Of a DNA stretch of 64,000 nt, positions 1 through 64,000 are shown piece by piece. Positions within the stretch are counted from its first letter, which is position 1. Each line of letters begins with the position of its first letter. The stretch comes from an uncultured virus (IMG/VR IMGVR_UViG_3300038960_000189). Lineage: Duplodnaviria > Heunggongvirae > Uroviricota > Caudoviricetes. The position numbers were made by a program, and so were the translations under genes. Below the pieces are notes generated by a model. That model did not search any database. It was not told where the DNA came from and worked only from the letters and a program-made list of their open reading frames with translations. The stretch is taken from the IMG/VR virus record IMGVR_UViG_3300038960_000189. One strand, given 5' to 3'.

Positions 1-658
1 TACTTCCAGATGGTATTTCTACATTTCCTTCAAAATCTAATAGTATACCTTTATATGAATTACTTCCAGAAGTATGAAATATAGAAGTACCAGCATAACC
101 ATTATTGTAATTGTATTCATTAAATCCTATGAATTTATGTGGAGTTGTAGCAAAATATCCTGAACCTTGTTTTGTATAAGCTCCAAAATAGGCATTTGTT
201 TCAGCAGTTGTTGGAGATGCATATAATGTTACTGCTTCTGTTGATGTGAAAAAATTATCTGTCTCTACATATATTCCTGCAGCAAATAAGGGACGATTTA
301 TTGTCATAAAAGCACTACCGCTAGATAAATTACCAGATGTTCCTCCTCTAAAGGTTAATCTATTACGTTGAGTTGAAATAAATGCAGAAGTACTAGTCCC
401 TAAACCTAAATGAAGTTGAGCTGCAGTATCATCATCATTTTTAAAAAATGCATTTCCAGCTTCAAATTGATTTCCACTTCCTTGCAATATAATACTATTT
501 GTAGTAGTAGAAGATTGATCTGTTACACTTTGTAATGTAGGAATTGATCCAGAATTTATTCCTGTTAGTTGGGAACCATCTCCTTGAAATGATCCAGAAA
601 ATGATCCTGATAATGATAAATTATCACTTAACTGTTTACCTTTAAATTGTCTACCCAT
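1..658 (-). CDS. tail fibre-like structural protein (partial, runs off window start)
   Basis: Not in ORF track. My translation from ATG at 658 (TAATG overlap with upstream stop) gives MGRQFKGKQLSDNLSLSGSFSGSFQGDGSQLTG..., open to base 1 and Ser/Gly/Thr-rich like the tail proteins here. Confidence 0.6.
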   Translation of the reverse strand, partial: MGRQFKGKQLSDNLSLSGSFSGSFQGDGSQLTGINSGSIPTLQSVTDQSSTTTNSIILQGSGNQFEAGNAFFKNDDDTAAQLHLGLGTSTSAFISTQRNRLTFRGGTSGNLSSGSAFMTINRPLFAAGIYVETDNFFTSTEAVTLYASPTTAETNAYFGAYTKQGSGYFATTPHKFIGFNEYNYNNGYAGTSIFHTSGSNSYKGILLDFEGNVEIPSGS

Positions 659-1893
659 TAACTATCCCATCTTCCATTTACAATTATTACATCATCTGCT
701 TCTAATGCATATCCTAATGTAGCAGTATCAAATATAATTGTTTGTGTTGAACTATTACTAGGACTCCATGTATATATTACTTTATCAATATATTGTCCAT
801 TTATATAGACATCAAATTCATTTTTTGTTGCTGGCAATGCTGTTAATGGATTTGTTGCTGCTAAAGATGAAATTGTAATTGTATTACCACTAACATACGT
901 TCCATTTTTGTCAACTAACGAAGTGAGATATGTCATTGTACCAGCGTCTATTGTTGTTGAACTGCCTCCAGAAGTTGTATTTGAAACCATTACACAATTT
1001 CCAGAAATAATTCGCTGTTGTGCATCGATTAATTGTTGTGGTACTGTTGTAGTGCTAAATATATCTTCTTCTACATCAATAACAACTGCCCACTGAATTT
1101 TCTTAATAGAATATCGTTTTTGCACTGTCGATTGTCGATATTCTTGATCTGCCATCAGTGTTCCATTTACTGTCAAAGATGTTGTAGCTCTAACTAATCT
1201 ATCATCTCCAACCGTATTTATAGTTTCAAAATTAATCTGTCGTACGAACGTCCTATATTGATTGAATTCATTACCCCAAGCAAATGTTCCATACGGCATA
1301 ATTTGTTCAATTAATTCATTCATTTGTGTTGTAAAATCTGTCCATATCATCATATCATATTCAACATCTACATATTCTGGTATTGGTAATACATAGATTT
1401 CATTTGATTCTGATCTTTGTTGCTTTGGTATTGGAAATAACTCATCTTCATATCGATTACGTTTATTATATTTTTTTCGATATGATAAAAAATTTCCTGG
1501 TACTGGATAATTAACATCTAGTTTACGTAATTGATCTCGTTCTACTACAGAATTTCGTTTCAATACAATAATTGGTGATTGTAGCATCCCTTTTTCATCA
1601 CGCAAATAGCCTAACCTCCGTACATTATCCCATTTTTCGCCATTAGCAAATATTACTGGTACTTTTATTAGTTCGTTATTAGCTTCAATCTGTGGCTGTA
1701 TTTCGTTATCAATAAACCATTTTATTGCATAATCAATATCATATAAAGTTCTTTTGGGTGTCTTGACAACATCATCATCTCTTCGTATTTGTTCAGCTCT
1801 ATTTAAAATTTGGTCATCTCTAGGGGTAACCGTTCTTTTTAGATCTGGCTTATTAGTTTTACGATCAATATTTTTTCTTCGATATCTTGGCAT
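658..1893 (-). CDS. gp15: tail completion/sheath stabiliser (T4 gp15-like) with C-terminal extension
   Basis: KVPVIFANGEKW and P-YVDVEYDMMIWTDFTTQMNELIEQIMP resemble gp15; follows the gp13- and gp14-like genes. Confidence 0.65.
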   Translation of the reverse strand: MPRYRRKNIDRKTNKPDLKRTVTPRDDQILNRAEQIRRDDDVVKTPKRTLYDIDYAIKWFIDNEIQPQIEANNELIKVPVIFANGEKWDNVRRLGYLRDEKGMLQSPIIVLKRNSVVERDQLRKLDVNYPVPGNFLSYRKKYNKRNRYEDELFPIPKQQRSESNEIYVLPIPEYVDVEYDMMIWTDFTTQMNELIEQIMPYGTFAWGNEFNQYRTFVRQINFETINTVGDDRLVRATTSLTVNGTLMADQEYRQSTVQKRYSIKKIQWAVVIDVEEDIFSTTTVPQQLIDAQQRIISGNCVMVSNTTSGGSSTTIDAGTMTYLTSLVDKNGTYVSGNTITISSLAATNPLTALPATKNEFDVYINGQYIDKVIYTWSPSNSSTQTIIFDTATLGYALEADDVIIVNGRWDS

Positions 1894-2414
1894 TAAAATC
1901 CTTTATATGATTTATCATCTTTTGCATTACCAAATCGCATTTTTCTAATATTTGTCGGCGTTTGTCTTGTTGCATGGGTATCACATAATACAGATACACT
2001 ATATCCAAATTTTTCTCCATTTGGCCAAGTTTCAGGATTCTTACCTACAAAATATTGATTTGCATCTACATTTTCAATTTCATAGTATTCATTATCCCAT
2101 TTAATAATATCACCTACTTCTGGATAAAAATCAGCTGTAACTAATATATCGCGTGATATTCCAAATTGTGCTGTTCTTGTATATGTATGTCCATAATCAT
2201 CCATAACAGAATTTTTATTTTCTTTGGTAATTAGTGCAGGTATTAATATTGAATCATAGTATGATTTTGAAACTGACTCTCCGTATATATTAGAATTTGA
2301 TTGCTCAATTACTAATTTATAGAATTCAATTTCTGTATCAACTATTGAATTTAATAGCTCCGCATTAATCGAAGCTAAAAACTTAGCATCTCTTGATCCA
2401 CCGAATAACGCCAT
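1893..2414 (-). CDS. gp14: neck/head closure protein (gp14-like)
   Basis: NIYGES and PEVGDIIKWDNEYYEI motifs; position between gp13- and gp15-like genes. Confidence 0.65.
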   Translation of the reverse strand: MALFGGSRDAKFLASINAELLNSIVDTEIEFYKLVIEQSNSNIYGESVSKSYYDSILIPALITKENKNSVMDDYGHTYTRTAQFGISRDILVTADFYPEVGDIIKWDNEYYEIENVDANQYFVGKNPETWPNGEKFGYSVSVLCDTHATRQTPTNIRKMRFGNAKDDKSYKGF

Positions 2415-2415
2415 A

Positions 2416-3639
2416 TTACCCTATATAAATTTTTGTTGGTATTTTAGACAATACTTCGTTCATAGCATCATTTTCAGCTTGTTGTCTTGTCATCATACTC
2501 TCTTTTGTTAATTTCTCTAAAAACTCTCGTAGCTGCGTAATTAATGTATCTTTTTCAGATTGTCCTTGTGTTATTAAGTCAGATCCGTTAAGTGTAACAT
2601 CTGAATTAGGAATTGGTATTGTTGAGTATTTGCTCCTTACATATCCTAATGTTTCTTTCGCTAATGCTGTTGCATATCTAAATATCCAAGATCTTCCCAT
2701 ATCATTGATATTAGAATATTTTTGATATGTATATGGAATATTAGATCCATCTGTGACAACGTTGTTCATTGCAGCTGTATTACCGAATAATATTGCTTCA
2801 CTAGCTTTTTGATCTTCATAAATAAATTCGAACCAAACATTTTCATAGAATGGCGCAGCTGCGGTTCCTGTAGTTCCCGGTGTTGGATATAATCTTATAT
2901 CGTCTCCATGTATTTCAAATGAAAAATGAGATTTACGAATTCTATCATTAAATTCAATTGTTTGTATTCTTAATAAGTCTTGATGTAATGGCATCATCAT
3001 AAAATTAACAGATGGTGAAAATCCTCCAAAATCAAATGCATCTAATAGCTGTTGTGATCCTAAACCTGTACCTACAAATGGGTCAAAATATCTAATAATA
3101 GCTGGAGGAACATTGTGCAATACACGTTTAACTTCGATTGAACTAGAGTTTGATAAAGTTATTCCTAATGTTTTTTCTACAGCTTCTCTGATACTATAAT
3201 TTTGTTGTCCATCTACTATATCAATTGAAGCAGAATACCATTTTAAATTACCTCCAGAATCTGCTTCAGTTCCATATGTCTTTGACAACTTAGTAACATA
3301 AGAAAGAGATGATCCAACCAATGTTCCAGTAAATGTTTCATCAGTTAAAAAGTTAGAACCAGTATTGATTCCTAATGTGCTTAGTAAATTATTGGCAATG
3401 TTAATTTGATTGATTTGATTTGAGTATTCAACAACTGAAGATTCAAATGCAGTATAAAAATTAATATCAATTAGTTCAACATCCATTATTGGATACCCTA
3501 CAGTTTGTGCTGCATGTTTTGCAAAACTATCTGCATGTTGCTGAAAGAGTGTATCATTATCAAAAAATCCAAATGGCGTATCTCCTGGACTAAATGATGA
3601 GCTTCCGGGCCAAATTGGTTTGTTTACGCTATAATCCAT
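2416..3639 (-). CDS. gp13: neck/head-tail adaptor protein (gp13-like)
   Basis: GYPIMDVEL N-terminus and WIFRYATALAKETLGYVRSKY..IPIP..VTLNG C-terminus typical of gp13. Confidence 0.8.
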   Translation of the reverse strand: MDYSVNKPIWPGSSSFSPGDTPFGFFDNDTLFQQHADSFAKHAAQTVGYPIMDVELIDINFYTAFESSVVEYSNQINQINIANNLLSTLGINTGSNFLTDETFTGTLVGSSLSYVTKLSKTYGTEADSGGNLKWYSASIDIVDGQQNYSIREAVEKTLGITLSNSSSIEVKRVLHNVPPAIIRYFDPFVGTGLGSQQLLDAFDFGGFSPSVNFMMMPLHQDLLRIQTIEFNDRIRKSHFSFEIHGDDIRLYPTPGTTGTAAAPFYENVWFEFIYEDQKASEAILFGNTAAMNNVVTDGSNIPYTYQKYSNINDMGRSWIFRYATALAKETLGYVRSKYSTIPIPNSDVTLNGSDLITQGQSEKDTLITQLREFLEKLTKESMMTRQQAENDAMNEVLSKIPTKIYIG

Positions 3640-3649
3640 TTAAATTCCT

Positions 3650-3925
3650 TTACTGTAATTTTGTTAAAGTAGATTGTATAAATTGCATCTGCTCTAATGT
3701 TTCAATTTTTCCAATTGATAATCGTTGTATAGCTTTATATGATTTTCTGGGAGGGTATGGAGTCATTATTTTAATTGTTACTAGCTCTTCTCCTTTGCCT
3801 AAATCTTTTTCTATATGAACCATTAGGACTAATCTTATCGCACGTATACGATCTAAAACATCTATTAAATTTCCTTTATAACGAATTCTTGATTGTATTG
3901 AATATTTTGTTCTAGGTGCTGCCAT
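3650..3925 (-). CDS. hypothetical protein
   Basis: 91-aa ORF preceded by late-promoter motif at 3941-3948. Confidence 0.6.
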   Translation of the reverse strand: MAAPRTKYSIQSRIRYKGNLIDVLDRIRAIRLVLMVHIEKDLGKGEELVTIKIMTPYPPRKSYKAIQRLSIGKIETLEQMQFIQSTLTKLQ

Positions 3926-3954
3926 AGTACTTCTTTTAATATAAATATCTAAAC

Positions 3955-3983
3955 AGTAAGAAAGGGATGACGAATCATCCCTT
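3955..3983 (-). terminator. intrinsic terminator after major capsid gene
   Basis: Minus strand AAGGGATGA-TTCG-TCATCCCTT (9-bp stem, UUCG loop) followed by TCTTACTGTTT. Confidence 0.8.
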
Positions 3984-4028
3984 ACTTTAATAGTTAATGC
4001 TTTGTAATTAAAAAATTAAATTAATTTC

Positions 4029-5663
4029 TTACAAAGTATTTAATCCATGAACATATACTTTACCATAGAATTCAGGTCTTACCATTTTCTTAGCATATCT
4101 TGTCATTACACCTTTTCTTGGAGTAAAGTTTACAGGATCATATACTAATGGAGTCATGATAAGTGGCACGTATGGAGCATAAACTGCACCTGTTTCAAGG
4201 AACTGCGCTCCTCTATATCCCATAAGGATTACGTTTTCTTTCATGTATGGGTTTTTGTATACTGTGTATCTGTTATTGATTGCACCAATTTTTTGAACAC
4301 CAGCGGCAAATTCCATTTTGTTACCATCTGTGTCAGCAGCAAATCCAGGAATAGATTCAAGGACTGTTGCTACAGCAGGACTAGTTACTAAGAAATTAGC
4401 ACCACCTCTGAGTGTTTTCTGATGAATTTTATTAGATACTTTTTGAAGTTTAGTTCCTAAAGTTTGGAACCACTCTCCTTGAGTGTTATAATATCCACCG
4501 CCACCAGCAGTTTTTTGTTCAAAATTGTCTACACCATTCCAGATATAGTTACTTACAGCTGACCAGAATTCTGTTGTTACAGCTCCGTTGATCAACATGT
4601 CTAAAATTTCAAGATCAATTTCCATTGATACATATTCACTTAACATTGAAGTTAATTCAGCTTCAGCGTCAATTGAGTGATATGCATTTAAATCTTGAGC
4701 AAATTCAGGTGTCCATACAGCCTTTAATTTTCTTGTCTTAGCGACAATCGGTTCGGACTGCATTTCTAAATTTACTTCTGGGATATCAATATCAGTACCT
4801 TCATCGATACCAGTTCCAGCACCACTTCCTTTGAAAGGATCTTGATCTTCAAAATCACCTCTTGTAAAGTCTACTGGTTGCTTACTATATGATACTTGAT
4901 AATCACCATCTTCGATAGTTCCGCCTGATCCAGAAACAACAAATACTACATTTGATCCTTCTACTCTTGTAAAAGCATTATATTGTGTAATAGTTGCACC
5001 TGATCCAGATTCTAAAATAAATGATCTTACTGCAGTAGAATCTGATCCTGATAACGATGCTAATGGGATAGATACTTCATCTAATGTATAAGCAATTGAT
5101 GCTAAGTCTGAATCATAATTTACAGACGCAGAAGTAGCTGCAGCTGTAGTTGCTGAAGCAGTTACTACTACTTCGTTAATTGAATATCCAAATCTACCAG
5201 CCCCGTATAAACCTCCAGAAGCATCAGCTTCATCAGAAGTTACACCGAACATTGAGTTGTTTGCATTTGGTGAACCAAACGGGAATTCTCCCGAGTCACC
5301 ACCTGTTGTTTCGAATCCAGGCTGAGCTGTACCATATTTAAAATCTAAATAAAATACAAGTCCAGATGGCAAATTCATTGGTTGTACAGAAACAAATTCT
5401 TTTGCTGCAAATTCAGCAAAGATTCTTCTAACCAATGGAAGTGCAACACCTGCCCACTCTTCAGCACCTTCAGTGGTACCAGTAGCAGATGCTTCTTTTA
5501 CTAGTTGTCTAGCCTGGTTCTCAAGTAGCTGGGACATACCAGCTTTTTCAGTATCTCCTTTTAATCCTTCAAGAAGACCTGTCTTTTCCCATTTTTGAAC
5601 TAACCCTACGGCAGCTTTTCTTTGGGAAGGATTATTGTTTTCCAATAATGATGAGATTTCCAT
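4029..5663 (-). CDS. gp23: major capsid protein (T4 gp23 family)
   Basis: LPLVRRIF, VSVQPMNLPSGLVFYL, AKTRKLKAVWTPEFAQDLNAYHSIDAEAEL, YAPYVPL, FTPRKGVMTRY motifs. Confidence 0.97.
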   Translation of the reverse strand: MEISSLLENNNPSQRKAAVGLVQKWEKTGLLEGLKGDTEKAGMSQLLENQARQLVKEASATGTTEGAEEWAGVALPLVRRIFAEFAAKEFVSVQPMNLPSGLVFYLDFKYGTAQPGFETTGGDSGEFPFGSPNANNSMFGVTSDEADASGGLYGAGRFGYSINEVVVTASATTAAATSASVNYDSDLASIAYTLDEVSIPLASLSGSDSTAVRSFILESGSGATITQYNAFTRVEGSNVVFVVSGSGGTIEDGDYQVSYSKQPVDFTRGDFEDQDPFKGSGAGTGIDEGTDIDIPEVNLEMQSEPIVAKTRKLKAVWTPEFAQDLNAYHSIDAEAELTSMLSEYVSMEIDLEILDMLINGAVTTEFWSAVSNYIWNGVDNFEQKTAGGGGYYNTQGEWFQTLGTKLQKVSNKIHQKTLRGGANFLVTSPAVATVLESIPGFAADTDGNKMEFAAGVQKIGAINNRYTVYKNPYMKENVILMGYRGAQFLETGAVYAPYVPLIMTPLVYDPVNFTPRKGVMTRYAKKMVRPEFYGKVYVHGLNTL

Positions 5664-5679
5664 TTTTTTATTTCCTTAT

Positions 5680-6747
5680 TTAATCTAACAAACCAGCTAA
5701 TTTTTTCCATCTATTAGCTAATTGGTTTCCTTCGTTTATAATTTTCTTTGTTGGAGCGGTTGTAGTACCAGTTGGTCTAGAGGCTGCGCCTTCTTTAACC
5801 ATTTTCTTTTTCTTGGTAGGAACTGTGAAGTTCTCTGCCAATGTAGTGAATACAAGTTTCACTTCTCTTGTAGTACCAGCTCTATCAAAATTTTCAATTA
5901 CTTTCATTTTTTGATCTTCGCTCAATTCAAAATTTCTAAACAATTTGTTTGTGAAAAGAAGTTTTGCATTTAAAAGATTAACTTCATTGATGGTTTCACG
6001 TAAAGATTCAATGGTGTCATAAGCTTCAGTTAATTCTTCTTCTATATTCTCCATTTTTTTCTTTTTATCACCTCTACCTTCTGTTGGCATTTCTTTAGAA
6101 TGTTCGTCACTAGAATCTGCATCTGCATCATTCATTGGCATTCCTCTGCCCTCAGTTGGCATACCATCTTCGTCTTCTGCTAAGATAGACTCGATAATTT
6201 CATCGATAAATTCTTCTGAAGTTAAGTCTTTTTCGGCTTCTGCTTCTTCAGCATCTTCTCCGCCTCCATGAGCTTTTTCAGTTAATTCATCTTCGAATAA
6301 TTCATCTTCAGTTAATTCTTCCTCATTTAAATCTTCTTCAAGTTCTCTAATAATAGCTTCTAGTTCTAAATCTTCTGTTACATCTTCTTCTGTCATATTG
6401 ACGTCGAGAGTATCTTCTTCTACTGGTGCTGGCATTTCCATTTCTGGTTCCATTTCTTCAGCTACATCAGCTACATCAGCTACAGGTTCAGCCGGCATTT
6501 CTATTTCCGGTTCTATGTCTAGTTCCATTGATGGAGTTTTTTCTGTTTCTGTATCTGCCATAATGGCTTCAGCGTCTGCTATACTTTCTTCTTCGTCTAA
6601 TTCTTCAGATAATTTAGTTGATAACATTGATTGTATCCTAGGAGCAAATGCTTCTTCTAAAGCAATCTTTGCATTCGCTAGTGCAGTTTCTTTAACAGCC
6701 TTAGCATCAGCAATTGCTTCTTTAAGCAAATCTGACTTTGCGTCCAT
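5680..6747 (-). CDS. gp22: prohead core/scaffold protein (gp22-like)
   Basis: Very acidic coiled-coil protein directly upstream of MCP; many L/I-x-E sites; AAGGAG SD. Confidence 0.8.
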   Translation of the reverse strand: MDAKSDLLKEAIADAKAVKETALANAKIALEEAFAPRIQSMLSTKLSEELDEEESIADAEAIMADTETEKTPSMELDIEPEIEMPAEPVADVADVAEEMEPEMEMPAPVEEDTLDVNMTEEDVTEDLELEAIIRELEEDLNEEELTEDELFEDELTEKAHGGGEDAEEAEAEKDLTSEEFIDEIIESILAEDEDGMPTEGRGMPMNDADADSSDEHSKEMPTEGRGDKKKKMENIEEELTEAYDTIESLRETINEVNLLNAKLLFTNKLFRNFELSEDQKMKVIENFDRAGTTREVKLVFTTLAENFTVPTKKKKMVKEGAASRPTGTTTAPTKKIINEGNQLANRWKKLAGLLD

Positions 6748-6863
6748 TTTTTCTCCTTAAATTGATTTTGGAAATAAGATTATTCAGAATCTTAATATAA
6801 AAATTAATAACATAATCGACACTATATATTTGATAGCGTATTTAAAATAAATATATACCAAGT

Positions 6864-6902
6864 AAAAAAACAGTAAACCGCCCCAACAATTGTAGCTGGG
6901 GC
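6864..6902 (-). terminator. intrinsic terminator after bS21
   Basis: GCCCCA...TGGGGC stem (6880-6902) followed on minus strand by GGTTTACTGTTTTTTT. Confidence 0.65.
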
Positions 6903-6920
6903 TTATATTAGATAGATGTT

Positions 6921-7160
6921 TTAGTAACTGTTTTTTAAATCAAAGATTTTTTGTTTGTATTTTGCTGCGTTTAGTTTTTCCCGTTTAATAGAGCTGGGCT
7001 TAATATATTCTTTTCTTGATTTCAATGTTTCTAGTATACCAGCAGACTTTGTTTGTTTTTTCCACATTCTTAATGCGAAATTGATATCATTCCCTACAAC
7101 TTTAGTAGACATTGTATTTCCAGGAACGATTGATAAATGAGCTTTATTTTTTTTAGACAT
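6921..7160 (-). CDS. rpsU: ribosomal protein bS21
   Basis: V..NDINFALRMWKK...AGILETLKSRKEYIKPS.IKR matches the bS21 pattern; location among head genes as in described bS21 phages. Confidence 0.88.
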   Translation of the reverse strand: MSKKNKAHLSIVPGNTMSTKVVGNDINFALRMWKKQTKSAGILETLKSRKEYIKPSSIKREKLNAAKYKQKIFDLKNSY

Positions 7161-7185
7161 AACTTAATTTTTAATTATAACATGT

Positions 7186-7635
7186 TTATACTTGTATATT
7201 TGGTTCTGTATCAGGAGTTGGTGATTTTGGTTCAGGAGCTGGCTCTGGAGTTGATGTTGGTTCTAAAGGAAGCTCTGATTTTGGTTCTTCAACTTCTGGT
7301 TTATCGCTTTCTAATGTTGTGAACTTAAATTTGTTTACTTCTGGAAGTTGACTTATAAATCCTTGTATTCGTTGCGATTCTTTTCCAGGATCTTCACCTA
7401 ATCTAAAATAAAAGAATCCAATACCTTGATCGTCTTTGAATTTTGTTTTTATGATATGCATACCTTTTTTCTCGGCAAACTGCCTGATATCTGACTTAAC
7501 ATCCATAGCTGTACTAGGATCGTGTAATTTATAAAGTACACCACCTTTATAGTCAGTCAATTTATTTGTTAAATCAGCTTCTTGGACTTTTGGCTTCATA
7601 CCAAAGAAGTCACGGTATGTATTTCTATTCGGCAT
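7186..7635 (-). CDS. hypothetical protein with Pro/Glu-rich tail
   Basis: 149-aa ORF with AAGGA SD and sigma70-like promoter upstream. Confidence 0.6.
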   Translation of the reverse strand: MPNRNTYRDFFGMKPKVQEADLTNKLTDYKGGVLYKLHDPSTAMDVKSDIRQFAEKKGMHIIKTKFKDDQGIGFFYFRLGEDPGKESQRIQGFISQLPEVNKFKFTTLESDKPEVEEPKSELPLEPTSTPEPAPEPKSPTPDTEPNIQV

Positions 7636-7648
7636 CTAATTCCTTTAT

Positions 7649-7676
7649 ATTATAAGAAGTTTTTTTCTAAATTCAA
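7649..7676 (-). promoter_or_regulatory. sigma70-like promoter upstream of the 149-aa ORF/bS21 pair
   Basis: TTGAAT-N16-TATAAT on minus strand. Confidence 0.6.
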
Positions 7677-7678
7677 AA

Positions 7679-8044
7679 TTAATTTATTTCAAAATACTTG
7701 CTTAATCCTTGTCCTATATCTTCATATGCAGCTGAAAGTCTTTCTTGTAATCTAGACATTTCTTGTGCTGTTTTTTCGAAAATTTTATATGATTCGTTTA
7801 GTCCTTTCATATGTCGATTAACAGTAATACCATCAAACCAATCGCCTTCTGCTAATGTGACTTGTTGAGCCATTTCTACCATATGTTTTATTTTTTCACA
7901 AAGCTCTTGCAAATCTGTTCTACTATAAACTGATTCGCCTAGGCTCGAGTAATTTTTTACAGACTCTACAAATTCACGCTTTTGTTCAGTAGTTATTTGT
8001 ATTGGCTCGCTTTCTAATGCCTCTAATAATTCTCGTATTTTCAT
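7679..8044 (-). CDS. conserved head-module hypothetical protein
   Basis: Likely start at ATG 8044 (MKIRELLE), just after the protease stop; coiled-coil. Confidence 0.6.
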   Translation of the reverse strand: MKIRELLEALESEPIQITTEQKREFVESVKNYSSLGESVYSRTDLQELCEKIKHMVEMAQQVTLAEGDWFDGITVNRHMKGLNESYKIFEKTAQEMSRLQERLSAAYEDIGQGLSKYFEIN

Positions 8045-8045
8045 T

Positions 8046-8675
8046 TTAAATCCTGCATTTCCCGTTATCACAAAGTATTGAAGTTATTATATTATTTACT
8101 TTGTCGTATTTGTTATTTTCTATTGTGTTATTAACTGATTCATTCATTCTTGTAGGACGAAGGAATGCTCCATGAGTTGATGGATTTGATACAAAATCAA
8201 AACAAATTAACTCAAAATCTTCTTGAACTTCAACAGCAGACTCTTTATATAATTCCTTAACTGACCCTAATCCTCTACTAGATATACCTAATGTAATACC
8301 AGCATCAAATAATGATTTTAATATTTTTCCTGCAGGAGTTTCAAGTATTTGTACGGCTCCTTTTAAATCATTACCATCCCACCACATTTTTAATACATTA
8401 TGAGAAACATTATTTAAATTTACAACAGATGAATCTGGATGATCTAATTCTCCTAATGCTCTATTTTGACTAACATATTCTTTTTGATATTTTTGTGCTT
8501 CACGTTGTAGAATAGATTTTGGATATACACGTCCATTTTGATTTTTAGCTCCAGCTCGTTGCAAAACTCCTTGAACAATTAATCCTCCAGGAATACCATA
8601 TTCTGCAGCTGCTTGTTCTGTAACTGTGCCTAATGGTTTAAATGGCATATATTCTACTAGTAATGATTTACTCAT
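8046..8675 (-). CDS. gp21: prohead core protease (T4 gp21 family)
   Basis: NQNGRVYP, ALGELDHP, VSH, TPAGKIL, GISSRGLGS, DFVSNPS motifs. Confidence 0.95.
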   Translation of the reverse strand: MSKSLLVEYMPFKPLGTVTEQAAAEYGIPGGLIVQGVLQRAGAKNQNGRVYPKSILQREAQKYQKEYVSQNRALGELDHPDSSVVNLNNVSHNVLKMWWDGNDLKGAVQILETPAGKILKSLFDAGITLGISSRGLGSVKELYKESAVEVQEDFELICFDFVSNPSTHGAFLRPTRMNESVNNTIENNKYDKVNNIITSILCDNGKCRI

Positions 8676-8676
8676 G

Positions 8677-9501
8677 TTATTCTCCTAAACTTCTTATTCT
8701 TTCAGAAATTTTTAATAATCTTTCAGAAATTTTACCTAAAGCGTTTTTTGTTGATTTACCATAAGTTGAACCAGCTATTCCAGATTCATTTTTTAATCTA
8801 GAAGTATATCTAACTAATTTTTCTATTTCTTGTAACTTTTTTGCTACTTCTTTTATAGTTCCATTAACAGTTTGTGTTGGTGTTGCTTTTGCATTACCAG
8901 TTGCAAATCTTGAATATGATTCAATCATTTGTACGTATTTTTGATCCATTGCTTCTGATACTGATGCATAAGTATATTTTTTTTCTGGTGCGTCTGGATC
9001 TTTAAATGCATTTGGGGTCGGGTATGATGCTACTCCTGAACTTTGACTAATTTCATCAATATCTTCATTAAATATATAATCAGACAACGCCATTCTAATA
9101 GTACCTCTTAACATACCATCATCTTTAATACTTGGAAATCGTTTCGCAATAGCTTTAGCAACTGCATCTACTCTTTTATCTTGTAAATCTGAAATATTAT
9201 CTTCTGTTACAACTTCTTCATCTACGTCTTCTTGTTTTGTATTACAATGTGCTTCATCTATATCATCTTCTTTAACTACTAATTTCACATCTTTACCTTT
9301 AGCATCTAAATCCATAGCTATTTTTTCGTCGTCAGTTGTTATCATTTCATTAGACTTTTGTTTTGCCATTGCAGCTTTAATAGCTTGATCTTTTGCCATT
9401 AAATAATCAGCAGAATCTACATCTCCATCACCATCACGATCTAATTCCTTTTCTTGCAATTCTTGAAATTTTGATTCTATTTCTTTTAAAAATGATCTCA
9501 T
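8677..9501 (-). CDS. hypothetical prohead-associated protein with EF-hand-like loop
   Basis: Acidic ORF between portal and protease; DRDGDGDVDSAD loop. Confidence 0.6.
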   Translation of the reverse strand: MRSFLKEIESKFQELQEKELDRDGDGDVDSADYLMAKDQAIKAAMAKQKSNEMITTDDEKIAMDLDAKGKDVKLVVKEDDIDEAHCNTKQEDVDEEVVTEDNISDLQDKRVDAVAKAIAKRFPSIKDDGMLRGTIRMALSDYIFNEDIDEISQSSGVASYPTPNAFKDPDAPEKKYTYASVSEAMDQKYVQMIESYSRFATGNAKATPTQTVNGTIKEVAKKLQEIEKLVRYTSRLKNESGIAGSTYGKSTKNALGKISERLLKISERIRSLGE

Positions 9502-10370
9502 TTATTTACCTCTTTTAACTCTTTTATCAAATCAAAATATCTTAATAATGTTAAAATATGTGATTCTTTGATGTTGTTTATAGTTTCAACGTTACAAAGC
9601 ATTTCAGATAATCTTTCAACTTTTATTTTTGTTACTTTGTCAGTAATCAATGATTTTTGTTCAGATAATTGACTTTTAATTGTTGGTATTACTGTACTAA
9701 AATATTCTTTCATTGATGCAGTATCATTAACGTGTGTAATATATTTGNNNNNNNNNNCAGTAATTTTGTTTAAAAGATCTTTTTGGGATTCATTTAATAC
9801 TGAATATTTCTCGTTGAATTTATCTACTAATAATTTATAACTTAATAATCTTAAATCTTTGTTTTGATTTTTATATGAATCAATTAAATTGTCAATTTTC
9901 GGAGTTGCAGTTTCTTCATGTAATATATGTTCAACAAGTACTTGTTTACAATCCATTAATTGTTTAGGATTATCTGCTTCTGCGTATTCCATTATTTTAT
10001 ATATAGAAGCCAATTCTTTATAATTATTAATTCTAATTTTTGAAATTTTTGTGAAATTAAAACTTTCTGATATTTCTTTTACTAAATTATAGCGTTGTCG
10101 TTTTAATAATCCTTTATTTAGTTTATTATGTGCATTCTTGCATGCACGAATAAATTCTAAAACTTGAGCTTCTGATTTAAATGTTTCTTTAATTAATGAA
10201 TTATATAATTGTAACTCTTTTGATAATTCTGTATTTTTTCCGAAATATTTTTTGATAATATCAATTGTTATAGATTTATCAGATGTTAGCGATTCAGATG
10301 TTAATTTTCTAACTAGCATCTCAAAAAGAATTGCTGTATTTTTATATTTTGAATGTTTAAGATTTTTCAT
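9498..10370 (-). CDS. conserved head-module hypothetical protein (contains N gap)
   Basis: KHSKYKNTAILFEMLVR start; late motif at 10393-10400. Confidence 0.6.
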   Translation of the reverse strand: MKNLKHSKYKNTAILFEMLVRKLTSESLTSDKSITIDIIKKYFGKNTELSKELQLYNSLIKETFKSEAQVLEFIRACKNAHNKLNKGLLKRQRYNLVKEISESFNFTKISKIRINNYKELASIYKIMEYAEADNPKQLMDCKQVLVEHILHEETATPKIDNLIDSYKNQNKDLRLLSYKLLVDKFNEKYSVLNESQKDLLNKITXXXXKYITHVNDTASMKEYFSTVIPTIKSQLSEQKSLITDKVTKIKVERLSEMLCNVETINNIKESHILTLLRYFDLIKELKEVNK

Positions 10371-10408
10371 TTCTACACACGATTTCTTTCATATAAATAT
10401 CAGTTTAT

Positions 10409-12162
10409 TTATAAAATATTATTTTCATCTAACATTGACTTATTATCTGTAGATGTTTTTGGATTTTCATTTAATATTTTTGAGGTTTTATTTTTAATTT
10501 TTTTAAGTATATCAGAGTGTTCAGTTGCAACAGTTACATGTCGTCCTCTGTCTCTAGGATCTGGTTGAAATGTGGTAGATGTTGCTTGTTTAATTGTTTT
10601 TGCACCTGTCGGATCCCAGCCCATTTGATTTTTATGTTGCCCATATTTAATGCCTTCTGGTGGTCTCCCGCCTTTATCTTTTTCTTCAACATCATCTGTG
10701 CTCATGTGCATTGATGCTAAATCATGCGGCGTACCATATGATGTTCCTGTTATAGTAGGATCATTACCCTCTTGTTCAATTTGATTTTGTCTGAATCTTA
10801 ATTTTAAATCTTCTACAACATTGTTACGTTCTTCTAACCATTCATCCTCAGACATATTAAATATGTATTCATATATGTATTTATCAGAAACTAATTTTGA
10901 ATCTTTCATTGCAACAGCAAGTTGAATTTTTTCATTCATTAAAGCAACTTTTTGTTGGTCATAAATTATAGATGGAGCTGTTAATTCTAATTCAAAACCA
11001 ATTAAATCTTCTCCTTCATACCCCTGTGCATATAAATGAACTATAGCAATTTTAGCTAATTCAGAAACAACAATTTTTTGTATACGTTCAATTGTTCTAG
11101 CAAAACGTATATCCATTGATGCTAACGTTGTTTTTCCTTCAACACCTTCGTCATATCCTAAAAATGGTTTGGGTATCTTTAAAGCTGCCATCATTTTGTT
11201 TTTCACATAATCAATATCTTCAATTCCAGTAAAGGTCATTCCTGGTAATGTATCAATTTGTGTTTGACTATTACCTCCACGAACTGGTAAGTAATAATCT
11301 TCAAGCATATTATTTAAATAATATTTTCCATAAATGAATCAACTTCATTTGGTGGAATATTACCAATATCAATTTTGAAAATACGTTTTTCTGGAGCTCT
11401 CATTATACGATGTATAAGCATTGCATCTTCTAACATCATTAGTTTTTGAAATTCCTGTCTCGCTCCTTCTAACATTGATCTACCATATGGAAGAAAGTTA
11501 GAATCAGATAACATTCTAAAATGGGCTATTTCAAACACATCATATGACATTTGTTCTGTAGATGAATGTCTAAATTTAATATCATATTCTCCATCAGTTG
11601 GATTAAACTCCTCCATTCTTTCAATTTCATATACTGATAATGGTCTTGCACTTATAATTCCTAATCCTTCAGATATATCTAATTTGAGAAAAAAGTCTCC
11701 ATATTTAGCTACATTTCTAATCCATGGCCACATATTAAAGTCAATATTCAATACATCATAAAATAAATTATGAAGTATTTTTTGTATATGAGTTTTATTT
11801 GTTTTAATTGATAATATATCTCCAAACTGATCTGCTAATGTGGATTCATCAGAATATATATCTAATGCAGCAGAAATAATAGGATCCTTATCCATCATTT
11901 CATAATCAGTATATAATTGCATTCTATTTTGTTGGGAATAGTAATTTGAATCATATCCTCCATATCCAGATCCATACCCGCCATATCCAGTTCTACTACT
12001 ACCATGTAATCTAGAATATCGATCTGTTAATTTACTTTGAGATAGATTTCCTATGGACTGTAGTCTGTTTGTATCTACTACACGAAGTTTTTCTTTTCCA
12101 TATTTTCGTACAACAACATTTGTAGCGAATAAATTACGTAAACGTTTTCTTAATGAAGCCAT
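10409..12162 (-). CDS. gp20: portal protein (T4 gp20 family), split into two ORFs at ~11310
   Basis: 5' ORF has LEDAMLIHRIMRAPEKRIFKIDIGN; 3' ORF has MLEDYYLPVRGG..QIDTLPG, ALKIP, DIRFARTIERIQ. Confidence 0.92.
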
Positions 12163-12196
12163 AATTGTATCTTTAATTTATTATAAATATAACTAA

Positions 12197-13786
12197 CTAC
12201 AGAAGCCAGGTTAAATTTTCATTATCACGCCCATTACTCCAGTCCCATGAATTTTCTGCGCTTTTATCTTTATTTGTATAAATTGTTGTATCTGTTTTTT
12301 GAAATCTAGATAATGCTCTTTTATTTAATTCAATACCTTGTTGTCTCAATTTCAAACTTGTATCTCTCAACCACAATGCAATTGCAAAACTCATTACTAA
12401 ATCATCATTGTATCCAACTTGTGCTTGTGGCTTACTATTTAACCAAACAAATACAAATAATTCTTGTATTAATCTTTTAGAACGAATGATTGGACTTTTT
12501 TCACGCATATACATTTCTAATGCTGAAATCATTAATGGTCTTGTTCTTGACGTTGTAGAAACGCCTGGAACCATTTGTGATTTATCTTTCTGATCATAGC
12601 CTTTTCTTAATTGTATATCTAGATCTACATATCCATCATCTTTATATGTATAAAACAGATTTTCATAACTTCTATCTAGTGCTGGTTGTATTGCTGCCCA
12701 ACCTATATTTGCATTTTCAATTGCTAATAATGCATTATTCCATTCTGTTGATACAGAAACTAACATATTACCAAATTCTTTAGGCGGGATCTTTCCTTTA
12801 TATTCAGCAACTTGTTTTATATCTTGTACATCAATTACATGAAATGCTGACCAGTCAGCTCCATCTCCACGTGCGACGTCAGCTACTACTATATAATCTT
12901 TTGAGTAATCTGGATATTCCCATATCCAATATCCATTATCATAACCTCTTTTTTCTATTGGATCAATACATTTTGATTCATATTCTTGAAGTATTAATCN
13001 NNNNNNNNNATCTACGACTGTATGACCAGATGATATAAAATCACAATCACATTCTTGAGCTGCTCCTCTTTCTCCTAATAATCTGGTTTGTTCATCTCTC
13101 CAAGAATTATCTCTATCAGGATGTAGATCCCATTTCAATTTAATTGTATTGAATCCATTAATATCTCCTTCAGCATCAACCCATGTTTGATGAAACCAAT
13201 TACCAATACCATTTGGAGTTGATAAAACAATTGCTCCTCCTCCAGTAGATAATGTAGCTTGCGAAGCTATCCATATTTCTTCAATATTTCTAATGAATGC
13301 AGCTTCATCAACAATTAATAATGACAATGCTTCTGATCGAGCTCCTGTAGATGCACTTGATATTGCTTTAATTTCTGATCCATTTGCAAATTTTAATGAT
13401 AATTTATTATTAGTTGTTATATTTGTTTTCAACCAACTAGGTAAATTTTCATTCATTGTTTGAACTTTTGAAACTAAATTTTTAGCAACATCCTGTGTGG
13501 TTGCAATTACTAATACATTAAAATCTTCATTGAATAACATGGACCACAAAGCATAGCCAGCACATAAGGTTGATATACCTAATTGTCTTGATTTTAGAAT
13601 TACATTATATCGATTATCACGTAACTGAGTTAGTGTGTCTTCTTGAAAATCGAATAAATTAAATTTTATTTTTCCTTCTATTGGATGTTGAATATAACAA
13701 TACTGACGCATAAAATAATTTGGATCATTTACGCATTTCTTGTATTGTTCACGTATAATTGATTTTATATCTTTTTCAGACGACAT
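12197..13786 (-). CDS. gp17: terminase large subunit (gp17)
   Basis: KSRQLGIST Walker A, LLIVDEAAF Walker B, STPNG coupling motif, nuclease ADVARG.G.D and DDLVMS. Confidence 0.96.
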   Translation of the reverse strand: MSSEKDIKSIIREQYKKCVNDPNYFMRQYCYIQHPIEGKIKFNLFDFQEDTLTQLRDNRYNVILKSRQLGISTLCAGYALWSMLFNEDFNVLVIATTQDVAKNLVSKVQTMNENLPSWLKTNITTNNKLSLKFANGSEIKAISSASTGARSEALSLLIVDEAAFIRNIEEIWIASQATLSTGGGAIVLSTPNGIGNWFHQTWVDAEGDINGFNTIKLKWDLHPDRDNSWRDEQTRLLGERGAAQECDCDFISSGHTVVDXXXXLILQEYESKCIDPIEKRGYDNGYWIWEYPDYSKDYIVVADVARGDGADWSAFHVIDVQDIKQVAEYKGKIPPKEFGNMLVSVSTEWNNALLAIENANIGWAAIQPALDRSYENLFYTYKDDGYVDLDIQLRKGYDQKDKSQMVPGVSTTSRTRPLMISALEMYMREKSPIIRSKRLIQELFVFVWLNSKPQAQVGYNDDLVMSFAIALWLRDTSLKLRQQGIELNKRALSRFQKTDTTIYTNKDKSAENSWDWSNGRDNENLTWLL

Positions 13787-14166
13787 TATTGAACTACTTC
13801 AACTATTAGCTTCCCTGTTAATAATGTGGTTGTTATTCCAAACCCAAACCATATAATTTTATGGTCATACCACTTAGGTTTTAATTGTTTTTCACGTTCT
13901 ATATATAGATCAATAGTTTCATTCAACAGTTTTACTTGATCATTTCTATATTTTATTTCTAAAGAATCTAGTATAATATAGTTTTCTAATTCTAATATTA
14001 AATTTTCCTGTTTTGAAATAATTTCATTATTAACAGAATCTATATAATATAACGAGTCTAATGTATTTGAAATATCTATTATTTCATCACTAGTAAAACA
14101 TGTATCAGGACTTTGCGAAAAAACACTTAAAGGCCATAAAAATATTATAATAAAAAATTTTTTCAT
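13786..14166 (-). CDS. exported coiled-coil protein with C-terminal membrane segment (possible spanin component)
   Basis: Signal peptide ending SVFS|Q, coiled coil, hydrophobic C-terminus. Confidence 0.45.
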   Translation of the reverse strand: MKKFFIIIFLWPLSVFSQSPDTCFTSDEIIDISNTLDSLYYIDSVNNEIISKQENLILELENYIILDSLEIKYRNDQVKLLNETIDLYIEREKQLKPKWYDHKIIWFGFGITTTLLTGKLIVEVVQ

Positions 14167-14525
14167 TTCCTAGTCTTACGTTTAATATTTTTTCTAGCTG
14201 CAGATACTTCTTTGGATTTAGATGTTGTTTTTGTTGATTTTTTAGTATCTTTTACTGCAGTAGTTCTTTTAACTTTTGAGTTTTTTGTCTTCTGTATTTC
14301 CTCTTTGGCTTCAATTATTTTTTTTCTTGAATCTGTTTTTTGTCGTTTAACTTCTTGAATTTTACCATCCAATTTTATAGTTTTAACTTTTTTATTTTCA
14401 ATTTTTTTATCTAATCTATCAACTTGCTTTTTACTATGTTTTTTTGAAAGAAGAAATATAATTCCAAATATAGATACAAAAGCGCCAATAATTATTTTAT
14501 AATATTTTTTTATTTTATCCATCAT
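14163..14525 (-). CDS. N-terminally anchored basic coiled-coil protein (possible inner-membrane spanin)
   Basis: TM IIIGAFVSIFGIIFLL then Lys-rich coiled coil; overlaps next gene by ATGA. Confidence 0.45.
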   Translation of the reverse strand: MMDKIKKYYKIIIGAFVSIFGIIFLLSKKHSKKQVDRLDKKIENKKVKTIKLDGKIQEVKRQKTDSRKKIIEAKEEIQKTKNSKVKRTTAVKDTKKSTKTTSKSKEVSAARKNIKRKTRK

Positions 14526-15147
14526 TTTTTTTATTTATATTTTTAAGAAAATTTTCTTTAAACGTTTCAAAGTTTTTTTGAACTGTATTTTCAAATTCTT
14601 CTGGAGTCATTTTTGCTTCCCATGTTTCTAATAATCCATCTGCATTTTGTACATGACTAGTTGATTGAGTATACAGTTGTTTTAATAGTTCTACATCTTG
14701 CTCTGCAGACTTCAACCATGCTTTAGCATTTTCCATGATTTTGTTTTGTTCGTATTCTTTGTATTTTCCTTGCTTTTTTAATTCATGTTCCATTTCAATA
14801 ACGCAATCATAACACATTCCATGTATAGTTCTCATTTTTTTATCTAAATGATTTGGAGATGTACATGTGCATGTTTCCTTAGGACAATTTGGATATGAAT
14901 TTAAATATTCTCGAACTTCAGCTGCAACTGAATTTTTTGGCTTCTTAACACGAAATCCATTTTTTTGTTCAATAGTATAAATAGTATTGCCTATTTTTTC
15001 TTCCCATATTTCTCCAATTTCACGTTTTTTATTTTTTTCAGATTTTTGTTTTGCGTCTGAAAACCCGGTGGTTTTTTTGGTTTGAAATTTGTGGGTACCG
15101 TCAAGCATTTGCTTGATAGCTTTAATGTTTTGTAACTTATTGCTCAT
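14515..15147 (-). CDS. hypothetical protein with Cys-rich (Zn-binding-like) motif
   Basis: CPKETCTC...HGMCYDC. Confidence 0.55.
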   Translation of the reverse strand: MSNKLQNIKAIKQMLDGTHKFQTKKTTGFSDAKQKSEKNKKREIGEIWEEKIGNTIYTIEQKNGFRVKKPKNSVAAEVREYLNSYPNCPKETCTCTSPNHLDKKMRTIHGMCYDCVIEMEHELKKQGKYKEYEQNKIMENAKAWLKSAEQDVELLKQLYTQSTSHVQNADGLLETWEAKMTPEEFENTVQKNFETFKENFLKNINKKNDG

Positions 15148-15160
15148 ATGTTAGATTTAT

Positions 15161-16069
15161 TTATAGCTTTCTTATAGCTCTTTCTAATGATCGTTTCAAT
15201 ATTCCTAATTTTCCAATCTTTCTTTCTCTTTTATCGCCACTCGTTAATCGAGCTACAACATCCATAATTGTTTTAAATTGTTGTTGAATATTTGGCTGCT
15301 GATTTAAAGCTTGCATGAAATTTTCAATTCTAGGATCTCCTGATGATTCTGGTTCTTCAGATTCTGGTTCTTGTTTTTCTTGATCTTGTTCTTCTTCATC
15401 TTCTTCTCCATCCTCTGAACTAGCTTCATCGTCTTGATCTTGATCTGCAGGAGCTGGTGTTGCGGCTGGAGCAGAAGTGGGAGCAGGTGTATCTACTGGT
15501 TCTTCTTTTGGCTCCTCAGTTGGTTCCTCAGTTGGTTCCTCAGTTGGCTCCTCAGTTGGTTCCTCAGTTGGTTCTTCAGTTGGCTCCTCAGTTGGTTCTT
15601 CAGTGTTGTCTGTAGAATCGTCTTTTGGATTATTAACTTGTTCTTGTTCTATTAAAAATTCTGTAACTTTTCTTTTAACAATTTCTCGAACTAATTTTTC
15701 TTTTTGTTCTTTTGTTAATTTTTTTATTTGAGACATATATCCTCCATCTTTCTTAGACATAGTGTCAACTAATTCTTCTGCATCTTCTTGTTGATTCTTA
15801 ACTAATGTTTTTAAAGCGTGTGCTGGCATTTTTGGATCGCCATCTTGTAATTCTTTTGTTACATAAATTCTATCAGAATCTTTAACCTTTGGTACCATAT
15901 TGTCTGCGTCATCAATAACTGGTTTATCATCTTTTCTTGGAACTTCTGGTAATGGTTCACCGGATGCATTGGGTACCATTCCTTCAACTTCTTTATCTAC
16001 GGTATAATCTTTTAAATCTTTTCTAGCCGAATGTTTTTCATTTTTTGGCTGTTTATATTTTTTATTCAT
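15161..16069 (-). CDS. acidic low-complexity protein with TEEP repeats
   Basis: 302-aa ORF; late motif at 16095-16102. Confidence 0.6.
   Translation of the reverse strand: MNKKYKQPKNEKHSARKDLKDYTVDKEVEGMVPNASGEPLPEVPRKDDKPVIDDADNMVPKVKDSDRIYVTKELQDGDPKMPAHALKTLVKNQQEDAEELVDTMSKKDGGYMSQIKKLTKEQKEKLVREIVKRKVTEFLIEQEQVNNPKDDSTDNTEEPTEEPTEEPTEEPTEEPTEEPTEEPTEEPKEEPVDTPAPTSAPAATPAPADQDQDDEASSEDGEEDEEEQDQEKQEPESEEPESSGDPRIENFMQALNQQPNIQQQFKTIMDVVARLTSGDKRERKIGKLGILKRSLERAIRKL
15497..15604. repeat. 12-bp tandem repeat, 9 units, encoding (TEEP)8-KEEP
   Basis: tggYtcYtcagt units read directly. Confidence 0.9.
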
Positions 16070-16101
16070 AGCAAATTACCTGTTTATTTTTTATATAAAT
16101 A

Positions 16102-18171
16102 TTATCTAGAATACTTTAATGTTCCTAATATTTGATTGATGGGAGCATATGCACCTGTTAATTTATATGTATTACCTCCATATACGAATACAATACCTTC
16201 AACTGGTACTATTTTACTGAATCCTCCTAATTGTTTAATCTTATTTAATTGAGTTTTTAATAATTCCATTTTTGATATATCATTAGTTGATCTCAATTCT
16301 CGTATAACTTTTGCAATATCTTTTCTAATATCTTGAACTACTTTAGCAGGATTTGCTGCTAAAAAGTTAGATACATTTTTCATTATTTCAGCACCTAATT
16401 TTAAAAATATAGATTCAAATGGTTCTACATTTTGTTTTTGATATTGTTTAAAGTCTTTTTTATCAAAGGCTCGCATCCATTCTACAAATTCTTCGTTATC
16501 TATCATTTTAGCTAGCTGATCAATTCTTGGAGTTTTAATATTAAATGACCATCTGTTCATTAATGTGTCTAACATATCTTCTGAAATATCATAATTTAAA
16601 TTTTCTGCTTTTTGTCGTATTACATCTTTCCACCAAGCTTTATGATATTCTGATATTGTATCTTGATCTTTTAAGTTATATTTATCACGTAATTGATTTA
16701 GTTCTTTAAATAATGCATCTTGATAATCTTGAAAATTTTCAACAGCTCCAACTTTAATTTTTTGTGGTGGTATTAAATTAAAAGTATTTTGTAGATCTGC
16801 GTTTGCATCTTGAATAGCTTTTTGTACTACATTGCCTCCGGCTAAATCAGTTTGAACAATTTTACCTTTTTCGTCAAATTCAACTAAATTATGAAATTGA
16901 AGATATGCTGCATCATATGATATAACATTTTTTGTAGCTGGATATATAATTTCCATGTTTGCAAATACTTTGCCATTTTTAAAAATATTATTTAATTTTT
17001 CTGTTCCAACTTTTGAAAATGCAGCTGCTAAATCTACACCAGCTTCTCCAAATGAATCTGATAATGCTCCTCTTCCCGCAAACTTTGCTTGTAGTTCTTT
17101 AACTGTTAATGGATTAACACGTTCTCCACCGTTCCTAGCAAATTTAACTTGTCCATCTTTTATAGTCATAAAAATATTTTGACCGTCTGTTTTTTCAGTA
17201 ACAGTATCTTCTATATCTAATCTTCCTTGCAATCCACGAGCAATCATTTCTTTAAAGTCTGCAAATGTTAATGATTGTGATTTATTCTTATCAAAAGGAT
17301 GTGACATATGTCCAGCTAATCCGCCTTCAGTTAAATATGGAGTTCCAAATATAGTTTTTGGAAATTTTTTAAAATCATATACAAATCCTTTGTCGTCTTC
17401 TTGATCAAGAGCTTTTCTTAGTTTTTTAATTTTTTTAGCATGAGCAACGGCTCCTTTTGGAGTCATATATCCACCACCCATTTCGTTCATTAATTCATTA
17501 ACATCTTCTTGTAATACTTGTTCCCACCATGATTTTAGAAATGCAGATTCTTTTACAATTGAGTCATTCGTACTCATTACATCTCCATATGTTGCAGCTC
17601 CGCCTAACATTTGCCAAATATTTTTTACAATGGATTCATCATAATTTGGATAACTAGCTTTAAATTTGCTATATGCATCTGCATTTAATGCTGCTCTTAC
17701 TGCAGAAGCAGATATTGGGTTACCATCATCATATTTTAATGGATCAACAGAAACTGTTAATTCGACAGCATCAATACCAGCTGGAATTTTTCTACCTGTT
17801 CGATCTCCAACTGTTTTATATTTGTCTATGTTTGGAATAAATGATTTTACACGAACATAATCATTATCTTTTTCAGATGCAGCTAATGCAAATTGACCTT
17901 GAGTGTCTTCTGGTAAATTGAATAGATATTCATATGCTGCCATAATTGGCGAATTAAATTCTGTAGGTTGTATTTCAATATTAGTATCTGTATTTAATAA
18001 ATTAAACATTTTGATACTTTGATCTCTAGTTATACCTTCTCGTTCTTTTGGACCTATCAACATGATAACTTTTTTCACGCTAGGGTTTTGTGCATATCGT
18101 TGTGCAAGAGCCATATGAGCTCCTGTAATTGGCTTAAAGCCTCCTGGGAATAATACTGTTACGTTGTTCAT
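16102..18171 (-). CDS. cytidylyltransferase-like domain fused to a KxDG ligase/nucleotidyltransferase-like domain
   Basis: N-term FPGGFKPITGAH and ISASAVR; C-term GHMSHPFD, TEKTDGQN, ANMEIIY, EGIVF, YKLTG. Confidence 0.7.
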   Translation of the reverse strand: MNNVTVLFPGGFKPITGAHMALAQRYAQNPSVKKVIMLIGPKEREGITRDQSIKMFNLLNTDTNIEIQPTEFNSPIMAAYEYLFNLPEDTQGQFALAASEKDNDYVRVKSFIPNIDKYKTVGDRTGRKIPAGIDAVELTVSVDPLKYDDGNPISASAVRAALNADAYSKFKASYPNYDESIVKNIWQMLGGAATYGDVMSTNDSIVKESAFLKSWWEQVLQEDVNELMNEMGGGYMTPKGAVAHAKKIKKLRKALDQEDDKGFVYDFKKFPKTIFGTPYLTEGGLAGHMSHPFDKNKSQSLTFADFKEMIARGLQGRLDIEDTVTEKTDGQNIFMTIKDGQVKFARNGGERVNPLTVKELQAKFAGRGALSDSFGEAGVDLAAAFSKVGTEKLNNIFKNGKVFANMEIIYPATKNVISYDAAYLQFHNLVEFDEKGKIVQTDLAGGNVVQKAIQDANADLQNTFNLIPPQKIKVGAVENFQDYQDALFKELNQLRDKYNLKDQDTISEYHKAWWKDVIRQKAENLNYDISEDMLDTLMNRWSFNIKTPRIDQLAKMIDNEEFVEWMRAFDKKDFKQYQKQNVEPFESIFLKLGAEIMKNVSNFLAANPAKVVQDIRKDIAKVIRELRSTNDISKMELLKTQLNKIKQLGGFSKIVPVEGIVFVYGGNTYKLTGAYAPINQILGTLKYSR

Positions 18172-18201
18172 TTTATATAAATATATTCATTTAATTATTT
18201 A

Positions 18202-21036
18202 TTATTTTATTGGAACTACTGAACCTCCTGTATAAAAGTCTCCAGCAAATGCATTTGTTGCAACTATAGATATACCTTTAATTGTTACAGTTGTGTTGCC
18301 AGTAATAGAAGTTTTCACTTTAATTTTAACAGTTTTTGCTTGAATATCTGTAGCAATATTGTATTGTTCTGCTTGATTGCTTGTAGTAGTGCCACTAGGA
18401 CCTTTTGCATAAGCTCTTGGTGTATTAGAAAGTGCATTATTTACATTAACTTGAAAGAGAGACATAGTATTATCTATATTCCATTGGTCAAATGCAGTAA
18501 CATTACCTGAAGAACTTCCTGTTGCCATGGTGGCAATTGTATATAAGATATCAGCGTCTCGAGACGTATTATCCGAAGTGTCATGTTTAGAACTCCAAGA
18601 CATTATTATTTTATCTTCTCCTGGAAGTAGGCTTACAATGTATTCTTGCAATGTTTCAGAAGAAGTACTAACATATTGTGTATAATCACTAACTAGTTGT
18701 CGGCCGATGTTGCGCCCTTTGAAAAATCCGTTTTCTGTATCTGCAAGTACAAATTGTGTATCTATACCGCCTACATCATATACATTTCGTATAAAAAAGT
18801 TAGAACCAGAAATTGTACCATCGTCAGATAATACAAATGATGGATTTCCATCGGGTGCTGGTAAATTTGTTGTAGATTGGAGTTTATCATTAGTAATTTG
18901 TGTACCACCTATAGTTCCACCGGTAGCATTAATAGTTCCATCTGGATTCAATTGGAAATTAGAAGAAGATATTTCCAATTGCCCATTTGAGCCACTTATA
19001 AATTGTGTTGTAGGATCTCCTAAAAAGAATGTTTTTGTATGTACATCTAATATACTAGGATTCGTTCTAAATCTAAAAAAGTTATCACCATCAGCTACCA
19101 TTTCTAATCCAACGCCTTCATATGAAGTTGCTGTTTGTTGTGGTAATGCTGATCCAGAAAATAATAAAAATCCTCCTTGACCTGCAGATCCAGTTGCTTG
19201 ATTAAATCCTTCATATCCTAATGATCTAATATAACCAGTTCCACGTAATCCGTTTACTTCAATACCAGATCTTAGTGAATCAGCAACATATAATGACCCA
19301 GTAATCATTGAAAATCCGCCATCAATATATCTATTTCCACCTTGCCAATTTTTATCGTATATATAACTTATTGTTTTGCTTCTATCTCCAATAATATTAT
19401 AATATTCTACTTTGAAAGATATTTGATTTCCACTTTTATGCTTAGTAGGTACCTCAGAACGGATTCTTGTGTAATTAGGAGTATAACCAATTTCAGCTGA
19501 AGTTTCTGTACGTATATCTGCAATTTGCCATTTACCAGATTCAATTACAAATAACAATGAACCATAGCCTGTTTTATCGGCTTTAAATTCAAATTCAATA
19601 TCATCATATCTTTGAGTGTTTCCAGTACTAACAATTTCTCCTATTTTTTTACCTATTGTTACTGGTAATTGTTGATTTAGAATGTTAGTAGTGTCAAAAT
19701 TAAATGCAGACCCTGATGCATATATTGAAAGTTTAGGATCAGCATTATCACTAACTGTGCTTCGGAGAGCATATGCGTCAATAGTAACACGATATTCAGA
19801 TTGACTAACAAAATATCCAGCGTATTGATCTTGTACTTGTGTTACTACTACTGAATCATTTTTTGAAATATTTTCACTACTGTCAATAAACATAGCATTA
19901 TTTATAGATTCAGTAGTCCATGTTAAATCAGGAGGAGTTACTTCTGTTCTTCCTTGATATACATGTCCTTCCCAATATTGATCAATAATACTTTGTGTGG
20001 TAAATATACCTATAGATTTATCTGGTGTTAATGAAGCTGTTGAGTCAACAAATATTTCTGTGCCTTCTAAAGCTACATCATTTATTTGTTCCCATGTACC
20101 AACAGTTCCTTTAGAGTTTGCATATACCTTTATTCTGGAAATATCACCAGTATCAGGATTTAATCCGTTAATTTGTAATAATGCAAATGACTCAGAATGT
20201 TCAGTTGTTACATATGTAGGATCTGCTTCATATGACAATGAAAATGCAGATGGATCAAATTGATTATATGTATGTGTTGATATTGTTTGATTGCTTGTTA
20301 CAGTAAATGGTGACTCTAATTGTACAGTAGTATCACTTAAAACTTTGGCAATTTTAGTAGTATATATATTAGATGATACATTATATAATGGAGTTGGTTT
20401 TGGATTATTAGGAGAAGAAACAGTGATAGTTCCACCTTTCATATCTCCAGAAAATTTTCCTCCATTTAAGGTTAATATTGGTGTATTATTTTGAAAAATA
20501 TATTCAACATTTCCAGTAGTATATGTTGGAAATTGTGTTGTATTATATGATCTATCTAGCCTAACACCTATATTTTCTGAAATTGTGACATTTGGATCAA
20601 TTGAAAAAATAATCTCAGATTCATTTGGAATAGTCGGGTTTACTGGAATACTTCTACTCCATTTAGCATTTAATGAATTAGTCCATTCATTTGTTACAAG
20701 ATTATCTTTTACTTGAGTAATCATTGTAATAGTTGCATCACCAGGAGGAGTATCTTCATATATGTAAATTGAAATGACACGAGAACCATCTTGATCAACA
20801 TAATTTATAAATTCAGAATATATCGGATCACCATTAAAGTCAAGAACTTCAACTTCTATAGGGGCTCCTATTTTTAGTGAATTTATATCGCCACGAAATT
20901 TAATTAAATTTTTACCAGCTGTTAGTCTTGTAGGAAATTCACTTATATCAAACAACCCAGATGATAACGGAGAGGTGTCTGTGATATATGTTGGTGTAAA
21001 TTGATAACCTGAATATACAGCTTTAAGTTTCGACAT
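18202..21036 (-). CDS. large virion structural (tail/baseplate) protein
   Basis: 944 aa, beta-rich, SGS motifs, late motif at 21053-21060. Confidence 0.6.
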   Translation of the reverse strand: MSKLKAVYSGYQFTPTYITDTSPLSSGLFDISEFPTRLTAGKNLIKFRGDINSLKIGAPIEVEVLDFNGDPIYSEFINYVDQDGSRVISIYIYEDTPPGDATITMITQVKDNLVTNEWTNSLNAKWSRSIPVNPTIPNESEIIFSIDPNVTISENIGVRLDRSYNTTQFPTYTTGNVEYIFQNNTPILTLNGGKFSGDMKGGTITVSSPNNPKPTPLYNVSSNIYTTKIAKVLSDTTVQLESPFTVTSNQTISTHTYNQFDPSAFSLSYEADPTYVTTEHSESFALLQINGLNPDTGDISRIKVYANSKGTVGTWEQINDVALEGTEIFVDSTASLTPDKSIGIFTTQSIIDQYWEGHVYQGRTEVTPPDLTWTTESINNAMFIDSSENISKNDSVVVTQVQDQYAGYFVSQSEYRVTIDAYALRSTVSDNADPKLSIYASGSAFNFDTTNILNQQLPVTIGKKIGEIVSTGNTQRYDDIEFEFKADKTGYGSLLFVIESGKWQIADIRTETSAEIGYTPNYTRIRSEVPTKHKSGNQISFKVEYYNIIGDRSKTISYIYDKNWQGGNRYIDGGFSMITGSLYVADSLRSGIEVNGLRGTGYIRSLGYEGFNQATGSAGQGGFLLFSGSALPQQTATSYEGVGLEMVADGDNFFRFRTNPSILDVHTKTFFLGDPTTQFISGSNGQLEISSSNFQLNPDGTINATGGTIGGTQITNDKLQSTTNLPAPDGNPSFVLSDDGTISGSNFFIRNVYDVGGIDTQFVLADTENGFFKGRNIGRQLVSDYTQYVSTSSETLQEYIVSLLPGEDKIIMSWSSKHDTSDNTSRDADILYTIATMATGSSSGNVTAFDQWNIDNTMSLFQVNVNNALSNTPRAYAKGPSGTTTSNQAEQYNIATDIQAKTVKIKVKTSITGNTTVTIKGISIVATNAFAGDFYTGGSVVPIK

Positions 21037-21059
21037 ATATGTTACTTTTTATATAAATA

Positions 21060-24000
21060 TCAAACATGTTGAATATGACTAAAATTTTTTATTTTATTAA
21101 CTTCAATAAGATTATCAACCATATCTCGCATTGATTCTACATGAGATATTATAATTGAAAAGTCAAATTTTGTCCTAAAATAATCAAATAAATTAGTAAC
21201 AGCTGTTATATGATCTGTATCTAAACTACCCCAACCTTCGTCTATTGCTATAAAATTTGGTCTTGGTAATGCAGATACATTAATTAATGCTACACGAATA
21301 GCTAATGAAGAAATAAATCGTTCCATACCTGATGTTAATTCTAATGGCCAAAAATTATCTTCATCATAAATAATATATCCATTAATATTTTTGCCATCTG
21401 TATTTAATACCATATTAAAATCAACAACTTGATTTAAAACATTATTTATTTCTGTTTCAATCTTTGGTAATGCTTTTTTAATTAATTCATATGGAACGCC
21501 ATCTCGCTTTACAGAATGTAAATAATATTCATATGCTTTATATTCTGTTTCTAATTGTTTATATGTATCTAATTGCTCTAATGCTGTTTTCTTTTTTGTT
21601 TTTGCAACTTCAATTTCTCCATGGTTAGATTTAATTTGGTCGGTAATTGATTTTAATGTAGTTGCAATATCTGTTATTAAACGCTTCTTAACGGATATTT
21701 TTTTATCTATCGATGTATTATGTATAATTGCAGACTCATTCTTTCGAAACAATTCTTGCCTTTCAAAACACGTTTCTAATTCAGATTCCTTTGTTTGTAA
21801 ATCACTCTCTAATACTTGCAACTGTAATTCATGTTTATCTAGTTTATTTCGAATATCTTGTTTTTCTTGAATTTTGTCTATTTCGTCTTGTATAATATTT
21901 AATTTAAGTTTTGAAGAACGCTGAATCTGTTCTCGTTTTAATAGAGCTTTTTCTTTTATTGGAATTTCTTTTTCTGCTTCTTTAGCTTCTTTTACAAATA
22001 CATTTGATATACAATATTTGCAGTCAGGATCATATTCGTGATCCTTTAAATGATCTATTTTTTCTTGTAAATATGTAAGATCTGATTGATATCCGAGTAT
22101 CATTGCTGTAGATTCTCTTATAGACTTATTAATATTATCTTTTTTTATGTTAAGAACATTAATATCTGATTGAAAGTCATATTCTGATGCAACTTTGCAT
22201 TGATTATTTAATATTTCAATTGTATTTTCTAAATCTTCAATATTTGTTTGTAGTTCTTCGATATCTTCTTCTAAGTATTCCTGGGTTTCTTCTAACTCTT
22301 TAATATCTGGACCTTCATATGACATTGGTTGTTTTGATTCAATTAATTCTACAATTTCATTTTGTAATTTATTTCTTGACTCTTGGAACGCATTATCTGA
22401 TTCTTCTAATTCAATAATTGTATCTTGATTTTCCATGATAATATCATCTGATTCTTTAATAATAGATCCAAAATCTGTTTTTTTATATTCTTTTAATTTA
22501 CCAGAAGTTTCTTTTATTTCTTCTGAAGCTAAATGATATAACTGCTCAAATACAGTAGTATCTAAAAATTGTGATAATAAATCTTTCCGCTCACGTTGAG
22601 ACTTTTCTATAAAATTATTATTATCCGCTTGCAATGAAAATGCAGTTAAAATAAAGTCGTCATAAGTTCCTAAATATCTCCTAATACTTTTATTTGTATC
22701 GCTACGCTCTTCTCCATTTAAATTTTCATCTTCATTATAAAAATTAACATTAACTTTAACATGGCCATGTTTTAATGTTATACCCTCTCGTTCAATTGTA
22801 TATAATTTATCATTTAACATAAATTTAAATACACCTTTAAATGTAGACTTTTTATTATTTAATACTTCTTTTGATTTGCTTGTTTTACTACATTTATCAA
22901 ATATTGTATATGTTATTGCATCTAATAAAGATGATTTACCAGAAGCATTTGCAGCAAATAATCCAATCACATCAGATAATTTTGAAAAATCTACTTTGTT
23001 ATTTTCGCCATATGAAAACATATTATCAAATTCAAATGATATAGGATACCATGTTACATTTCTAACAGATGACAGAACAGGAAGTTTGGAATTTATTGAT
23101 CTATTAATATGTCGTATTGCATCTAACTCTTTCTTATCAGCTTCAGGGTAATTATCTTCAATATATTGTGTTATTAAATTATTTTGGTATTCAATATCTC
23201 TAACATTACCAATTGTAATAGATCCATTTGTAGTATTTTCAATATGATTAGCACTTCGCTGTATGGAAATATCTTGTACTCTATATTTACTTCGTATAGT
23301 AGCAATTAACTTTTTAATATCAGATGCATCTGTGTCGTTGAATTTTATTCGAACTCTAGGCTTATTTGGAACACGATGTGGTGAACTCACAATTTTTGCG
23401 TTGTCTACTTCAAATGTAACATACCCATAATCATTATGTATTTCAATAAATTCTGCTTTACGATCTGGTAAATCCCATACTAATATTCCATGATCTAATG
23501 CTTCGCCATGATTTTGTTGTATTAATGATCCAGGATATCCAATTGTTTTTTCTTGATTAAGAAATTGTGCTGGTTTATGAATATCTCCTAATAATGTTAA
23601 ATCATGTCCTTTAAATAAATCTGTTGTAACATGTTCATTTGATATTTCAAAACCGATATCCGTTTTTGCATTATGAACTGCTCCATGATGTAATGCTATT
23701 TTATAATGTCCTTCGAAATCCTTAGCTTGAATATAATCTTTTGGAGCAACATCTACTGCCATATGATTGAATACTACATTTGCAAATTTAAATAATCCAT
23801 TTTCTTTTATAAAGTGTATATTTTTATTATTTAAAACATTTAAAATAGGAGATAATGCATCTAAACGATATAAGTTGTTTAAGTTCATATCATGATTACC
23901 TAATATAACAATTGTAGGTATTTGAAATGCATTAAAAAATTTAGTGAGCATGTTAACAAGTTCTGGTGACATATCTAATTTTGAATGTACTATATCTCCA

Positions 24001-24170
24001 GTTACTACACATATACTAGAATCAGTTGCATGTTGTGCAATATATAAAAATAAATTATCAAATACTTGATTGTATTCTTTATGTCTTTTCAGTGTTCGTA
24101 TATGAACATCAGAAATATGAAATATTTTATCAATTGACTTGATATTTGTTTTTAATGTTTTTATTTCCAT
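21060..24170 (-). CDS. fused SbcD/Mre11 (gp47) nuclease and SbcC/Rad50 (gp46) ATPase
   Basis: DVH, GDIVH, GNHD, GDIH phosphoesterase motifs; NASGKSS Walker A; coiled coil with CKYC zinc hook; TSGME signature; IAIDEG Walker B; ISH. Confidence 0.92.
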   Translation of the reverse strand: MEIKTLKTNIKSIDKIFHISDVHIRTLKRHKEYNQVFDNLFLYIAQHATDSSICVVTGDIVHSKLDMSPELVNMLTKFFNAFQIPTIVILGNHDMNLNNLYRLDALSPILNVLNNKNIHFIKENGLFKFANVVFNHMAVDVAPKDYIQAKDFEGHYKIALHHGAVHNAKTDIGFEISNEHVTTDLFKGHDLTLLGDIHKPAQFLNQEKTIGYPGSLIQQNHGEALDHGILVWDLPDRKAEFIEIHNDYGYVTFEVDNAKIVSSPHRVPNKPRVRIKFNDTDASDIKKLIATIRSKYRVQDISIQRSANHIENTTNGSITIGNVRDIEYQNNLITQYIEDNYPEADKKELDAIRHINRSINSKLPVLSSVRNVTWYPISFEFDNMFSYGENNKVDFSKLSDVIGLFAANASGKSSLLDAITYTIFDKCSKTSKSKEVLNNKKSTFKGVFKFMLNDKLYTIEREGITLKHGHVKVNVNFYNEDENLNGEERSDTNKSIRRYLGTYDDFILTAFSLQADNNNFIEKSQRERKDLLSQFLDTTVFEQLYHLASEEIKETSGKLKEYKKTDFGSIIKESDDIIMENQDTIIELEESDNAFQESRNKLQNEIVELIESKQPMSYEGPDIKELEETQEYLEEDIEELQTNIEDLENTIEILNNQCKVASEYDFQSDINVLNIKKDNINKSIRESTAMILGYQSDLTYLQEKIDHLKDHEYDPDCKYCISNVFVKEAKEAEKEIPIKEKALLKREQIQRSSKLKLNIIQDEIDKIQEKQDIRNKLDKHELQLQVLESDLQTKESELETCFERQELFRKNESAIIHNTSIDKKISVKKRLITDIATTLKSITDQIKSNHGEIEVAKTKKKTALEQLDTYKQLETEYKAYEYYLHSVKRDGVPYELIKKALPKIETEINNVLNQVVDFNMVLNTDGKNINGYIIYDEDNFWPLELTSGMERFISSLAIRVALINVSALPRPNFIAIDEGWGSLDTDHITAVTNLFDYFRTKFDFSIIISHVESMRDMVDNLIEVNKIKNFSHIQHV

Positions 24171-25108
24171 AATGAATCTATTTCCAATTTCATCAATTCT
24201 TCAAATGAAAATTGATATGTGTCTTGAATTTTTTCAGTAATTTTTTTATATCCTAACTCATTAGGATCTTTAGAATCTAACTTTACTAAATGAACTTTTA
24301 TTCCTTCTCTCAAAAACGTTTGCGCAATATGTTTTGCATTTTTCAATGCATCTTGATCTAAACATATATAAATTTCTTGTACTCCTTCTTCAATAATTTT
24401 TATTCGAAGTTTAGGATTAATCATTTTACCAAATAATGGAATTGCATTTCTTTTTATTGTAATAGCATCAAATGCTCCTTCACATAATATAATAGGTTCA
24501 TTCCAATTAATTAACATATCAAATCCTATAATATCTTTGGAAATTTTTGGGTTTTTATGTTTATATGGATCATTTTCATAAAATGCTCTTGAAACAAAGT
24601 AATTTAACTGACCTTTACAATCATAACTAGGAATAATAATTTTTCCTGAATATGGTCCTTTTTCAGCATATCCTATTCTATATCGGATTATATCAAATAT
24701 TGTTATTCCTCGTTTTTGTAAATAATATATTGCATTTTTATAATCAGGAGATTTTCTTTCTAACCAAAGCGGTTTATATTCTTCTGGTAATTGTATAGTT
24801 TCTTCAATTTGTTTTTTATTATTTGAATTATCTCTATACTTAGTTCGTTCAATTAATTTTCCTAATTTTTCAAATTTATCTTTTGGAAGATTTAACTGTT
24901 TAAATAATGAATGTATCGTTCTACCTTTTTTGTCAGATATCCAACAATGCCAAGGGTTTTGGCCTTCATGATTTGTGTTTAAATTAACCTCTAGTTTAGG
25001 CTTGTAATGTGATGTAAATGGAGAAAAGAATGCAATATTATCACCAGAGGTTTGTTTTCCTTTACCTAAAACAGATTCCAACAATTGAAGTAATTTTAAG
25101 TTCTTCAT
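24161..25108 (-). CDS. dnaG: DNA primase (DnaG/gp61-like, TOPRIM)
   Basis: YLQKRGI, IIIP, CEGAFDA, CLDQDA, KDPNE motifs. Confidence 0.88.
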   Translation of the reverse strand: MKNLKLLQLLESVLGKGKQTSGDNIAFFSPFTSHYKPKLEVNLNTNHEGQNPWHCWISDKKGRTIHSLFKQLNLPKDKFEKLGKLIERTKYRDNSNNKKQIEETIQLPEEYKPLWLERKSPDYKNAIYYLQKRGITIFDIIRYRIGYAEKGPYSGKIIIPSYDCKGQLNYFVSRAFYENDPYKHKNPKISKDIIGFDMLINWNEPIILCEGAFDAITIKRNAIPLFGKMINPKLRIKIIEEGVQEIYICLDQDALKNAKHIAQTFLREGIKVHLVKLDSKDPNELGYKKITEKIQDTYQFSFEELMKLEIDSLWK

Positions 25109-25115
25109 ATAATTT

Positions 25116-25143
25116 ATTATAAGAAAATTTACTGAAATTTCAA
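25116..25143 (-). promoter_or_regulatory. sigma70-like promoter for primase and Mre11-Rad50
   Basis: TTGAAA-N16-TATAAT on minus strand. Confidence 0.6.
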
Positions 25144-25287
25144 AATTATTGGCTATTATAATATTATGTCAGACACAATTGAATTGGTCTAACGAATCAT
25201 CATTCAACAAATAAATTTATTAAACGATTTCATCTTTTTATTAATTACATTAAAAAAATAATGATTATTTTTCAAAGATCCAATCAA

Positions 25288-25767
25288 TTAATTAAAAAAT
25301 TTTACTAAAATTGGATCTTCACCATCTTTACAACACTCATTCAACCATTCTGTAGGTATTTCTTTTTTTGCTACATATTCAATACCTAACTTTTTTGCAT
25401 ACATTTCATACGTTGTTTTAGATCCTTTAGATATCTTTTGGTTTGGATTCTGAAATACCATTCGTAAATCAATATCTGGGTTTGAAGCTAATACATGCTT
25501 CATTTTTTGTCTATCAACACTAGTCCATCTACCTTTTGTCTCAATATACATTGTTTTACCATTCTTTTTTGTGAAAAGAAAATCCGGTGTATATTTCGAA
25601 TTTTTTTGTGGAACTACGTAGTGTAGCGTTTCTTTCTCATAATTTACCGGATATTTTGCTTCTTTTATCTGATCTGCAACCTTTAGTTCTAAACCAGACC
25701 GATATCCATATTTATATGCCGCTTGGCGTTGTTTATTGTTAGCGGTGTGCCAATGATTTCTTCTCAT
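25288..25767 (-). CDS. endonuclease I (T7 gp3-like Holliday junction resolvase)
   Basis: YRSGLE, YTPDF, IETKGR, DLRMVF motifs. Confidence 0.88.
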   Translation of the reverse strand: MRRNHWHTANNKQRQAAYKYGYRSGLELKVADQIKEAKYPVNYEKETLHYVVPQKNSKYTPDFLFTKKNGKTMYIETKGRWTSVDRQKMKHVLASNPDIDLRMVFQNPNQKISKGSKTTYEMYAKKLGIEYVAKKEIPTEWLNECCKDGEDPILVKFFN

Positions 25768-27539
25768 AAAAATTTTATAGTTTCTCGATCTATATCTGTT
25801 AAAGCAGATTTGGCATCTTTTGCTGCCTGTATAACTGCTTGTTGATCTGATGGAAATTGTTTTATATTAGTTTGGTATTCTCCGTCAACTGTTGAATCAT
25901 ATATTTTTTTATCTGGATCAGAGGCATATACATATGTATATATTTCATTTCTTTCTTTTCTATTAACGCTCCAATACCCTCTTAGTTCAATTCCAGCTGT
26001 TAAATTACCAGCTGCATCATATGTACCAACTAATCTATCTCCTTCGAACACATCTCTTTTTCCAGCAATGTCTTTAATCCCAGATTCTAACATATAACCG
26101 TTCCATTTACCTATCCATCTTACGGTACGATTAGAAGTGATCCATACTCCTTTATCATAGTCATTAAATCCAAATACAGTACCTATATATTTAGCTCCAC
26201 CTTTCGTCTCAACTGTTACTATTTCATTTGATTTATTAGAATCAATATTTGTATCTTGATTATCTACTGACTGATCATCTTGATTATTAGTTTGTGCTGC
26301 TTTAGATAAAGCAACAGCTGTTTGTTGATCTAAATCTCCCGTCTGATTTAAATTATTATCTTTTTGAAAATCTTTTATTGCTTTACGTGTAACAGCTCCA
26401 ATCTTTCCATCTATGCCATCTTTATTTGGTCCAAATGTTCCTAAATCATATCCAAGCTTTTTTAAAGCTGCTTGTGCTTGTGTAACATTTTCTTTACTAT
26501 AAACACTTTTATTTGAATCAAAATCTAAACTATCGTTTCTTGCTCCTATATGTACATGATTATAATGATTTCCACCTATATTTGTTCTCCAAAGAATTTG
26601 ATAACGTATATCGTCAACCGTTTTATTAAATGCTCCGCCTTTTGTAACTGGTTTATGTCCAATTGATTTCATTGAAGTTAAAAATACTTGATCTCCTATA
26701 GTGTCCCCAATTTCATTTCCTGTTACTTCATCAAATCCTGCTATATCAACTCCATATGAATCCTCAGAGCCTATCCAATGATCGCTACGGTTTCCAGTCC
26801 TTGTAGTTCTTTGATCACGTTTTAAAGAAGATATTTTAATTGATGGGAATTTCTTTTTTAAGAAAGCAAATAAACCTAACAATTTACCCATTGTGCCTCC
26901 CCAATTACCATCTATTCCGCCAGCTTTAGCTCCTGATATTCCATATGTTGATGATGCGTCGAAAGATTGTATTTTTTCTACTGATCCTGTTACAAAGTCA
27001 TCGCTTGACTGATCGTCTTGATTATTATCAGCTTCTTCATCTCCATCAATGTATTCTACATCGTTATTTTGAATTGAATCTTGATCGTCTACGTTAGACA
27101 CATTTGTATTAGTATCAACAGCTGCGACACTGTTTTGATCAGTATTTGTTTGTTCTTTTGGAAATAATGCAATAGAATTTTGTACATAATAGTCCGAGTC
27201 TGTCGGGTCATCGTCCTGTATTTTTGCTATAAGAACATTAACAACAATTTTTCCTTTTCTATCACGTAATGGTTTCCCAATAATATATTTATGTCCCCCT
27301 AAGGCATATGCGCTAGTAGCTCCAAATTGAGATGATTGTTCTATAGATGAAATAATATCTCGATTTGTCATGTTAGCGCCACGTTGTTTTCGTACCAATC
27401 TAAATCCAGCTTTTAAATTTTTATCTTTTTTTGCTTTACGTAAGTCACCTGGAGAAAGTGGAAGTATTTTTGTAACAACTCGTTGTTCTTGAAGAATTTT
27501 TTGATATTCTTCTTGTATTATTTTTTCTAGATATTGCAT
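25764..27539 (-). CDS. putative peptidoglycan hydrolase: M15/LAS-type Zn peptidase-like domain plus PG-binding domain
   Basis: SDH..G...GVDI...HYNHVHIG; VTQAQAALKKLGYDLG..GIDGKIG..TRKAIKDFQKDNNL..TG.LD..T (PG_binding_1 pattern). Confidence 0.75.
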   Translation of the reverse strand: MQYLEKIIQEEYQKILQEQRVVTKILPLSPGDLRKAKKDKNLKAGFRLVRKQRGANMTNRDIISSIEQSSQFGATSAYALGGHKYIIGKPLRDRKGKIVVNVLIAKIQDDDPTDSDYYVQNSIALFPKEQTNTDQNSVAAVDTNTNVSNVDDQDSIQNNDVEYIDGDEEADNNQDDQSSDDFVTGSVEKIQSFDASSTYGISGAKAGGIDGNWGGTMGKLLGLFAFLKKKFPSIKISSLKRDQRTTRTGNRSDHWIGSEDSYGVDIAGFDEVTGNEIGDTIGDQVFLTSMKSIGHKPVTKGGAFNKTVDDIRYQILWRTNIGGNHYNHVHIGARNDSLDFDSNKSVYSKENVTQAQAALKKLGYDLGTFGPNKDGIDGKIGAVTRKAIKDFQKDNNLNQTGDLDQQTAVALSKAAQTNNQDDQSVDNQDTNIDSNKSNEIVTVETKGGAKYIGTVFGFNDYDKGVWITSNRTVRWIGKWNGYMLESGIKDIAGKRDVFEGDRLVGTYDAAGNLTAGIELRGYWSVNRKERNEIYTYVYASDPDKKIYDSTVDGEYQTNIKQFPSDQQAVIQAAKDAKSALTDIDRETIKFL

Positions 27540-27566
27540 GTATCTTCTATTCTTTTATATAAATAT

Positions 27567-28112
27567 CTACCAATCAATCATTACTATGTTTCCGTTCCAT
27601 TGCATAACATTGTCTGGTTTAAAATCTAATGAAAATTCTAAATCACCAATCCCCATTCTTTTAACTTGTTGTTCTAAAGCACGTAAAAAGCTTACAAGTC
27701 TTGGTGCATATTTTCTAGTTGATTCAGTATTTAAATATTCAAATATACTTGTTTCGTGACCTTGATTTCTAGCATATTCTTTGTAATCTTCATAAAATTG
27801 TATTACTTGACGATAATCACCTGGTGATAATTTTTCAGCTTTATTCATTATATACATTCGATTTGATCTATCAGAATAATGCACTGGAATAAATGCATTA
27901 AATTCACCATAACGACCAACAATTACGTCTGCAACTGCTAACTCATCTGGTTCGGTTGTTATTTTAAATAAATAATCTTCGTTGTTAATTTGATAAACTT
28001 TTCCATTATCTCCTCGAGCATAAAATTTAATTTCTTTGTTTTTAATTTTGTCTAACAACTTTGAAGCTTCTTGTTGTGTTATTTCTTGTAATATTTCTTT
28101 TAATTTTTTCAT
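27567..28112 (-). CDS. minimal protein kinase-like protein
   Basis: ARGDNGKVY (G-loop), FKIT, LDFKPDNVM (catalytic loop), MIDW. Confidence 0.7.
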   Translation of the reverse strand: MKKLKEILQEITQQEASKLLDKIKNKEIKFYARGDNGKVYQINNEDYLFKITTEPDELAVADVIVGRYGEFNAFIPVHYSDRSNRMYIMNKAEKLSPGDYRQVIQFYEDYKEYARNQGHETSIFEYLNTESTRKYAPRLVSFLRALEQQVKRMGIGDLEFSLDFKPDNVMQWNGNIVMIDW

Positions 28113-29677
28113 GAGGTAAGCCTTGATTTGTCTAGATCGATATTAACTAGAAAATTCATATCTACATCATTACGCTTACGTACTGGCGTACCTAATTTAC
28201 CAATCATTAATAATTGACCTAAATCATTATATAATCCTATAGTAGTTATATAAGGAGAAAAGTCAGACCCTGTTGCATATGATTGTATATTATAATTATT
28301 GTCAGTTAATACTGATGGATTTTGTGATACATTAAAATCACCAGCTGCAACATTAACTAAAACAGAATGTTCATATGATTTAATAGTACTTTTGTAACTA
28401 GAGCTATAAGGAGTATTAACAATATTATCATAACGATAATCTGGGGATGATATTACTATTAATCCTTGACTTCCGAAAACATTTCCAACCCTATTTGTTT
28501 GAAGCATTCCACCACCTTCTAAACGGTCCGATAAAGTGCTTATATGAGCTTGTGTCAAATGTTTATTAAATATTCTAATTTCATCTAGATCTCCGTGTAA
28601 ACTTCCATTATTTTGTGAATAACCGCCTATTTTTAAGGTAGAATCGTTGTTTATTGTAGCTGACGATGTAAATGGAGTAAGATGATTATAATTTAATAAA
28701 TTAAAACTACCAGATGACTCCAAAGTTCCATTTATATATAATTGAAGATCACTACCTGATTTCTGACAAACAACATGTGTCCAATCACTATCAGTTGCTG
28801 TTGAAGATGTTAATTGTGCTTTAAATGTAGCAGCTCCAGCGGCAGAAAATTTTATTTGATTACTTCCACTTAATTCTATTTTAAAAGGATATTGTTCTGA
28901 TATTGGTTGTGAAAGCTTTCCAATTACTAATTCGTCATTATTTGTAGAATTTGCTCCAGATATAAAAAATGATATTGCATAGTTTTCATAACGATCGTAT
29001 GTTCCATTTAACGGTGTTTCAATAAAACCAGATCCAGAAAATGATGCAGCTAATCCAATTGGTAATTGACTTCCATTTGATGTAGAAACGCCATTTGTAT
29101 ATGTTACACCTGCTATGTTAGTATATGGAATTCTTGAAGTATCAAAATATTCATTGAAACCTTCATAAAATTTTTCATTTAATGCAAAAGATCCTGTTAC
29201 AATTTCATCGTCATATATATTGCCATATATATCTGATTTTAATATTCGATCTCCAACATATTCAAATGAACCTGGTTTCATTTTTTCGCCGAATTTAAGC
29301 TGAGGTACATTGAATACAGATGCAGAAATATATAAATTTTTAGAAGTTTTATTTAAATTTGTAGGCCCATGAGTTTTACTAGGCTCATTTTTTCTTTTAT
29401 AAAATAAATGATTTATTGAATTATATATACTAAATTTATAAGATCCATCAGAATTAATAGAATCATTAAATGTTTTGCTACTAGATATAGCTGGCAAGTT
29501 ATTTACATATATTGCTTGTAATGATTTATAACCTTGTTGTTCTAAACTAGATGAATTAAAATAAAATGTTTTGTTTAATTCAAAAGGATGTACGGTGTAA
29601 TTAATTGGATCTACTTTTTTAAGTACCGAAGGATGCAATCCTTTATATATAGTAATATCGTTTGTATCTTTTTCCAT
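28109..29677 (-). CDS. tail/baseplate protein with LamG (concanavalin A-like) domain
   Basis: WTHVV..LQLYING..LKIG..GDLDEIRIFNK; C-term ITTIGLYND..LLMIGKL. Confidence 0.75.
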   Translation of the reverse strand: MEKDTNDITIYKGLHPSVLKKVDPINYTVHPFELNKTFYFNSSSLEQQGYKSLQAIYVNNLPAISSSKTFNDSINSDGSYKFSIYNSINHLFYKRKNEPSKTHGPTNLNKTSKNLYISASVFNVPQLKFGEKMKPGSFEYVGDRILKSDIYGNIYDDEIVTGSFALNEKFYEGFNEYFDTSRIPYTNIAGVTYTNGVSTSNGSQLPIGLAASFSGSGFIETPLNGTYDRYENYAISFFISGANSTNNDELVIGKLSQPISEQYPFKIELSGSNQIKFSAAGAATFKAQLTSSTATDSDWTHVVCQKSGSDLQLYINGTLESSGSFNLLNYNHLTPFTSSATINNDSTLKIGGYSQNNGSLHGDLDEIRIFNKHLTQAHISTLSDRLEGGGMLQTNRVGNVFGSQGLIVISSPDYRYDNIVNTPYSSSYKSTIKSYEHSVLVNVAAGDFNVSQNPSVLTDNNYNIQSYATGSDFSPYITTIGLYNDLGQLLMIGKLGTPVRKRNDVDMNFLVNIDLDKSRLTS

Positions 29678-29679
29678 TA

Positions 29680-29721
29680 CAGTAAAAACCTGCTATATTT
29701 TATTATAAATATAACAGGTTT
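29680..29721 (-). terminator. 15-bp hairpin terminator enclosing a late-promoter motif
   Basis: Arms 29686-29700 and 29707-29721 (one G-U on minus strand), followed by TTACTG. Confidence 0.65.
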
Positions 29722-29736
29722 AAATTCAATGAAATA

Positions 29737-30936
29737 TTAAAAATCTAATTTCACACGTATTAATGCTTCGCGTGAAAATGATTTCAATAATGGTTTACTT
29801 AATTTTGCAACTGCTAATAATTCATTAGCGTCATTATATAAACCAATTGTTGTTATATATGTTTTAGGATTATTTATGAAACTTGAATTTGCAAACTCTC
29901 CAACAGATCCTGTAACGAATGATGGATTATTTGTAAAATTGTATTGTCCGTTTTTAACTCTGACAAAATAATGAGTGCTTGTAATTTTTTCTTCATTTCT
30001 AGCTTCGAAACTAGCTGCTGACGCAGAATATGATCCAGATATTGAATGATATAATATAAAATGATTATTTCCTTCAGCCGTTGCTGCAGAAGATTCACTA
30101 ACATTTGTAGCAAATGATAAATCTTGATCCAACATTCTTGAATCTAATATCATAGTACCATATGATGGATAAAATAATCCATAATAAACTGGATTAGTTG
30201 GATTATGTATTCCATGATCTATACTTCCAGAAACAATATTATAAACATTACCAGATGTTCCAACAGTTGGTGAAGCAACACTTGAATCATCAATTAATGT
30301 TATAGTTCTACCACCTACTACCACACTACCTGTTGCATTTTGATCATGTGATACAACTGTATTTAATGGCAATTCCCAATTTCCAACATCTAATTTTTCT
30401 CTAACACGATTTCGTTGAACATTAATTGCATATATTGAATCAGTACTTCCACTTCCAGCTGTTACAAATCTTGTTGCTGATTTTTCTAATAATAATTGTT
30501 TATATTGAGCATAAATTGATTTAGAAGCTGGATTTTCTTGTGATCCTAATGCAGAAGATCCACTTCCATTTATATGACCATATGCTAATGCAAATTGTAC
30601 TTCTGATCCTGCTAATTCAGGTGACTTTTGTAAAACATCAATATAATGTCGTATCTGTGATACTGTTTGATTAGATGCAGTAAAATAAGAATTTAAGGAT
30701 CCTTGATTATCACTCCATAATCCTGCAGTTACTATTTCAGTTTGATTTCCAACAACATCCTCTAACTGATTGAATCGATTATATGTTTGTCCAGATGTAG
30801 ATAATATTTGAATTTGTTGCTGTTGAACATTACTAACAGGAGACGTAATAGGTCGGGGTGAACCAACACCAGCTGCGCCTGGCGATTGTGATTGATTTGC
30901 TAATTTTTTTAAATTTTTAATTAAATTTGTTTTCAT
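29737..30936 (-). CDS. virion structural protein (baseplate/tail)
   Basis: C-term YITTIGLYNDANELLAVAKLSKP shared with the 28109..29677 protein. Confidence 0.65.
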   Translation of the reverse strand: MKTNLIKNLKKLANQSQSPGAAGVGSPRPITSPVSNVQQQQIQILSTSGQTYNRFNQLEDVVGNQTEIVTAGLWSDNQGSLNSYFTASNQTVSQIRHYIDVLQKSPELAGSEVQFALAYGHINGSGSSALGSQENPASKSIYAQYKQLLLEKSATRFVTAGSGSTDSIYAINVQRNRVREKLDVGNWELPLNTVVSHDQNATGSVVVGGRTITLIDDSSVASPTVGTSGNVYNIVSGSIDHGIHNPTNPVYYGLFYPSYGTMILDSRMLDQDLSFATNVSESSAATAEGNNHFILYHSISGSYSASAASFEARNEEKITSTHYFVRVKNGQYNFTNNPSFVTGSVGEFANSSFINNPKTYITTIGLYNDANELLAVAKLSKPLLKSFSREALIRVKLDF

Positions 30937-30960
30937 GTTGTATACCTAAAATTAACTACA

Positions 30961-31623
30961 TTAATTAAAATTCTTTACAGTTTGTGTTGTAACTGCTTTA
31001 ACTGTTAAATTAATTGTAGTGCTTCCTCCAGTTTCATTACCAATAATAGTAATAGTTGTGGTTTTATCTTCTGTTATTGTCCTTGCCATAACTTGGAAAC
31101 TAAACCCAGCTACTGCTACACTTTGTGCGTCTTGATTATCACCGATAAATACTGGTACAGTTGGAAGTGTACCTGGATTTGCTAATGCTCTAGTAACAGT
31201 TATATTAGCTATATCACTATTTCCTAGTATTGCTGTATATCCTAAAGTTGAATTTCCACCTTGCAGATTACTTGTATTAGGAGAAATTATTGATGAGTCT
31301 CCTGGAGCATCTAATGATATTGTGTTACTTCCAACAGTAACAACTGGTATTTGTGTTGTAGATTTTGGTAATGTAACTAATTTATATTTTAATGCTTGAG
31401 TTTCATCTGGAATAGCTTCTGTTATTGGCGTATTTTCAATTAATACTCCATAATAATCAGTTCCTAACGGATGATTTACATTCCATAATGAATAATCAAC
31501 TTCATCATCCCCTAAAGCAAACTGTGTAATATTGAAGTTTTGACTTCCTTGTGCTAATAACTCTCTTCCTTTTAAAGTTAAAATAGCATCAACTGTAATT
31601 GAACTATTATCTAAATATCCCAT
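30961..31623 (-). CDS. virion structural protein (baseplate-associated)
   Basis: LT.KGRELLA..ITQFALGD motif; late motif at 31649-31656. Confidence 0.6.
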   Translation of the reverse strand: MGYLDNSSITVDAILTLKGRELLAQGSQNFNITQFALGDDEVDYSLWNVNHPLGTDYYGVLIENTPITEAIPDETQALKYKLVTLPKSTTQIPVVTVGSNTISLDAPGDSSIISPNTSNLQGGNSTLGYTAILGNSDIANITVTRALANPGTLPTVPVFIGDNQDAQSVAVAGFSFQVMARTITEDKTTTITIIGNETGGSTTINLTVKAVTTQTVKNFN

Positions 31624-31682
31624 TTTTGTTAAACCTTTTTATTTTTTAATAAATATTACGTTTTAAAATTTTATATATTTTT

Positions 31683-34600
31683 TTACGAACTCCTTAATAT
31701 TCCAGAATTTTTATTGCTAGAAACTGGTGATCCTGCTACTGATTGAACTATAATTTGATTAGGATTAACTTCTGTAAATTCTACTACTGGTCCATTGTCG
31801 ATAGTTTGTTTCGAATTCATATTAAAATCTGGTCCGGTTAATTTACATCCAAAATATTTTAAATCACCAAATCCTGCAGGTAAGTAATCTTGTACTTCTA
31901 CAAATTTATAATTGTAAAACGATGATGTAACACCACCTGCTCCTGGTCCAGAGTAGCTACTAGATCCATAAGTAGAACTTCCATATGTACTACTAAATGA
32001 AATAGAAGATGATACTGATACAAGTACTTGCTTTATTTCAGAAATTCTACTCCCAGTAATTGTTGGAAGTATAGATTCACAAGTCCAATACGGACTAGAT
32101 GTTTGTATCCAACTTCCTCCAGATCTTACAATATAATCATAACAATATCTAGTACTTGAATATCTTTGTTCTGCACTACTAGTCAAAAACGCATTAAGTT
32201 GATCGTCATCATTCCCAGATGTTCTAACTACTGGTTGATTTAATGAAGCTGTATATTCTATATATTCTGCATTAATATATTCAGTAGTATTATCAAAAAT
32301 AGTTATACTAGTATCTCTTGTTTCATTTGACCTAACAACATCTGGAATAATTGATTCTTTATTTCTTTCTAATAAATTTGGTTGTATCAATAATCCTGTC
32401 AGCTTATTAACTCTAGCCGGTAATAATTGATCTATTTGTTTAAAAAATGATAAATCAAATAATGAAAATATTTTTATATAAGAATTAATATCATTTTTTT
32501 GTCCATACTTTTTCCAGTAATTTCTCGAAATTCTTTCTAAGTCAGGATATGACATTGAATTCAAATCACCAGGATCACCAATATAATCGTCAAGTGATTG
32601 AAATCCTAATTGTGCAATTATATCTTCATTAATCATTGTCTGCGGAGAATAATATACACCTAACTTGGAACTATCTAATGGACTCTTATCATATTGGCTT
32701 CGCTCAGCTCTTGTTTTAACATCTAATGTTCCAATTAGATCCGAAGATTCTATACGAACTTTATTATCATCAAATGTACCAGCAGCTAATGAAATTCCAT
32801 CAAAATAATATGTTTCTTCTAATGAGTCATATGGTTCATTTGTTGACCAACCAACAAAATCAGCTGTTATTCCTGATGGATTTGGTTCAACACCATTTAA
32901 ACTAGAAGTTAATGAATGATCTATTTTTTGCGACAATGGAGTTCTAAACACTAATTCATCATATGCATCTTGATTTCCATCGTATGCAGCTGGTGCTTTG
33001 GTATGATTTTCATATGGAGCTATATCTAAACTAGAAGTCCATAATCTTAACTCTTGCAACTGTCCTTGCAAACGATCAGCCCCAGTAGTTCCTCCTAATG
33101 TTATTGTACCAGTATTAGTAAAAGCAGAAGAATCAGAAGCTGATACTGTAGCTATAATTTTTCCATATTTAGATTTCTTTGCAATTAATTCTAAATCAGA
33201 TCCTGATACTCTTAATAAAGTATTTACCCAATCACCATTGTAACATTCAATTTCTCCTGTAGGATTTCCGTTAATAGATAATGTGCCTAATGTACCCCTA
33301 GAAAAGTCTAAAGTAACATTGTTTGCTCCAATTGAAATTAAATTCATTGTAGATGACATTGTTGGATTAGTTAAAACGTCGTCAGTTCTAAATCTAAGTT
33401 CTACTGATTGTATTGGTTGTGTATAATTAATAGTTACAGTACCAGCCGGATTTCTTATTAAATCCAATGCATAATCAAAATTTGGTTTTTCATATATCGG
33501 TGCACGATTAATTCTTGGACCGCCATATTCTTTTATTGTTATCAATGTTTGAGGTACTCCATAACATGCTAATAGCGCTTGTATACTTCTTTTTGTACCT
33601 TTAGATTTTAACAATCCTGGAATATTATTAACAATACGCCTCCATATATGATATGTCATATCACGTCCTGGTAATGAAGGTTCTCCGACACTAATGGATC
33701 CAGTTAATGGAGTTCCTGATTCATTTGTACCTAATACATATTCCCATAAATTTTTGAATTGATTTCCATTTGATAATGTCCATCCAAATTGTTTTGCAAC
33801 AGAATATAGTAATTCATTTGCCATACCTACTTTTGGATTTTCATCTCTATTATGTATATCAGTCATTGATTTGACATATGAATGTAATATATCAAAATGT
33901 TGACCTAACATATCAATAAATGTTTTCAAATCAATATTACTATCATCCAATAAAATATATTCTGGAATTGAATTTCTTAAAATATTACTATTATTTGTAT
34001 CATAAATAGAAGCTGTTTGATATAGTTGATCATACCAAGAATTAAACGCACTACTGGTAACATTATGCAAATTATATGGATATGATGTATTTGTTTTTGG
34101 TACTGGTGTAATATAACTACCTGTAACTTGATATACCGTAGGATCAATTAATGGACCTGGATGCGTAAATACTGCTGACGATGATTCATAATATAGAAAT
34201 TTTTCAAAATCATCAAATGTACCAATTAATTTATTTTTAGAATTTTCATAATCCACAGCATTAGTTACAGAAACACTACCAGATATTAATGATAAACTAG
34301 CTGATTGTTCTGTATATCTTTGTAATAATTCTAATTTATATTTAAAGTTAGCTAATCGCTCTTTTGCTGAACTATAAAATATAAAATTATTAAAATCTGT
34401 ATAATCTATATTTAGTTTTACTCCAGATAAACTTCCAGAAAAATATGAATCAATAATTTCCTGAGATGTTTGTAATGATGATCCTAATAAATCATTCCAT
34501 GTTTTTAAATCAGTTTCAGACGATATGTTATATGATTTATTATTTGCTTGCCAATTTGGACCTGATAATTGATAAAATTCATTTTGAATTGCTTCAGGAT

Positions 34601-35303
34601 ATATAACTAGATTATCAACATATGGCAACTTTTTTTCACATACAACCCAGCACTTAAAATTCTTAATTATATCTTCTGGTAATGGATTTAATAATTTAAC
34701 ATATAAAAATTCTCCAATAACAACACTATTTACATATTGAACACAATTATTTCTACTAAAATTCAATAAGTATGTTTTAGCATTACCAATATCAGAAGTC
34801 TGTTTTACAGATTGTATATAATTTGTAATTTGTTGTAAGAAATTTAAGTTACTTGAATCTATAGCTCGTAATCTAACTTCTGTTCTGTCTGGAGATATTT
34901 CATCAATTTTTAAATGTTGAGTAGTATAATCACCAATTAAATTCTCAAAAAAGTTTAAAACAAATCGATATGTACCTGCAGATAATCCTAATGATTCAAA
35001 TTCTTGTAATATATTAACATTTACTACTGGAGAATTAAACTGAATGTCGGTATTAGTTTCAGAATCAGTAAAAGTAGGTTGTATATTTGTTGCTTGTATT
35101 GAATGATTAGATGTCAACCAAGAGTCATTTGCATATACGTGCATCTCAACTTTTTGAGTTGGGGTTGGATATAAATTTGGATTAAAATCAATACGATTTA
35201 AAGGATATGTTAATATATTTATATCCTGATTCAATAGACGCTGACCAGAAATAGATTTCGTTGCAGCTAAAATTTCATTGATATTTGTGTATTGATTTAA
35301 CAT
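31683..35303 (-). CDS. large baseplate wedge-like protein (gp7-like position)
   Basis: ~1200 aa; LLKSKGTKRSI..LL..YG motif of wedge proteins; likely start MLNQY at 35303. Confidence 0.6.
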   Translation of the reverse strand: MLNQYTNINEILAATKSISGQRLLNQDINILTYPLNRIDFNPNLYPTPTQKVEMHVYANDSWLTSNHSIQATNIQPTFTDSETNTDIQFNSPVVNVNILQEFESLGLSAGTYRFVLNFFENLIGDYTTQHLKIDEISPDRTEVRLRAIDSSNLNFLQQITNYIQSVKQTSDIGNAKTYLLNFSRNNCVQYVNSVVIGEFLYVKLLNPLPEDIIKNFKCWVVCEKKLPYVDNLVIYPEAIQNEFYQLSGPNWQANNKSYNISSETDLKTWNDLLGSSLQTSQEIIDSYFSGSLSGVKLNIDYTDFNNFIFYSSAKERLANFKYKLELLQRYTEQSASLSLISGSVSVTNAVDYENSKNKLIGTFDDFEKFLYYESSSAVFTHPGPLIDPTVYQVTGSYITPVPKTNTSYPYNLHNVTSSAFNSWYDQLYQTASIYDTNNSNILRNSIPEYILLDDSNIDLKTFIDMLGQHFDILHSYVKSMTDIHNRDENPKVGMANELLYSVAKQFGWTLSNGNQFKNLWEYVLGTNESGTPLTGSISVGEPSLPGRDMTYHIWRRIVNNIPGLLKSKGTKRSIQALLACYGVPQTLITIKEYGGPRINRAPIYEKPNFDYALDLIRNPAGTVTINYTQPIQSVELRFRTDDVLTNPTMSSTMNLISIGANNVTLDFSRGTLGTLSINGNPTGEIECYNGDWVNTLLRVSGSDLELIAKKSKYGKIIATVSASDSSAFTNTGTITLGGTTGADRLQGQLQELRLWTSSLDIAPYENHTKAPAAYDGNQDAYDELVFRTPLSQKIDHSLTSSLNGVEPNPSGITADFVGWSTNEPYDSLEETYYFDGISLAAGTFDDNKVRIESSDLIGTLDVKTRAERSQYDKSPLDSSKLGVYYSPQTMINEDIIAQLGFQSLDDYIGDPGDLNSMSYPDLERISRNYWKKYGQKNDINSYIKIFSLFDLSFFKQIDQLLPARVNKLTGLLIQPNLLERNKESIIPDVVRSNETRDTSITIFDNTTEYINAEYIEYTASLNQPVVRTSGNDDDQLNAFLTSSAEQRYSSTRYCYDYIVRSGGSWIQTSSPYWTCESILPTITGSRISEIKQVLVSVSSSISFSSTYGSSTYGSSSYSGPGAGGVTSSFYNYKFVEVQDYLPAGFGDLKYFGCKLTGPDFNMNSKQTIDNGPVVEFTEVNPNQIIVQSVAGSPVSSNKNSGILRSS

Positions 35304-35304
35304 G

Positions 35305-36717
35305 TTATATATTTTGATCTCCGTAATTTCCACCTGGATCATCAATTACTAATATTTCCCAATATGACACCTCTCTATTATACATCATTCCAAAAAATAC
35401 AGAAGCTTTTCCTTGATTGACTGCTCTCTCTACTGGCAGTTGACTAGTATTATCAACAACAGCACCACCAGCAGTTATATAATATTTATCAAATTTAAAC
35501 GCATCATTTTTGATATCAATAATATAATCCAGTTGTAATTCAGCATATGGGTTACTTGCAGTCATACCAGAAACTGTATCTTCTGGTTTTACAAAAGTTC
35601 GAAATTGTGTTGGCATAGATCTCTCTAGTTTCATTGTAGCTTCTCCATCCCAATCTGGACCATATGCTTGATATCGATAATCATTTTTTTGTCCTATGTC
35701 CCCAAAAGAAGGACGTGTTATTTGTATTCTTATTCTAAATTTAATAGTTTGATTATTTTCACGTAATGTGTCAATCATTTCTTGAGTTAAAGTAAATGTA
35801 CCAGGTTCTATCTGATTTCCACCTCCAGCAATTTTCTGTTTAAATGGAATTTTTCTAAATCCATTTGCCTGTAATGGAACATCAATATCTGTATTTAGTT
35901 TCCAATCTGTTACAGCTTTTCCAAAATCTTGAGAATACCAATAGTTTGTATTATAATTTCGGTTATATGTTTTCCCAGCAGATTTAAATTTACCAGTGTC
36001 TTGATTTACATTTAATTTTTTAAATGTTAAAGGATCACCTTGTTCATCTTCTTCATATGCAACTACATATCTTGCTGTTATTCCATCTGCTAAGCCTAAA
36101 TTAAAATTAATTTCATTGATAGTACTTTCAGGTATATCTGCAGCTTTTATAGATGCTGGAAATTTAAAATAATTAAACTGTGTATCAACTGCGTTTATAA
36201 ATGATGAGTTTGTAAAATTTTCTATAGCTGGTTCTATTACTAAATTCCGATTATCGCTACCTGATATTTGAAATTTAATATTTCCTGCTGCATCTCTGTC
36301 AGTAACATATTGGTTATTTGATTTAAATGTTAATCCATTATCAATGTACTCTTGTTGTATTGATTCTGGAACATTCGGTATAACAGGTAAAGGTGCACCA
36401 GCTGGTGTTACGCTAGATGGCCTAGGACCTGGACTTCCTATTGTTGATAATCCTGTTGATATATTAGGTGATACTGGTCTTGGACTGTTAGGTAATGCAT
36501 TTGAGATTATCGTTGTTATATTATTAGAAATACCTGCAGAAGGATTTCCGGCAGATGAAGGCCCAGACGTAGTTGGTGTTCCTGATGTCGACGAAGAACC
36601 TCCTGAATTTCCGCTTCCTCCCAAGCCTGGATTTCCTGGATTTCCGCTTCCTGCTGCACCATATCCTCCTCGTTGAGATTGTTTAGGATATGTCTTTAAT
36701 ATTTTAACGAAATTCAT
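35305..36717 (-). CDS. hypothetical structural protein with Gly/Ser/Pro-rich N-terminus
   Basis: 470-aa ORF within baseplate cluster. Confidence 0.55.
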   Translation of the reverse strand: MNFVKILKTYPKQSQRGGYGAAGSGNPGNPGLGGSGNSGGSSSTSGTPTTSGPSSAGNPSAGISNNITTIISNALPNSPRPVSPNISTGLSTIGSPGPRPSSVTPAGAPLPVIPNVPESIQQEYIDNGLTFKSNNQYVTDRDAAGNIKFQISGSDNRNLVIEPAIENFTNSSFINAVDTQFNYFKFPASIKAADIPESTINEINFNLGLADGITARYVVAYEEDEQGDPLTFKKLNVNQDTGKFKSAGKTYNRNYNTNYWYSQDFGKAVTDWKLNTDIDVPLQANGFRKIPFKQKIAGGGNQIEPGTFTLTQEMIDTLRENNQTIKFRIRIQITRPSFGDIGQKNDYRYQAYGPDWDGEATMKLERSMPTQFRTFVKPEDTVSGMTASNPYAELQLDYIIDIKNDAFKFDKYYITAGGAVVDNTSQLPVERAVNQGKASVFFGMMYNREVSYWEILVIDDPGGNYGDQNI

Positions 36718-36722
36718 ACTAT

Positions 36723-37874
36723 TTACCTAACTACTTTAAAGAAGCAATCATCTTCTATAAATTCTTCAATAAATCCGTCTACAACTTTAAATTCTATTCG
36801 ATAATATCTTTCCGGCATTAATCCAGACATATCTATATAGATAAAGTTGCTTGTGCTATCACAACTAACTTTAGTATAAATATTATCATACGGAATTATC
36901 GTTTCTTCTGTAGCTGCATCTTTTATTGAATATAAAGTATTGTTAGGCAAATATTTTACTGTTGTTATTGGAAATTTATTTGTTGGAGATTTTTTAGGGT
37001 ATTTATCTCGTGCATATATACGTATTTTATTAACGCTAGTGTCTTTGTATTCTTTCTTTAAATCTGTATATATTGTATATGAATCTAAATTAAATTGCTC
37101 CAAAGATCCTGTATCAAAACTAGATTTGTCAAAATACATTGTAAGTCTAGGAACATATATGGTATGTGTTTCTCTACTAAAGAAACGAACATATCCATTA
37201 ACTGAAATACTTTCTTCATCTGAATCAGAAAATTTTAATATAAATCCATTATTATTTACTACTTTATCATCAGTACCACCAATCCATGTTTGAACTGCAC
37301 CAGTAACATCCATATTAATATCAGTAGGTCGGTAACTAAAATCTTCATTTAAATCTAAACCTGGTTGTGTAAAGAATGATTGTGAATAAAAACTTGAACT
37401 ATATATACCAGAACCAGACTGATACAACCAACTTCCACCAGTTCCAGAACCTGTAATATATAAACTGCTTCCAGATAAATTAACAGATCCAGACGTCCAA
37501 AATGCTCCTGAAATTGGAAAATTCCATGTAACACCATCTGTTACTGCAGTGTCTACATTTTGAAATCCAGTTCCATTATTCCAAGAGTCTCCAACTAGTT
37601 TTGCATCAATTGTGTAATCTGCTGGTAAATTTTTTGCATGGGTTGTGTATAATTGTAACATAAATTTACAATCTTCGATATCTACATTATATTTTACTAA
37701 CGCATCAGATACCTCATTCATGTCAAATTTAATTACAGATCTAGACTTAGAATATGTAGATGTTGAAGTTGATATTCGTTTTCCAACTTCTAATATCTCA
37801 TCTATACCAGTATTATATTCTGGCAATGATTCATACAAAGTTGCATCAGATGATGGATATATTATTTTAAACAT
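36723..37874 (-). CDS. virion structural protein
   Basis: 383-aa ORF in baseplate cluster; DATLYE..NTG.DE.LEVG..RSVIKFD..FFSRE..PRL pattern. Confidence 0.55.
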   Translation of the reverse strand: MFKIIYPSSDATLYESLPEYNTGIDEILEVGKRISTSTSTYSKSRSVIKFDMNEVSDALVKYNVDIEDCKFMLQLYTTHAKNLPADYTIDAKLVGDSWNNGTGFQNVDTAVTDGVTWNFPISGAFWTSGSVNLSGSSLYITGSGTGGSWLYQSGSGIYSSSFYSQSFFTQPGLDLNEDFSYRPTDINMDVTGAVQTWIGGTDDKVVNNNGFILKFSDSDEESISVNGYVRFFSRETHTIYVPRLTMYFDKSSFDTGSLEQFNLDSYTIYTDLKKEYKDTSVNKIRIYARDKYPKKSPTNKFPITTVKYLPNNTLYSIKDAATEETIIPYDNIYTKVSCDSTSNFIYIDMSGLMPERYYRIEFKVVDGFIEEFIEDDCFFKVVR

Positions 37875-37903
37875 AATGTATTATTTCTTTTTAGTATATT
37901 ATA

Positions 37904-38805
37904 TTAACCTGCTTCATCACCTCCACCTTCAGCATCATCTCCACCTTCTTCTCCTAATTCTGATTCTGCAGGAGTACCACTACCTGTTGATATTTGCATA
38001 AGTTTTCCACTTCTATATAATCTTCCAGAAACTTCTGGATCTTCGGTTGGTAAACTATCGAAATTTAATGATGTTGCGTCAATACTTGATATTCCAGAAA
38101 CTACTCCTGTAGAAGATACTTTAATATTATCTGCATCAATAACTATGGGACTAGATCCGGTAAGATAACTAAATGATCCAGTTTTAGCAGTTATTACACT
38201 ACTCATACCGGTTATTTCTATTCCAGATTCACCAAAAGTAGTAACACTATCTCCTGAATGATGATTAATAACTGTATTTACCTCATCATTATGGTAATTT
38301 AGCATTAACGCACTTTCACCTGAACTCCATGCTATAGCAGCTTCTCCATCATTAAAATTAACACCATTATTTAAGCTTACTGACGCTGATGTTGAAGCTC
38401 CATTAGTAGTTACGTCTTGCAAAGTTCCTACACTNNNNNNNNNNGAGATCCAATTGTAATAGTTTCTAACGGCCCATCGCCGGAGGATCCTGGATTAGCA
38501 ACTACTGTTGTTCCACCGCTACCGCCATCATATGAACCTGTTTTATATATATTTCCTGAAGCATCTATAGTTAATACATTTGTACCAGTACTAGATATAC
38601 TATCTGATCCAACACCAGTAAGAGCAACTTGTTCCTGCAAAGTTACTGATCCCTTAATTTGTACAGAACCTGTTGCAGTTAATGATCCTGATATCGTAAT
38701 ATCATATGCTTCCGTTCCTGTTAAAGCATCTATACTTTGACTAACATGTCCAGCTTGTATAGTGGATGATGTCGATATTCCTGTTTTTGATAATTCTTTT
38801 GCCAT
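37904..38805 (-). CDS. tail fibre-like protein (probably one gene interrupted by N gap at 38435-38444)
   Basis: Two ORFs abut a 10-N gap; ISGSLTATGS and TLQDVT motifs; late motif at 38816-38823. Confidence 0.55.
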
Positions 38806-38828
38806 GGCTTTTTAAATAAATATTTTAA

Positions 38829-40701
38829 TTAATAATTTACTACTTTTCCTTTAATATCTTTATTTGGAAATTTAATTTCAAATATTGATGGATCTAAACT
38901 AGGATAAATAATACCTTGTCTTGTTGCTGTTTCTAAATCATATATATTTCCAGAATAATTACTATCTGTATCATATAAATTATTAAATTTTATTCCAACA
39001 ACGCTTTGCACACCATTTATATTTCCTATAACATTTAATATTTCAGTTTTAATAATAGGTTGATTTATTTGCCATTTATCAACATCAAAATATAATTTAA
39101 GTTCATTGATAACATTTAATAAAACTTCATTTGAATTAAAATTATTTAGTATTGTAATCTCAAACTCTAATCCTATATTAATGATATACGCATCTTTAAT
39201 ATTGATTGCATCTGTTAACATTCGATAATAATCTAAATATGTTTTTAGATTTTCCTTAACTGCTAAATTTAAATGAGTTAGTTGTTTAGATGAATTATAT
39301 CCTAATACATATAGATTCATTGCTAAAGGATTTGCAATTCTCGATTCCACTAAGTCTTGTTGTATAATTTGATCGTCTGGAACAATATAAGCTTTTGACA
39401 CAGATCCAAATTTTGCAGGCATTGAATATGAACGTACTATATAATCATCTCTTGTTACTAAACGATTTTGAGTTGCAAAATTAGATACTGTATTGTTTTT
39501 TATATCTTCCAATGTATCTGCAGTTTTTGCGCCATTGGCAGCATTCGGATTATTAACTATAACGCTAGACTTTACAAAGTTAACTAACGAGCCATTTGTT
39601 GTTGAATTTGGATCGTCATTAAAATTTATAAATTGTATGTCTTTTAAAACATCTGCTTCTACATTGTCTTGTATACCATTTCCAACGGTATATGTTACTG
39701 TTAATGTAGTATTAGCTGGCGCTTGACCATATGCTCTTGTATATAAAAAATTAGATGGGTCTATGTCGACGTCAATAGGTCGTCGAAATCCAGCTAATCC
39801 ATTTCCAACATTGTCTGGGTTAGGTATANNNNNNNNNNTCACTAACACCAGCTCCAAATTGTATTTCTAATCGATTATCACTTCTTAATCTAGTTACAAA
39901 TCGTTTAGATGTTTTCTTTAACTTCAATAGATATGGAGAACTACTTTTATATTGAATAAATTCTGGATCGTTCTCTAATAAGTTTGGAACTTCTTGAAAA
40001 ATAGTATCTTGTGCTAAATATGGAACATTGTACCAATTATCACCATCTGACTCTTCTACTGAAATAATATCAATAATATTGCTATCTGGTAAAACAATTT
40101 TGTCATATGGTTTAGGTGAATCAAAAGAAAAAGTCGCTGTTTTTACAGTTCCAGATACAGCTTTTATTTGTTTCTTTAAAAGATAATATGTAGGTAGTTT
40201 TGTTGTTGGATCACTTTCATATATTGTTACTTCTGTTGGATCGATTGATGAAGAAAATGCAAAATCAATTGAATCCAATGTTCTAAACTCAGCTGGTCCA
40301 TTTTGTTGCTTCACACGCAAACCTGGCTGAATTGACAACGCATAATTATAATCTGGAACTACATCACTTCCAACGCCGGTAGCTGGTATTAATTGATATA
40401 TATCCAACTTTGTATATGCTGGAATAGAATTTTTAGGTTTATATCCTAATGCATTTGCTAATTCATATATATTACCACGTTCAGAAGCTTGTGATATTAT
40501 TGACTCTTTTAAATTTACATCTGCATAATAGCTTAAAACATCGCCAACATATGACGCCATTTCTATAAACATCATTCCAGGAGATGATTCATTAAAGTCA
40601 GTATATGTAGTTGGAAAATATTGTTTGGTAAAGTCAATCAAGTTTTTTCTAAATTGCCCAAAATCTTTTCCTAAATATGTTACGTCTTTTTGTATTTCCA
40701 T
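38829..40701 (-). CDS. gp6: baseplate wedge protein (gp6-like), interrupted by N gap at 39829-39838
   Basis: DFNESSPGMMFIEMASYVGDVLSYY, LGYKP, EIQFG.G, TQNRLVTRDDY motifs. Confidence 0.85.
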
Positions 40702-40702
40702 T

Positions 40703-41143
40703 TTATTCTACTCGTAATTGATTTTCAGAAGCAAATATTACAATGGTATCATTTTCAACTGTTTCAATTAAGTCAAAATTAATAGTAATTTTAACATTAT
40801 ATTGTAAAGTTGGATCATCTTCTGCAGTTATAGTTTCAACAGTATCTAACGAAACTTGTGGTATCCAAAAAGAAATTGGTTCACTGATAATTTGTTGTAT
40901 TTCTCCTTTTAGTTCAGACACACTAGGTTCAAAGATAATGCTTAATAGATCAGAACCAAAATTAGGATGCATTACACGTTCGCCTTTTCTTGTTAATAAT
41001 AAATTTTTAATGTTTGTTTTAACTGCTTCTAAGGTAGTATATGTACTATTAAATACAGCAGGATAATTCATTGGAAATTGAACACCTAATGCAATATCAT
41101 TAGATAAAGTTTTAGGATTGATATTTTCAAATACATATCCCAT
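40703..41143 (-). CDS. gp25: baseplate wedge/sheath initiator gp25
   Basis: IKNLLLTRKGERVMHPNFGSDL..IFEP. Confidence 0.9.
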   Translation of the reverse strand: MGYVFENINPKTLSNDIALGVQFPMNYPAVFNSTYTTLEAVKTNIKNLLLTRKGERVMHPNFGSDLLSIIFEPSVSELKGEIQQIISEPISFWIPQVSLDTVETITAEDDPTLQYNVKITINFDLIETVENDTIVIFASENQLRVE

Positions 41144-41147
41144 TTAT

Positions 41148-41627
41148 TTAACTAAATCCTTTCCTTTTATCAATTGCTTTCATTAATGAACTATAATCTC
41201 GTGTCATTGCCTTAGCAGTAACAGGATCAACGTTGATATGCTGTCCCGTTTCCGCGTCTACTACTGTTGGGGTTGAATTAGATGATTGCATTTTTCTTTG
41301 AACACCAAATGCATTTGCATCAGCTGATGTCATTACGATATCTTCTGTCATCAATTGTGCATAATTAGATTTTGAATTAGGTTCAGTCAAACCATCAGTA
41401 TCATTTAATATATCAGAAAACTTATTTTCTTTAAACTGAACTTTTCGCTTTTTAGGTCTATTGTTAAATGTTTCCGTAATCGATTGCTTTTTTTGTTTAG
41501 AAGATATATTATTGATAGTAGGCTTTAATCCTTCTTGTAATATTTCTGTTAACTCTTGTTTAATAACAGAACGTACTTCTTCTTTAATAACTTTTCTTAA
41601 AATTTGTATAAACTTTTTTTGTTCCAT
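41148..41627 (-). CDS. hypothetical protein
   Basis: N-term LRKVIKEEVRSVIKQEL; late motif at 41645-41652. Confidence 0.6.
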   Translation of the reverse strand: MEQKKFIQILRKVIKEEVRSVIKQELTEILQEGLKPTINNISSKQKKQSITETFNNRPKKRKVQFKENKFSDILNDTDGLTEPNSKSNYAQLMTEDIVMTSADANAFGVQRKMQSSNSTPTVVDAETGQHINVDPVTAKAMTRDYSSLMKAIDKRKGFS

Positions 41628-41657
41628 AATTTTTGTTCTTTTTTATAAATATTAACA

Positions 41658-42497
41658 TTAATAATTTACGCCCTCTGGCCAGCCATTAATTGTTTTAGGA
41701 CCATATATTTTTTTAGCAGCTGTATCAATAAAATAATCTCCTGACTTACCTAAATCAACTTCAGGAGGCGTTGTTCCATTAAATGATTGAGCTGGGGCTT
41801 CTTGTAATGATTCAAATAAATCTTGTTGTGAATCAATTAATTGTTTTATTAATTCTAAACGTTGCTCTATATCATCAGTTGAAACATTTACTTCTCGATA
41901 AAATTCAGACGGTAATCCACCATCAGGATTTACATTAATATCAAATTGTTGCATTTGATCTATAGATTTTTTAACTTCTGGGGCAACTTCATATTCTTTG
42001 TCTGTACAAGCCTGTCCTAGTCGTCCATATATTTCACCTAGTTTACTAGCAATTAAATCAATATTTAGATTTAGTTTTTGCGGAATTGTTTTCAATTGTT
42101 CAACTGACGTTAATGCATTTGCAATTGTTAAATTTTGTGCTAGAACTAATTCGGCAGCTAATACAGGTATTGCTGTTACTGGATTCAATAATTGTATTGC
42201 TTTAATTGAATTTGCTAATGTTACTGCGGTTTGTATTGCTGAAAGAGCTTTTTCAATATAAGGAATAAATTCTTGAAGTTTTAAAATTAGTTCTTGAATT
42301 TTAGTTAATTGTTCTTCAATTTTTTTAATTCTTGGATCATCACACTGAATATTGTCAGGCAACTTTACAGCTTCTGCTAATGTTATCATTAAATTTTCTA
42401 TAATTGAATTAATATATGCAACTATTGCGTCTACAATTAAAGATGTTAATTGTGGTGGTATTTTTGGTATTTTGTCTAATGGTGATGTAAGTGCCAT
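41658..42497 (-). CDS. hypothetical baseplate-region protein
   Basis: Helical protein with C-term G.TPP..LGKSGDYFID...IYGPK...WP. Confidence 0.55.
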   Translation of the reverse strand: MALTSPLDKIPKIPPQLTSLIVDAIVAYINSIIENLMITLAEAVKLPDNIQCDDPRIKKIEEQLTKIQELILKLQEFIPYIEKALSAIQTAVTLANSIKAIQLLNPVTAIPVLAAELVLAQNLTIANALTSVEQLKTIPQKLNLNIDLIASKLGEIYGRLGQACTDKEYEVAPEVKKSIDQMQQFDINVNPDGGLPSEFYREVNVSTDDIEQRLELIKQLIDSQQDLFESLQEAPAQSFNGTTPPEVDLGKSGDYFIDTAAKKIYGPKTINGWPEGVNY

Positions 42498-42505
42498 AAT
42501 TATTC

Positions 42506-43519
42506 CTAAGCATTATCTATAAAAAACTTGTTACTTTGTAAATCCATTAATTTTATTCTAGCCATTTCTAGGTCTGCACTACCAAATGGAAGACTATATG
42601 TACTTCCGCCATATACGCCTTTTTCAATTGATGAAATAATATGTTGTAATACTTCTTGTAGAACGTCACCTTTAGCTAAAGGAGTTGCTGCTTGTTCACT
42701 TCCAATTAAAACTTCGCTAGCATTCATTGTTATTCGATTTGAAGAGTCTAATATTAAATTATTACTTCTAGCAGATAAAATAATTCTATCAGCTACTCCA
42801 ATTAATTGCGACTGATTATATTTTCCAGATTTTGTTAATGTTTTATTTAATTTTAATGTTTTTAATTCTTGATCAGATGTTAAATATAATGATGAACCAT
42901 CTTTACTAATATCTTCTACTATAAATTCTTTTTTGTTTTTATTTAATCGTTTATTTGATAGAATTATTATAGGACTTCCATTTTCTCCTGACCAATTAGC
43001 ATTTAATGTATACTCAGATGAATTTTCTACAGAACTTCCTAAACGAATACTATTTCCCCAACGACCTTCAATTAACAAATCTCCTTCATACGGTTGTAGT
43101 GGAGAAATTGTTTTTTCTTTAAATGTTTCTCCTGCTTTTTCAGTGGTTCCGGGTATATTGAATGTATTTGTTTTAGGTTTAGCTATACCAGGTAATCTAT
43201 TTGAATTTATAGCTGACTGTATTCCATGTGCTGGTAAATAATACCACTGATCTCTTACTTTATCAACAGTAGACTCTTGATTAACTCCCTTAAAAATTAA
43301 AACATGTTCTCCTTTTAAAGGAATTTGTTTAATATTATTATTTGCAGGCTTAGCTTTTAATGTTTGTGTTTTAAAATTACTGTATGTTCGAACATATACA
43401 GTAAATAATGTATCAACGGTTCCTTCGTTAATATCTTCTGTACTAAGATCGTCTAGAATCCATTTATACGTATTATCATATCCTCCAATAACTTCTGCTA
43501 AATAAAAATCAACGCTCAT
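42506..43519 (-). CDS. baseplate hub/spike protein (gp5/VgrG-like)
   Basis: IPLKGEHVLI OB-fold, EGDLLIEGRWGNSIRLG, beta-repeat region, PLAKGDVL. Confidence 0.6.
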   Translation of the reverse strand: MSVDFYLAEVIGGYDNTYKWILDDLSTEDINEGTVDTLFTVYVRTYSNFKTQTLKAKPANNNIKQIPLKGEHVLIFKGVNQESTVDKVRDQWYYLPAHGIQSAINSNRLPGIAKPKTNTFNIPGTTEKAGETFKEKTISPLQPYEGDLLIEGRWGNSIRLGSSVENSSEYTLNANWSGENGSPIIILSNKRLNKNKKEFIVEDISKDGSSLYLTSDQELKTLKLNKTLTKSGKYNQSQLIGVADRIILSARSNNLILDSSNRITMNASEVLIGSEQAATPLAKGDVLQEVLQHIISSIEKGVYGGSTYSLPFGSADLEMARIKLMDLQSNKFFIDNA

Positions 43520-43943
43520 TCTTATTCTCCAATGATTCTTTAGCTTTTTGAATCTTTTCTTTTAATTCTTTGTCTTCATCTTCAATTTTTTCAATTTCAT
43601 TTGACAATTCAGACTCGAATTCATGATCTGCAACTTGTAATAGTTGTCTTTTTTCGTCTTCGCTTAATAATGAAGACTCTCCGGTAATTGTTTGCCTAGT
43701 TGATATGTATCGTTGAGTAATTGCAGTTAATTTTACTAAATGATCATCATTTTTTACTGCAACATCTAAATATTCTTTAATAAGTGGAACTATGATAGTA
43801 GCGTCAGATGCATTACGTATTAACGGCTGCAATTGAGAAATCAATTGATTTATTTGTCGATCTTTCTTTTTTGAATTATGATAAACATCAGACATTAAAT
43901 CAGAAAAACTAGTTCCTTTGAATAATTCTTCATTTATATCCAT
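43509..43943 (-). CDS. hypothetical protein, possibly terminase small subunit-like
   Basis: Helical 144 aa with late motif at 43963-43970; TerS assignment is only a guess. Confidence 0.4.
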   Translation of the reverse strand: MDINEELFKGTSFSDLMSDVYHNSKKKDRQINQLISQLQPLIRNASDATIIVPLIKEYLDVAVKNDDHLVKLTAITQRYISTRQTITGESSLLSEDEKRQLLQVADHEFESELSNEIEKIEDEDKELKEKIQKAKESLENKNER

Positions 43944-43969
43944 AAATACAATCCCTTTAATAATAAATA

Positions 43970-44671
43970 TCAGAAGGGTAAATTCACGAAATCATTTTGT
44001 TCATATTCAAGAAATTTCTCTTTATATATCTCTCGTAAGACTTTTATAACGCGAGTAATGTTATTAGTTTCTAAACCTGTACGCTCTCGAATAAAAACAT
44101 ATAATGCTTTTTTATTAAATTGCTCGATATTTTCACGATTCTCAAAAATATGCAGTATTGAATCAGCTACATGTATGTCAGTAGAATTGCTAAATAAATA
44201 GTTTAAATTATAATAACAATAATCAACATATGCATTCATAAACAAACGAAGTGTTTCTTTCATTTCATTATTATGAATTTCAGTTTGTATATTTCGCTGT
44301 GCATCTATGTCTATAGGTTCAGTAGTTTTCTTTAACTTACTATATCCTTTTTGATTTTCTGCAATTAAATAATTAAATGCAGTTCTTGTATAATAAGAAT
44401 ATGCTTTACCATTTTCTGGATTAAATTTATTTAATCTCATTGTTAAGTATGTAACCAAATCTGTTTGTAAATCTATAAATGTTGAATCTATATATTCTGG
44501 TTTCATTTTGTTAATAAGATTTTCAGATAATTTCATTAAAGCAGGATGCAGAAATCTTCTATATATTTTTTCTTTCCGTACCTGATGATCTTCTGATTTA
44601 TTATATGCTGATACTGCACATTCTGTTATTTTAGTCCAATATCTATTCTGCTTTTTCTTTTTCCTCGGCAT
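43970..44671 (-). CDS. late-transcription sigma factor (gp55-like)
   Basis: LNKFNPENGKAYSYYTRTAFNYLI resembles sigma region 2 of gp55-like factors. Confidence 0.65.
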   Translation of the reverse strand: MPRKKKKQNRYWTKITECAVSAYNKSEDHQVRKEKIYRRFLHPALMKLSENLINKMKPEYIDSTFIDLQTDLVTYLTMRLNKFNPENGKAYSYYTRTAFNYLIAENQKGYSKLKKTTEPIDIDAQRNIQTEIHNNEMKETLRLFMNAYVDYCYYNLNYLFSNSTDIHVADSILHIFENRENIEQFNKKALYVFIRERTGLETNNITRVIKVLREIYKEKFLEYEQNDFVNLPF

Positions 44672-44942
44672 TAAATTCCTTTTGTAAATTTTCTATTACA
44701 TCTTTTAACATTACAAATGTAGATCCAGCTTCATCATCAGATTCGAATGATCCTCTTGAATCAATCTGTTTCATTTTTTGATATGATTTATCAATTGAAC
44801 GATACATATAACTTGATAGGTCTTCTACTTCTTTTATATATTCTTCTGAATCTGCTAACAATCCTGCCAATACATATGCTCGATATATAAAGTATGAGCA
44901 TAATAGTATTAATATTATTAATGATATTTGTAGCCAAATCAT
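44643..44942 (-). CDS. membrane-anchored hypothetical protein
   Basis: N-terminal TM helix; IDSRGSFESDDE. Confidence 0.55.
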   Translation of the reverse strand: MIWLQISLIILILLCSYFIYRAYVLAGLLADSEEYIKEVEDLSSYMYRSIDKSYQKMKQIDSRGSFESDDEAGSTFVMLKDVIENLQKEFNAEEKEKAE

Positions 44943-44951
44943 GATTTATCC

Positions 44952-45725
44952 TTATGCATTAAATGTTTTAAATATCTCTGATATATCATTTTTGATATCA
45001 GGATTTTGTTCTGCTAAATTCTTAATAGCTGTTTTTTTAGTAGCCTTTGATTTAGGACTAACTGTTTTAGGAGAATTATTTTTATTTGATCTCCATTGTT
45101 CATATTCTATTTGAGAAGCCATGTGATCTGCATGATGTAATATTAAAGGCAGATTAGTTTTTAATTTAGCTTGTGCTGTTCTTGCAATAAAATATGGTTT
45201 ATTTGCATCATCATAAATACCATCATGTATTTTTATAGCTTGATATTCATTCCATGATAATGGAATATTATATTTTTGAAGTAGATATAAAGATAAATCT
45301 GGTACCATTGTGAAAGGAATGTTTTCATTATGTTTATACATTCTTCCCATATTCTTTCTGTGCCAATCAGATGTTTCTACTTGATATACTTCCCTTCCTT
45401 TTCCTGGAAATCCGCATTTGCCTAAATCATGATGCATTGCTGCAAAAAACATTTCTTCTTCTGTATAACCAGACATATCTGCTCCCATATCATCCCAAGC
45501 AGTATGTAATTTTTTAGTGCATTTCATAACACGAAGTACATGATCGACATATCCTCCAGCAAATGCATTATGGAAATGAGCAACAGAAGAAGCAGGCATC
45601 ATTATGATCCTTTCTTCATAATCATCATACATCTTGTTTAATTTGTCTGCTCTTGTAGGAAATAACTCATTAACTCTTCTTCTATAATGTTCCCAGTTCA
45701 ATTTAATTTCTTCAGCTTGTAGCAT
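44952..45725 (-). CDS. HD-domain phosphohydrolase
   Basis: PAS...HNAFAGGYVDH, HHDLGK, IHDG, HHAD. Confidence 0.85.
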   Translation of the reverse strand: MLQAEEIKLNWEHYRRRVNELFPTRADKLNKMYDDYEERIIMMPASSVAHFHNAFAGGYVDHVLRVMKCTKKLHTAWDDMGADMSGYTEEEMFFAAMHHDLGKCGFPGKGREVYQVETSDWHRKNMGRMYKHNENIPFTMVPDLSLYLLQKYNIPLSWNEYQAIKIHDGIYDDANKPYFIARTAQAKLKTNLPLILHHADHMASQIEYEQWRSNKNNSPKTVSPKSKATKKTAIKNLAEQNPDIKNDISEIFKTFNA

Positions 45726-45750
45726 AACTTTTTATTTATATTATAATGAA

Positions 45751-45897
45751 TTATTTGGAATATTCCAATAGGCCTTCGGCCATCTTAAATGTACATGGAG
45801 CACATATAACTGATAAAGATGTTTTTGCAACTTCAACCATTGTGTTACAACCTTTACATCTACATTTTAATTTTTTCGTACTTTTATTTTTTTTCAT
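45751..45897 (-). CDS. small Zn-ribbon-like protein (48 aa)
   Basis: Not in track. My translation: MKKNKSTKKLKCRCKGCNTMVEVAKTSLSVICAPCTFKMAEGLLEYSK (CxxC...CxxC). Confidence 0.55.
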   Translation of the reverse strand: MKKNKSTKKLKCRCKGCNTMVEVAKTSLSVICAPCTFKMAEGLLEYSK

Positions 45898-45905
45898 ATT
45901 ATAGA

Positions 45906-46850
45906 TTAATTAATAATTACTGTTGGTGGACTAGGAGTATTTGGATTTTCATTATCCTTATTGTCTTCTATATCTTTAATTATTTGTTCTGCTTGTTCTA
46001 TTGATTCTTCTAAATGTTTTTTATTAGCTTTTGATTTTAAAAGATAATCTGTCTCGTCTTGTTTGAGTTCAAATGCTTTATTGGCACTAATTAATAATAA
46101 CACTGCTAATGGATCAAAAACAAATATAAATGCTAATACAAACCAATTAACTATAGAATTCATGGGTATATTTAGTAATTCAGATAAATACTTTAATGGT
46201 CCTAATTCTTTAACTGTTTCGTCGCCTAATTTAGTTTCCATTATAGATGTTTCTAAATCAATAATACTAACATTTAATTCATCTATCTTTGTATTAACTA
46301 CCGTTTGTCTTTCTATAGCTTGATCCAACTGTTTTGTTAATGCTCTACGTGTCGAGGATGAAGTAGATGTAATTATCTGACCAGATTCTTTGTCTTTCCA
46401 TTGTATTTTGTTATTTGAAAGACCTTGTCTTAGATTAGTTATTGCATCATTTATAGACGATTTTTCCTCATTATATACTTCTAATTGAGAACTAAAATTA
46501 TTTTTTCTAGATTCTAATAACGAAATTTGCGAATTTATATTAGATTGCTTTAAAGCAGTATCTTGATATGCTGATGTTAGAAATCCATAAATTCCTAACG
46601 AAGTAATCATCATTAAAATTATAACTGCAATTGTTAAATATGTTTTTAATAATAACGAAATCTTTTTTGCATAACGATGAAGATATGTAGCAGTTATCAA
46701 TTTAGAAGCTTCCAATATAGAGCACATAATAATAACTGCTATTGCTTGTGCAGAAAATAATTTACTTAAACCAAATACACTGTAATACGCAGCACATGAA
46801 GCTAAACTTAATGAAGCTAGTAATACAATGTATGGAAAAGTTTTTTTCAT
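45906..46850 (-). CDS. multi-pass membrane protein with long coiled coil
   Basis: Three N-terminal TMs, coiled coil, C-terminal TM (IFVFDPLAV). Confidence 0.65.
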   Translation of the reverse strand: MKKTFPYIVLLASLSLASCAAYYSVFGLSKLFSAQAIAVIIMCSILEASKLITATYLHRYAKKISLLLKTYLTIAVIILMMITSLGIYGFLTSAYQDTALKQSNINSQISLLESRKNNFSSQLEVYNEEKSSINDAITNLRQGLSNNKIQWKDKESGQIITSTSSSTRRALTKQLDQAIERQTVVNTKIDELNVSIIDLETSIMETKLGDETVKELGPLKYLSELLNIPMNSIVNWFVLAFIFVFDPLAVLLLISANKAFELKQDETDYLLKSKANKKHLEESIEQAEQIIKDIEDNKDNENPNTPSPPTVIIN

Positions 46851-47026
46851 TCTCTATCAATATAGTAGAGAGCAGATTCTAATTTACGTAATGCAGAAGC
46901 AAGATTAGACATTGCAGCGTGTGCATCTATATGTCCTTGTTCTATTCCTCTACCTACATTTTTTATAATATCTACTGTGTCGGTAATATCGTCTGTTATT
47001 TTTTCTTTATAACGAAATTTGTTCAT
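46847..47026 (-). CDS. small hypothetical protein (59 aa)
   Basis: Not in track. MNKFRYKEKITDDI...ALYYIDRE; ATGA overlap with next gene. Confidence 0.55.
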   Translation of the reverse strand: MNKFRYKEKITDDITDTVDIIKNVGRGIEQGHIDAHAAMSNLASALRKLESALYYIDRE

Positions 47027-47041
47027 TTGTAACCTTTTTAT

Positions 47042-47197
47042 TTATTTTTTCAATGAAAGTAAGAGCTCTCGAATACCTATACCAAAGGCAATTCCAGCAT
47101 ACAATACATTTTTATCTATTAATAAAAATACACCTATTGCACCAGCTACTGCAGCTCTAAACCAAGATGAGTTAGCTATTTTTTTTAATGTATCCAT
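47042..47197 (-). CDS. small two-TM protein (holin-like, 51 aa)
   Basis: Not in track. MDTLKKIANSSWFRAAVAGAIGVFLLIDKNVLYAGIAFGIGIRELLLSLKK; AAGGA SD; late motif at 47225-47232. Confidence 0.5.
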   Translation of the reverse strand: MDTLKKIANSSWFRAAVAGAIGVFLLIDKNVLYAGIAFGIGIRELLLSLKK

Positions 47198-47231
47198 ATT
47201 ATCCTTTCTTGTTATTTTATTTATATAAATA

Positions 47232-47732
47232 TTATTTAGTAAATTTTCTTAGGAAATTTTTCTGTTTTTCGATCGCAAGATCTAATTCGTTTTCATTAGT
47301 TTTTTTGAACGATTTATTTGAGTCAATGTCCTGTGCATTGCTAGACCTAATATCATTCGTTGACTTATATCTAGATCCGGTTGAAGGTATTGTATTGCTA
47401 CTAGTTCTAGAAATTCCTCGCCCTGATCTATTATCATTTGATTTTTTAATTTCTGCATCTCTGGCAGCTGCATGATTTGCTTTATTCTTTGAGGCTTCAA
47501 AATCAATTGATCCGGCGTAATAGCTGGAGTGCGTTTTGAAGAGAAGACCACACGGATACGTGTAACCATTTCCTTTAACCATATAACTAACTGTTTCATT
47601 AAATTTTTGTATTTTTGTAATATATCCCCAACCATGTTCTCCTAAAAATTCATATTTAACATAATCACCAATTTTAAATTGAGGTTTTTCAAATTTTTGT
47701 TGTACATATTTTGGAAATTTTTTCTTTCTCAT
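47232..47732 (-). CDS. hypothetical protein (SH3-like N-terminus)
   Basis: FKIGDYVKY...GYITKI. Confidence 0.5.
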   Translation of the reverse strand: MRKKKFPKYVQQKFEKPQFKIGDYVKYEFLGEHGWGYITKIQKFNETVSYMVKGNGYTYPCGLLFKTHSSYYAGSIDFEASKNKANHAAARDAEIKKSNDNRSGRGISRTSSNTIPSTGSRYKSTNDIRSSNAQDIDSNKSFKKTNENELDLAIEKQKNFLRKFTK

Positions 47733-47932
47733 TCTTCGATAATTTCTGCATCGATTATTTCATCTAGAAACCATAGGTATCCATCTTTCTTCAAGACAAT
47801 ATCATGTTCAATAATTGATTTCCAGTAATCGATGTTTTCGTTTTCATCTTGTCGAACTAATCTTCGGACATAAAATCGTTTATTCTGATATTCTATTGTT
47901 GGTAGAAAACATAATGAGTTGGTAGGTCTCAA
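47729..47932 (-). CDS. hypothetical protein (TTG start)
   Basis: 67-aa ORF, ATGA overlap with next gene. Confidence 0.5.
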   Translation of the reverse strand: MRPTNSLCFLPTIEYQNKRFYVRRLVRQDENENIDYWKSIIEHDIVLKKDGYLWFLDEIIDAEIIEE

Positions 47933-47940
47933 TTTTTAGA

Positions 47941-48354
47941 TTATTTTATAGTTAATTGTTTTGGTGCTCTATCTTTAGCATATGGTATAGTAATTGTTAA
48001 TAAACCCTTATCCATTTTTGCTTCTGCTTTAGACAGATCTAACTCTTTTGATATTTTCCAAGCAAAATCAAAAGCTCTTTTTGCTATTCCTTTATGAATA
48101 TACTCACGCTGTTGTTCAACACCCTTTGTATATTTTATTCGTAAAGTTTCGCCTTCTGTTAATATTTCGATATCTTCTTTTTCTTTTCCTACTGCAGCAA
48201 TATCAAACTGTATTCCATTATCCGTTGTATAAATATCAACTGGATAATTCATTTTATTTGTTATTACCGGTAAGTATGATGATTTTTGATCGATAAGATT
48301 TTTCCATACTAGATCAAAATCATTGTATAGAAATGTTTCTGTTAATTGTGTCAT
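47941..48354 (-). CDS. hsp20: small heat shock protein Hsp20
   Basis: YPVDIY, YIHKGIAKRAF, A.MDKGLLTITIP (alpha-crystallin domain); AGGAGG SD. Confidence 0.92.
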   Translation of the reverse strand: MTQLTETFLYNDFDLVWKNLIDQKSSYLPVITNKMNYPVDIYTTDNGIQFDIAAVGKEKEDIEILTEGETLRIKYTKGVEQQREYIHKGIAKRAFDFAWKISKELDLSKAEAKMDKGLLTITIPYAKDRAPKQLTIK

Positions 48355-48440
48355 TTTAAACCTCCTGTGTTTTTTGGTTGCTCTAGCTAACCGTTTTTTA
48401 ATTTAATATAATTTGAGACCTACCGTATCTCATTATATTA

Positions 48441-48893
48441 TTAATTATAACATAAATGAAAAGTTTGACCAATAATTCTATATACACGAAGGTATCTTGT
48501 TATTTTGTCAAGCTTAAACATTTTTTCGACATTTTTATCTCTGGATAATACATATCCACTATCCATAAATTTATATGCAATATGTCTAACCGCTTTTAAA
48601 CTATTTGATTCAATTACAACATTTTCATTATCTAGAATAACATCCACACGATGCTCTTCTTTATGATTTCCAACATTGAAACTATCAAAGTCAACCTTTT
48701 TTTCTGAGTCAATTGAATTATGCTCATTGAAAAAATTATTCAAGACATCTTCAATATTAACATCTTGTTTATTTTTTTCCAATTCATATAATTCAGTAAC
48801 ATACAAGAATTTATCTTTACTATTTAATTGTTGATAGTAATTAAATTCAGGAAAGGTTACCTTTATATGTTCAAACATTTTTTTACGATTCAT
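48441..48893 (-). CDS. hypothetical protein
   Basis: ORF in tightly packed minus-strand run. Confidence 0.55.
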   Translation of the reverse strand: MNRKKMFEHIKVTFPEFNYYQQLNSKDKFLYVTELYELEKNKQDVNIEDVLNNFFNEHNSIDSEKKVDFDSFNVGNHKEEHRVDVILDNENVVIESNSLKAVRHIAYKFMDSGYVLSRDKNVEKMFKLDKITRYLRVYRIIGQTFHLCYN

Positions 48894-49065
48894 TTTTATT
48901 TTCTAAGTTATATGCACTTACATTATAGATATCTAAAAATTTGTCTCTATCTAATCTTTTTATTTTACACGCATAATCTATTGCTAATTTTAAATTTTGC
49001 GCTTCAAAAATTGAAATAATATCTCCGCTTAAACTATTATTTAATTGTACTTTATATTTTTTCAT
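48883..49065 (-). CDS. hypothetical protein
   Basis: 60-aa ORF in packed run. Confidence 0.5.
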   Translation of the reverse strand: MKKYKVQLNNSLSGDIISIFEAQNLKLAIDYACKIKRLDRDKFLDIYNVSAYNLENKNES

Positions 49066-49074
49066 TTTTCTTTA

Positions 49075-49470
49075 TTATAAATATAAACCTAGCCTATAAG
49101 ATCTCTGAATAGTAGTTATAGAATCTTCTAATGTTTCTGATAATCTTCTTAATTCATGCTTCTTTAAATATAACTTATTCTTTAACATATAAATTGTTAA
49201 TTGATCATCCTTATTGACTTTCAAAAAGAATGTATCTGTTACCTGTTGATCTATTGCAGCACTTGCTCGTAATAACTCTTTATATGTTACTATAATTTTT
49301 TTACCACATACAAAAATTCTACCAACTTTTGTTTCCATTGGATTATTTTTATATTGATATGATGAAAATTTTGGATTGATTTCAAAATCTATATTAGCCC
49401 ATATTTCACCTTGTTTTTCTCTAACTTTATCTGATATATTCCAGGACTGATTAACGGTTGATGTTATCAT
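49075..49470 (-). CDS. hypothetical protein
   Basis: ORF with ATGA overlap. Confidence 0.55.
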   Translation of the reverse strand: MITSTVNQSWNISDKVREKQGEIWANIDFEINPKFSSYQYKNNPMETKVGRIFVCGKKIIVTYKELLRASAAIDQQVTDTFFLKVNKDDQLTIYMLKNKLYLKKHELRRLSETLEDSITTIQRSYRLGLYL

Positions 49471-49769
49471 ATTTTTCTTATTCTATTTGTTATACGTTCT
49501 TTATTTAGGTTCTTTTTTTCTTCTGATATTAGTTTCTTCATCGGGTGTGTACGATTGATATGTTGTTCGTGTTTGGCGGTTATACTAGCCTGTTCCCATG
49601 CTGATAACTCCTGGTCTGTATTATTTAATAAGAATATATCATTTAGGTTTTCTTCATTCCATGATATATAATATAGTCCATCAGAATCCTGTATACACTT
49701 AGCTCCAGGATATCTTTTTAAAACACGATTTTTTAATTTAACTAACTTAGGTAATTTTGGTCTTGCCAT
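49467..49769 (-). CDS. hypothetical protein
   Basis: ORF with TAATG overlap. Confidence 0.55.
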   Translation of the reverse strand: MARPKLPKLVKLKNRVLKRYPGAKCIQDSDGLYYISWNEENLNDIFLLNNTDQELSAWEQASITAKHEQHINRTHPMKKLISEEKKNLNKERITNRIRKI

Positions 49770-50065
49770 TATGCAATGATTATAGGAAGCTGTTCAGTCT
49801 CTAACAAATACTTGAATGGTATTGTACTTTGAATGTTTCCTGATTCTACTAATTTCTCCGTTAAAGATCGATTAATGAAATGGCTCTTTGATGATCTAGA
49901 TGTATTTAAAAAAGATAGACCGGAACGTCTTTCTAATAATACATCATAAAAGTTTTCTTTCTTATGAACGAAGGCTTTCATGATAACGCCTACTTCATGT
50001 TTTTGTTCTTTGGTTTTTTTGTCTATGTTTTCAGTAACAATTACTGTGTCTCCTTGTTTATACAT
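49769..50065 (-). CDS. hypothetical protein (SH3-like)
   Basis: YKQGDTVIV..GVIMK..YDVLL. Confidence 0.5.
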   Translation of the reverse strand: MYKQGDTVIVTENIDKKTKEQKHEVGVIMKAFVHKKENFYDVLLERRSGLSFLNTSRSSKSHFINRSLTEKLVESGNIQSTIPFKYLLETEQLPIIIA

Positions 50066-50262
50066 TATTCGATAATTTTAATAATTTTACTTGATGATAC
50101 TGCTTTTACTTCGTATTCTAATGTAGTAGATCCAAAATCTTTAACTACTTTAGCTTCTGCTTCTGTAACTGACATTGCTTCTACTAGATACATTTCAGTT
50201 ACTCGTTTCTGTTTGCCAGTTGAATCATCCAATAACTGGACTTTTGCTGTGTAATAACCCAT
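50065..50262 (-). CDS. DUF4494-like protein
   Basis: KRVTEMYLVEAMSVTEAEAKV resembles the Bacteroidota DUF4494 family; promoter TTGAAT-N16-TATAAT at 50281-50308. Confidence 0.65.
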   Translation of the reverse strand: MGYYTAKVQLLDDSTGKQKRVTEMYLVEAMSVTEAEAKVVKDFGSTTLEYEVKAVSSSKIIKIIE

Positions 50263-50311
50263 ATTTGTTTAATTTATTATATTATAAGAAAAAATTTTTG
50301 TTATTCAAAGA

Positions 50312-50722
50312 TTAAAAACCAAATATTTGAACTGAATATCCCTTATAAAAACCATATCCAGCTTCTTTGTGCCAATCGAATAACATTTGTTTGTTATGGC
50401 CTGGCGAATAACAAAAACCCTTAAATTCGGCATATACTCCGTCATATAAAGTAAAATATCTAGTTAAATCAGCTCCAGATCCTATATTTTCATTCCAAAC
50501 ACTATCAATATGATTAAATTCGCCGGTTTTATACATATATTCTGCTCTTGATTGAGCTAATTCCGTTAAACTATCAGATAAAGTTAATATTGACTCTCCG
50601 TTAGCAACTCTATGCGAATTAACTAATTTATGCATTATATTAACACAAGAATCTATAGTTGATTGTTTGCTTTGAGAATATACCGATAATGGTAATAATA
50701 ATATTAGAAGTAATTTTTTCAT
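50312..50722 (-). CDS. secreted CAP/SCP-domain protein
   Basis: Signal peptide ending VYS|Q; VNSHR..G..L..L.ELAQSRAEYM..F.H, ENI, SPGH..M. Confidence 0.75.
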   Translation of the reverse strand: MKKLLLILLLPLSVYSQSKQSTIDSCVNIMHKLVNSHRVANGESILTLSDSLTELAQSRAEYMYKTGEFNHIDSVWNENIGSGADLTRYFTLYDGVYAEFKGFCYSPGHNKQMLFDWHKEAGYGFYKGYSVQIFGF

Positions 50723-50780
50723 ATCTTTAATTTTTATATATAATAAGAAAAAAAGATTGAAAATCCAAATTTATTTGTAA

Positions 50781-52877
50781 TTAACTAAACGTTTCAATAG
50801 TTGTTTTACCAGTATATGCTAAAGCATCAGGATTCTTTGTTGCTTTTCCTGTTTCAATTTTTTTATTTAGATTATCAGCAGTTATGTTTACTCCGTTCCA
50901 AACAGAATATTTTTTTCCTATAATTAAAGATCGATTACCATCAGAGTCATATGCTCCAGTAGCAGGAGAATCAAATTTAGGCATTCTTGTTTTAAATAAA
51001 TCTGCTATGTAAAATGCTTTGTCACCTTGTGGCTTAAACAAATAGTAATCTGCTCCAGAAGAAACTTTGAGATCTTTACTTCTCATTTTAAATTTAGCAA
51101 ATCCTGTATATTTACTTGAACCAGTTTTGTCTAAATATCCTTCCGCTCCTCTATATCCAGGTAAGTATTCTTTACTATCTAGATCACCAAATCTTAATTC
51201 TCCAACATAAAGTGCTGATGCATAAATTGTCATCTTCTTAACATCTGCTAACCATGATTTTTCATCTTTATATATAGCCATTGATCCTTTATATGAATCA
51301 GCGTTTAATTTTATAAAAGCATACGCATTAATTAAGCCACTAGCTTTTCCACCTTTTTGAAATCCACTGTAAACAATATTTTTGTCTTGTAATGTTGATT
51401 GATACCATTTTGTAGACATCGTTCCTGGTTTATTTTGTCTCCATCCGGTTGCAATATCACCATCAACAAGAACCATATTAGGCTGATTGCCTACTTTATA
51501 CCATGGATATTGAATAACGTATCTAGGTAGTTCTTCTCTTGGCGTTACCGCAGATGTTACTACTGCATGAGCACTTCTTGTTGTCTTATCCGTAACTTTA
51601 TCAGCTGATATATCTATCTGCATTTTAAACTTAAGAGCATTTTGTATATAAGGAACTATTTTTTGTCGTAAAGCTTCTGCTCTTTCTTTAGCTAAAAAAT
51701 CATTACCTTTTGCAATTGTTTGATATTTATCCGGGCCAGATCCTTTTGCTCTTTTATCATTAGTAGCCTTTCCTGCATCATCTGTTAAATATTTAGTTAC
51801 CCATCCTTTGAATTCTGAATCTCCTCCGAAGTCATGATCAGGGGCAGCTTTATTTACTTTATTATCCCAACGATTAGTTGCAGGTACATCTGTTGCTTGA
51901 CCATTAATCTTAACTGCTAAATCTTCGAGTCTTTTTCCTTTTTTTAATTCATTTTGAATTTGCTCAATAACTTTGTTAGCATGTTTTTGCCATGTACCAT
52001 CATTGATAGTTATGTAATTATTATTGAATACATCATCAAATTCAACAGGAGGAAGCTGTTCCGTTTCTTGTTCAAATAAATTCAATCTAGTTGATTGTTT
52101 TAACAGTTCTTTTAATTTAATCATAGTTTCATCCGTTTCTAGGCGTTCTTTTATAATATTTGCCAATCTATTTTGTGATTTATAATAAATAAAGGAACGA
52201 TACACTTGTTTTGGCGTTAAACCAAAGTTATGAGATAGATTGTCAAGAATATCTGCAACTAAATGCTCCTTTTCCATGTCATTTTTCACTTTTTCGCCTA
52301 GAATTTGTATAATACGCTCTAAATACGTGACATATCCTCCTGGTAATCTCTTTAATGCTCTTGATTTACCGGTATGAACCTTACTTTTTTTCTTTTTTTT
52401 GGACTTTTTTGCTTCTAAAACCAATTTTTTTGCTAAATCTTGGGATGTTTCCACTGATTCAGTAGGTGTAGCCGGCATATTTGCCGCATCTTCACCCTCT
52501 TCACCGCCTGTATTTTGTTTTTTATCATCTGCTGGTGGTGTTATTCCCTCTAAATCTTGTAAAGGTATATTCAATTTAATAGTATAATCTTCATTTCTTG
52601 AATATCCACCATATGGAACAAGAGAAATTATGTTATCTCGAGTCAAACTTTGGAAAACTTGCATGTTCAAGTTTAGTTCTGGTCCGCTTCTTCCTAGAAA
52701 TTCACGAATTCCCATTTCATTTGGTGCATAAATAATACCTAATGAATCTGTACCTAATTCTATAAACTTAGATAAAAACTTTTCTTCATCTTCAGAGAAT
52801 GCAGATGTTTCTATTTCTTGCTCATTTATAGATTTAAGCAACTCTTCTCGTATAATATGTCGAATCATCTTTTCCAT
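50781..52877 (-). CDS. multidomain protein with internal MIKLK leader and OmpA-like domain
   Basis: Internal MIKLKELL at ATG 52124; VKINGQATD...NDFLAKERAEALR resembles OmpA/MotB C-domain. Confidence 0.55.
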   Translation of the reverse strand: MEKMIRHIIREELLKSINEQEIETSAFSEDEEKFLSKFIELGTDSLGIIYAPNEMGIREFLGRSGPELNLNMQVFQSLTRDNIISLVPYGGYSRNEDYTIKLNIPLQDLEGITPPADDKKQNTGGEEGEDAANMPATPTESVETSQDLAKKLVLEAKKSKKKKKSKVHTGKSRALKRLPGGYVTYLERIIQILGEKVKNDMEKEHLVADILDNLSHNFGLTPKQVYRSFIYYKSQNRLANIIKERLETDETMIKLKELLKQSTRLNLFEQETEQLPPVEFDDVFNNNYITINDGTWQKHANKVIEQIQNELKKGKRLEDLAVKINGQATDVPATNRWDNKVNKAAPDHDFGGDSEFKGWVTKYLTDDAGKATNDKRAKGSGPDKYQTIAKGNDFLAKERAEALRQKIVPYIQNALKFKMQIDISADKVTDKTTRSAHAVVTSAVTPREELPRYVIQYPWYKVGNQPNMVLVDGDIATGWRQNKPGTMSTKWYQSTLQDKNIVYSGFQKGGKASGLINAYAFIKLNADSYKGSMAIYKDEKSWLADVKKMTIYASALYVGELRFGDLDSKEYLPGYRGAEGYLDKTGSSKYTGFAKFKMRSKDLKVSSGADYYLFKPQGDKAFYIADLFKTRMPKFDSPATGAYDSDGNRSLIIGKKYSVWNGVNITADNLNKKIETGKATKNPDALAYTGKTTIETFS

Positions 52878-53077
52878 TATATTTTTTTCGATTCAGCTAA
52901 GCAAGCCGTTCTATATTTTGAAGCTAGTTTTCGTATTTCATTGATAGATTTTCTAGCTCTAACTCCGGCAGCTTTTACTTGCCTTGTTTGAAATCTTTCG
53001 TGATTCTCTTGAAACAATGCCCAATAATTTTTCATTTCTTCATATATTTCTTGAGCAGACTTTTGTTCTTCAGACAT
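52877..53077 (-). CDS. histone H1-like (Hc1-type) protein
   Basis: KAAGVRARKSINEIRKLASKYR resembles the Hc1-type histone-like family; late motif at 53101-53108. Confidence 0.7.
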   Translation of the reverse strand: MSEEQKSAQEIYEEMKNYWALFQENHERFQTRQVKAAGVRARKSINEIRKLASKYRTACLAESKKI

Positions 53078-53111
53078 ACGTAAATCCTTTTTATTTTAAT
53101 ATAAATATCGT

Positions 53112-53300
53112 TTAATTGTAATACATGAAAATACGTTCAGCTAATGCATCAATATTAGATTCATTAGTATGAATAGTTGTGTCGTCAATTAATTGTACAC
53201 ATACTTCTTGAGTGATATCATCATTATATAATTGAACAATATATTCAATGTTTATGTAATGCTTACCTTCGTATTTATCGTGTATTTGTATTAGTCCCAT
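53112..53300 (-). CDS. small hypothetical protein (FlbD-like pattern)
   Basis: HYINIEYIVQL...VQLIDDTTIHTNES. Confidence 0.45.
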   Translation of the reverse strand: MGLIQIHDKYEGKHYINIEYIVQLYNDDITQEVCVQLIDDTTIHTNESNIDALAERIFMYYN

Positions 53301-53328
53301 ATTGTACTATTAATTTAATATTTGCAAA

Positions 53329-53607
53329 TTATTTTTTTAATTTGTGTATAGGATATTCTGTAACAGATTGATCATTTGGAAAAATTAATTCAGGGCCTCC
53401 TGGAATGCCTATTTGTTGTTGTCCAGATTGATCTCCTATTATTAATAACATGTATTTTTGTGGCACACCTGTTCTTGGATCAGGTCCCATTGTAATACGG
53501 TTGCTTGTTATTCTTGTTATTCTACCAGGGTATTCCCATTGGCCAAGATTTGACTCAATAATTTCTTGATTTGGAATACTTTTCAATATGTCTTGTAACT
53601 TTATCAT
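53329..53607 (-). CDS. MIKLK-leader protein
   Basis: MIKLQDILKS...IIE then GQWEYPG..ITSNRITM..VTEYP domain. Confidence 0.6.
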   Translation of the reverse strand: MIKLQDILKSIPNQEIIESNLGQWEYPGRITRITSNRITMGPDPRTGVPQKYMLLIIGDQSGQQQIGIPGGPELIFPNDQSVTEYPIHKLKK

Positions 53608-53608
53608 T

Positions 53609-54616
53609 TTATTTAAATGGAACTCCCTTTCTCCAATTTTGTATTACAGATTTATTTAAAGGAATGACTTCAGGTTTACCTAACATTCCTTTTCCTATTA
53701 TAAAATCAAATCCATCATTCATATATTTAGTTAAATTTCCTACAGACATTCCATCAATTATTTCGCCAGTATTTTGTAAATCTAAGCCTCTCGATCCAGC
53801 TTTTAATTCAAAATTATAATATGGCTTTTTACCTGTTGGTTTATAAAATGACGATCCAGATTGTGGATTTGTAGTATAAAATCCACCTGGTTTATTTAAT
53901 GCATCTGTGCCTACTCTTCTTTTAAAAGATCCAGGTCGACTTAAATTTTTAATATTATCTAAAAATCCAGTTAAGTTTAATTTGTTAATTGTTAAATTAG
54001 GATCTGGAGAAACATGTTGTAAAGGCATAGCTTTGTTAGTTTTTATAACCTTCATTTTATTGTTATAGCCTTTAAAATTTTTATAAAATGATGTAGCATC
54101 AATTTTACCAGCAATCAAATCTTCTAGATATTTATCTAAATTTAAATGAGGAAATTTTTTCATCATTGATTCTATTGCTAACATTTGTCTTCGTATATTA
54201 TTCTTAAATTTAACTATTACTTCTAGAATCTTTTTTATTTGACGTAAAGAATATTTAACTCCTCGTTTCAAAGCAAATCCTACAGCTTGTTTTACTCCAG
54301 GTATTGCTCCTATTAAAGGAAGCGCTGCAAATACGCCAGATATAGTTCCCATTAATTTATCGTCTTCTTTAAAATATAATGCAGCATTTGCTAATTCTAT
54401 TGCAACAGCAGCAGGTGGAAAAATAAATGCAGATCCAAACGCTGCAATATCTAATAATGTATGTCTATGATCATAGATCCAATCTGTTGTAGCTTTAATA
54501 GCTTTAGTTACTGGTTTTTCATATGACCGAACTGCTTGGTATGATGGATACATACTAGCACCACTTGTTGGCATACTAAATTGTTCATCTAATAATATGT
54601 CTTTTAGTTTTATCAT
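53609..54616 (-). CDS. MIKLK-leader protein: pre-toxin TG-like linker plus putative ADP-ribosyltransferase
   Basis: LDIAAF...ELANAALYFKEDD...AALPLIG; LQHVS...GGFYTT...LDL...GFDFII...EVI. Confidence 0.6.
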   Translation of the reverse strand: MIKLKDILLDEQFSMPTSGASMYPSYQAVRSYEKPVTKAIKATTDWIYDHRHTLLDIAAFGSAFIFPPAAVAIELANAALYFKEDDKLMGTISGVFAALPLIGAIPGVKQAVGFALKRGVKYSLRQIKKILEVIVKFKNNIRRQMLAIESMMKKFPHLNLDKYLEDLIAGKIDATSFYKNFKGYNNKMKVIKTNKAMPLQHVSPDPNLTINKLNLTGFLDNIKNLSRPGSFKRRVGTDALNKPGGFYTTNPQSGSSFYKPTGKKPYYNFELKAGSRGLDLQNTGEIIDGMSVGNLTKYMNDGFDFIIGKGMLGKPEVIPLNKSVIQNWRKGVPFK

Positions 54617-55462
54617 TTAAATATTGCTTGTCTTGTCCCTTGTATAGGATTTTCTTTTGATGCAGAACATCCTAATGATTTTAGATAATCTGTAACTAAT
54701 TGAATTGTTAATTCTTCTAATATTGTTGATATTGATTCTTGATCTTTTTTTGCTTCTTCAGTACGATTAGGATAATTTAGTTTTTCATGAAAATCTTTAA
54801 TTATGCTAATTGCCTTTCCCGCAGATGGTTTGCTGTCGGGATCAAATAAGTACCTATGATTTCCATGTATAAAAGAATGATATATATCTGAATCACCTTC
54901 TGGTTTGTTTGTACATGTAAGATATTTTCCTAATCGCTGAGATAAATTAGTTATGTCTTGAGTTTTACTTACTAATCCAGNNNNNNNNNNTCGGCGCTGT
55001 TACAGTACAATTAGTTATTTTAGCTATTTCAGCAACTACCGTAGGATTATCTGCTACACTACATCCTCCTAAAAATATTTTTGTATTTGAGTTACAATAT
55101 TTAGCTAGTTCACTCCAAAATGGACTTGCTCCTAATGCAATATCATAGTTAAATTTACCGCATCCGGTATTATGTGATGATATAGTTATGCTATTTAATT
55201 TACCAGGAACTAATAAATCTGCGTTTGCTAATTCTTTTATTTTATTAATAACATCGCCTGTACTCATTTTCTTTGTTACTTCTATATCGATAGCTTTTGT
55301 TCCTTTTAATATTTTACTAGCTATTTTTTCTCCAGCTGTTGAAAAATTTTGTAAAATATAATCCATATTGAATTTAGGTCTTGCTTGGCCAATAAACAAA
55401 TCTGTAATTATCTGTTTACTTTCAGATTGTTGTTCTAATAATATGTCTTTTAATTTAATCAT
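54613..55462 (-). CDS. MIKLK-leader protein with DUF4347/caspase-like (His-Cys) domain, across N gap
   Basis: ITISSHN.G and IFLGGCSVA; after the 54981-54990 gap a frame (GLVSKTQ...QAIFK) stays open to TGA at 54613, overlapping the next ATG. Confidence 0.55.
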
Positions 55463-55830
55463 TTTTTCGATCTTGAATATGATTTTCTTCTTCGTTTCCT
55501 AGAAGCTTTAGTATCTTTTTTCTTTCCGCCTTCACCCCAATTTGCTGCTCCTACCTTTCTGCATGCAGATAATGCTAATGATCCATATGCAGATGGCCAA
55601 ACTTTGTAACGTCTTTTAACTTTGTAATAACATTTATCTCGTCTAGCTTTTTTCTTTTTCTTTTTTTCTGCTAATTCAATTTCATCAACTTTGTCAGGTA
55701 AATTTTCATAATCTTTTTTAGTCATTTTACTTGCAAGTTTTTTAGCCGCATCTTTATCAGTAGCAAACATATATCTTTGTTGTGCCTTTGATGCAAATTT
55801 TTCTGGTAATAATTCTTTTAGCTTAATCAT
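55459..55830 (-). CDS. MIKLK-leader basic protein
   Basis: MIKLKELLPE; CYYKVKRRYKVWPSAYGS..CRK. Confidence 0.65.
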   Translation of the reverse strand: MIKLKELLPEKFASKAQQRYMFATDKDAAKKLASKMTKKDYENLPDKVDEIELAEKKKKKKARRDKCYYKVKRRYKVWPSAYGSLALSACRKVGAANWGEGGKKKDTKASRKRRRKSYSRSKK

Positions 55831-56468
55831 GACTTCTTTTTCTTTTTCCGATAAGTAGATACATTTTTAGCTTTACCTCTTCTATCTGGATTTGGATCTT
55901 CTCTTCGCTTTCTTCTAGCTGCAGACGCTCTTTTCTTTTTACCCATTGCTCTTGCTTGAGCTAATGGTAAACATTTAGGTTTGCCTTCTCCTTTTTTTCT
56001 TCCTCCACAAGAACCTCTAATTTTACCGTCAGGTCCCATTCTAACCCATTTTTGTTTTAACCATTTTCTTAAATCTTCTTGAACTGCTGCTTTTTGAGGT
56101 CCTCTAATATGATCTAAATATGGCTCTATGTCTCCATTGGTATATTTAATTTGATAATCTTCAACATCTGTAGACCCTTTTGGAATAATAATTTTTTCTA
56201 CTGTTTTACCACCAATTTTTAAAATTTCTTCAAGCTCTTTGTATCCAGATCCATATGGTGCTGCTTTGCCGTCATGATTAGGAGCAATGCTTTCATCTTG
56301 ATACATTATCATTTGCTCTGGATCTGAAAATCCTTCGTCTGGAAGTTTGGCTTCTCGTTTAACACAATTTGGAACACGTTTTCCAAACATTGTTTTCATT
56401 CCTTTTTTCTCGTATCCTTTCCAACAACGAGTACCTTTTTCCAGTAGTATGTCTTTGAGCTTTATCAT
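55827..56468 (-). CDS. MIKLK-leader basic multi-module protein
   Basis: MIKLKDILLE; CWKGY..VPNCVK; EDLRKW..KWV..CG..KPKCLP; late motif at 56474-56481. Confidence 0.65.
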   Translation of the reverse strand: MIKLKDILLEKGTRCWKGYEKKGMKTMFGKRVPNCVKREAKLPDEGFSDPEQMIMYQDESIAPNHDGKAAPYGSGYKELEEILKIGGKTVEKIIIPKGSTDVEDYQIKYTNGDIEPYLDHIRGPQKAAVQEDLRKWLKQKWVRMGPDGKIRGSCGGRKKGEGKPKCLPLAQARAMGKKKRASAARRKRREDPNPDRRGKAKNVSTYRKKKKKS

Positions 56469-56528
56469 TTTATATAAATATTGTTATCATGAAATAACAT
56501 TATATATAATATATTGATTGAATATGTG

Positions 56529-57047
56529 TTATGATGTTTTGAATCCTGCGGGAGTAATTTGCGGAAATTCTTGTAGAATAAATCCACGTATAAATTCTAA
56601 TTGTTGAAGTAGTTGTCCTAATATAGCAACTGCATTTTCAATCATACCAGATTTCATACTCATATCTATTTGATTGTCATACCATAGTAATTGTTCAAAT
56701 TCTATAGAATCTCCTGGATCCATATCTGAATTAACATAACTAAATAATTTTTCAGCTACTTCATCGTCACTTACTTGCCTTGTGTGTAATTCATCTTGTA
56801 TGTCAATTGCTACTGTTTCCATTTCATTTAGTATATCAGATGCTTTTTGTTTAAGATCTTCAGATGCATCTGAACTAGCAATTTGTTGTGCATAACTTGA
56901 TATAGCAGTTTTTGCATTACCTGCTTCAAAATTGTTAAAAAATTTAGAAAACTCTTGACGTGTTTGTCGTGCAATATTTTTTTGTTTAGGGACTCCTGGA
57001 ATTTGAAATCCTATTTGATCTTGTAATAATTCTTTTAATTTAATCAT
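56529..57047 (-). CDS. MIKLK-leader helical protein
   Basis: MIKLKELLQD. Confidence 0.6.
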   Translation of the reverse strand: MIKLKELLQDQIGFQIPGVPKQKNIARQTRQEFSKFFNNFEAGNAKTAISSYAQQIASSDASEDLKQKASDILNEMETVAIDIQDELHTRQVSDDEVAEKLFSYVNSDMDPGDSIEFEQLLWYDNQIDMSMKSGMIENAVAILGQLLQQLEFIRGFILQEFPQITPAGFKTS

Positions 57048-57058
57048 ATTAACCTTTA

Positions 57059-57391
57059 TTATTCTCCTTCAACTTGTCCAAGTTCTGGATGATATCCTAA
57101 CCAAACATATTTTGGATATCCAAATGATTCTCCATGCTCTCTAAAATCATCTGAAGGAGTATTTGCAGCTCTTAATTCTGCAGACACTATATTATCTGGT
57201 GTGCCGTACCAATATGCAACATCATATCCACCATCATCTTTCCATCTAACAACTAATCCTCTAGTATGATCATCAGTATCAGCTTGTAATACTGTTGTTT
57301 TACCTTTTGGTAATTTTAAATCAACATTTAACTCTTCTTCTGTTTTATCAGAGTCTTCTTGTTCGTTTAATATATTTTTAAGTTTAATCAT
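57059..57391 (-). CDS. MIKLK-leader acidic protein
   Basis: MIKLKNILNE. Confidence 0.6.
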   Translation of the reverse strand: MIKLKNILNEQEDSDKTEEELNVDLKLPKGKTTVLQADTDDHTRGLVVRWKDDGGYDVAYWYGTPDNIVSAELRAANTPSDDFREHGESFGYPKYVWLGYHPELGQVEGE

Positions 57392-57406
57392 TTGTATTTA
57401 AAACAC

Positions 57407-57450
57407 TAAAACTGCCGAATTAGATAAATTTATTTATTTCGGCAGCTTTA
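57407..57450 (-). terminator. hairpin, probable terminator
   Basis: CTGCCGAA...TTCGGCAG arms with AT-rich inner stem; TTTT follows on minus strand. Confidence 0.55.
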
Positions 57451-57487
57451 TTTCAAACTCCTCTTTTTTGTATAACACGCATAACTA

Positions 57488-57808
57488 TTAGGTATCATCA
57501 GTTTTCGATCTTCTTTTTCTTGTAGATCTATTCGTTGCTGATATTAATAACCTTTCTTCCATACGTGCTAATTTTTCTCTTAACATCGTATTTTCTTCAA
57601 TTAATGCATCAATCTTGCCTTCTAATTCTTCTATCTTTCTTTTCAAATCTAGAATAACTTCAGACATCAATTTGTCTTTGATATTTTGATCTTTAGTTAA
57701 TTTTTTTTCTCGAAGCTCAATTCTTCGCTTCCATATCAACCAAATTTCTTTAATACCTAATGCACTAACTAATGCAGTTAAAATACTGACTAGTAGTTCG
57801 CTTTCCAT
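57488..57808 (-). CDS. TM-anchored coiled-coil protein (holin/antiholin-like)
   Basis: N-terminal hydrophobic helix then leucine-zipper coil; late motif at 57853-57860. Confidence 0.5.
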   Translation of the reverse strand: MESELLVSILTALVSALGIKEIWLIWKRRIELREKKLTKDQNIKDKLMSEVILDLKRKIEELEGKIDALIEENTMLREKLARMEERLLISATNRSTRKRRSKTDDT

Positions 57809-57890
57809 GTTTATACCTTCCTCATGTTAAACGATTACATCATTCACCATTTATAAATATGTAACAGTATATAAAAGTAACTATAATTAG

Positions 57891-58418
57891 CTAATCTTTT
57901 TCTTTTTTATCGATCCCAAAATTTTCTTTTAACCATTTAGTATATTTTGGCTTTAAAGACTCTTCCATTGTCGCCCATTGATATGCTAATGAATATCTAA
58001 CATTTTCAATTTTCTTATCAATAGAATTACATAAGTCTTCGAAGGTATCTATTAATTCATCAGTTATATATTCTGCTATATCAATATTATTTTCTTCAGC
58101 TACTAAAATTAATCCAATAGTATCTCCCTCATTATATAATCTAGATAGTTCGTGAAATTTATCTGCAGAGCCTCCTTTATCTGGATGTAGATGTTTACTT
58201 AATTCAGTATATATACGTCTAGCTGGAGAACTTGTTACACGATTGTTTATTTTTTCTTGTAACTTTGTTTCGTCAGATTTTTTATCTTTTGTTGTATCTT
58301 TTTCTATTGACTCAAAATCATTTACGAATTGTTTGATATATACATCGTTTTCTTTTTTTATATCATTTAATTCACAAATTAAATATTGGTACTTATGTAT
58401 CCATTTTTGGTAAGACAT
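57891..58418 (-). CDS. J-domain (DnaJ-like) protein
   Basis: YTELSKHLHPDKGGS..F..L..Y (HPD motif). Confidence 0.75.
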   Translation of the reverse strand: MSYQKWIHKYQYLICELNDIKKENDVYIKQFVNDFESIEKDTTKDKKSDETKLQEKINNRVTSSPARRIYTELSKHLHPDKGGSADKFHELSRLYNEGDTIGLILVAEENNIDIAEYITDELIDTFEDLCNSIDKKIENVRYSLAYQWATMEESLKPKYTKWLKENFGIDKKEKD

Positions 58419-59365
58419 ATATTATCTATTTCATTATTACAATAGTTACATATAAGATCCATTGATTCATTTAATACGTAATTATCTAACTTTGGTATGT
58501 AATAATTTAGTGCATCTTTTAAGTCATCAAATATTTGTATGTAATATTTAATATCTTTTTTATTTAAATATCGCTTACCGCCCCATAGATGAAATAAACT
58601 TGAGTCTAATTCATTAATAGCATTTTCAACGCTATTATTATATAATTGCGATTTAAAATTGCTAGAAAATGCAATAATATTTAAAATAGAATGACTAGTA
58701 TATTTTGGGTTTAATTCTAATAATACAGAAAGCCACCATTGCTCAATAACAATTTGAGCTCCAGATTCTATAAAATCTCTTGATAAATATTTTTTTGGTA
58801 TGTTATATATTCCTTTATTATCAGTAACAAATTCAAAGTAACGATCAATATATTTTTTTAATAAATTTAAATTGTTCCACACAGTAAATGCACAATTGAT
58901 AGGAACAGTTGATGAAAATGCATCAAGTTCTTTTTTGGACCATTTAAAATTATCTGGAGTTGATAAGTGATACGGCTTTGGATATATATATGGACTTTCT
59001 GTATGTAAAAATGCTATATCATAATTAAAAAAATTATCAATTGTTTTATGCCATACCAAGTCAGTATCTAACATACAAAATCTATCAGTTTGATGTTTCA
59101 TAACCCAAAGTTTTGGAGTAGCCCAAAATGTTTTATAATTGATTTGTTCTTTAGGTAATGTATCTAAAACATCGGTGTCAACAAAATCATATATTTGATC
59201 TAACTTAAAGTATTTGTATTGTTGTAATGTATCTGTGTCAGTATATAGATAAAATGGAATATTAGGATTCATTAATTTCCACTTAATAACACTCAATAAC
59301 TGTGTTAGTAATTCTAATCCTATAAATTTCTTATTATATTGTTTATATGAATGTATTGCTTTCAA
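58379..59365 (-). CDS. DUF6734-like / GT-A nucleotide-sugar transferase-like protein
   Basis: LYTD, FWATPKL, F.MLDTDL (DxD), IEQ, HLWG; promoter TTGAAA-N16-TATATT at 59375-59402. Confidence 0.6.
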   Translation of the reverse strand: MKAIHSYKQYNKKFIGLELLTQLLSVIKWKLMNPNIPFYLYTDTDTLQQYKYFKLDQIYDFVDTDVLDTLPKEQINYKTFWATPKLWVMKHQTDRFCMLDTDLVWHKTIDNFFNYDIAFLHTESPYIYPKPYHLSTPDNFKWSKKELDAFSSTVPINCAFTVWNNLNLLKKYIDRYFEFVTDNKGIYNIPKKYLSRDFIESGAQIVIEQWWLSVLLELNPKYTSHSILNIIAFSSNFKSQLYNNSVENAINELDSSLFHLWGGKRYLNKKDIKYYIQIFDDLKDALNYYIPKLDNYVLNESMDLICNYCNNEIDNICLTKNGYISTNI

Positions 59366-59415
59366 TTATATAATAATATAAGAAAAAATATGATACTTTC
59401 AAAAGATAATAGATT

Positions 59416-59931
59416 TTAAGATGTAGTTCCCCACCTTTGTAACATTGAAGATTTTGCACTCATTGCTTGTTGTTTGTCTTTCATGAATCTGTCATCATCA
59501 ATTAAAACTTTTTCCCAATGTTCTTTAGCATCTGGATTTAATATAATTTTTACATTTCCAAATCTTCGTTTTGTTTCTTCTTTCCAATCTTCTAATGATT
59601 TCATATCTCCTATAACAGATGATGCGTCTGATGGATTTGGAAAATTTAATCCATCTCTATAAAATGGTCCTTCTTTACCATCCGGTTGCATTCTATCAAA
59701 ATGTTTATCATTAAAATGATCTTTTGATTTAAATGCTTTTACTAGATCGTCAAATTTCAATTGATCTAAATTAAATTCTTGTACATTTAAATTGCCAGTC
59801 ATTGGATTTCTATATAATCCTTGCATTATATCTGTTTCAGATGCATCTGGCAATTGTTGTTCTTTAACACGTCCAGCTCCTATACCAAAGCCTAGATATT
59901 TTTCTGATAGTAAAGATTTTAATTTAATCAT
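59416..59931 (-). CDS. MIKLK-leader protein
   Basis: MIKLKSLLSE. Confidence 0.6.
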   Translation of the reverse strand: MIKLKSLLSEKYLGFGIGAGRVKEQQLPDASETDIMQGLYRNPMTGNLNVQEFNLDQLKFDDLVKAFKSKDHFNDKHFDRMQPDGKEGPFYRDGLNFPNPSDASSVIGDMKSLEDWKEETKRRFGNVKIILNPDAKEHWEKVLIDDDRFMKDKQQAMSAKSSMLQRWGTTS

Positions 59932-59948
59932 TCGTATTCCTTGAATTT

Positions 59949-60932
59949 TTATGAAGGTGGAACATCCTCTACTCGATCAGCTTCTACCATATTAGTAGAA
60001 GTCATAGCATACTGAGAATTATCAAAACAATTTAATTCTGTCCAATTGGCTCCATCAAAACTACCGCTAGCACCATTTCCTCCAAACTGCCACCAAGCAA
60101 TTCCATTTGCTACTTGTGAATGTTCATTTAAATCTGTAGGTGTACCTCCATTGTATAACTCATTAATTTCATCTTGGGTGAAAGCTGTATTCCAAAGTGA
60201 CATATTTTGCAGTGAGCCTGAATAAGGATCTATAGTATTAACTGTGCTTCCTTGCGATGTTCCTACTGTAGGAACTACATTTCCATAGCCTATTTCAGTA
60301 CTATTAGCAAAACTACCGCTACCTTTTAACTCACCATTAAGATAAATACTCCCTGTACCATCTAAAAATACCCCTACAACATGCTGCCATGTATTATCTA
60401 ATGGAGCTACATTAGTTCTTGCTCGAATGGGAGTTTGACCTGATTTTCTTAGTTCAAAGTTCCATCTTCCTTCGGGAGGATTAATAGTACTGCCAAAATC
60501 ATCATGCATTAAAATGAATCCATTAGATGAATTAGCATTGTCAATTATGGTACCATCATCGGGAGGCTCTACTATGAAAGGTTTAGCCCAAACTGATAAA
60601 GTAAAATTATTAGCCGGAGATAATGCAGCATTTTTTGGAGTTGTAAACCTAGGTAAAACTGCAGGATCAGGATATGGATATGGACCCGGATCAAATAAAA
60701 ATGAATATTGATTATTATATGATGGAGTTGGAGTAGGTGATTCTGTAGGATCATCACCACTAGTCCTACTACTATATAATGTTGATGTAGATACATCAGT
60801 AAATGATTCAATTAATTGTTTTCTATGATTTATAGATTTTTCATTAGCTATATTAAATAACCGTAGTTGCTCTTCTAAGGGTAAAGTTTTAATATAAGGT
60901 CGTAACGTGAAATATTTCCAATCGATTGCCAT
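59949..60932 (-). CDS. LamG-domain protein
   Basis: FTLSVWAK, WQHVVGV..IYLNG, YSGSL.N.SLWN..EINELYNGG; late motif at 60953-60960. Confidence 0.75.
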   Translation of the reverse strand: MAIDWKYFTLRPYIKTLPLEEQLRLFNIANEKSINHRKQLIESFTDVSTSTLYSSRTSGDDPTESPTPTPSYNNQYSFLFDPGPYPYPDPAVLPRFTTPKNAALSPANNFTLSVWAKPFIVEPPDDGTIIDNANSSNGFILMHDDFGSTINPPEGRWNFELRKSGQTPIRARTNVAPLDNTWQHVVGVFLDGTGSIYLNGELKGSGSFANSTEIGYGNVVPTVGTSQGSTVNTIDPYSGSLQNMSLWNTAFTQDEINELYNGGTPTDLNEHSQVANGIAWWQFGGNGASGSFDGANWTELNCFDNSQYAMTSTNMVEADRVEDVPPS

Positions 60933-61110
60933 TGTTTTAATTTTTCTTTATAATAAATATGAGCCTACAAAAAATGATTAGTACGTTAGTACGCTAATTA
61001 GAACGCTAGTAAGTACGCCCTTTCAGGTCATACACTACCGGTCCATTAACCATCCTATCAAACAAAACAATAGCCATCCTCCAGCTATTGTGAGTATCAT
61101 TAAATCTTGC

Positions 61111-61377
61111 TCAGTCATCTTCTTGCTTCTTATATGTGTTATCCTTGGTTAATGTGTAGACTATTAAACCCACTATTCCATGAAGAAATATTTTGCTCAT
61201 ACCGTCGGGCATACTAAGGTCTCCTAGGTATATTGCATATATGTACATAATGCATGCCACCAGATTTATCCCAATAACAAAATCGATAAAATGCCTTTGT
61301 ACACGCTGCAAATGCCAGTACTTCTTTAGTATGAAAAATGCAATGATCCATATGGCGATTTCTATTAGAAAAGTCAT
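61111..61377 (-). CDS. small membrane protein
   Basis: Three hydrophobic segments; late motif at 61418-61425. Confidence 0.55.
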   Translation of the reverse strand: MTFLIEIAIWIIAFFILKKYWHLQRVQRHFIDFVIGINLVACIMYIYAIYLGDLSMPDGMSKIFLHGIVGLIVYTLTKDNTYKKQEDD

Positions 61378-61508
61378 TTCAGATGAACTGTGGTTTAAAG
61401 GGTTACGTGGCTTTATTATAAATATGTCTATAGAGCTGAAATATTTATGGCGGAGTCTGGGGACGATCTGAAATCGTCACCATGGAAACTTCAATGGCCG
61501 GAACATGA

Positions 61509-61607
61509 CTATTTATTGGATTCTTTTTTCATGATATACCAAGCTATCCTAGCTACTAGATATGTTAACAGTATTATTTGTATTTCTAGTATAATGTTTG
61601 GTATCAT
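61509..61607 (-). CDS. very small membrane peptide (32 aa)
   Basis: Not in track. MIPNIILEIQIILLTYLVARIAWYIMKKESNK. Confidence 0.35.
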   Translation of the reverse strand: MIPNIILEIQIILLTYLVARIAWYIMKKESNK

Positions 61608-61619
61608 ACGTGTTATATA

Positions 61620-62006
61620 TTATACTTTGGTTAATTTTAGAGTTTTAAGTACTTTTTGAATCACTGTAGGCATTTTTGACTTCATAGGAGACAAATCGAT
61701 TTCACGTTCTCCTTTGGTTAACTTTGATTCCATATCCTTTATGAAGTTCATATCATCAATAACAGAGGTAGATGGCTCGCCGTCGTTGTCATATGTTAAC
61801 GTGACACTACCATCTGCATTTTGTTTTAATCCTAATATATCAACTGGGCCATCTCCAAGTCCGAATGGAAGCGATGTATCTGCTACTAATTTATATCTAT
61901 TAGGCCCGGCTACTATTTCACCTCCAATTGCCTTGATAGGAGCAGGTTCATTTTGTTCTAGAAGATTCTTGGTTCTAAATCTTCGCATATTTTCTCGTAG
62001 GCTCAT
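61620..62006 (-). CDS. hypothetical protein with ...KNLLEQ leader
   Basis: MSLRENMRRFRTKNLLEQ; AAGGA SD; late motif at 62038-62045. Confidence 0.6.
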   Translation of the reverse strand: MSLRENMRRFRTKNLLEQNEPAPIKAIGGEIVAGPNRYKLVADTSLPFGLGDGPVDILGLKQNADGSVTLTYDNDGEPSTSVIDDMNFIKDMESKLTKGEREIDLSPMKSKMPTVIQKVLKTLKLTKV

Positions 62007-62154
62007 TTTAAATCCTTATATAGTTCCTTAATATAATATAAATATGACACAATAAGTATATATGCCCATATATTCGATAAAGAGCACCTATATAGCAAAA
62101 AATCTATGCTCACAATAAAAATTGGTATTACGACACCATCCTCCGCTGGATGAA

Positions 62155-62298
62155 GGGGGGCGTTAACGAAACCACCCCCTACCCCCCTGGTTTGACCCCT
62201 ATAGCCCCCGGTTTGCCCCACCCTACCCCTTGTTCTACCCTAGCCCCCTTTGTTATACCCTATACCCTAGAACAGTAGAATAGACCCGGGGTCTTATT
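62155..62298. repeat. C-tract-rich non-coding island (G-tracts on minus strand) with palindromes
   Basis: Eleven C3-C6 runs in 62175-62267; G6 at 62155-62160; CGTTAACG and AGACCC-G-GGGTCT palindromes. Confidence 0.85.
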
Positions 62299-62363
62299 AA
62301 AAGGAGTCCCGAGTCTATCTTGCTAGCTCTCCTCTATCGGCTAGCTCTATATTATATACTATA

Positions 62364-62720
62364 CTATGCTGCCTTAGTTATCTTAGTATGATCCTTGCCT
62401 TGCTTGTCCTTCACCACACTAATGAAACAATCAATGTCTGAGTAATGTATTCTACCTCTCGTCTTCTTACCGAACATATCATAATTGTAATAATCCATAC
62501 TAGTATCTCCTATACGTCTTAGTGTTACTGAGTCAACATATATATACTCTCCTGTCTTGCTATGACAATGATATCTTCTTAGTCTATGGAAGGTACCTTT
62601 GTCATCCATCTTTACGCTGAACACTCCGTCCGTGTAACTGTAATACTTCTTTTTGTTGAACTTGAAATACATTCCGCTTTCAATATTCGCTCTTGTGTCA
62701 TTTACTTTTTTCTTTGCCAT
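62364..62720 (-). CDS. hypothetical protein (probably early)
   Basis: 118-aa ORF behind copy 1 of the duplicated promoter. Confidence 0.65.
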   Translation of the reverse strand: MAKKKVNDTRANIESGMYFKFNKKKYYSYTDGVFSVKMDDKGTFHRLRRYHCHSKTGEYIYVDSVTLRRIGDTSMDYYNYDMFGKKTRGRIHYSDIDCFISVVKDKQGKDHTKITKAA

Positions 62721-62790
62721 ATCTTTTAATTTTAATTATTTCTTAAATATAAGGAAAAGATCAACACGAGTCAACCTTTTCCTTACTTTT
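62721..62790 (-). promoter_or_regulatory. early promoter/operator, copy 1
   Basis: TTGACT-N17-TATATT(TA) with 10-bp inverted repeat TAAGGAAAAG/CTTTTCCTTA. Confidence 0.75.
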
Positions 62791-62804
62791 ATTTTGAGAT
62801 ATAA

Positions 62805-63755
62805 TTACGCTTTAACTATCTGCTCAGCTACCATACTTTCACAATCTTCAAAACCCATTGCACATATCCTGCTAGCCTTTATAAAGCTTCTCAAGTTAAT
62901 CTCTACTCCGTCATACTTAGCTTCCAAGTCTTTCATAATCTTCAAAGCCTTTTCTTTAACCTCAACGGGAATCTTAGTTTCCATATCATCCATTAAGTCA
63001 TCTATCCTTTTAAACATCTGCTCCGTGTTCATACTAATATCACTTACAAAGCTTCTACTCTTAATTGCCTCATCTAACTTGCTTTGCGCAATATTAGAGA
63101 TGAATATAATTTTACCAGTAAACTCAAAGTGACGGGGAACCGGATCACCATACGTGTCTTTCAACGGCTTAGTACTAATATAGCTAAGCTTTCTAGTGTC
63201 ATAGCTGTCAAGTGCTGCCTTCAATATATTAACGGCATCGTCATCTTTAAACACGCTATCACAATCATCCAACACAATAATCTTATCACAATTCTCATAC
63301 AGCGTTACAAACAAACCAGCTGCCGTAGCTCTACCTTTAAAGTGCACAAACTGCTTAGCTTCTTCAAGTCCCATATTAGTCAATGTCTTCTTAACCAAAT
63401 AAGTCTTACCTAATCCAGCGCCTCCTGTAATAACTAGCGACGGCTGTATACCTCTACCTACCATCTTAGTCAATCTCTCTAAATTAGAGAACATTACTTT
63501 CGGATCTCTCTTTTCAACAACAGTCATAAAGCTTAGCTTTTGCGGAGCACCTTCCTTAGCCTTACTGCCTACCACAGCATTGTCTAATCTAGTTACTCTA
63601 CCCGTCTCGGGATTAACTGCCAATACTTGCTTATTCTTCTCAGCGTTGCGAATTTGAATATAGCGGATTAAACTTTCTGGAGCTATGCTCCCGGTATCAA
63701 TATTCTTTGCTACCAATTTTCCTTTTAGCCTTACCGGCTCATAAATATTACTCAT
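62805..63755 (-). CDS. AAA+/P-loop ATPase
   Basis: GGAGLGKT Walker A, IIVLDDCD Walker B, IIFISN sensor 1, AIKSR arginine finger. Confidence 0.85.
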   Translation of the reverse strand: MSNIYEPVRLKGKLVAKNIDTGSIAPESLIRYIQIRNAEKNKQVLAVNPETGRVTRLDNAVVGSKAKEGAPQKLSFMTVVEKRDPKVMFSNLERLTKMVGRGIQPSLVITGGAGLGKTYLVKKTLTNMGLEEAKQFVHFKGRATAAGLFVTLYENCDKIIVLDDCDSVFKDDDAVNILKAALDSYDTRKLSYISTKPLKDTYGDPVPRHFEFTGKIIFISNIAQSKLDEAIKSRSFVSDISMNTEQMFKRIDDLMDDMETKIPVEVKEKALKIMKDLEAKYDGVEINLRSFIKASRICAMGFEDCESMVAEQIVKA

Positions 63756-63824
63756 ATCTCTTAATTTAATTATTTCTTAAATATAAGGAAAAAATCAATG
63801 CGAGTCAACCTTTTCCTTATATTT
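63756..63824 (-). promoter_or_regulatory. early promoter/operator, copy 2
   Basis: Near-identical to 62721-62790; 14-bp inverted repeat at 63779-63792 and 63811-63824. Confidence 0.75.
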
Positions 63825-63837
63825 TTTTCAACTTTTT

Positions 63838-64000
63838 TTAAATGTTTTTTTCTGAAAACAACAATAATTTTTGAAGATCCTTTTTGGCTTTCTTCGAAGT
63901 GGATCCAGCTCCCAGGTGAAAATTCATATGTATACTATTATTGTAATCTGCCTGGGTGATGTTATCTCCCAACGCTCCTTTTAGATGTGGGAACCGTTCA
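63838..64000 (-). CDS. 3' end of a hypothetical gene entering from beyond the window
   Basis: Open frame ERFPHLKGALGDNITQADY...LLLFSEKNI ending TAA at 63838. Confidence 0.45.
   Translation of the reverse strand, partial: ERFPHLKGALGDNITQADYNNSIHMNFHLGAGSTSKKAKKDLQKLLLFSEKNI

Follow-up and report, generated by a model that had tools for sequence, protein, structure and literature searches.

Why should proteins whose bodies are mostly unrelated, encoded side by side in one phage genome, begin with the same 10 residues? The question is raised by an array of minus-strand genes in the window, the 64-kb stretch of uncultured phage DNA analyzed here. The shared N-terminal peptide, MIKLK(D/E)(I/L)LxE, is referred to below as the leader. 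A six-frame search of the 64 kb for MIKLxx(L/I)L yields nine matches and no tenth, all on the minus strand: eight at gene starts (59931, 57391, 57047, 56468, 55830, 55462, 54616, and 53607), each preceded by an in-frame stop 0 to 15 codons upstream, and one internal, at 52124, 256 codons inside a 698-aa ORF. These are the nine leaders listed in the original prediction. The leader starts 8 of the 79 minus-strand ORFs of the window; 200 shuffles in 3-mer blocks give a mean of 0.05 chance matches (maximum, 1), and amino acid composition predicts 0.02 per strand.

Leu is found at positions 4 and 8 and Ile or Leu at position 7 in all nine leaders. Position 10 is Glu in five of them; one more has Glu at position 11, and the rest carry Asp (57047), Ser (53607), or Gln (52124) at position 10. 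The 53607 leader, MIKLQDILKS, has its first (L/I)xE motif, IIE, at residues 16 to 18, and in the 55830 leader Pro-Glu at positions 9 and 10 follows LL, which fits (L/I)xE. The peptide contains two Lys residues and, besides the Glu at its end, one Asp or Glu; it lacks the hydrophobic core that is typical of Sec and lipoprotein signals. In two AlphaFold models, those of the slot cargo and the kinase-like protein discussed below, it forms a detached low-confidence N-terminal helix (pLDDT, 41 to 58), separate from the well-folded domains. The leader codons vary synonymously (Ile2, ATT/ATA; Lys3, AAA/AAG; Leu4, TTA/CTT/CTC/CTA; Leu8, TTA/CTA/TTG/CTG) and the 70 nt upstream of the leader starts are not alike, so the conservation lies at the peptide level, in agreement with what had been proposed from the codon variation.

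The leader system is widespread in viral metagenomes. A DNA pattern that covers residues 1 to 8 only, leaving Glu10 outside and fixing or restricting positions 4 and 7, matches at least 128 stretches of viral contigs, with 125 unique ORFs. Among the matches listed, 103 of these 125 ORFs have a stop within 15 codons upstream, and 101 (81%) have Glu at position 10, versus 5 of 70 (7%) prokaryote-genome matches to the identical pattern (Fisher P = 3e-25); in the same viral matches, residues vary at position 9 and from position 11 on, giving the conserved peptide a sharp end at Glu10. A shared start might instead be a nucleic acid or translation feature with no peptide function, such as an AT-rich unstructured initiation region or a recombination handle for cassettes. 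The codons are indeed AT rich, and the leader lies at the 5' junction of the slot in which relatives exchange bodies. However, the residues stay fixed while synonymous codons vary and the upstream DNA is unconserved, distant records encode these residues again by other codons, and the excess of Glu10 in viral matches concerns a residue outside the pattern, which makes this explanation highly improbable.

The bodies behind the leader in other genomes belong to different Pfam families, as would be expected if diverse C-terminal domains were attached to it. A family is found in 19 of the 91 scanned ORFs retrieved with the DNA pattern, namely, Zeta_toxin/AAA_33 (four), DUF5824 (two), PAP2 (two), NUDIX, HD, RNase_T, Hydrolase_2, and others. 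The PAP2-type membrane enzymes would be odd contents for a capsid and count against head loading. Nine viral records that bear the leader were searched for a Peptidase_S77 head protease; six encode one, as do three of the four records with a completeness of 90% or more. G002, a complete genome of 207 kb, encodes two Glu10 leaders and has no match to PF03420, phrog_207, or PF07068; the negatives for the latter two profiles are weak, because these matched nowhere. Flavobacterium phage immuto, the closest cultured relative by its major capsid protein, has no leader. Microcystis phage Mel-JY01 is a cultured phage that bears one.

The leader cargoes of the window, all on the minus strand, range from 92 to 335 aa as separate genes. 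The 171-aa (MIKLKSLLSE; 59416..59931), 172-aa (MIKLKELLQD, with Asp at position 10; 56529..57047), and 92-aa (MIKLQDILKS...IIE; 53329..53607) proteins belong to core families present in all five genomes that cover the whole array. The 172-aa protein is acidic and, by eye, helical looking. Another core family includes the 165-aa protein (MIKLKDILLE; 54965..55462), which measures 258 to 355 aa in relatives; its ORF has a 10-N run close to its end. The 335-aa protein (MIKLKDILLDE; 53609..54616), found in three of the five genomes, combines a hydrophobic, conserved N-terminal half with at least three different C-terminal halves among its homologues. The body of the 110-aa protein (MIKLKNILNE; 57059..57391) is found only in the window among the six genomes compared.

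The remaining two, a 213-aa protein (MIKLKDILLE; 55827..56468) and a 123-aa Lys/Arg-rich protein (MIKLKELLPE; 55459..55830), have bodies that form one cluster, so that the bodies are mostly, not entirely, unrelated as first described. Two modules of the former match ORF29 of Synechococcus phage S-SCSM1 (20/22 identical residues, E = 2e-11; 32/86, E = 8e-11), as does one module of the latter (28/40, E = 8e-17). ORF29 is a "virion protein" by its GenBank annotation; mass spectrometry detected 45 virion proteins in S-SCSM1 (PMC9602691), a set to which ORF29 may belong. Four-nucleotide overlaps at 55830/55827 and 55462/55459 confirm that genes are chained by ATGA. None of the leader bodies in the window matches a Pfam family of T4 internal proteins at E ≤ 0.01. 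Two other proteins start differently: a CAP-domain protein adjoining the array (50312-50722) has an ordinary signal peptide in place of the leader, and a 128-aa ORF (61620..62006, minus strand) has a second leader type, MSLRENMRRFRTKNLLEQ, also found on one slot-cargo homologue in another phage.

The 213-aa gene lies directly behind a promoter-like motif, ATATTTATA (56473..56481, minus strand), 13 nt before its start. The coding strand has 18 copies of this motif and the opposite strand 2; of the 18, 16 lie 13 to 52 nt before a gene start, including those at 56468 and 53077 and likewise those of portal, neck, and tail genes. Its presence was correctly predicted, but its description as a late motif goes further than the distribution allows: it is no proof of late expression, because copies are likewise found before genes with no obvious structural role (21036 and 18171). 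The window shows no enrichment of TATAAATA, the T4 late-promoter word (9 copies on the coding strand versus 19 on the other).

The internal leader, MIKLKELLKQ, is found in the 698-aa ORF (50781..52877, minus strand), an in-frame fusion of a conserved 250-residue N-domain, the leader at 52124, and a 447-aa body, the slot cargo. The family of this body comprises 44 representatives, 17 of which carry a MIKLK or MIRLK leader; in others the N-terminal peptide is different but its end is again (L/I)xE, e.g., ...SHDVLSE, ...DNFDLLNEQ, and ...RFKTKNLFEQ. At the sequence level, modularity is thus evident both ways: one leader is joined to many bodies, and one body family to several leaders. The first domain of the 447-aa body (body residues ~20 to 195; model pLDDT, 79.8) is a candidate, borderline OmpA-like fold. 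The top Foldseek rows for the model are all OmpA-like (best E = 1.2e-3; TM score by target, 0.59 to 0.61), and VIA-align gives mostly OmpA-like top rows, with Z = 8.4 and an rmsd of 2.9 over 104 residues to 9uu2_A, a Z of ~8 being borderline for this tool. The PF00691 profile matches 0 of 35 family members at E ≤ 0.01; in G009, the slot is occupied by another cargo, whose score of 20.8 bits falls below the cutoff of 27.2.

Outside the array, a 181-aa protein with the leader variant MKKLKEILQE (27567..28112, minus strand) has no Pfam match but belongs, by its predicted fold and conserved residues, to the protein kinase-like superfamily. Its model (pLDDT, 84.9) has 17 PDB matches at E ≤ 1e-3, all to aminoglycoside phosphotransferases or CK2 kinases, and 26 sequences all retain K50, D163, N168, and D180; we take these residues to be the conserved Lys, the catalytic-loop Asp and Asn, and the metal-binding Asp of kinases. 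A leader-like N-terminal peptide is present in 57 of 60 homologues.

The head module connects the leader to a known system. The window belongs to a distantly T4-like myophage, whose capsid protein is of the gp23 type and whose head protease is of the gp21 type (S77). The protease (8046..8675, minus strand; start, MSKSLLVE) matches PF03420 (E = 2.7e-33; 115.6 bits, cutoff 27) and shares 36% identity over 159 residues with T4 gp21, which bears out its original assignment. It has the motifs DHP and ISSRG; the corresponding motifs are NAP and VASRG in the solved T4 chain 5JBL and NHP and VSSRG in the T4 record; judging from the substitutions in 5JBL, the catalytic His and Ser are presumably those in DHP and ISSRG. 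The adjoining protein (7679..8044, minus strand) starts with MKIRELLE, and its orthologues start with MIRLKDLLKE (G003), MANIKLKDLLNE (G004; 46% identity, E = 6e-29), and MAKLKKLLEE (G006); G004 encodes an additional MIKLKDILLE protein between protease and scaffold. Also on the minus strand are an acidic scaffold-like protein (5680..6747), whose N terminus, MDAKSDLLKE, resembles that of T4 gp22 (MLKEQLIAE), and the Gp23-family major capsid protein (4029..5663), which starts with MEISSLLE and has three LLE motifs in its first 48 residues. All three predicted leader variants (at 28112, 8044, and 5663) are therefore present. An (L/I)xE motif is found within the first 12 residues of the scaffold, the protease, ORF 8677-9501, the capsid protein, and the 7679..8044 protein, against an expectation of 12.8% per protein.

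In T4, the internal proteins IPI, IPII, and IPIII, as well as Alt, carry a capsid targeting sequence (CTS) that is cut off by gp21 (Mullaney and Black 1996, as cited in PMC9026906 and PMC3012670). According to PMC9026906, a peptide of just the first 10 residues is enough, residues 4 and 7 are the main determinants of targeting and residues 8 and 10 those of processing, gp21 cuts after L/I-X-E, and Asp at position 10 blocks processing. In the T4 record, ipII and ipIII start with MKTYQEFIAE, and ipI starts with MKTFKEF..., with ITE at residues 17 to 19. The leader closely mirrors this head-loading tag, and the tagged proteins are therefore probably packed in the capsid.

Sorting to a destination other than the capsid, be it the periplasm or membrane, a compartment built by the phage, a chaperone, or a protease of the host for which the leader would be a degron, would suit the envelope-type bodies (the OmpA-like fold, the Hydrolase_2 cell wall hydrolase, PAP2, and the 335-aa protein with its hydrophobic helices). 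We regard it as improbable: the peptide has no hydrophobic core, the neighboring CAP-domain protein has an ordinary signal peptide, and other bodies are cytoplasmic-type enzymes. Such sorting would also leave unexplained the agreement with the T4 CTS positions, the leader in the head module, and the (L/I)xE motif common to the N termini of capsid protein, scaffold, and protease.

Comparison with relatives separates a stable part of the array from a variable one. Of 13 body families in the six genomes compared, 5 are found in all five genomes that cover the whole array, while other slots vary; across the six genomes, four body families occupy the slot that follows the 237-aa N-domain gene. The term "polymorphic" from the original prediction is thus only partly right, because five cargo families are conserved among relatives, although some slots do vary. 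Conservation of this kind is expected of structural parts, not of arms-race effectors, and might mean that the leader does target the prohead core and is cut but that most tagged proteins are assembly components, degraded and expelled during maturation without being delivered to the host, like T4 gp22, gp67, and gp68. The same is suggested by a conserved head-module protein that bears the leader or a close variant of it, by the similar N terminus of the scaffold, and by the 172-aa core cargo, which is acidic and looks helical. Bodies without an obvious assembly role (the kinase-like fold, NUDIX, HD, exonuclease, and zeta-type kinases), the exchange in the slot after the N-domain, and homologous modules in an annotated virion protein of a mature cyanophage speak against it. 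As an account of most tagged proteins it is unlikely, but some of them may be prohead-core components that are degraded instead of delivered.

We therefore return to the address-tag reading and consider it fairly probable that MIKLK(D/E)(I/L)LxE is this lineage's version of the T4 CTS, with head loading, cleavage, and delivery argued by analogy with T4. The modular address tag first proposed stands with respect to the CTS positions, the Glu end, the head-module protein, and the S77 protease in six of nine records, though not as a simply polymorphic system. As the prohead assembles, the short amphipathic N-terminal peptide would bring the protein that carries it into the scaffolding core; cleavage after the Glu of (L/I)-x-E by the gp21-type S77 protease would release the mature protein inside the head; and the freed protein would remain with the DNA and exit with it at infection. 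An effector role is suggested by the cargo types (kinase-like fold, OmpA-like fold, and basic modules) and by the T4 precedent.

More tentatively, and with slightly less than even confidence, distant T4-like phages of aquatic bacteria might use a limited repertoire of capsid address peptides, interchangeable and lineage specific, making the head a general protein delivery vehicle. The address classes seen are MIKLKDILxE, ...RFKTKNLLEQ, ...SHDVLSE, and ...DNFDLLNEQ, all ending in the (L/I)xE site of the head protease. If so, the cargo loaded by these tags would comprise kinase-like enzymes, peptidoglycan-binding proteins, nucleotide-metabolizing enzymes, and basic DNA-binding modules; the tags could also join modules within fused ORFs that the protease later separates, and a simple sequence rule would predict which proteins thousands of uncultured phages inject.

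The window and T4 share a 10-residue N-terminal peptide common to unrelated proteins, with hydrophobic positions 4 and 7 (Tyr/Phe4 and Phe7 in T4; Leu4 and Ile/Leu7 in the window), an acidic position 6, Leu or Ile at 8, and Glu10, as well as an S77 protease gene in the window's head module. Even the late first (L/I)xE of the 53607 leader, ending at residue 18, has a counterpart in IPI, where ITE ends at residue 19. However, the peptide itself is different (MIKLKDILxE versus MKTYQEFIAE), the window has ~10 tagged proteins instead of four, among them one with a predicted kinase-like and one with a candidate OmpA-like fold, and one of the leaders lies inside a fused ORF.

T-even phages reportedly have hyperplastic internal-protein loci (Repoila et al.), and the relatives of the window similarly hold different bodies behind one leader in the same genomic slot. 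In contrast to those loci, most of the array (five families) is conserved among relatives, and the phages that show the exchange are not coliphages but uncultured, marine-type relatives of phages of Flavobacterium and Microcystis. Encapsulin cargo-loading peptides also bring unrelated cargo into an HK97-fold shell by a short tag, but these are usually C terminal, bind the shell protein directly, and stay uncleaved, with no scaffold core or DNA involved. In the giant phages phiKZ, 201phi2-1, and SPN3US, inner-body and ejection proteins are processed after S/A-X-E by a diverged gp21 homologue (PMC9026906). The likeness lies in the many head-internal proteins cut after Glu, with modules joined at such motifs; unlike in the window, P3 is Ser or Ala instead of Leu or Ile, the protease is far more diverged, and the accessible text of that source describes no single common 10-residue N-terminal leader. 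The principle is already known from T4, and the window adds a probable new example of it.

A six-frame search of the 64-kb window finds nine matches to MIKLxx(L/I)L, every one on the minus strand and within 52124-59931, where 200 shuffles in 3-mer blocks give a mean of 0.05 and a maximum of 1, and composition predicts 0.02 per strand. Eight of these leaders (59931, 57391, 57047, 56468, 55830, 55462, 54616, and 53607) are at gene starts, each 0 to 15 codons past an in-frame stop; the ninth, at 52124, is internal, 256 codons into a 698-aa open reading frame (ORF). The nine positions named in the original prediction are thus borne out, and the ATGA overlaps between array genes and the leader variants at 28112, 8044, and 5663 are likewise present. 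Position 4 of the window leaders is L, position 6 is acidic, position 7 is either I or L, position 8 is L, and position 10 is E in most of them; the one at 57047 has Asp there, and the 53607 protein starts MIKLQDILKS...IIE. In the structure models of two leader proteins, the slot cargo and the kinase-like cargo described below, the leader forms a separate low-confidence helix. As had been claimed, leader codons differ synonymously between the genes; the 70 nt upstream of the leader starts are also dissimilar, so that the conserved object is the peptide and not a DNA repeat. A purely nucleic-acid feature fits these data poorly.

The leader is common in viral sequences, as at least 128 stretches were found in IMG/VR with a degenerate DNA pattern that encodes only MIKLK(D/E)(I/L/F/M)L and leaves position 10 outside. 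Among the matches listed, a slightly relaxed peptide pattern yields 133 unique ORFs, each 40 aa or longer, with the leader at most 15 codons from the upstream stop in 111, at 16 to 50 codons in 20, and further in in 2. In the same set of listed matches, 131 ORFs start no more than 50 codons from a stop, and 114 of them have Glu 10; position 9 and those from 11 on differ between ORFs. As a control, the same DNA pattern was run over prokaryote genome contigs. With the strict pattern, the matches listed contain 125 unique ORFs from viral contigs and 70 from prokaryote contigs, with Glu at position 10 in 101 (81%) versus 5 (7%) (Fisher p 3e-25) and Phe at position 7 in 1 versus 21. Thus, among the matches listed, the full ten-residue motif is specific to viral sequences. 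Two adjacent paralogous ORFs on one Gammaproteobacteria MAG contig (L215 and L214) start MIKLKDLLLE and MIKLKDILFE, probably representing phage DNA binned into the MAG.

Microcystis phage Mel-JY01 is a cultured carrier of the leader. It encodes three paralogues (L134:5277-5927, 5924-6106, and 7057-7719), and its leader proteins have their starts at 60276, 60923, and 62056 of the phage record. The paralogues start MIKLKSLLQE, MIKLKSLLKE, and MIKLMSLVTE and continue with ISDRVWH(L/V)T; (Y/W)HFT-like motifs also follow the leader in loci L038, L041, and L118, and none of these proteins matches a Pfam family. The only match of the array DNA to cultured phages is a stretch of 70 to 80 bases in cyanophages, within a CWKGYEKKG module. 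Literature searches found no paper on this leader or on such arrays in aquatic T4-like phages and none describing leaders of this kind except in T-even and giant phages; the leader string matched only unrelated vaccine-design papers, and nothing was found on Mel-JY01.

Protein bodies were clustered across the window and five related IMG/VR loci with common flanking genes and leader arrays, and only alignments reaching past the leader were counted. Thirteen of the resulting body families have a leader member. Five of them (the 171-aa, 172-aa, basic-module, 165-355-aa, and 92-98-aa families) are found in all 5 whole-array genomes, one in 3 of the 5, and the remaining ones in one genome or two. 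The slot after a conserved 237- to 245-aa gene holds four different body families across the six genomes, each behind a leader. On these comparisons, the array is part conserved core and part exchangeable slots, and the polymorphism originally proposed holds only in part. The complete relative G009 has nine pattern matches: seven within the array, one of which repeats the first array leader at the opposite end of the record, and two elsewhere in the genome.

In the relatives, the 237- to 245-aa upstream gene stops within leader codons 2 to 3. The junction in the window is 17 nt longer, and the upstream gene and the slot cargo (the 447-aa body behind the internal leader) are fused in frame in the 698-aa ORF (50781-52877, minus strand). 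A one-base assembly error was considered for this fusion and rejected, given the 17-nt difference from five relatives and a 665-aa fused form among the database representatives.

The slot cargo itself is found with several leaders. Among 44 representatives of its family (E ≤ 0.001), 16 start MIKLK or MIRLK, 7 have a longer peptide ending in ...SH(D/N)VLSE, about six have ...QL(K/D)YI(V/I)(D/K)N...(L/I)(N/D)EQ, one has ...ENMRRFKTKNLFEQ, and one carries an internal leader. A second leader class, ...ENMRRF(R/K)TKNL(L/K/D)EQ, is found in the window ORF 61620-62006 (minus strand), which starts MSLRENMRRFRTKNLLEQ, as well as in loci L141:4907-5233 and L066 and in the slot-cargo homologue P0171; starts similar to MSLRENMRRFRTKNLLEQ occur in three viral loci. 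The same body is thus joined in different phages to different leaders, each ending in (L/I)xE, the pattern expected if each lineage added its own address to one shared protease site.

All genes of the window are on the minus strand. They include a Gp23-family major capsid protein (4029-5663; PF07068, E 7.7e-78) and, confirming the predicted gp21 homologue, a Peptidase_S77 prohead protease (8046-8675; PF03420, E 2.7e-33), as well as a portal, baseplate parts, and replication genes. With T4 gp21, its sole relative of solved structure (PDB 5JBL), the protease shares 36% identity over 159 residues. Capsid-protein identity is 55.2% to Flavobacterium phage vB_FspM_immuto and 54.5% to Mel-JY01, the nearest cultured phages, and 39.9% to Rhodothermus phage RM378; by these similarities, the window belongs to a distant T4-like myophage. 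The portal gene (10409-12162) is in two ORFs in different frames, 12162-11314 and 11308-10409, either through an assembly error or through a real frameshift; its G009 orthologue is a single 609-aa ORF with 84% identity over the C-terminal part. A 79-aa ORF (6921-7160), flanked by the head-core genes and the scaffold gene, has homologues at the matching position in four relatives (G009, G003, G006, and G004), and the same-position ORF of Mel-JY01 is annotated as ribosomal protein S21 (RpsU). The 1036-aa ORF 21060-24170 matches SbcD-like and SbcC-like nuclease subunits (phrog_100 and phrog_77) and looks like a fusion of T4 gp47/gp46-type genes. Rfam and tRNA scans of the whole window found no RNA features.

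An (L/I)xE site within the first 12 residues is present in the scaffold-like protein (5680-6747; MDAKSDLLKE), the protease (MSKSLLVE), ORF 8677-9501 (MRSFLKE), the protein next to the protease (7679-8044; MKIRELLE), and the capsid protein, which has LLE at 8, 32, and 48; T4 gp21 starts MNEPQLLIE. Such early sites are found in 23 of 78 window ORFs, versus 12.8% expected per protein. Same-position orthologues of the 7679-8044 protein start MIRLKDLLKE (G003), MANIKLKDLLNE (G004; 46% identity, E 6e-29), MAKLKKLLEE (G006), and MRIKDLLE (G009), and the N termini of the 120 homologues listed vary on one theme (MKFKEILEALE, MNIKALMEALE, MKSNLTYILE, and MKLRDLLSE). The leader on these orthologues is the strongest point for the head-module link. 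G004 encodes an additional MIKLKDILLE protein between protease and scaffold. An S77 protease is found in 6 of the 9 long leader-bearing viral records searched and in 3 of the 4 with a completeness of 90% or more. The exception, G002 (207 kb), has two leaders with Glu 10 and T4-like tail-fibre matches nearby, with no match to PF03420, phrog_207, or PF07068. A different sorting role for the leader fits the data poorly. The main rival reading takes many of the tagged proteins for core components, degraded instead of delivered; the leader-like start of the scaffold-like protein would agree with it, and the exchangeable bodies would suit delivered proteins better.

The original prediction also placed a late motif at the array. 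The word ATATTTATA has 18 copies on the coding strand versus 2 on the opposite one, and 16 of the 18 are 13 to 52 nt before a gene start (for example, 12182-12190, 3940-3948, and 56473-56481, minus strand). It precedes the starts 12162 and 10370 (portal region), 3925 (neck region), and 29677, 27539, and 41627 (tail and baseplate region), as well as the array genes at 56468, 53077, and 57808, with a variant before 60932. The array therefore has a promoter-like motif in common with the structural genes; since genes of other kinds also carry it, the motif does not establish timing. The window shows no enrichment of the T4 late-promoter word TATAAATA (9 on the coding strand versus 19 on the other), and sigma-70-like sites there are at chance (62 found versus 70 expected).

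None of the nine window bodies matches Pfam at E ≤ 0.01. Among 91 leader ORFs from other contigs, 72 have no family at E ≤ 0.001; the scan left out 42 of the 133, almost all from short loci. The other 19 include matches to Zeta_toxin/AAA_33 (4), DUF5824 (2), PAP2 (2), NUDIX, HD, RNase_T, Hydrolase_2, DUF5872, DUF6934, and Phage_L5_gp82. One SMC-like hit, on a leader match 349 codons inside an ORF, is probably due to chance. Cargoes 55827-56468 and 55459-55830 are Lys/Arg-rich basic modules similar to three modules of Synechococcus phage S-SCSM1 ORF29 (20/22 identical, E 2e-11; 32/86, E 8e-11; 28/40, E 8e-17), whose record has the product line "virion protein" by annotation; neither ORF29 nor its accession was found in the one S-SCSM1 supplementary file searched. 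The slot cargo model has a pLDDT of 79.8, and its first domain resembles OmpA-like peptidoglycan-binding domains (Foldseek best E 1.2e-3; VIA-align Z 8.4, rmsd 2.9 over 104 residues). An OmpA-like fold is probable on this model; the assignment is not secure, as no member of the family matches the Pfam OmpA profile, and the protein atlas gives sub-threshold OmpA leads only. A kinase-like cargo predicted by modeling (27567-28112, minus strand; MKKLKEILQE) is encoded among the tail genes. Its model has a pLDDT of 84.9 and 17 matches to protein-kinase-like structures at E ≤ 1e-3, and all 26 aligned sequences keep Lys 50, Asp 163, Asn 168, and Asp 180 as well as Glu 10. A leader-like peptide, in most cases MIKLKNILNE, opens 57 of 60 homologues. 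The 335-aa cargo has a hydrophobic conserved N-terminal half and, among homologues, at least 3 alternative C-terminal halves.

Several array genes have no leader. A 66-aa Hc1 histone H1-like protein (52877-53077, minus strand; PF07432, E 8.1e-12) is encoded behind ATATTTATA with an ATGA overlap with the 698-aa ORF, and all relatives have a 61-aa ORF there. Two more leaderless genes, within 57891-59365 (minus strand), encode a DUF6734-like protein (PF20508, 25.1 bits, cut-off 27) and a 175-aa protein with weak similarity to DnaJ in one stretch (E 0.006). Directly after the array is a CAP/cysteine-rich secretory protein (50312-50722, minus strand; PF00188, E 2.2e-7), whose start, MKKLLLILLLPLSVYSQ, is ordinary and signal-peptide-like; a similar secreted-looking ORF is found there in relatives. 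Within the array, the 348-nt stretch 54617-54964 has no coding-strand ORF of at least 60 aa and no Rfam match. It is next to a 10-N run (54981-54990); four more runs are at 9748, 13000, 38435, and 39829.

The shared leader, its boundary, its association with the head module, and its modularity are apparent at the sequence level, and we infer from them the loading, cutting, and delivery of the leader proteins. On balance, the leader is rather likely to be a T4-type capsid targeting sequence (CTS) that would take about ten proteins into the prohead core, with a gp21-type cut after (L/I)xE. For the scaffold, the protease, and an N-terminal 45-residue piece of the 171-aa cargo, complex prediction gave 0.00 and 0.01, where the mark is 0.32, and counts neither way. 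As most marine and freshwater phages are uncultured, the proteins that they carry into their hosts are largely unknown. If the leader marks head-loaded proteins, candidates for packaging or injection could be read straight from sequence by the ten-residue rule. PMC9602691 reports 45 proteins in purified S-SCSM1 virions by mass spectrometry, including non-structural enzymes; for such enzymes in cyanophage virions, the rule would offer an explanation. The leader might also serve as a compact tag for loading foreign proteins into non-coli T4-like capsids.

The CTS principle is already established for T4. According to PMC9026906, residues 1 to 10 of IPIII are enough for incorporation. Residues 4 and 7 are the main determinants of targeting, and residues 8 and 10 those of processing; when residue 10 is Asp, processing is blocked and targeting is unaffected. 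The same source states that gp21 cleaves after L/I-X-E and suggests that the principle may be general among T4-like phages. In the T4 record, ipII and ipIII start MKTYQEFIAE, and ipI starts MKTFKEF, with ITE at residues 17 to 19. The window leader is acidic at position 6, as in T4, and the window protein at 53607, with its later IIE, parallels the longer leader of ipI.
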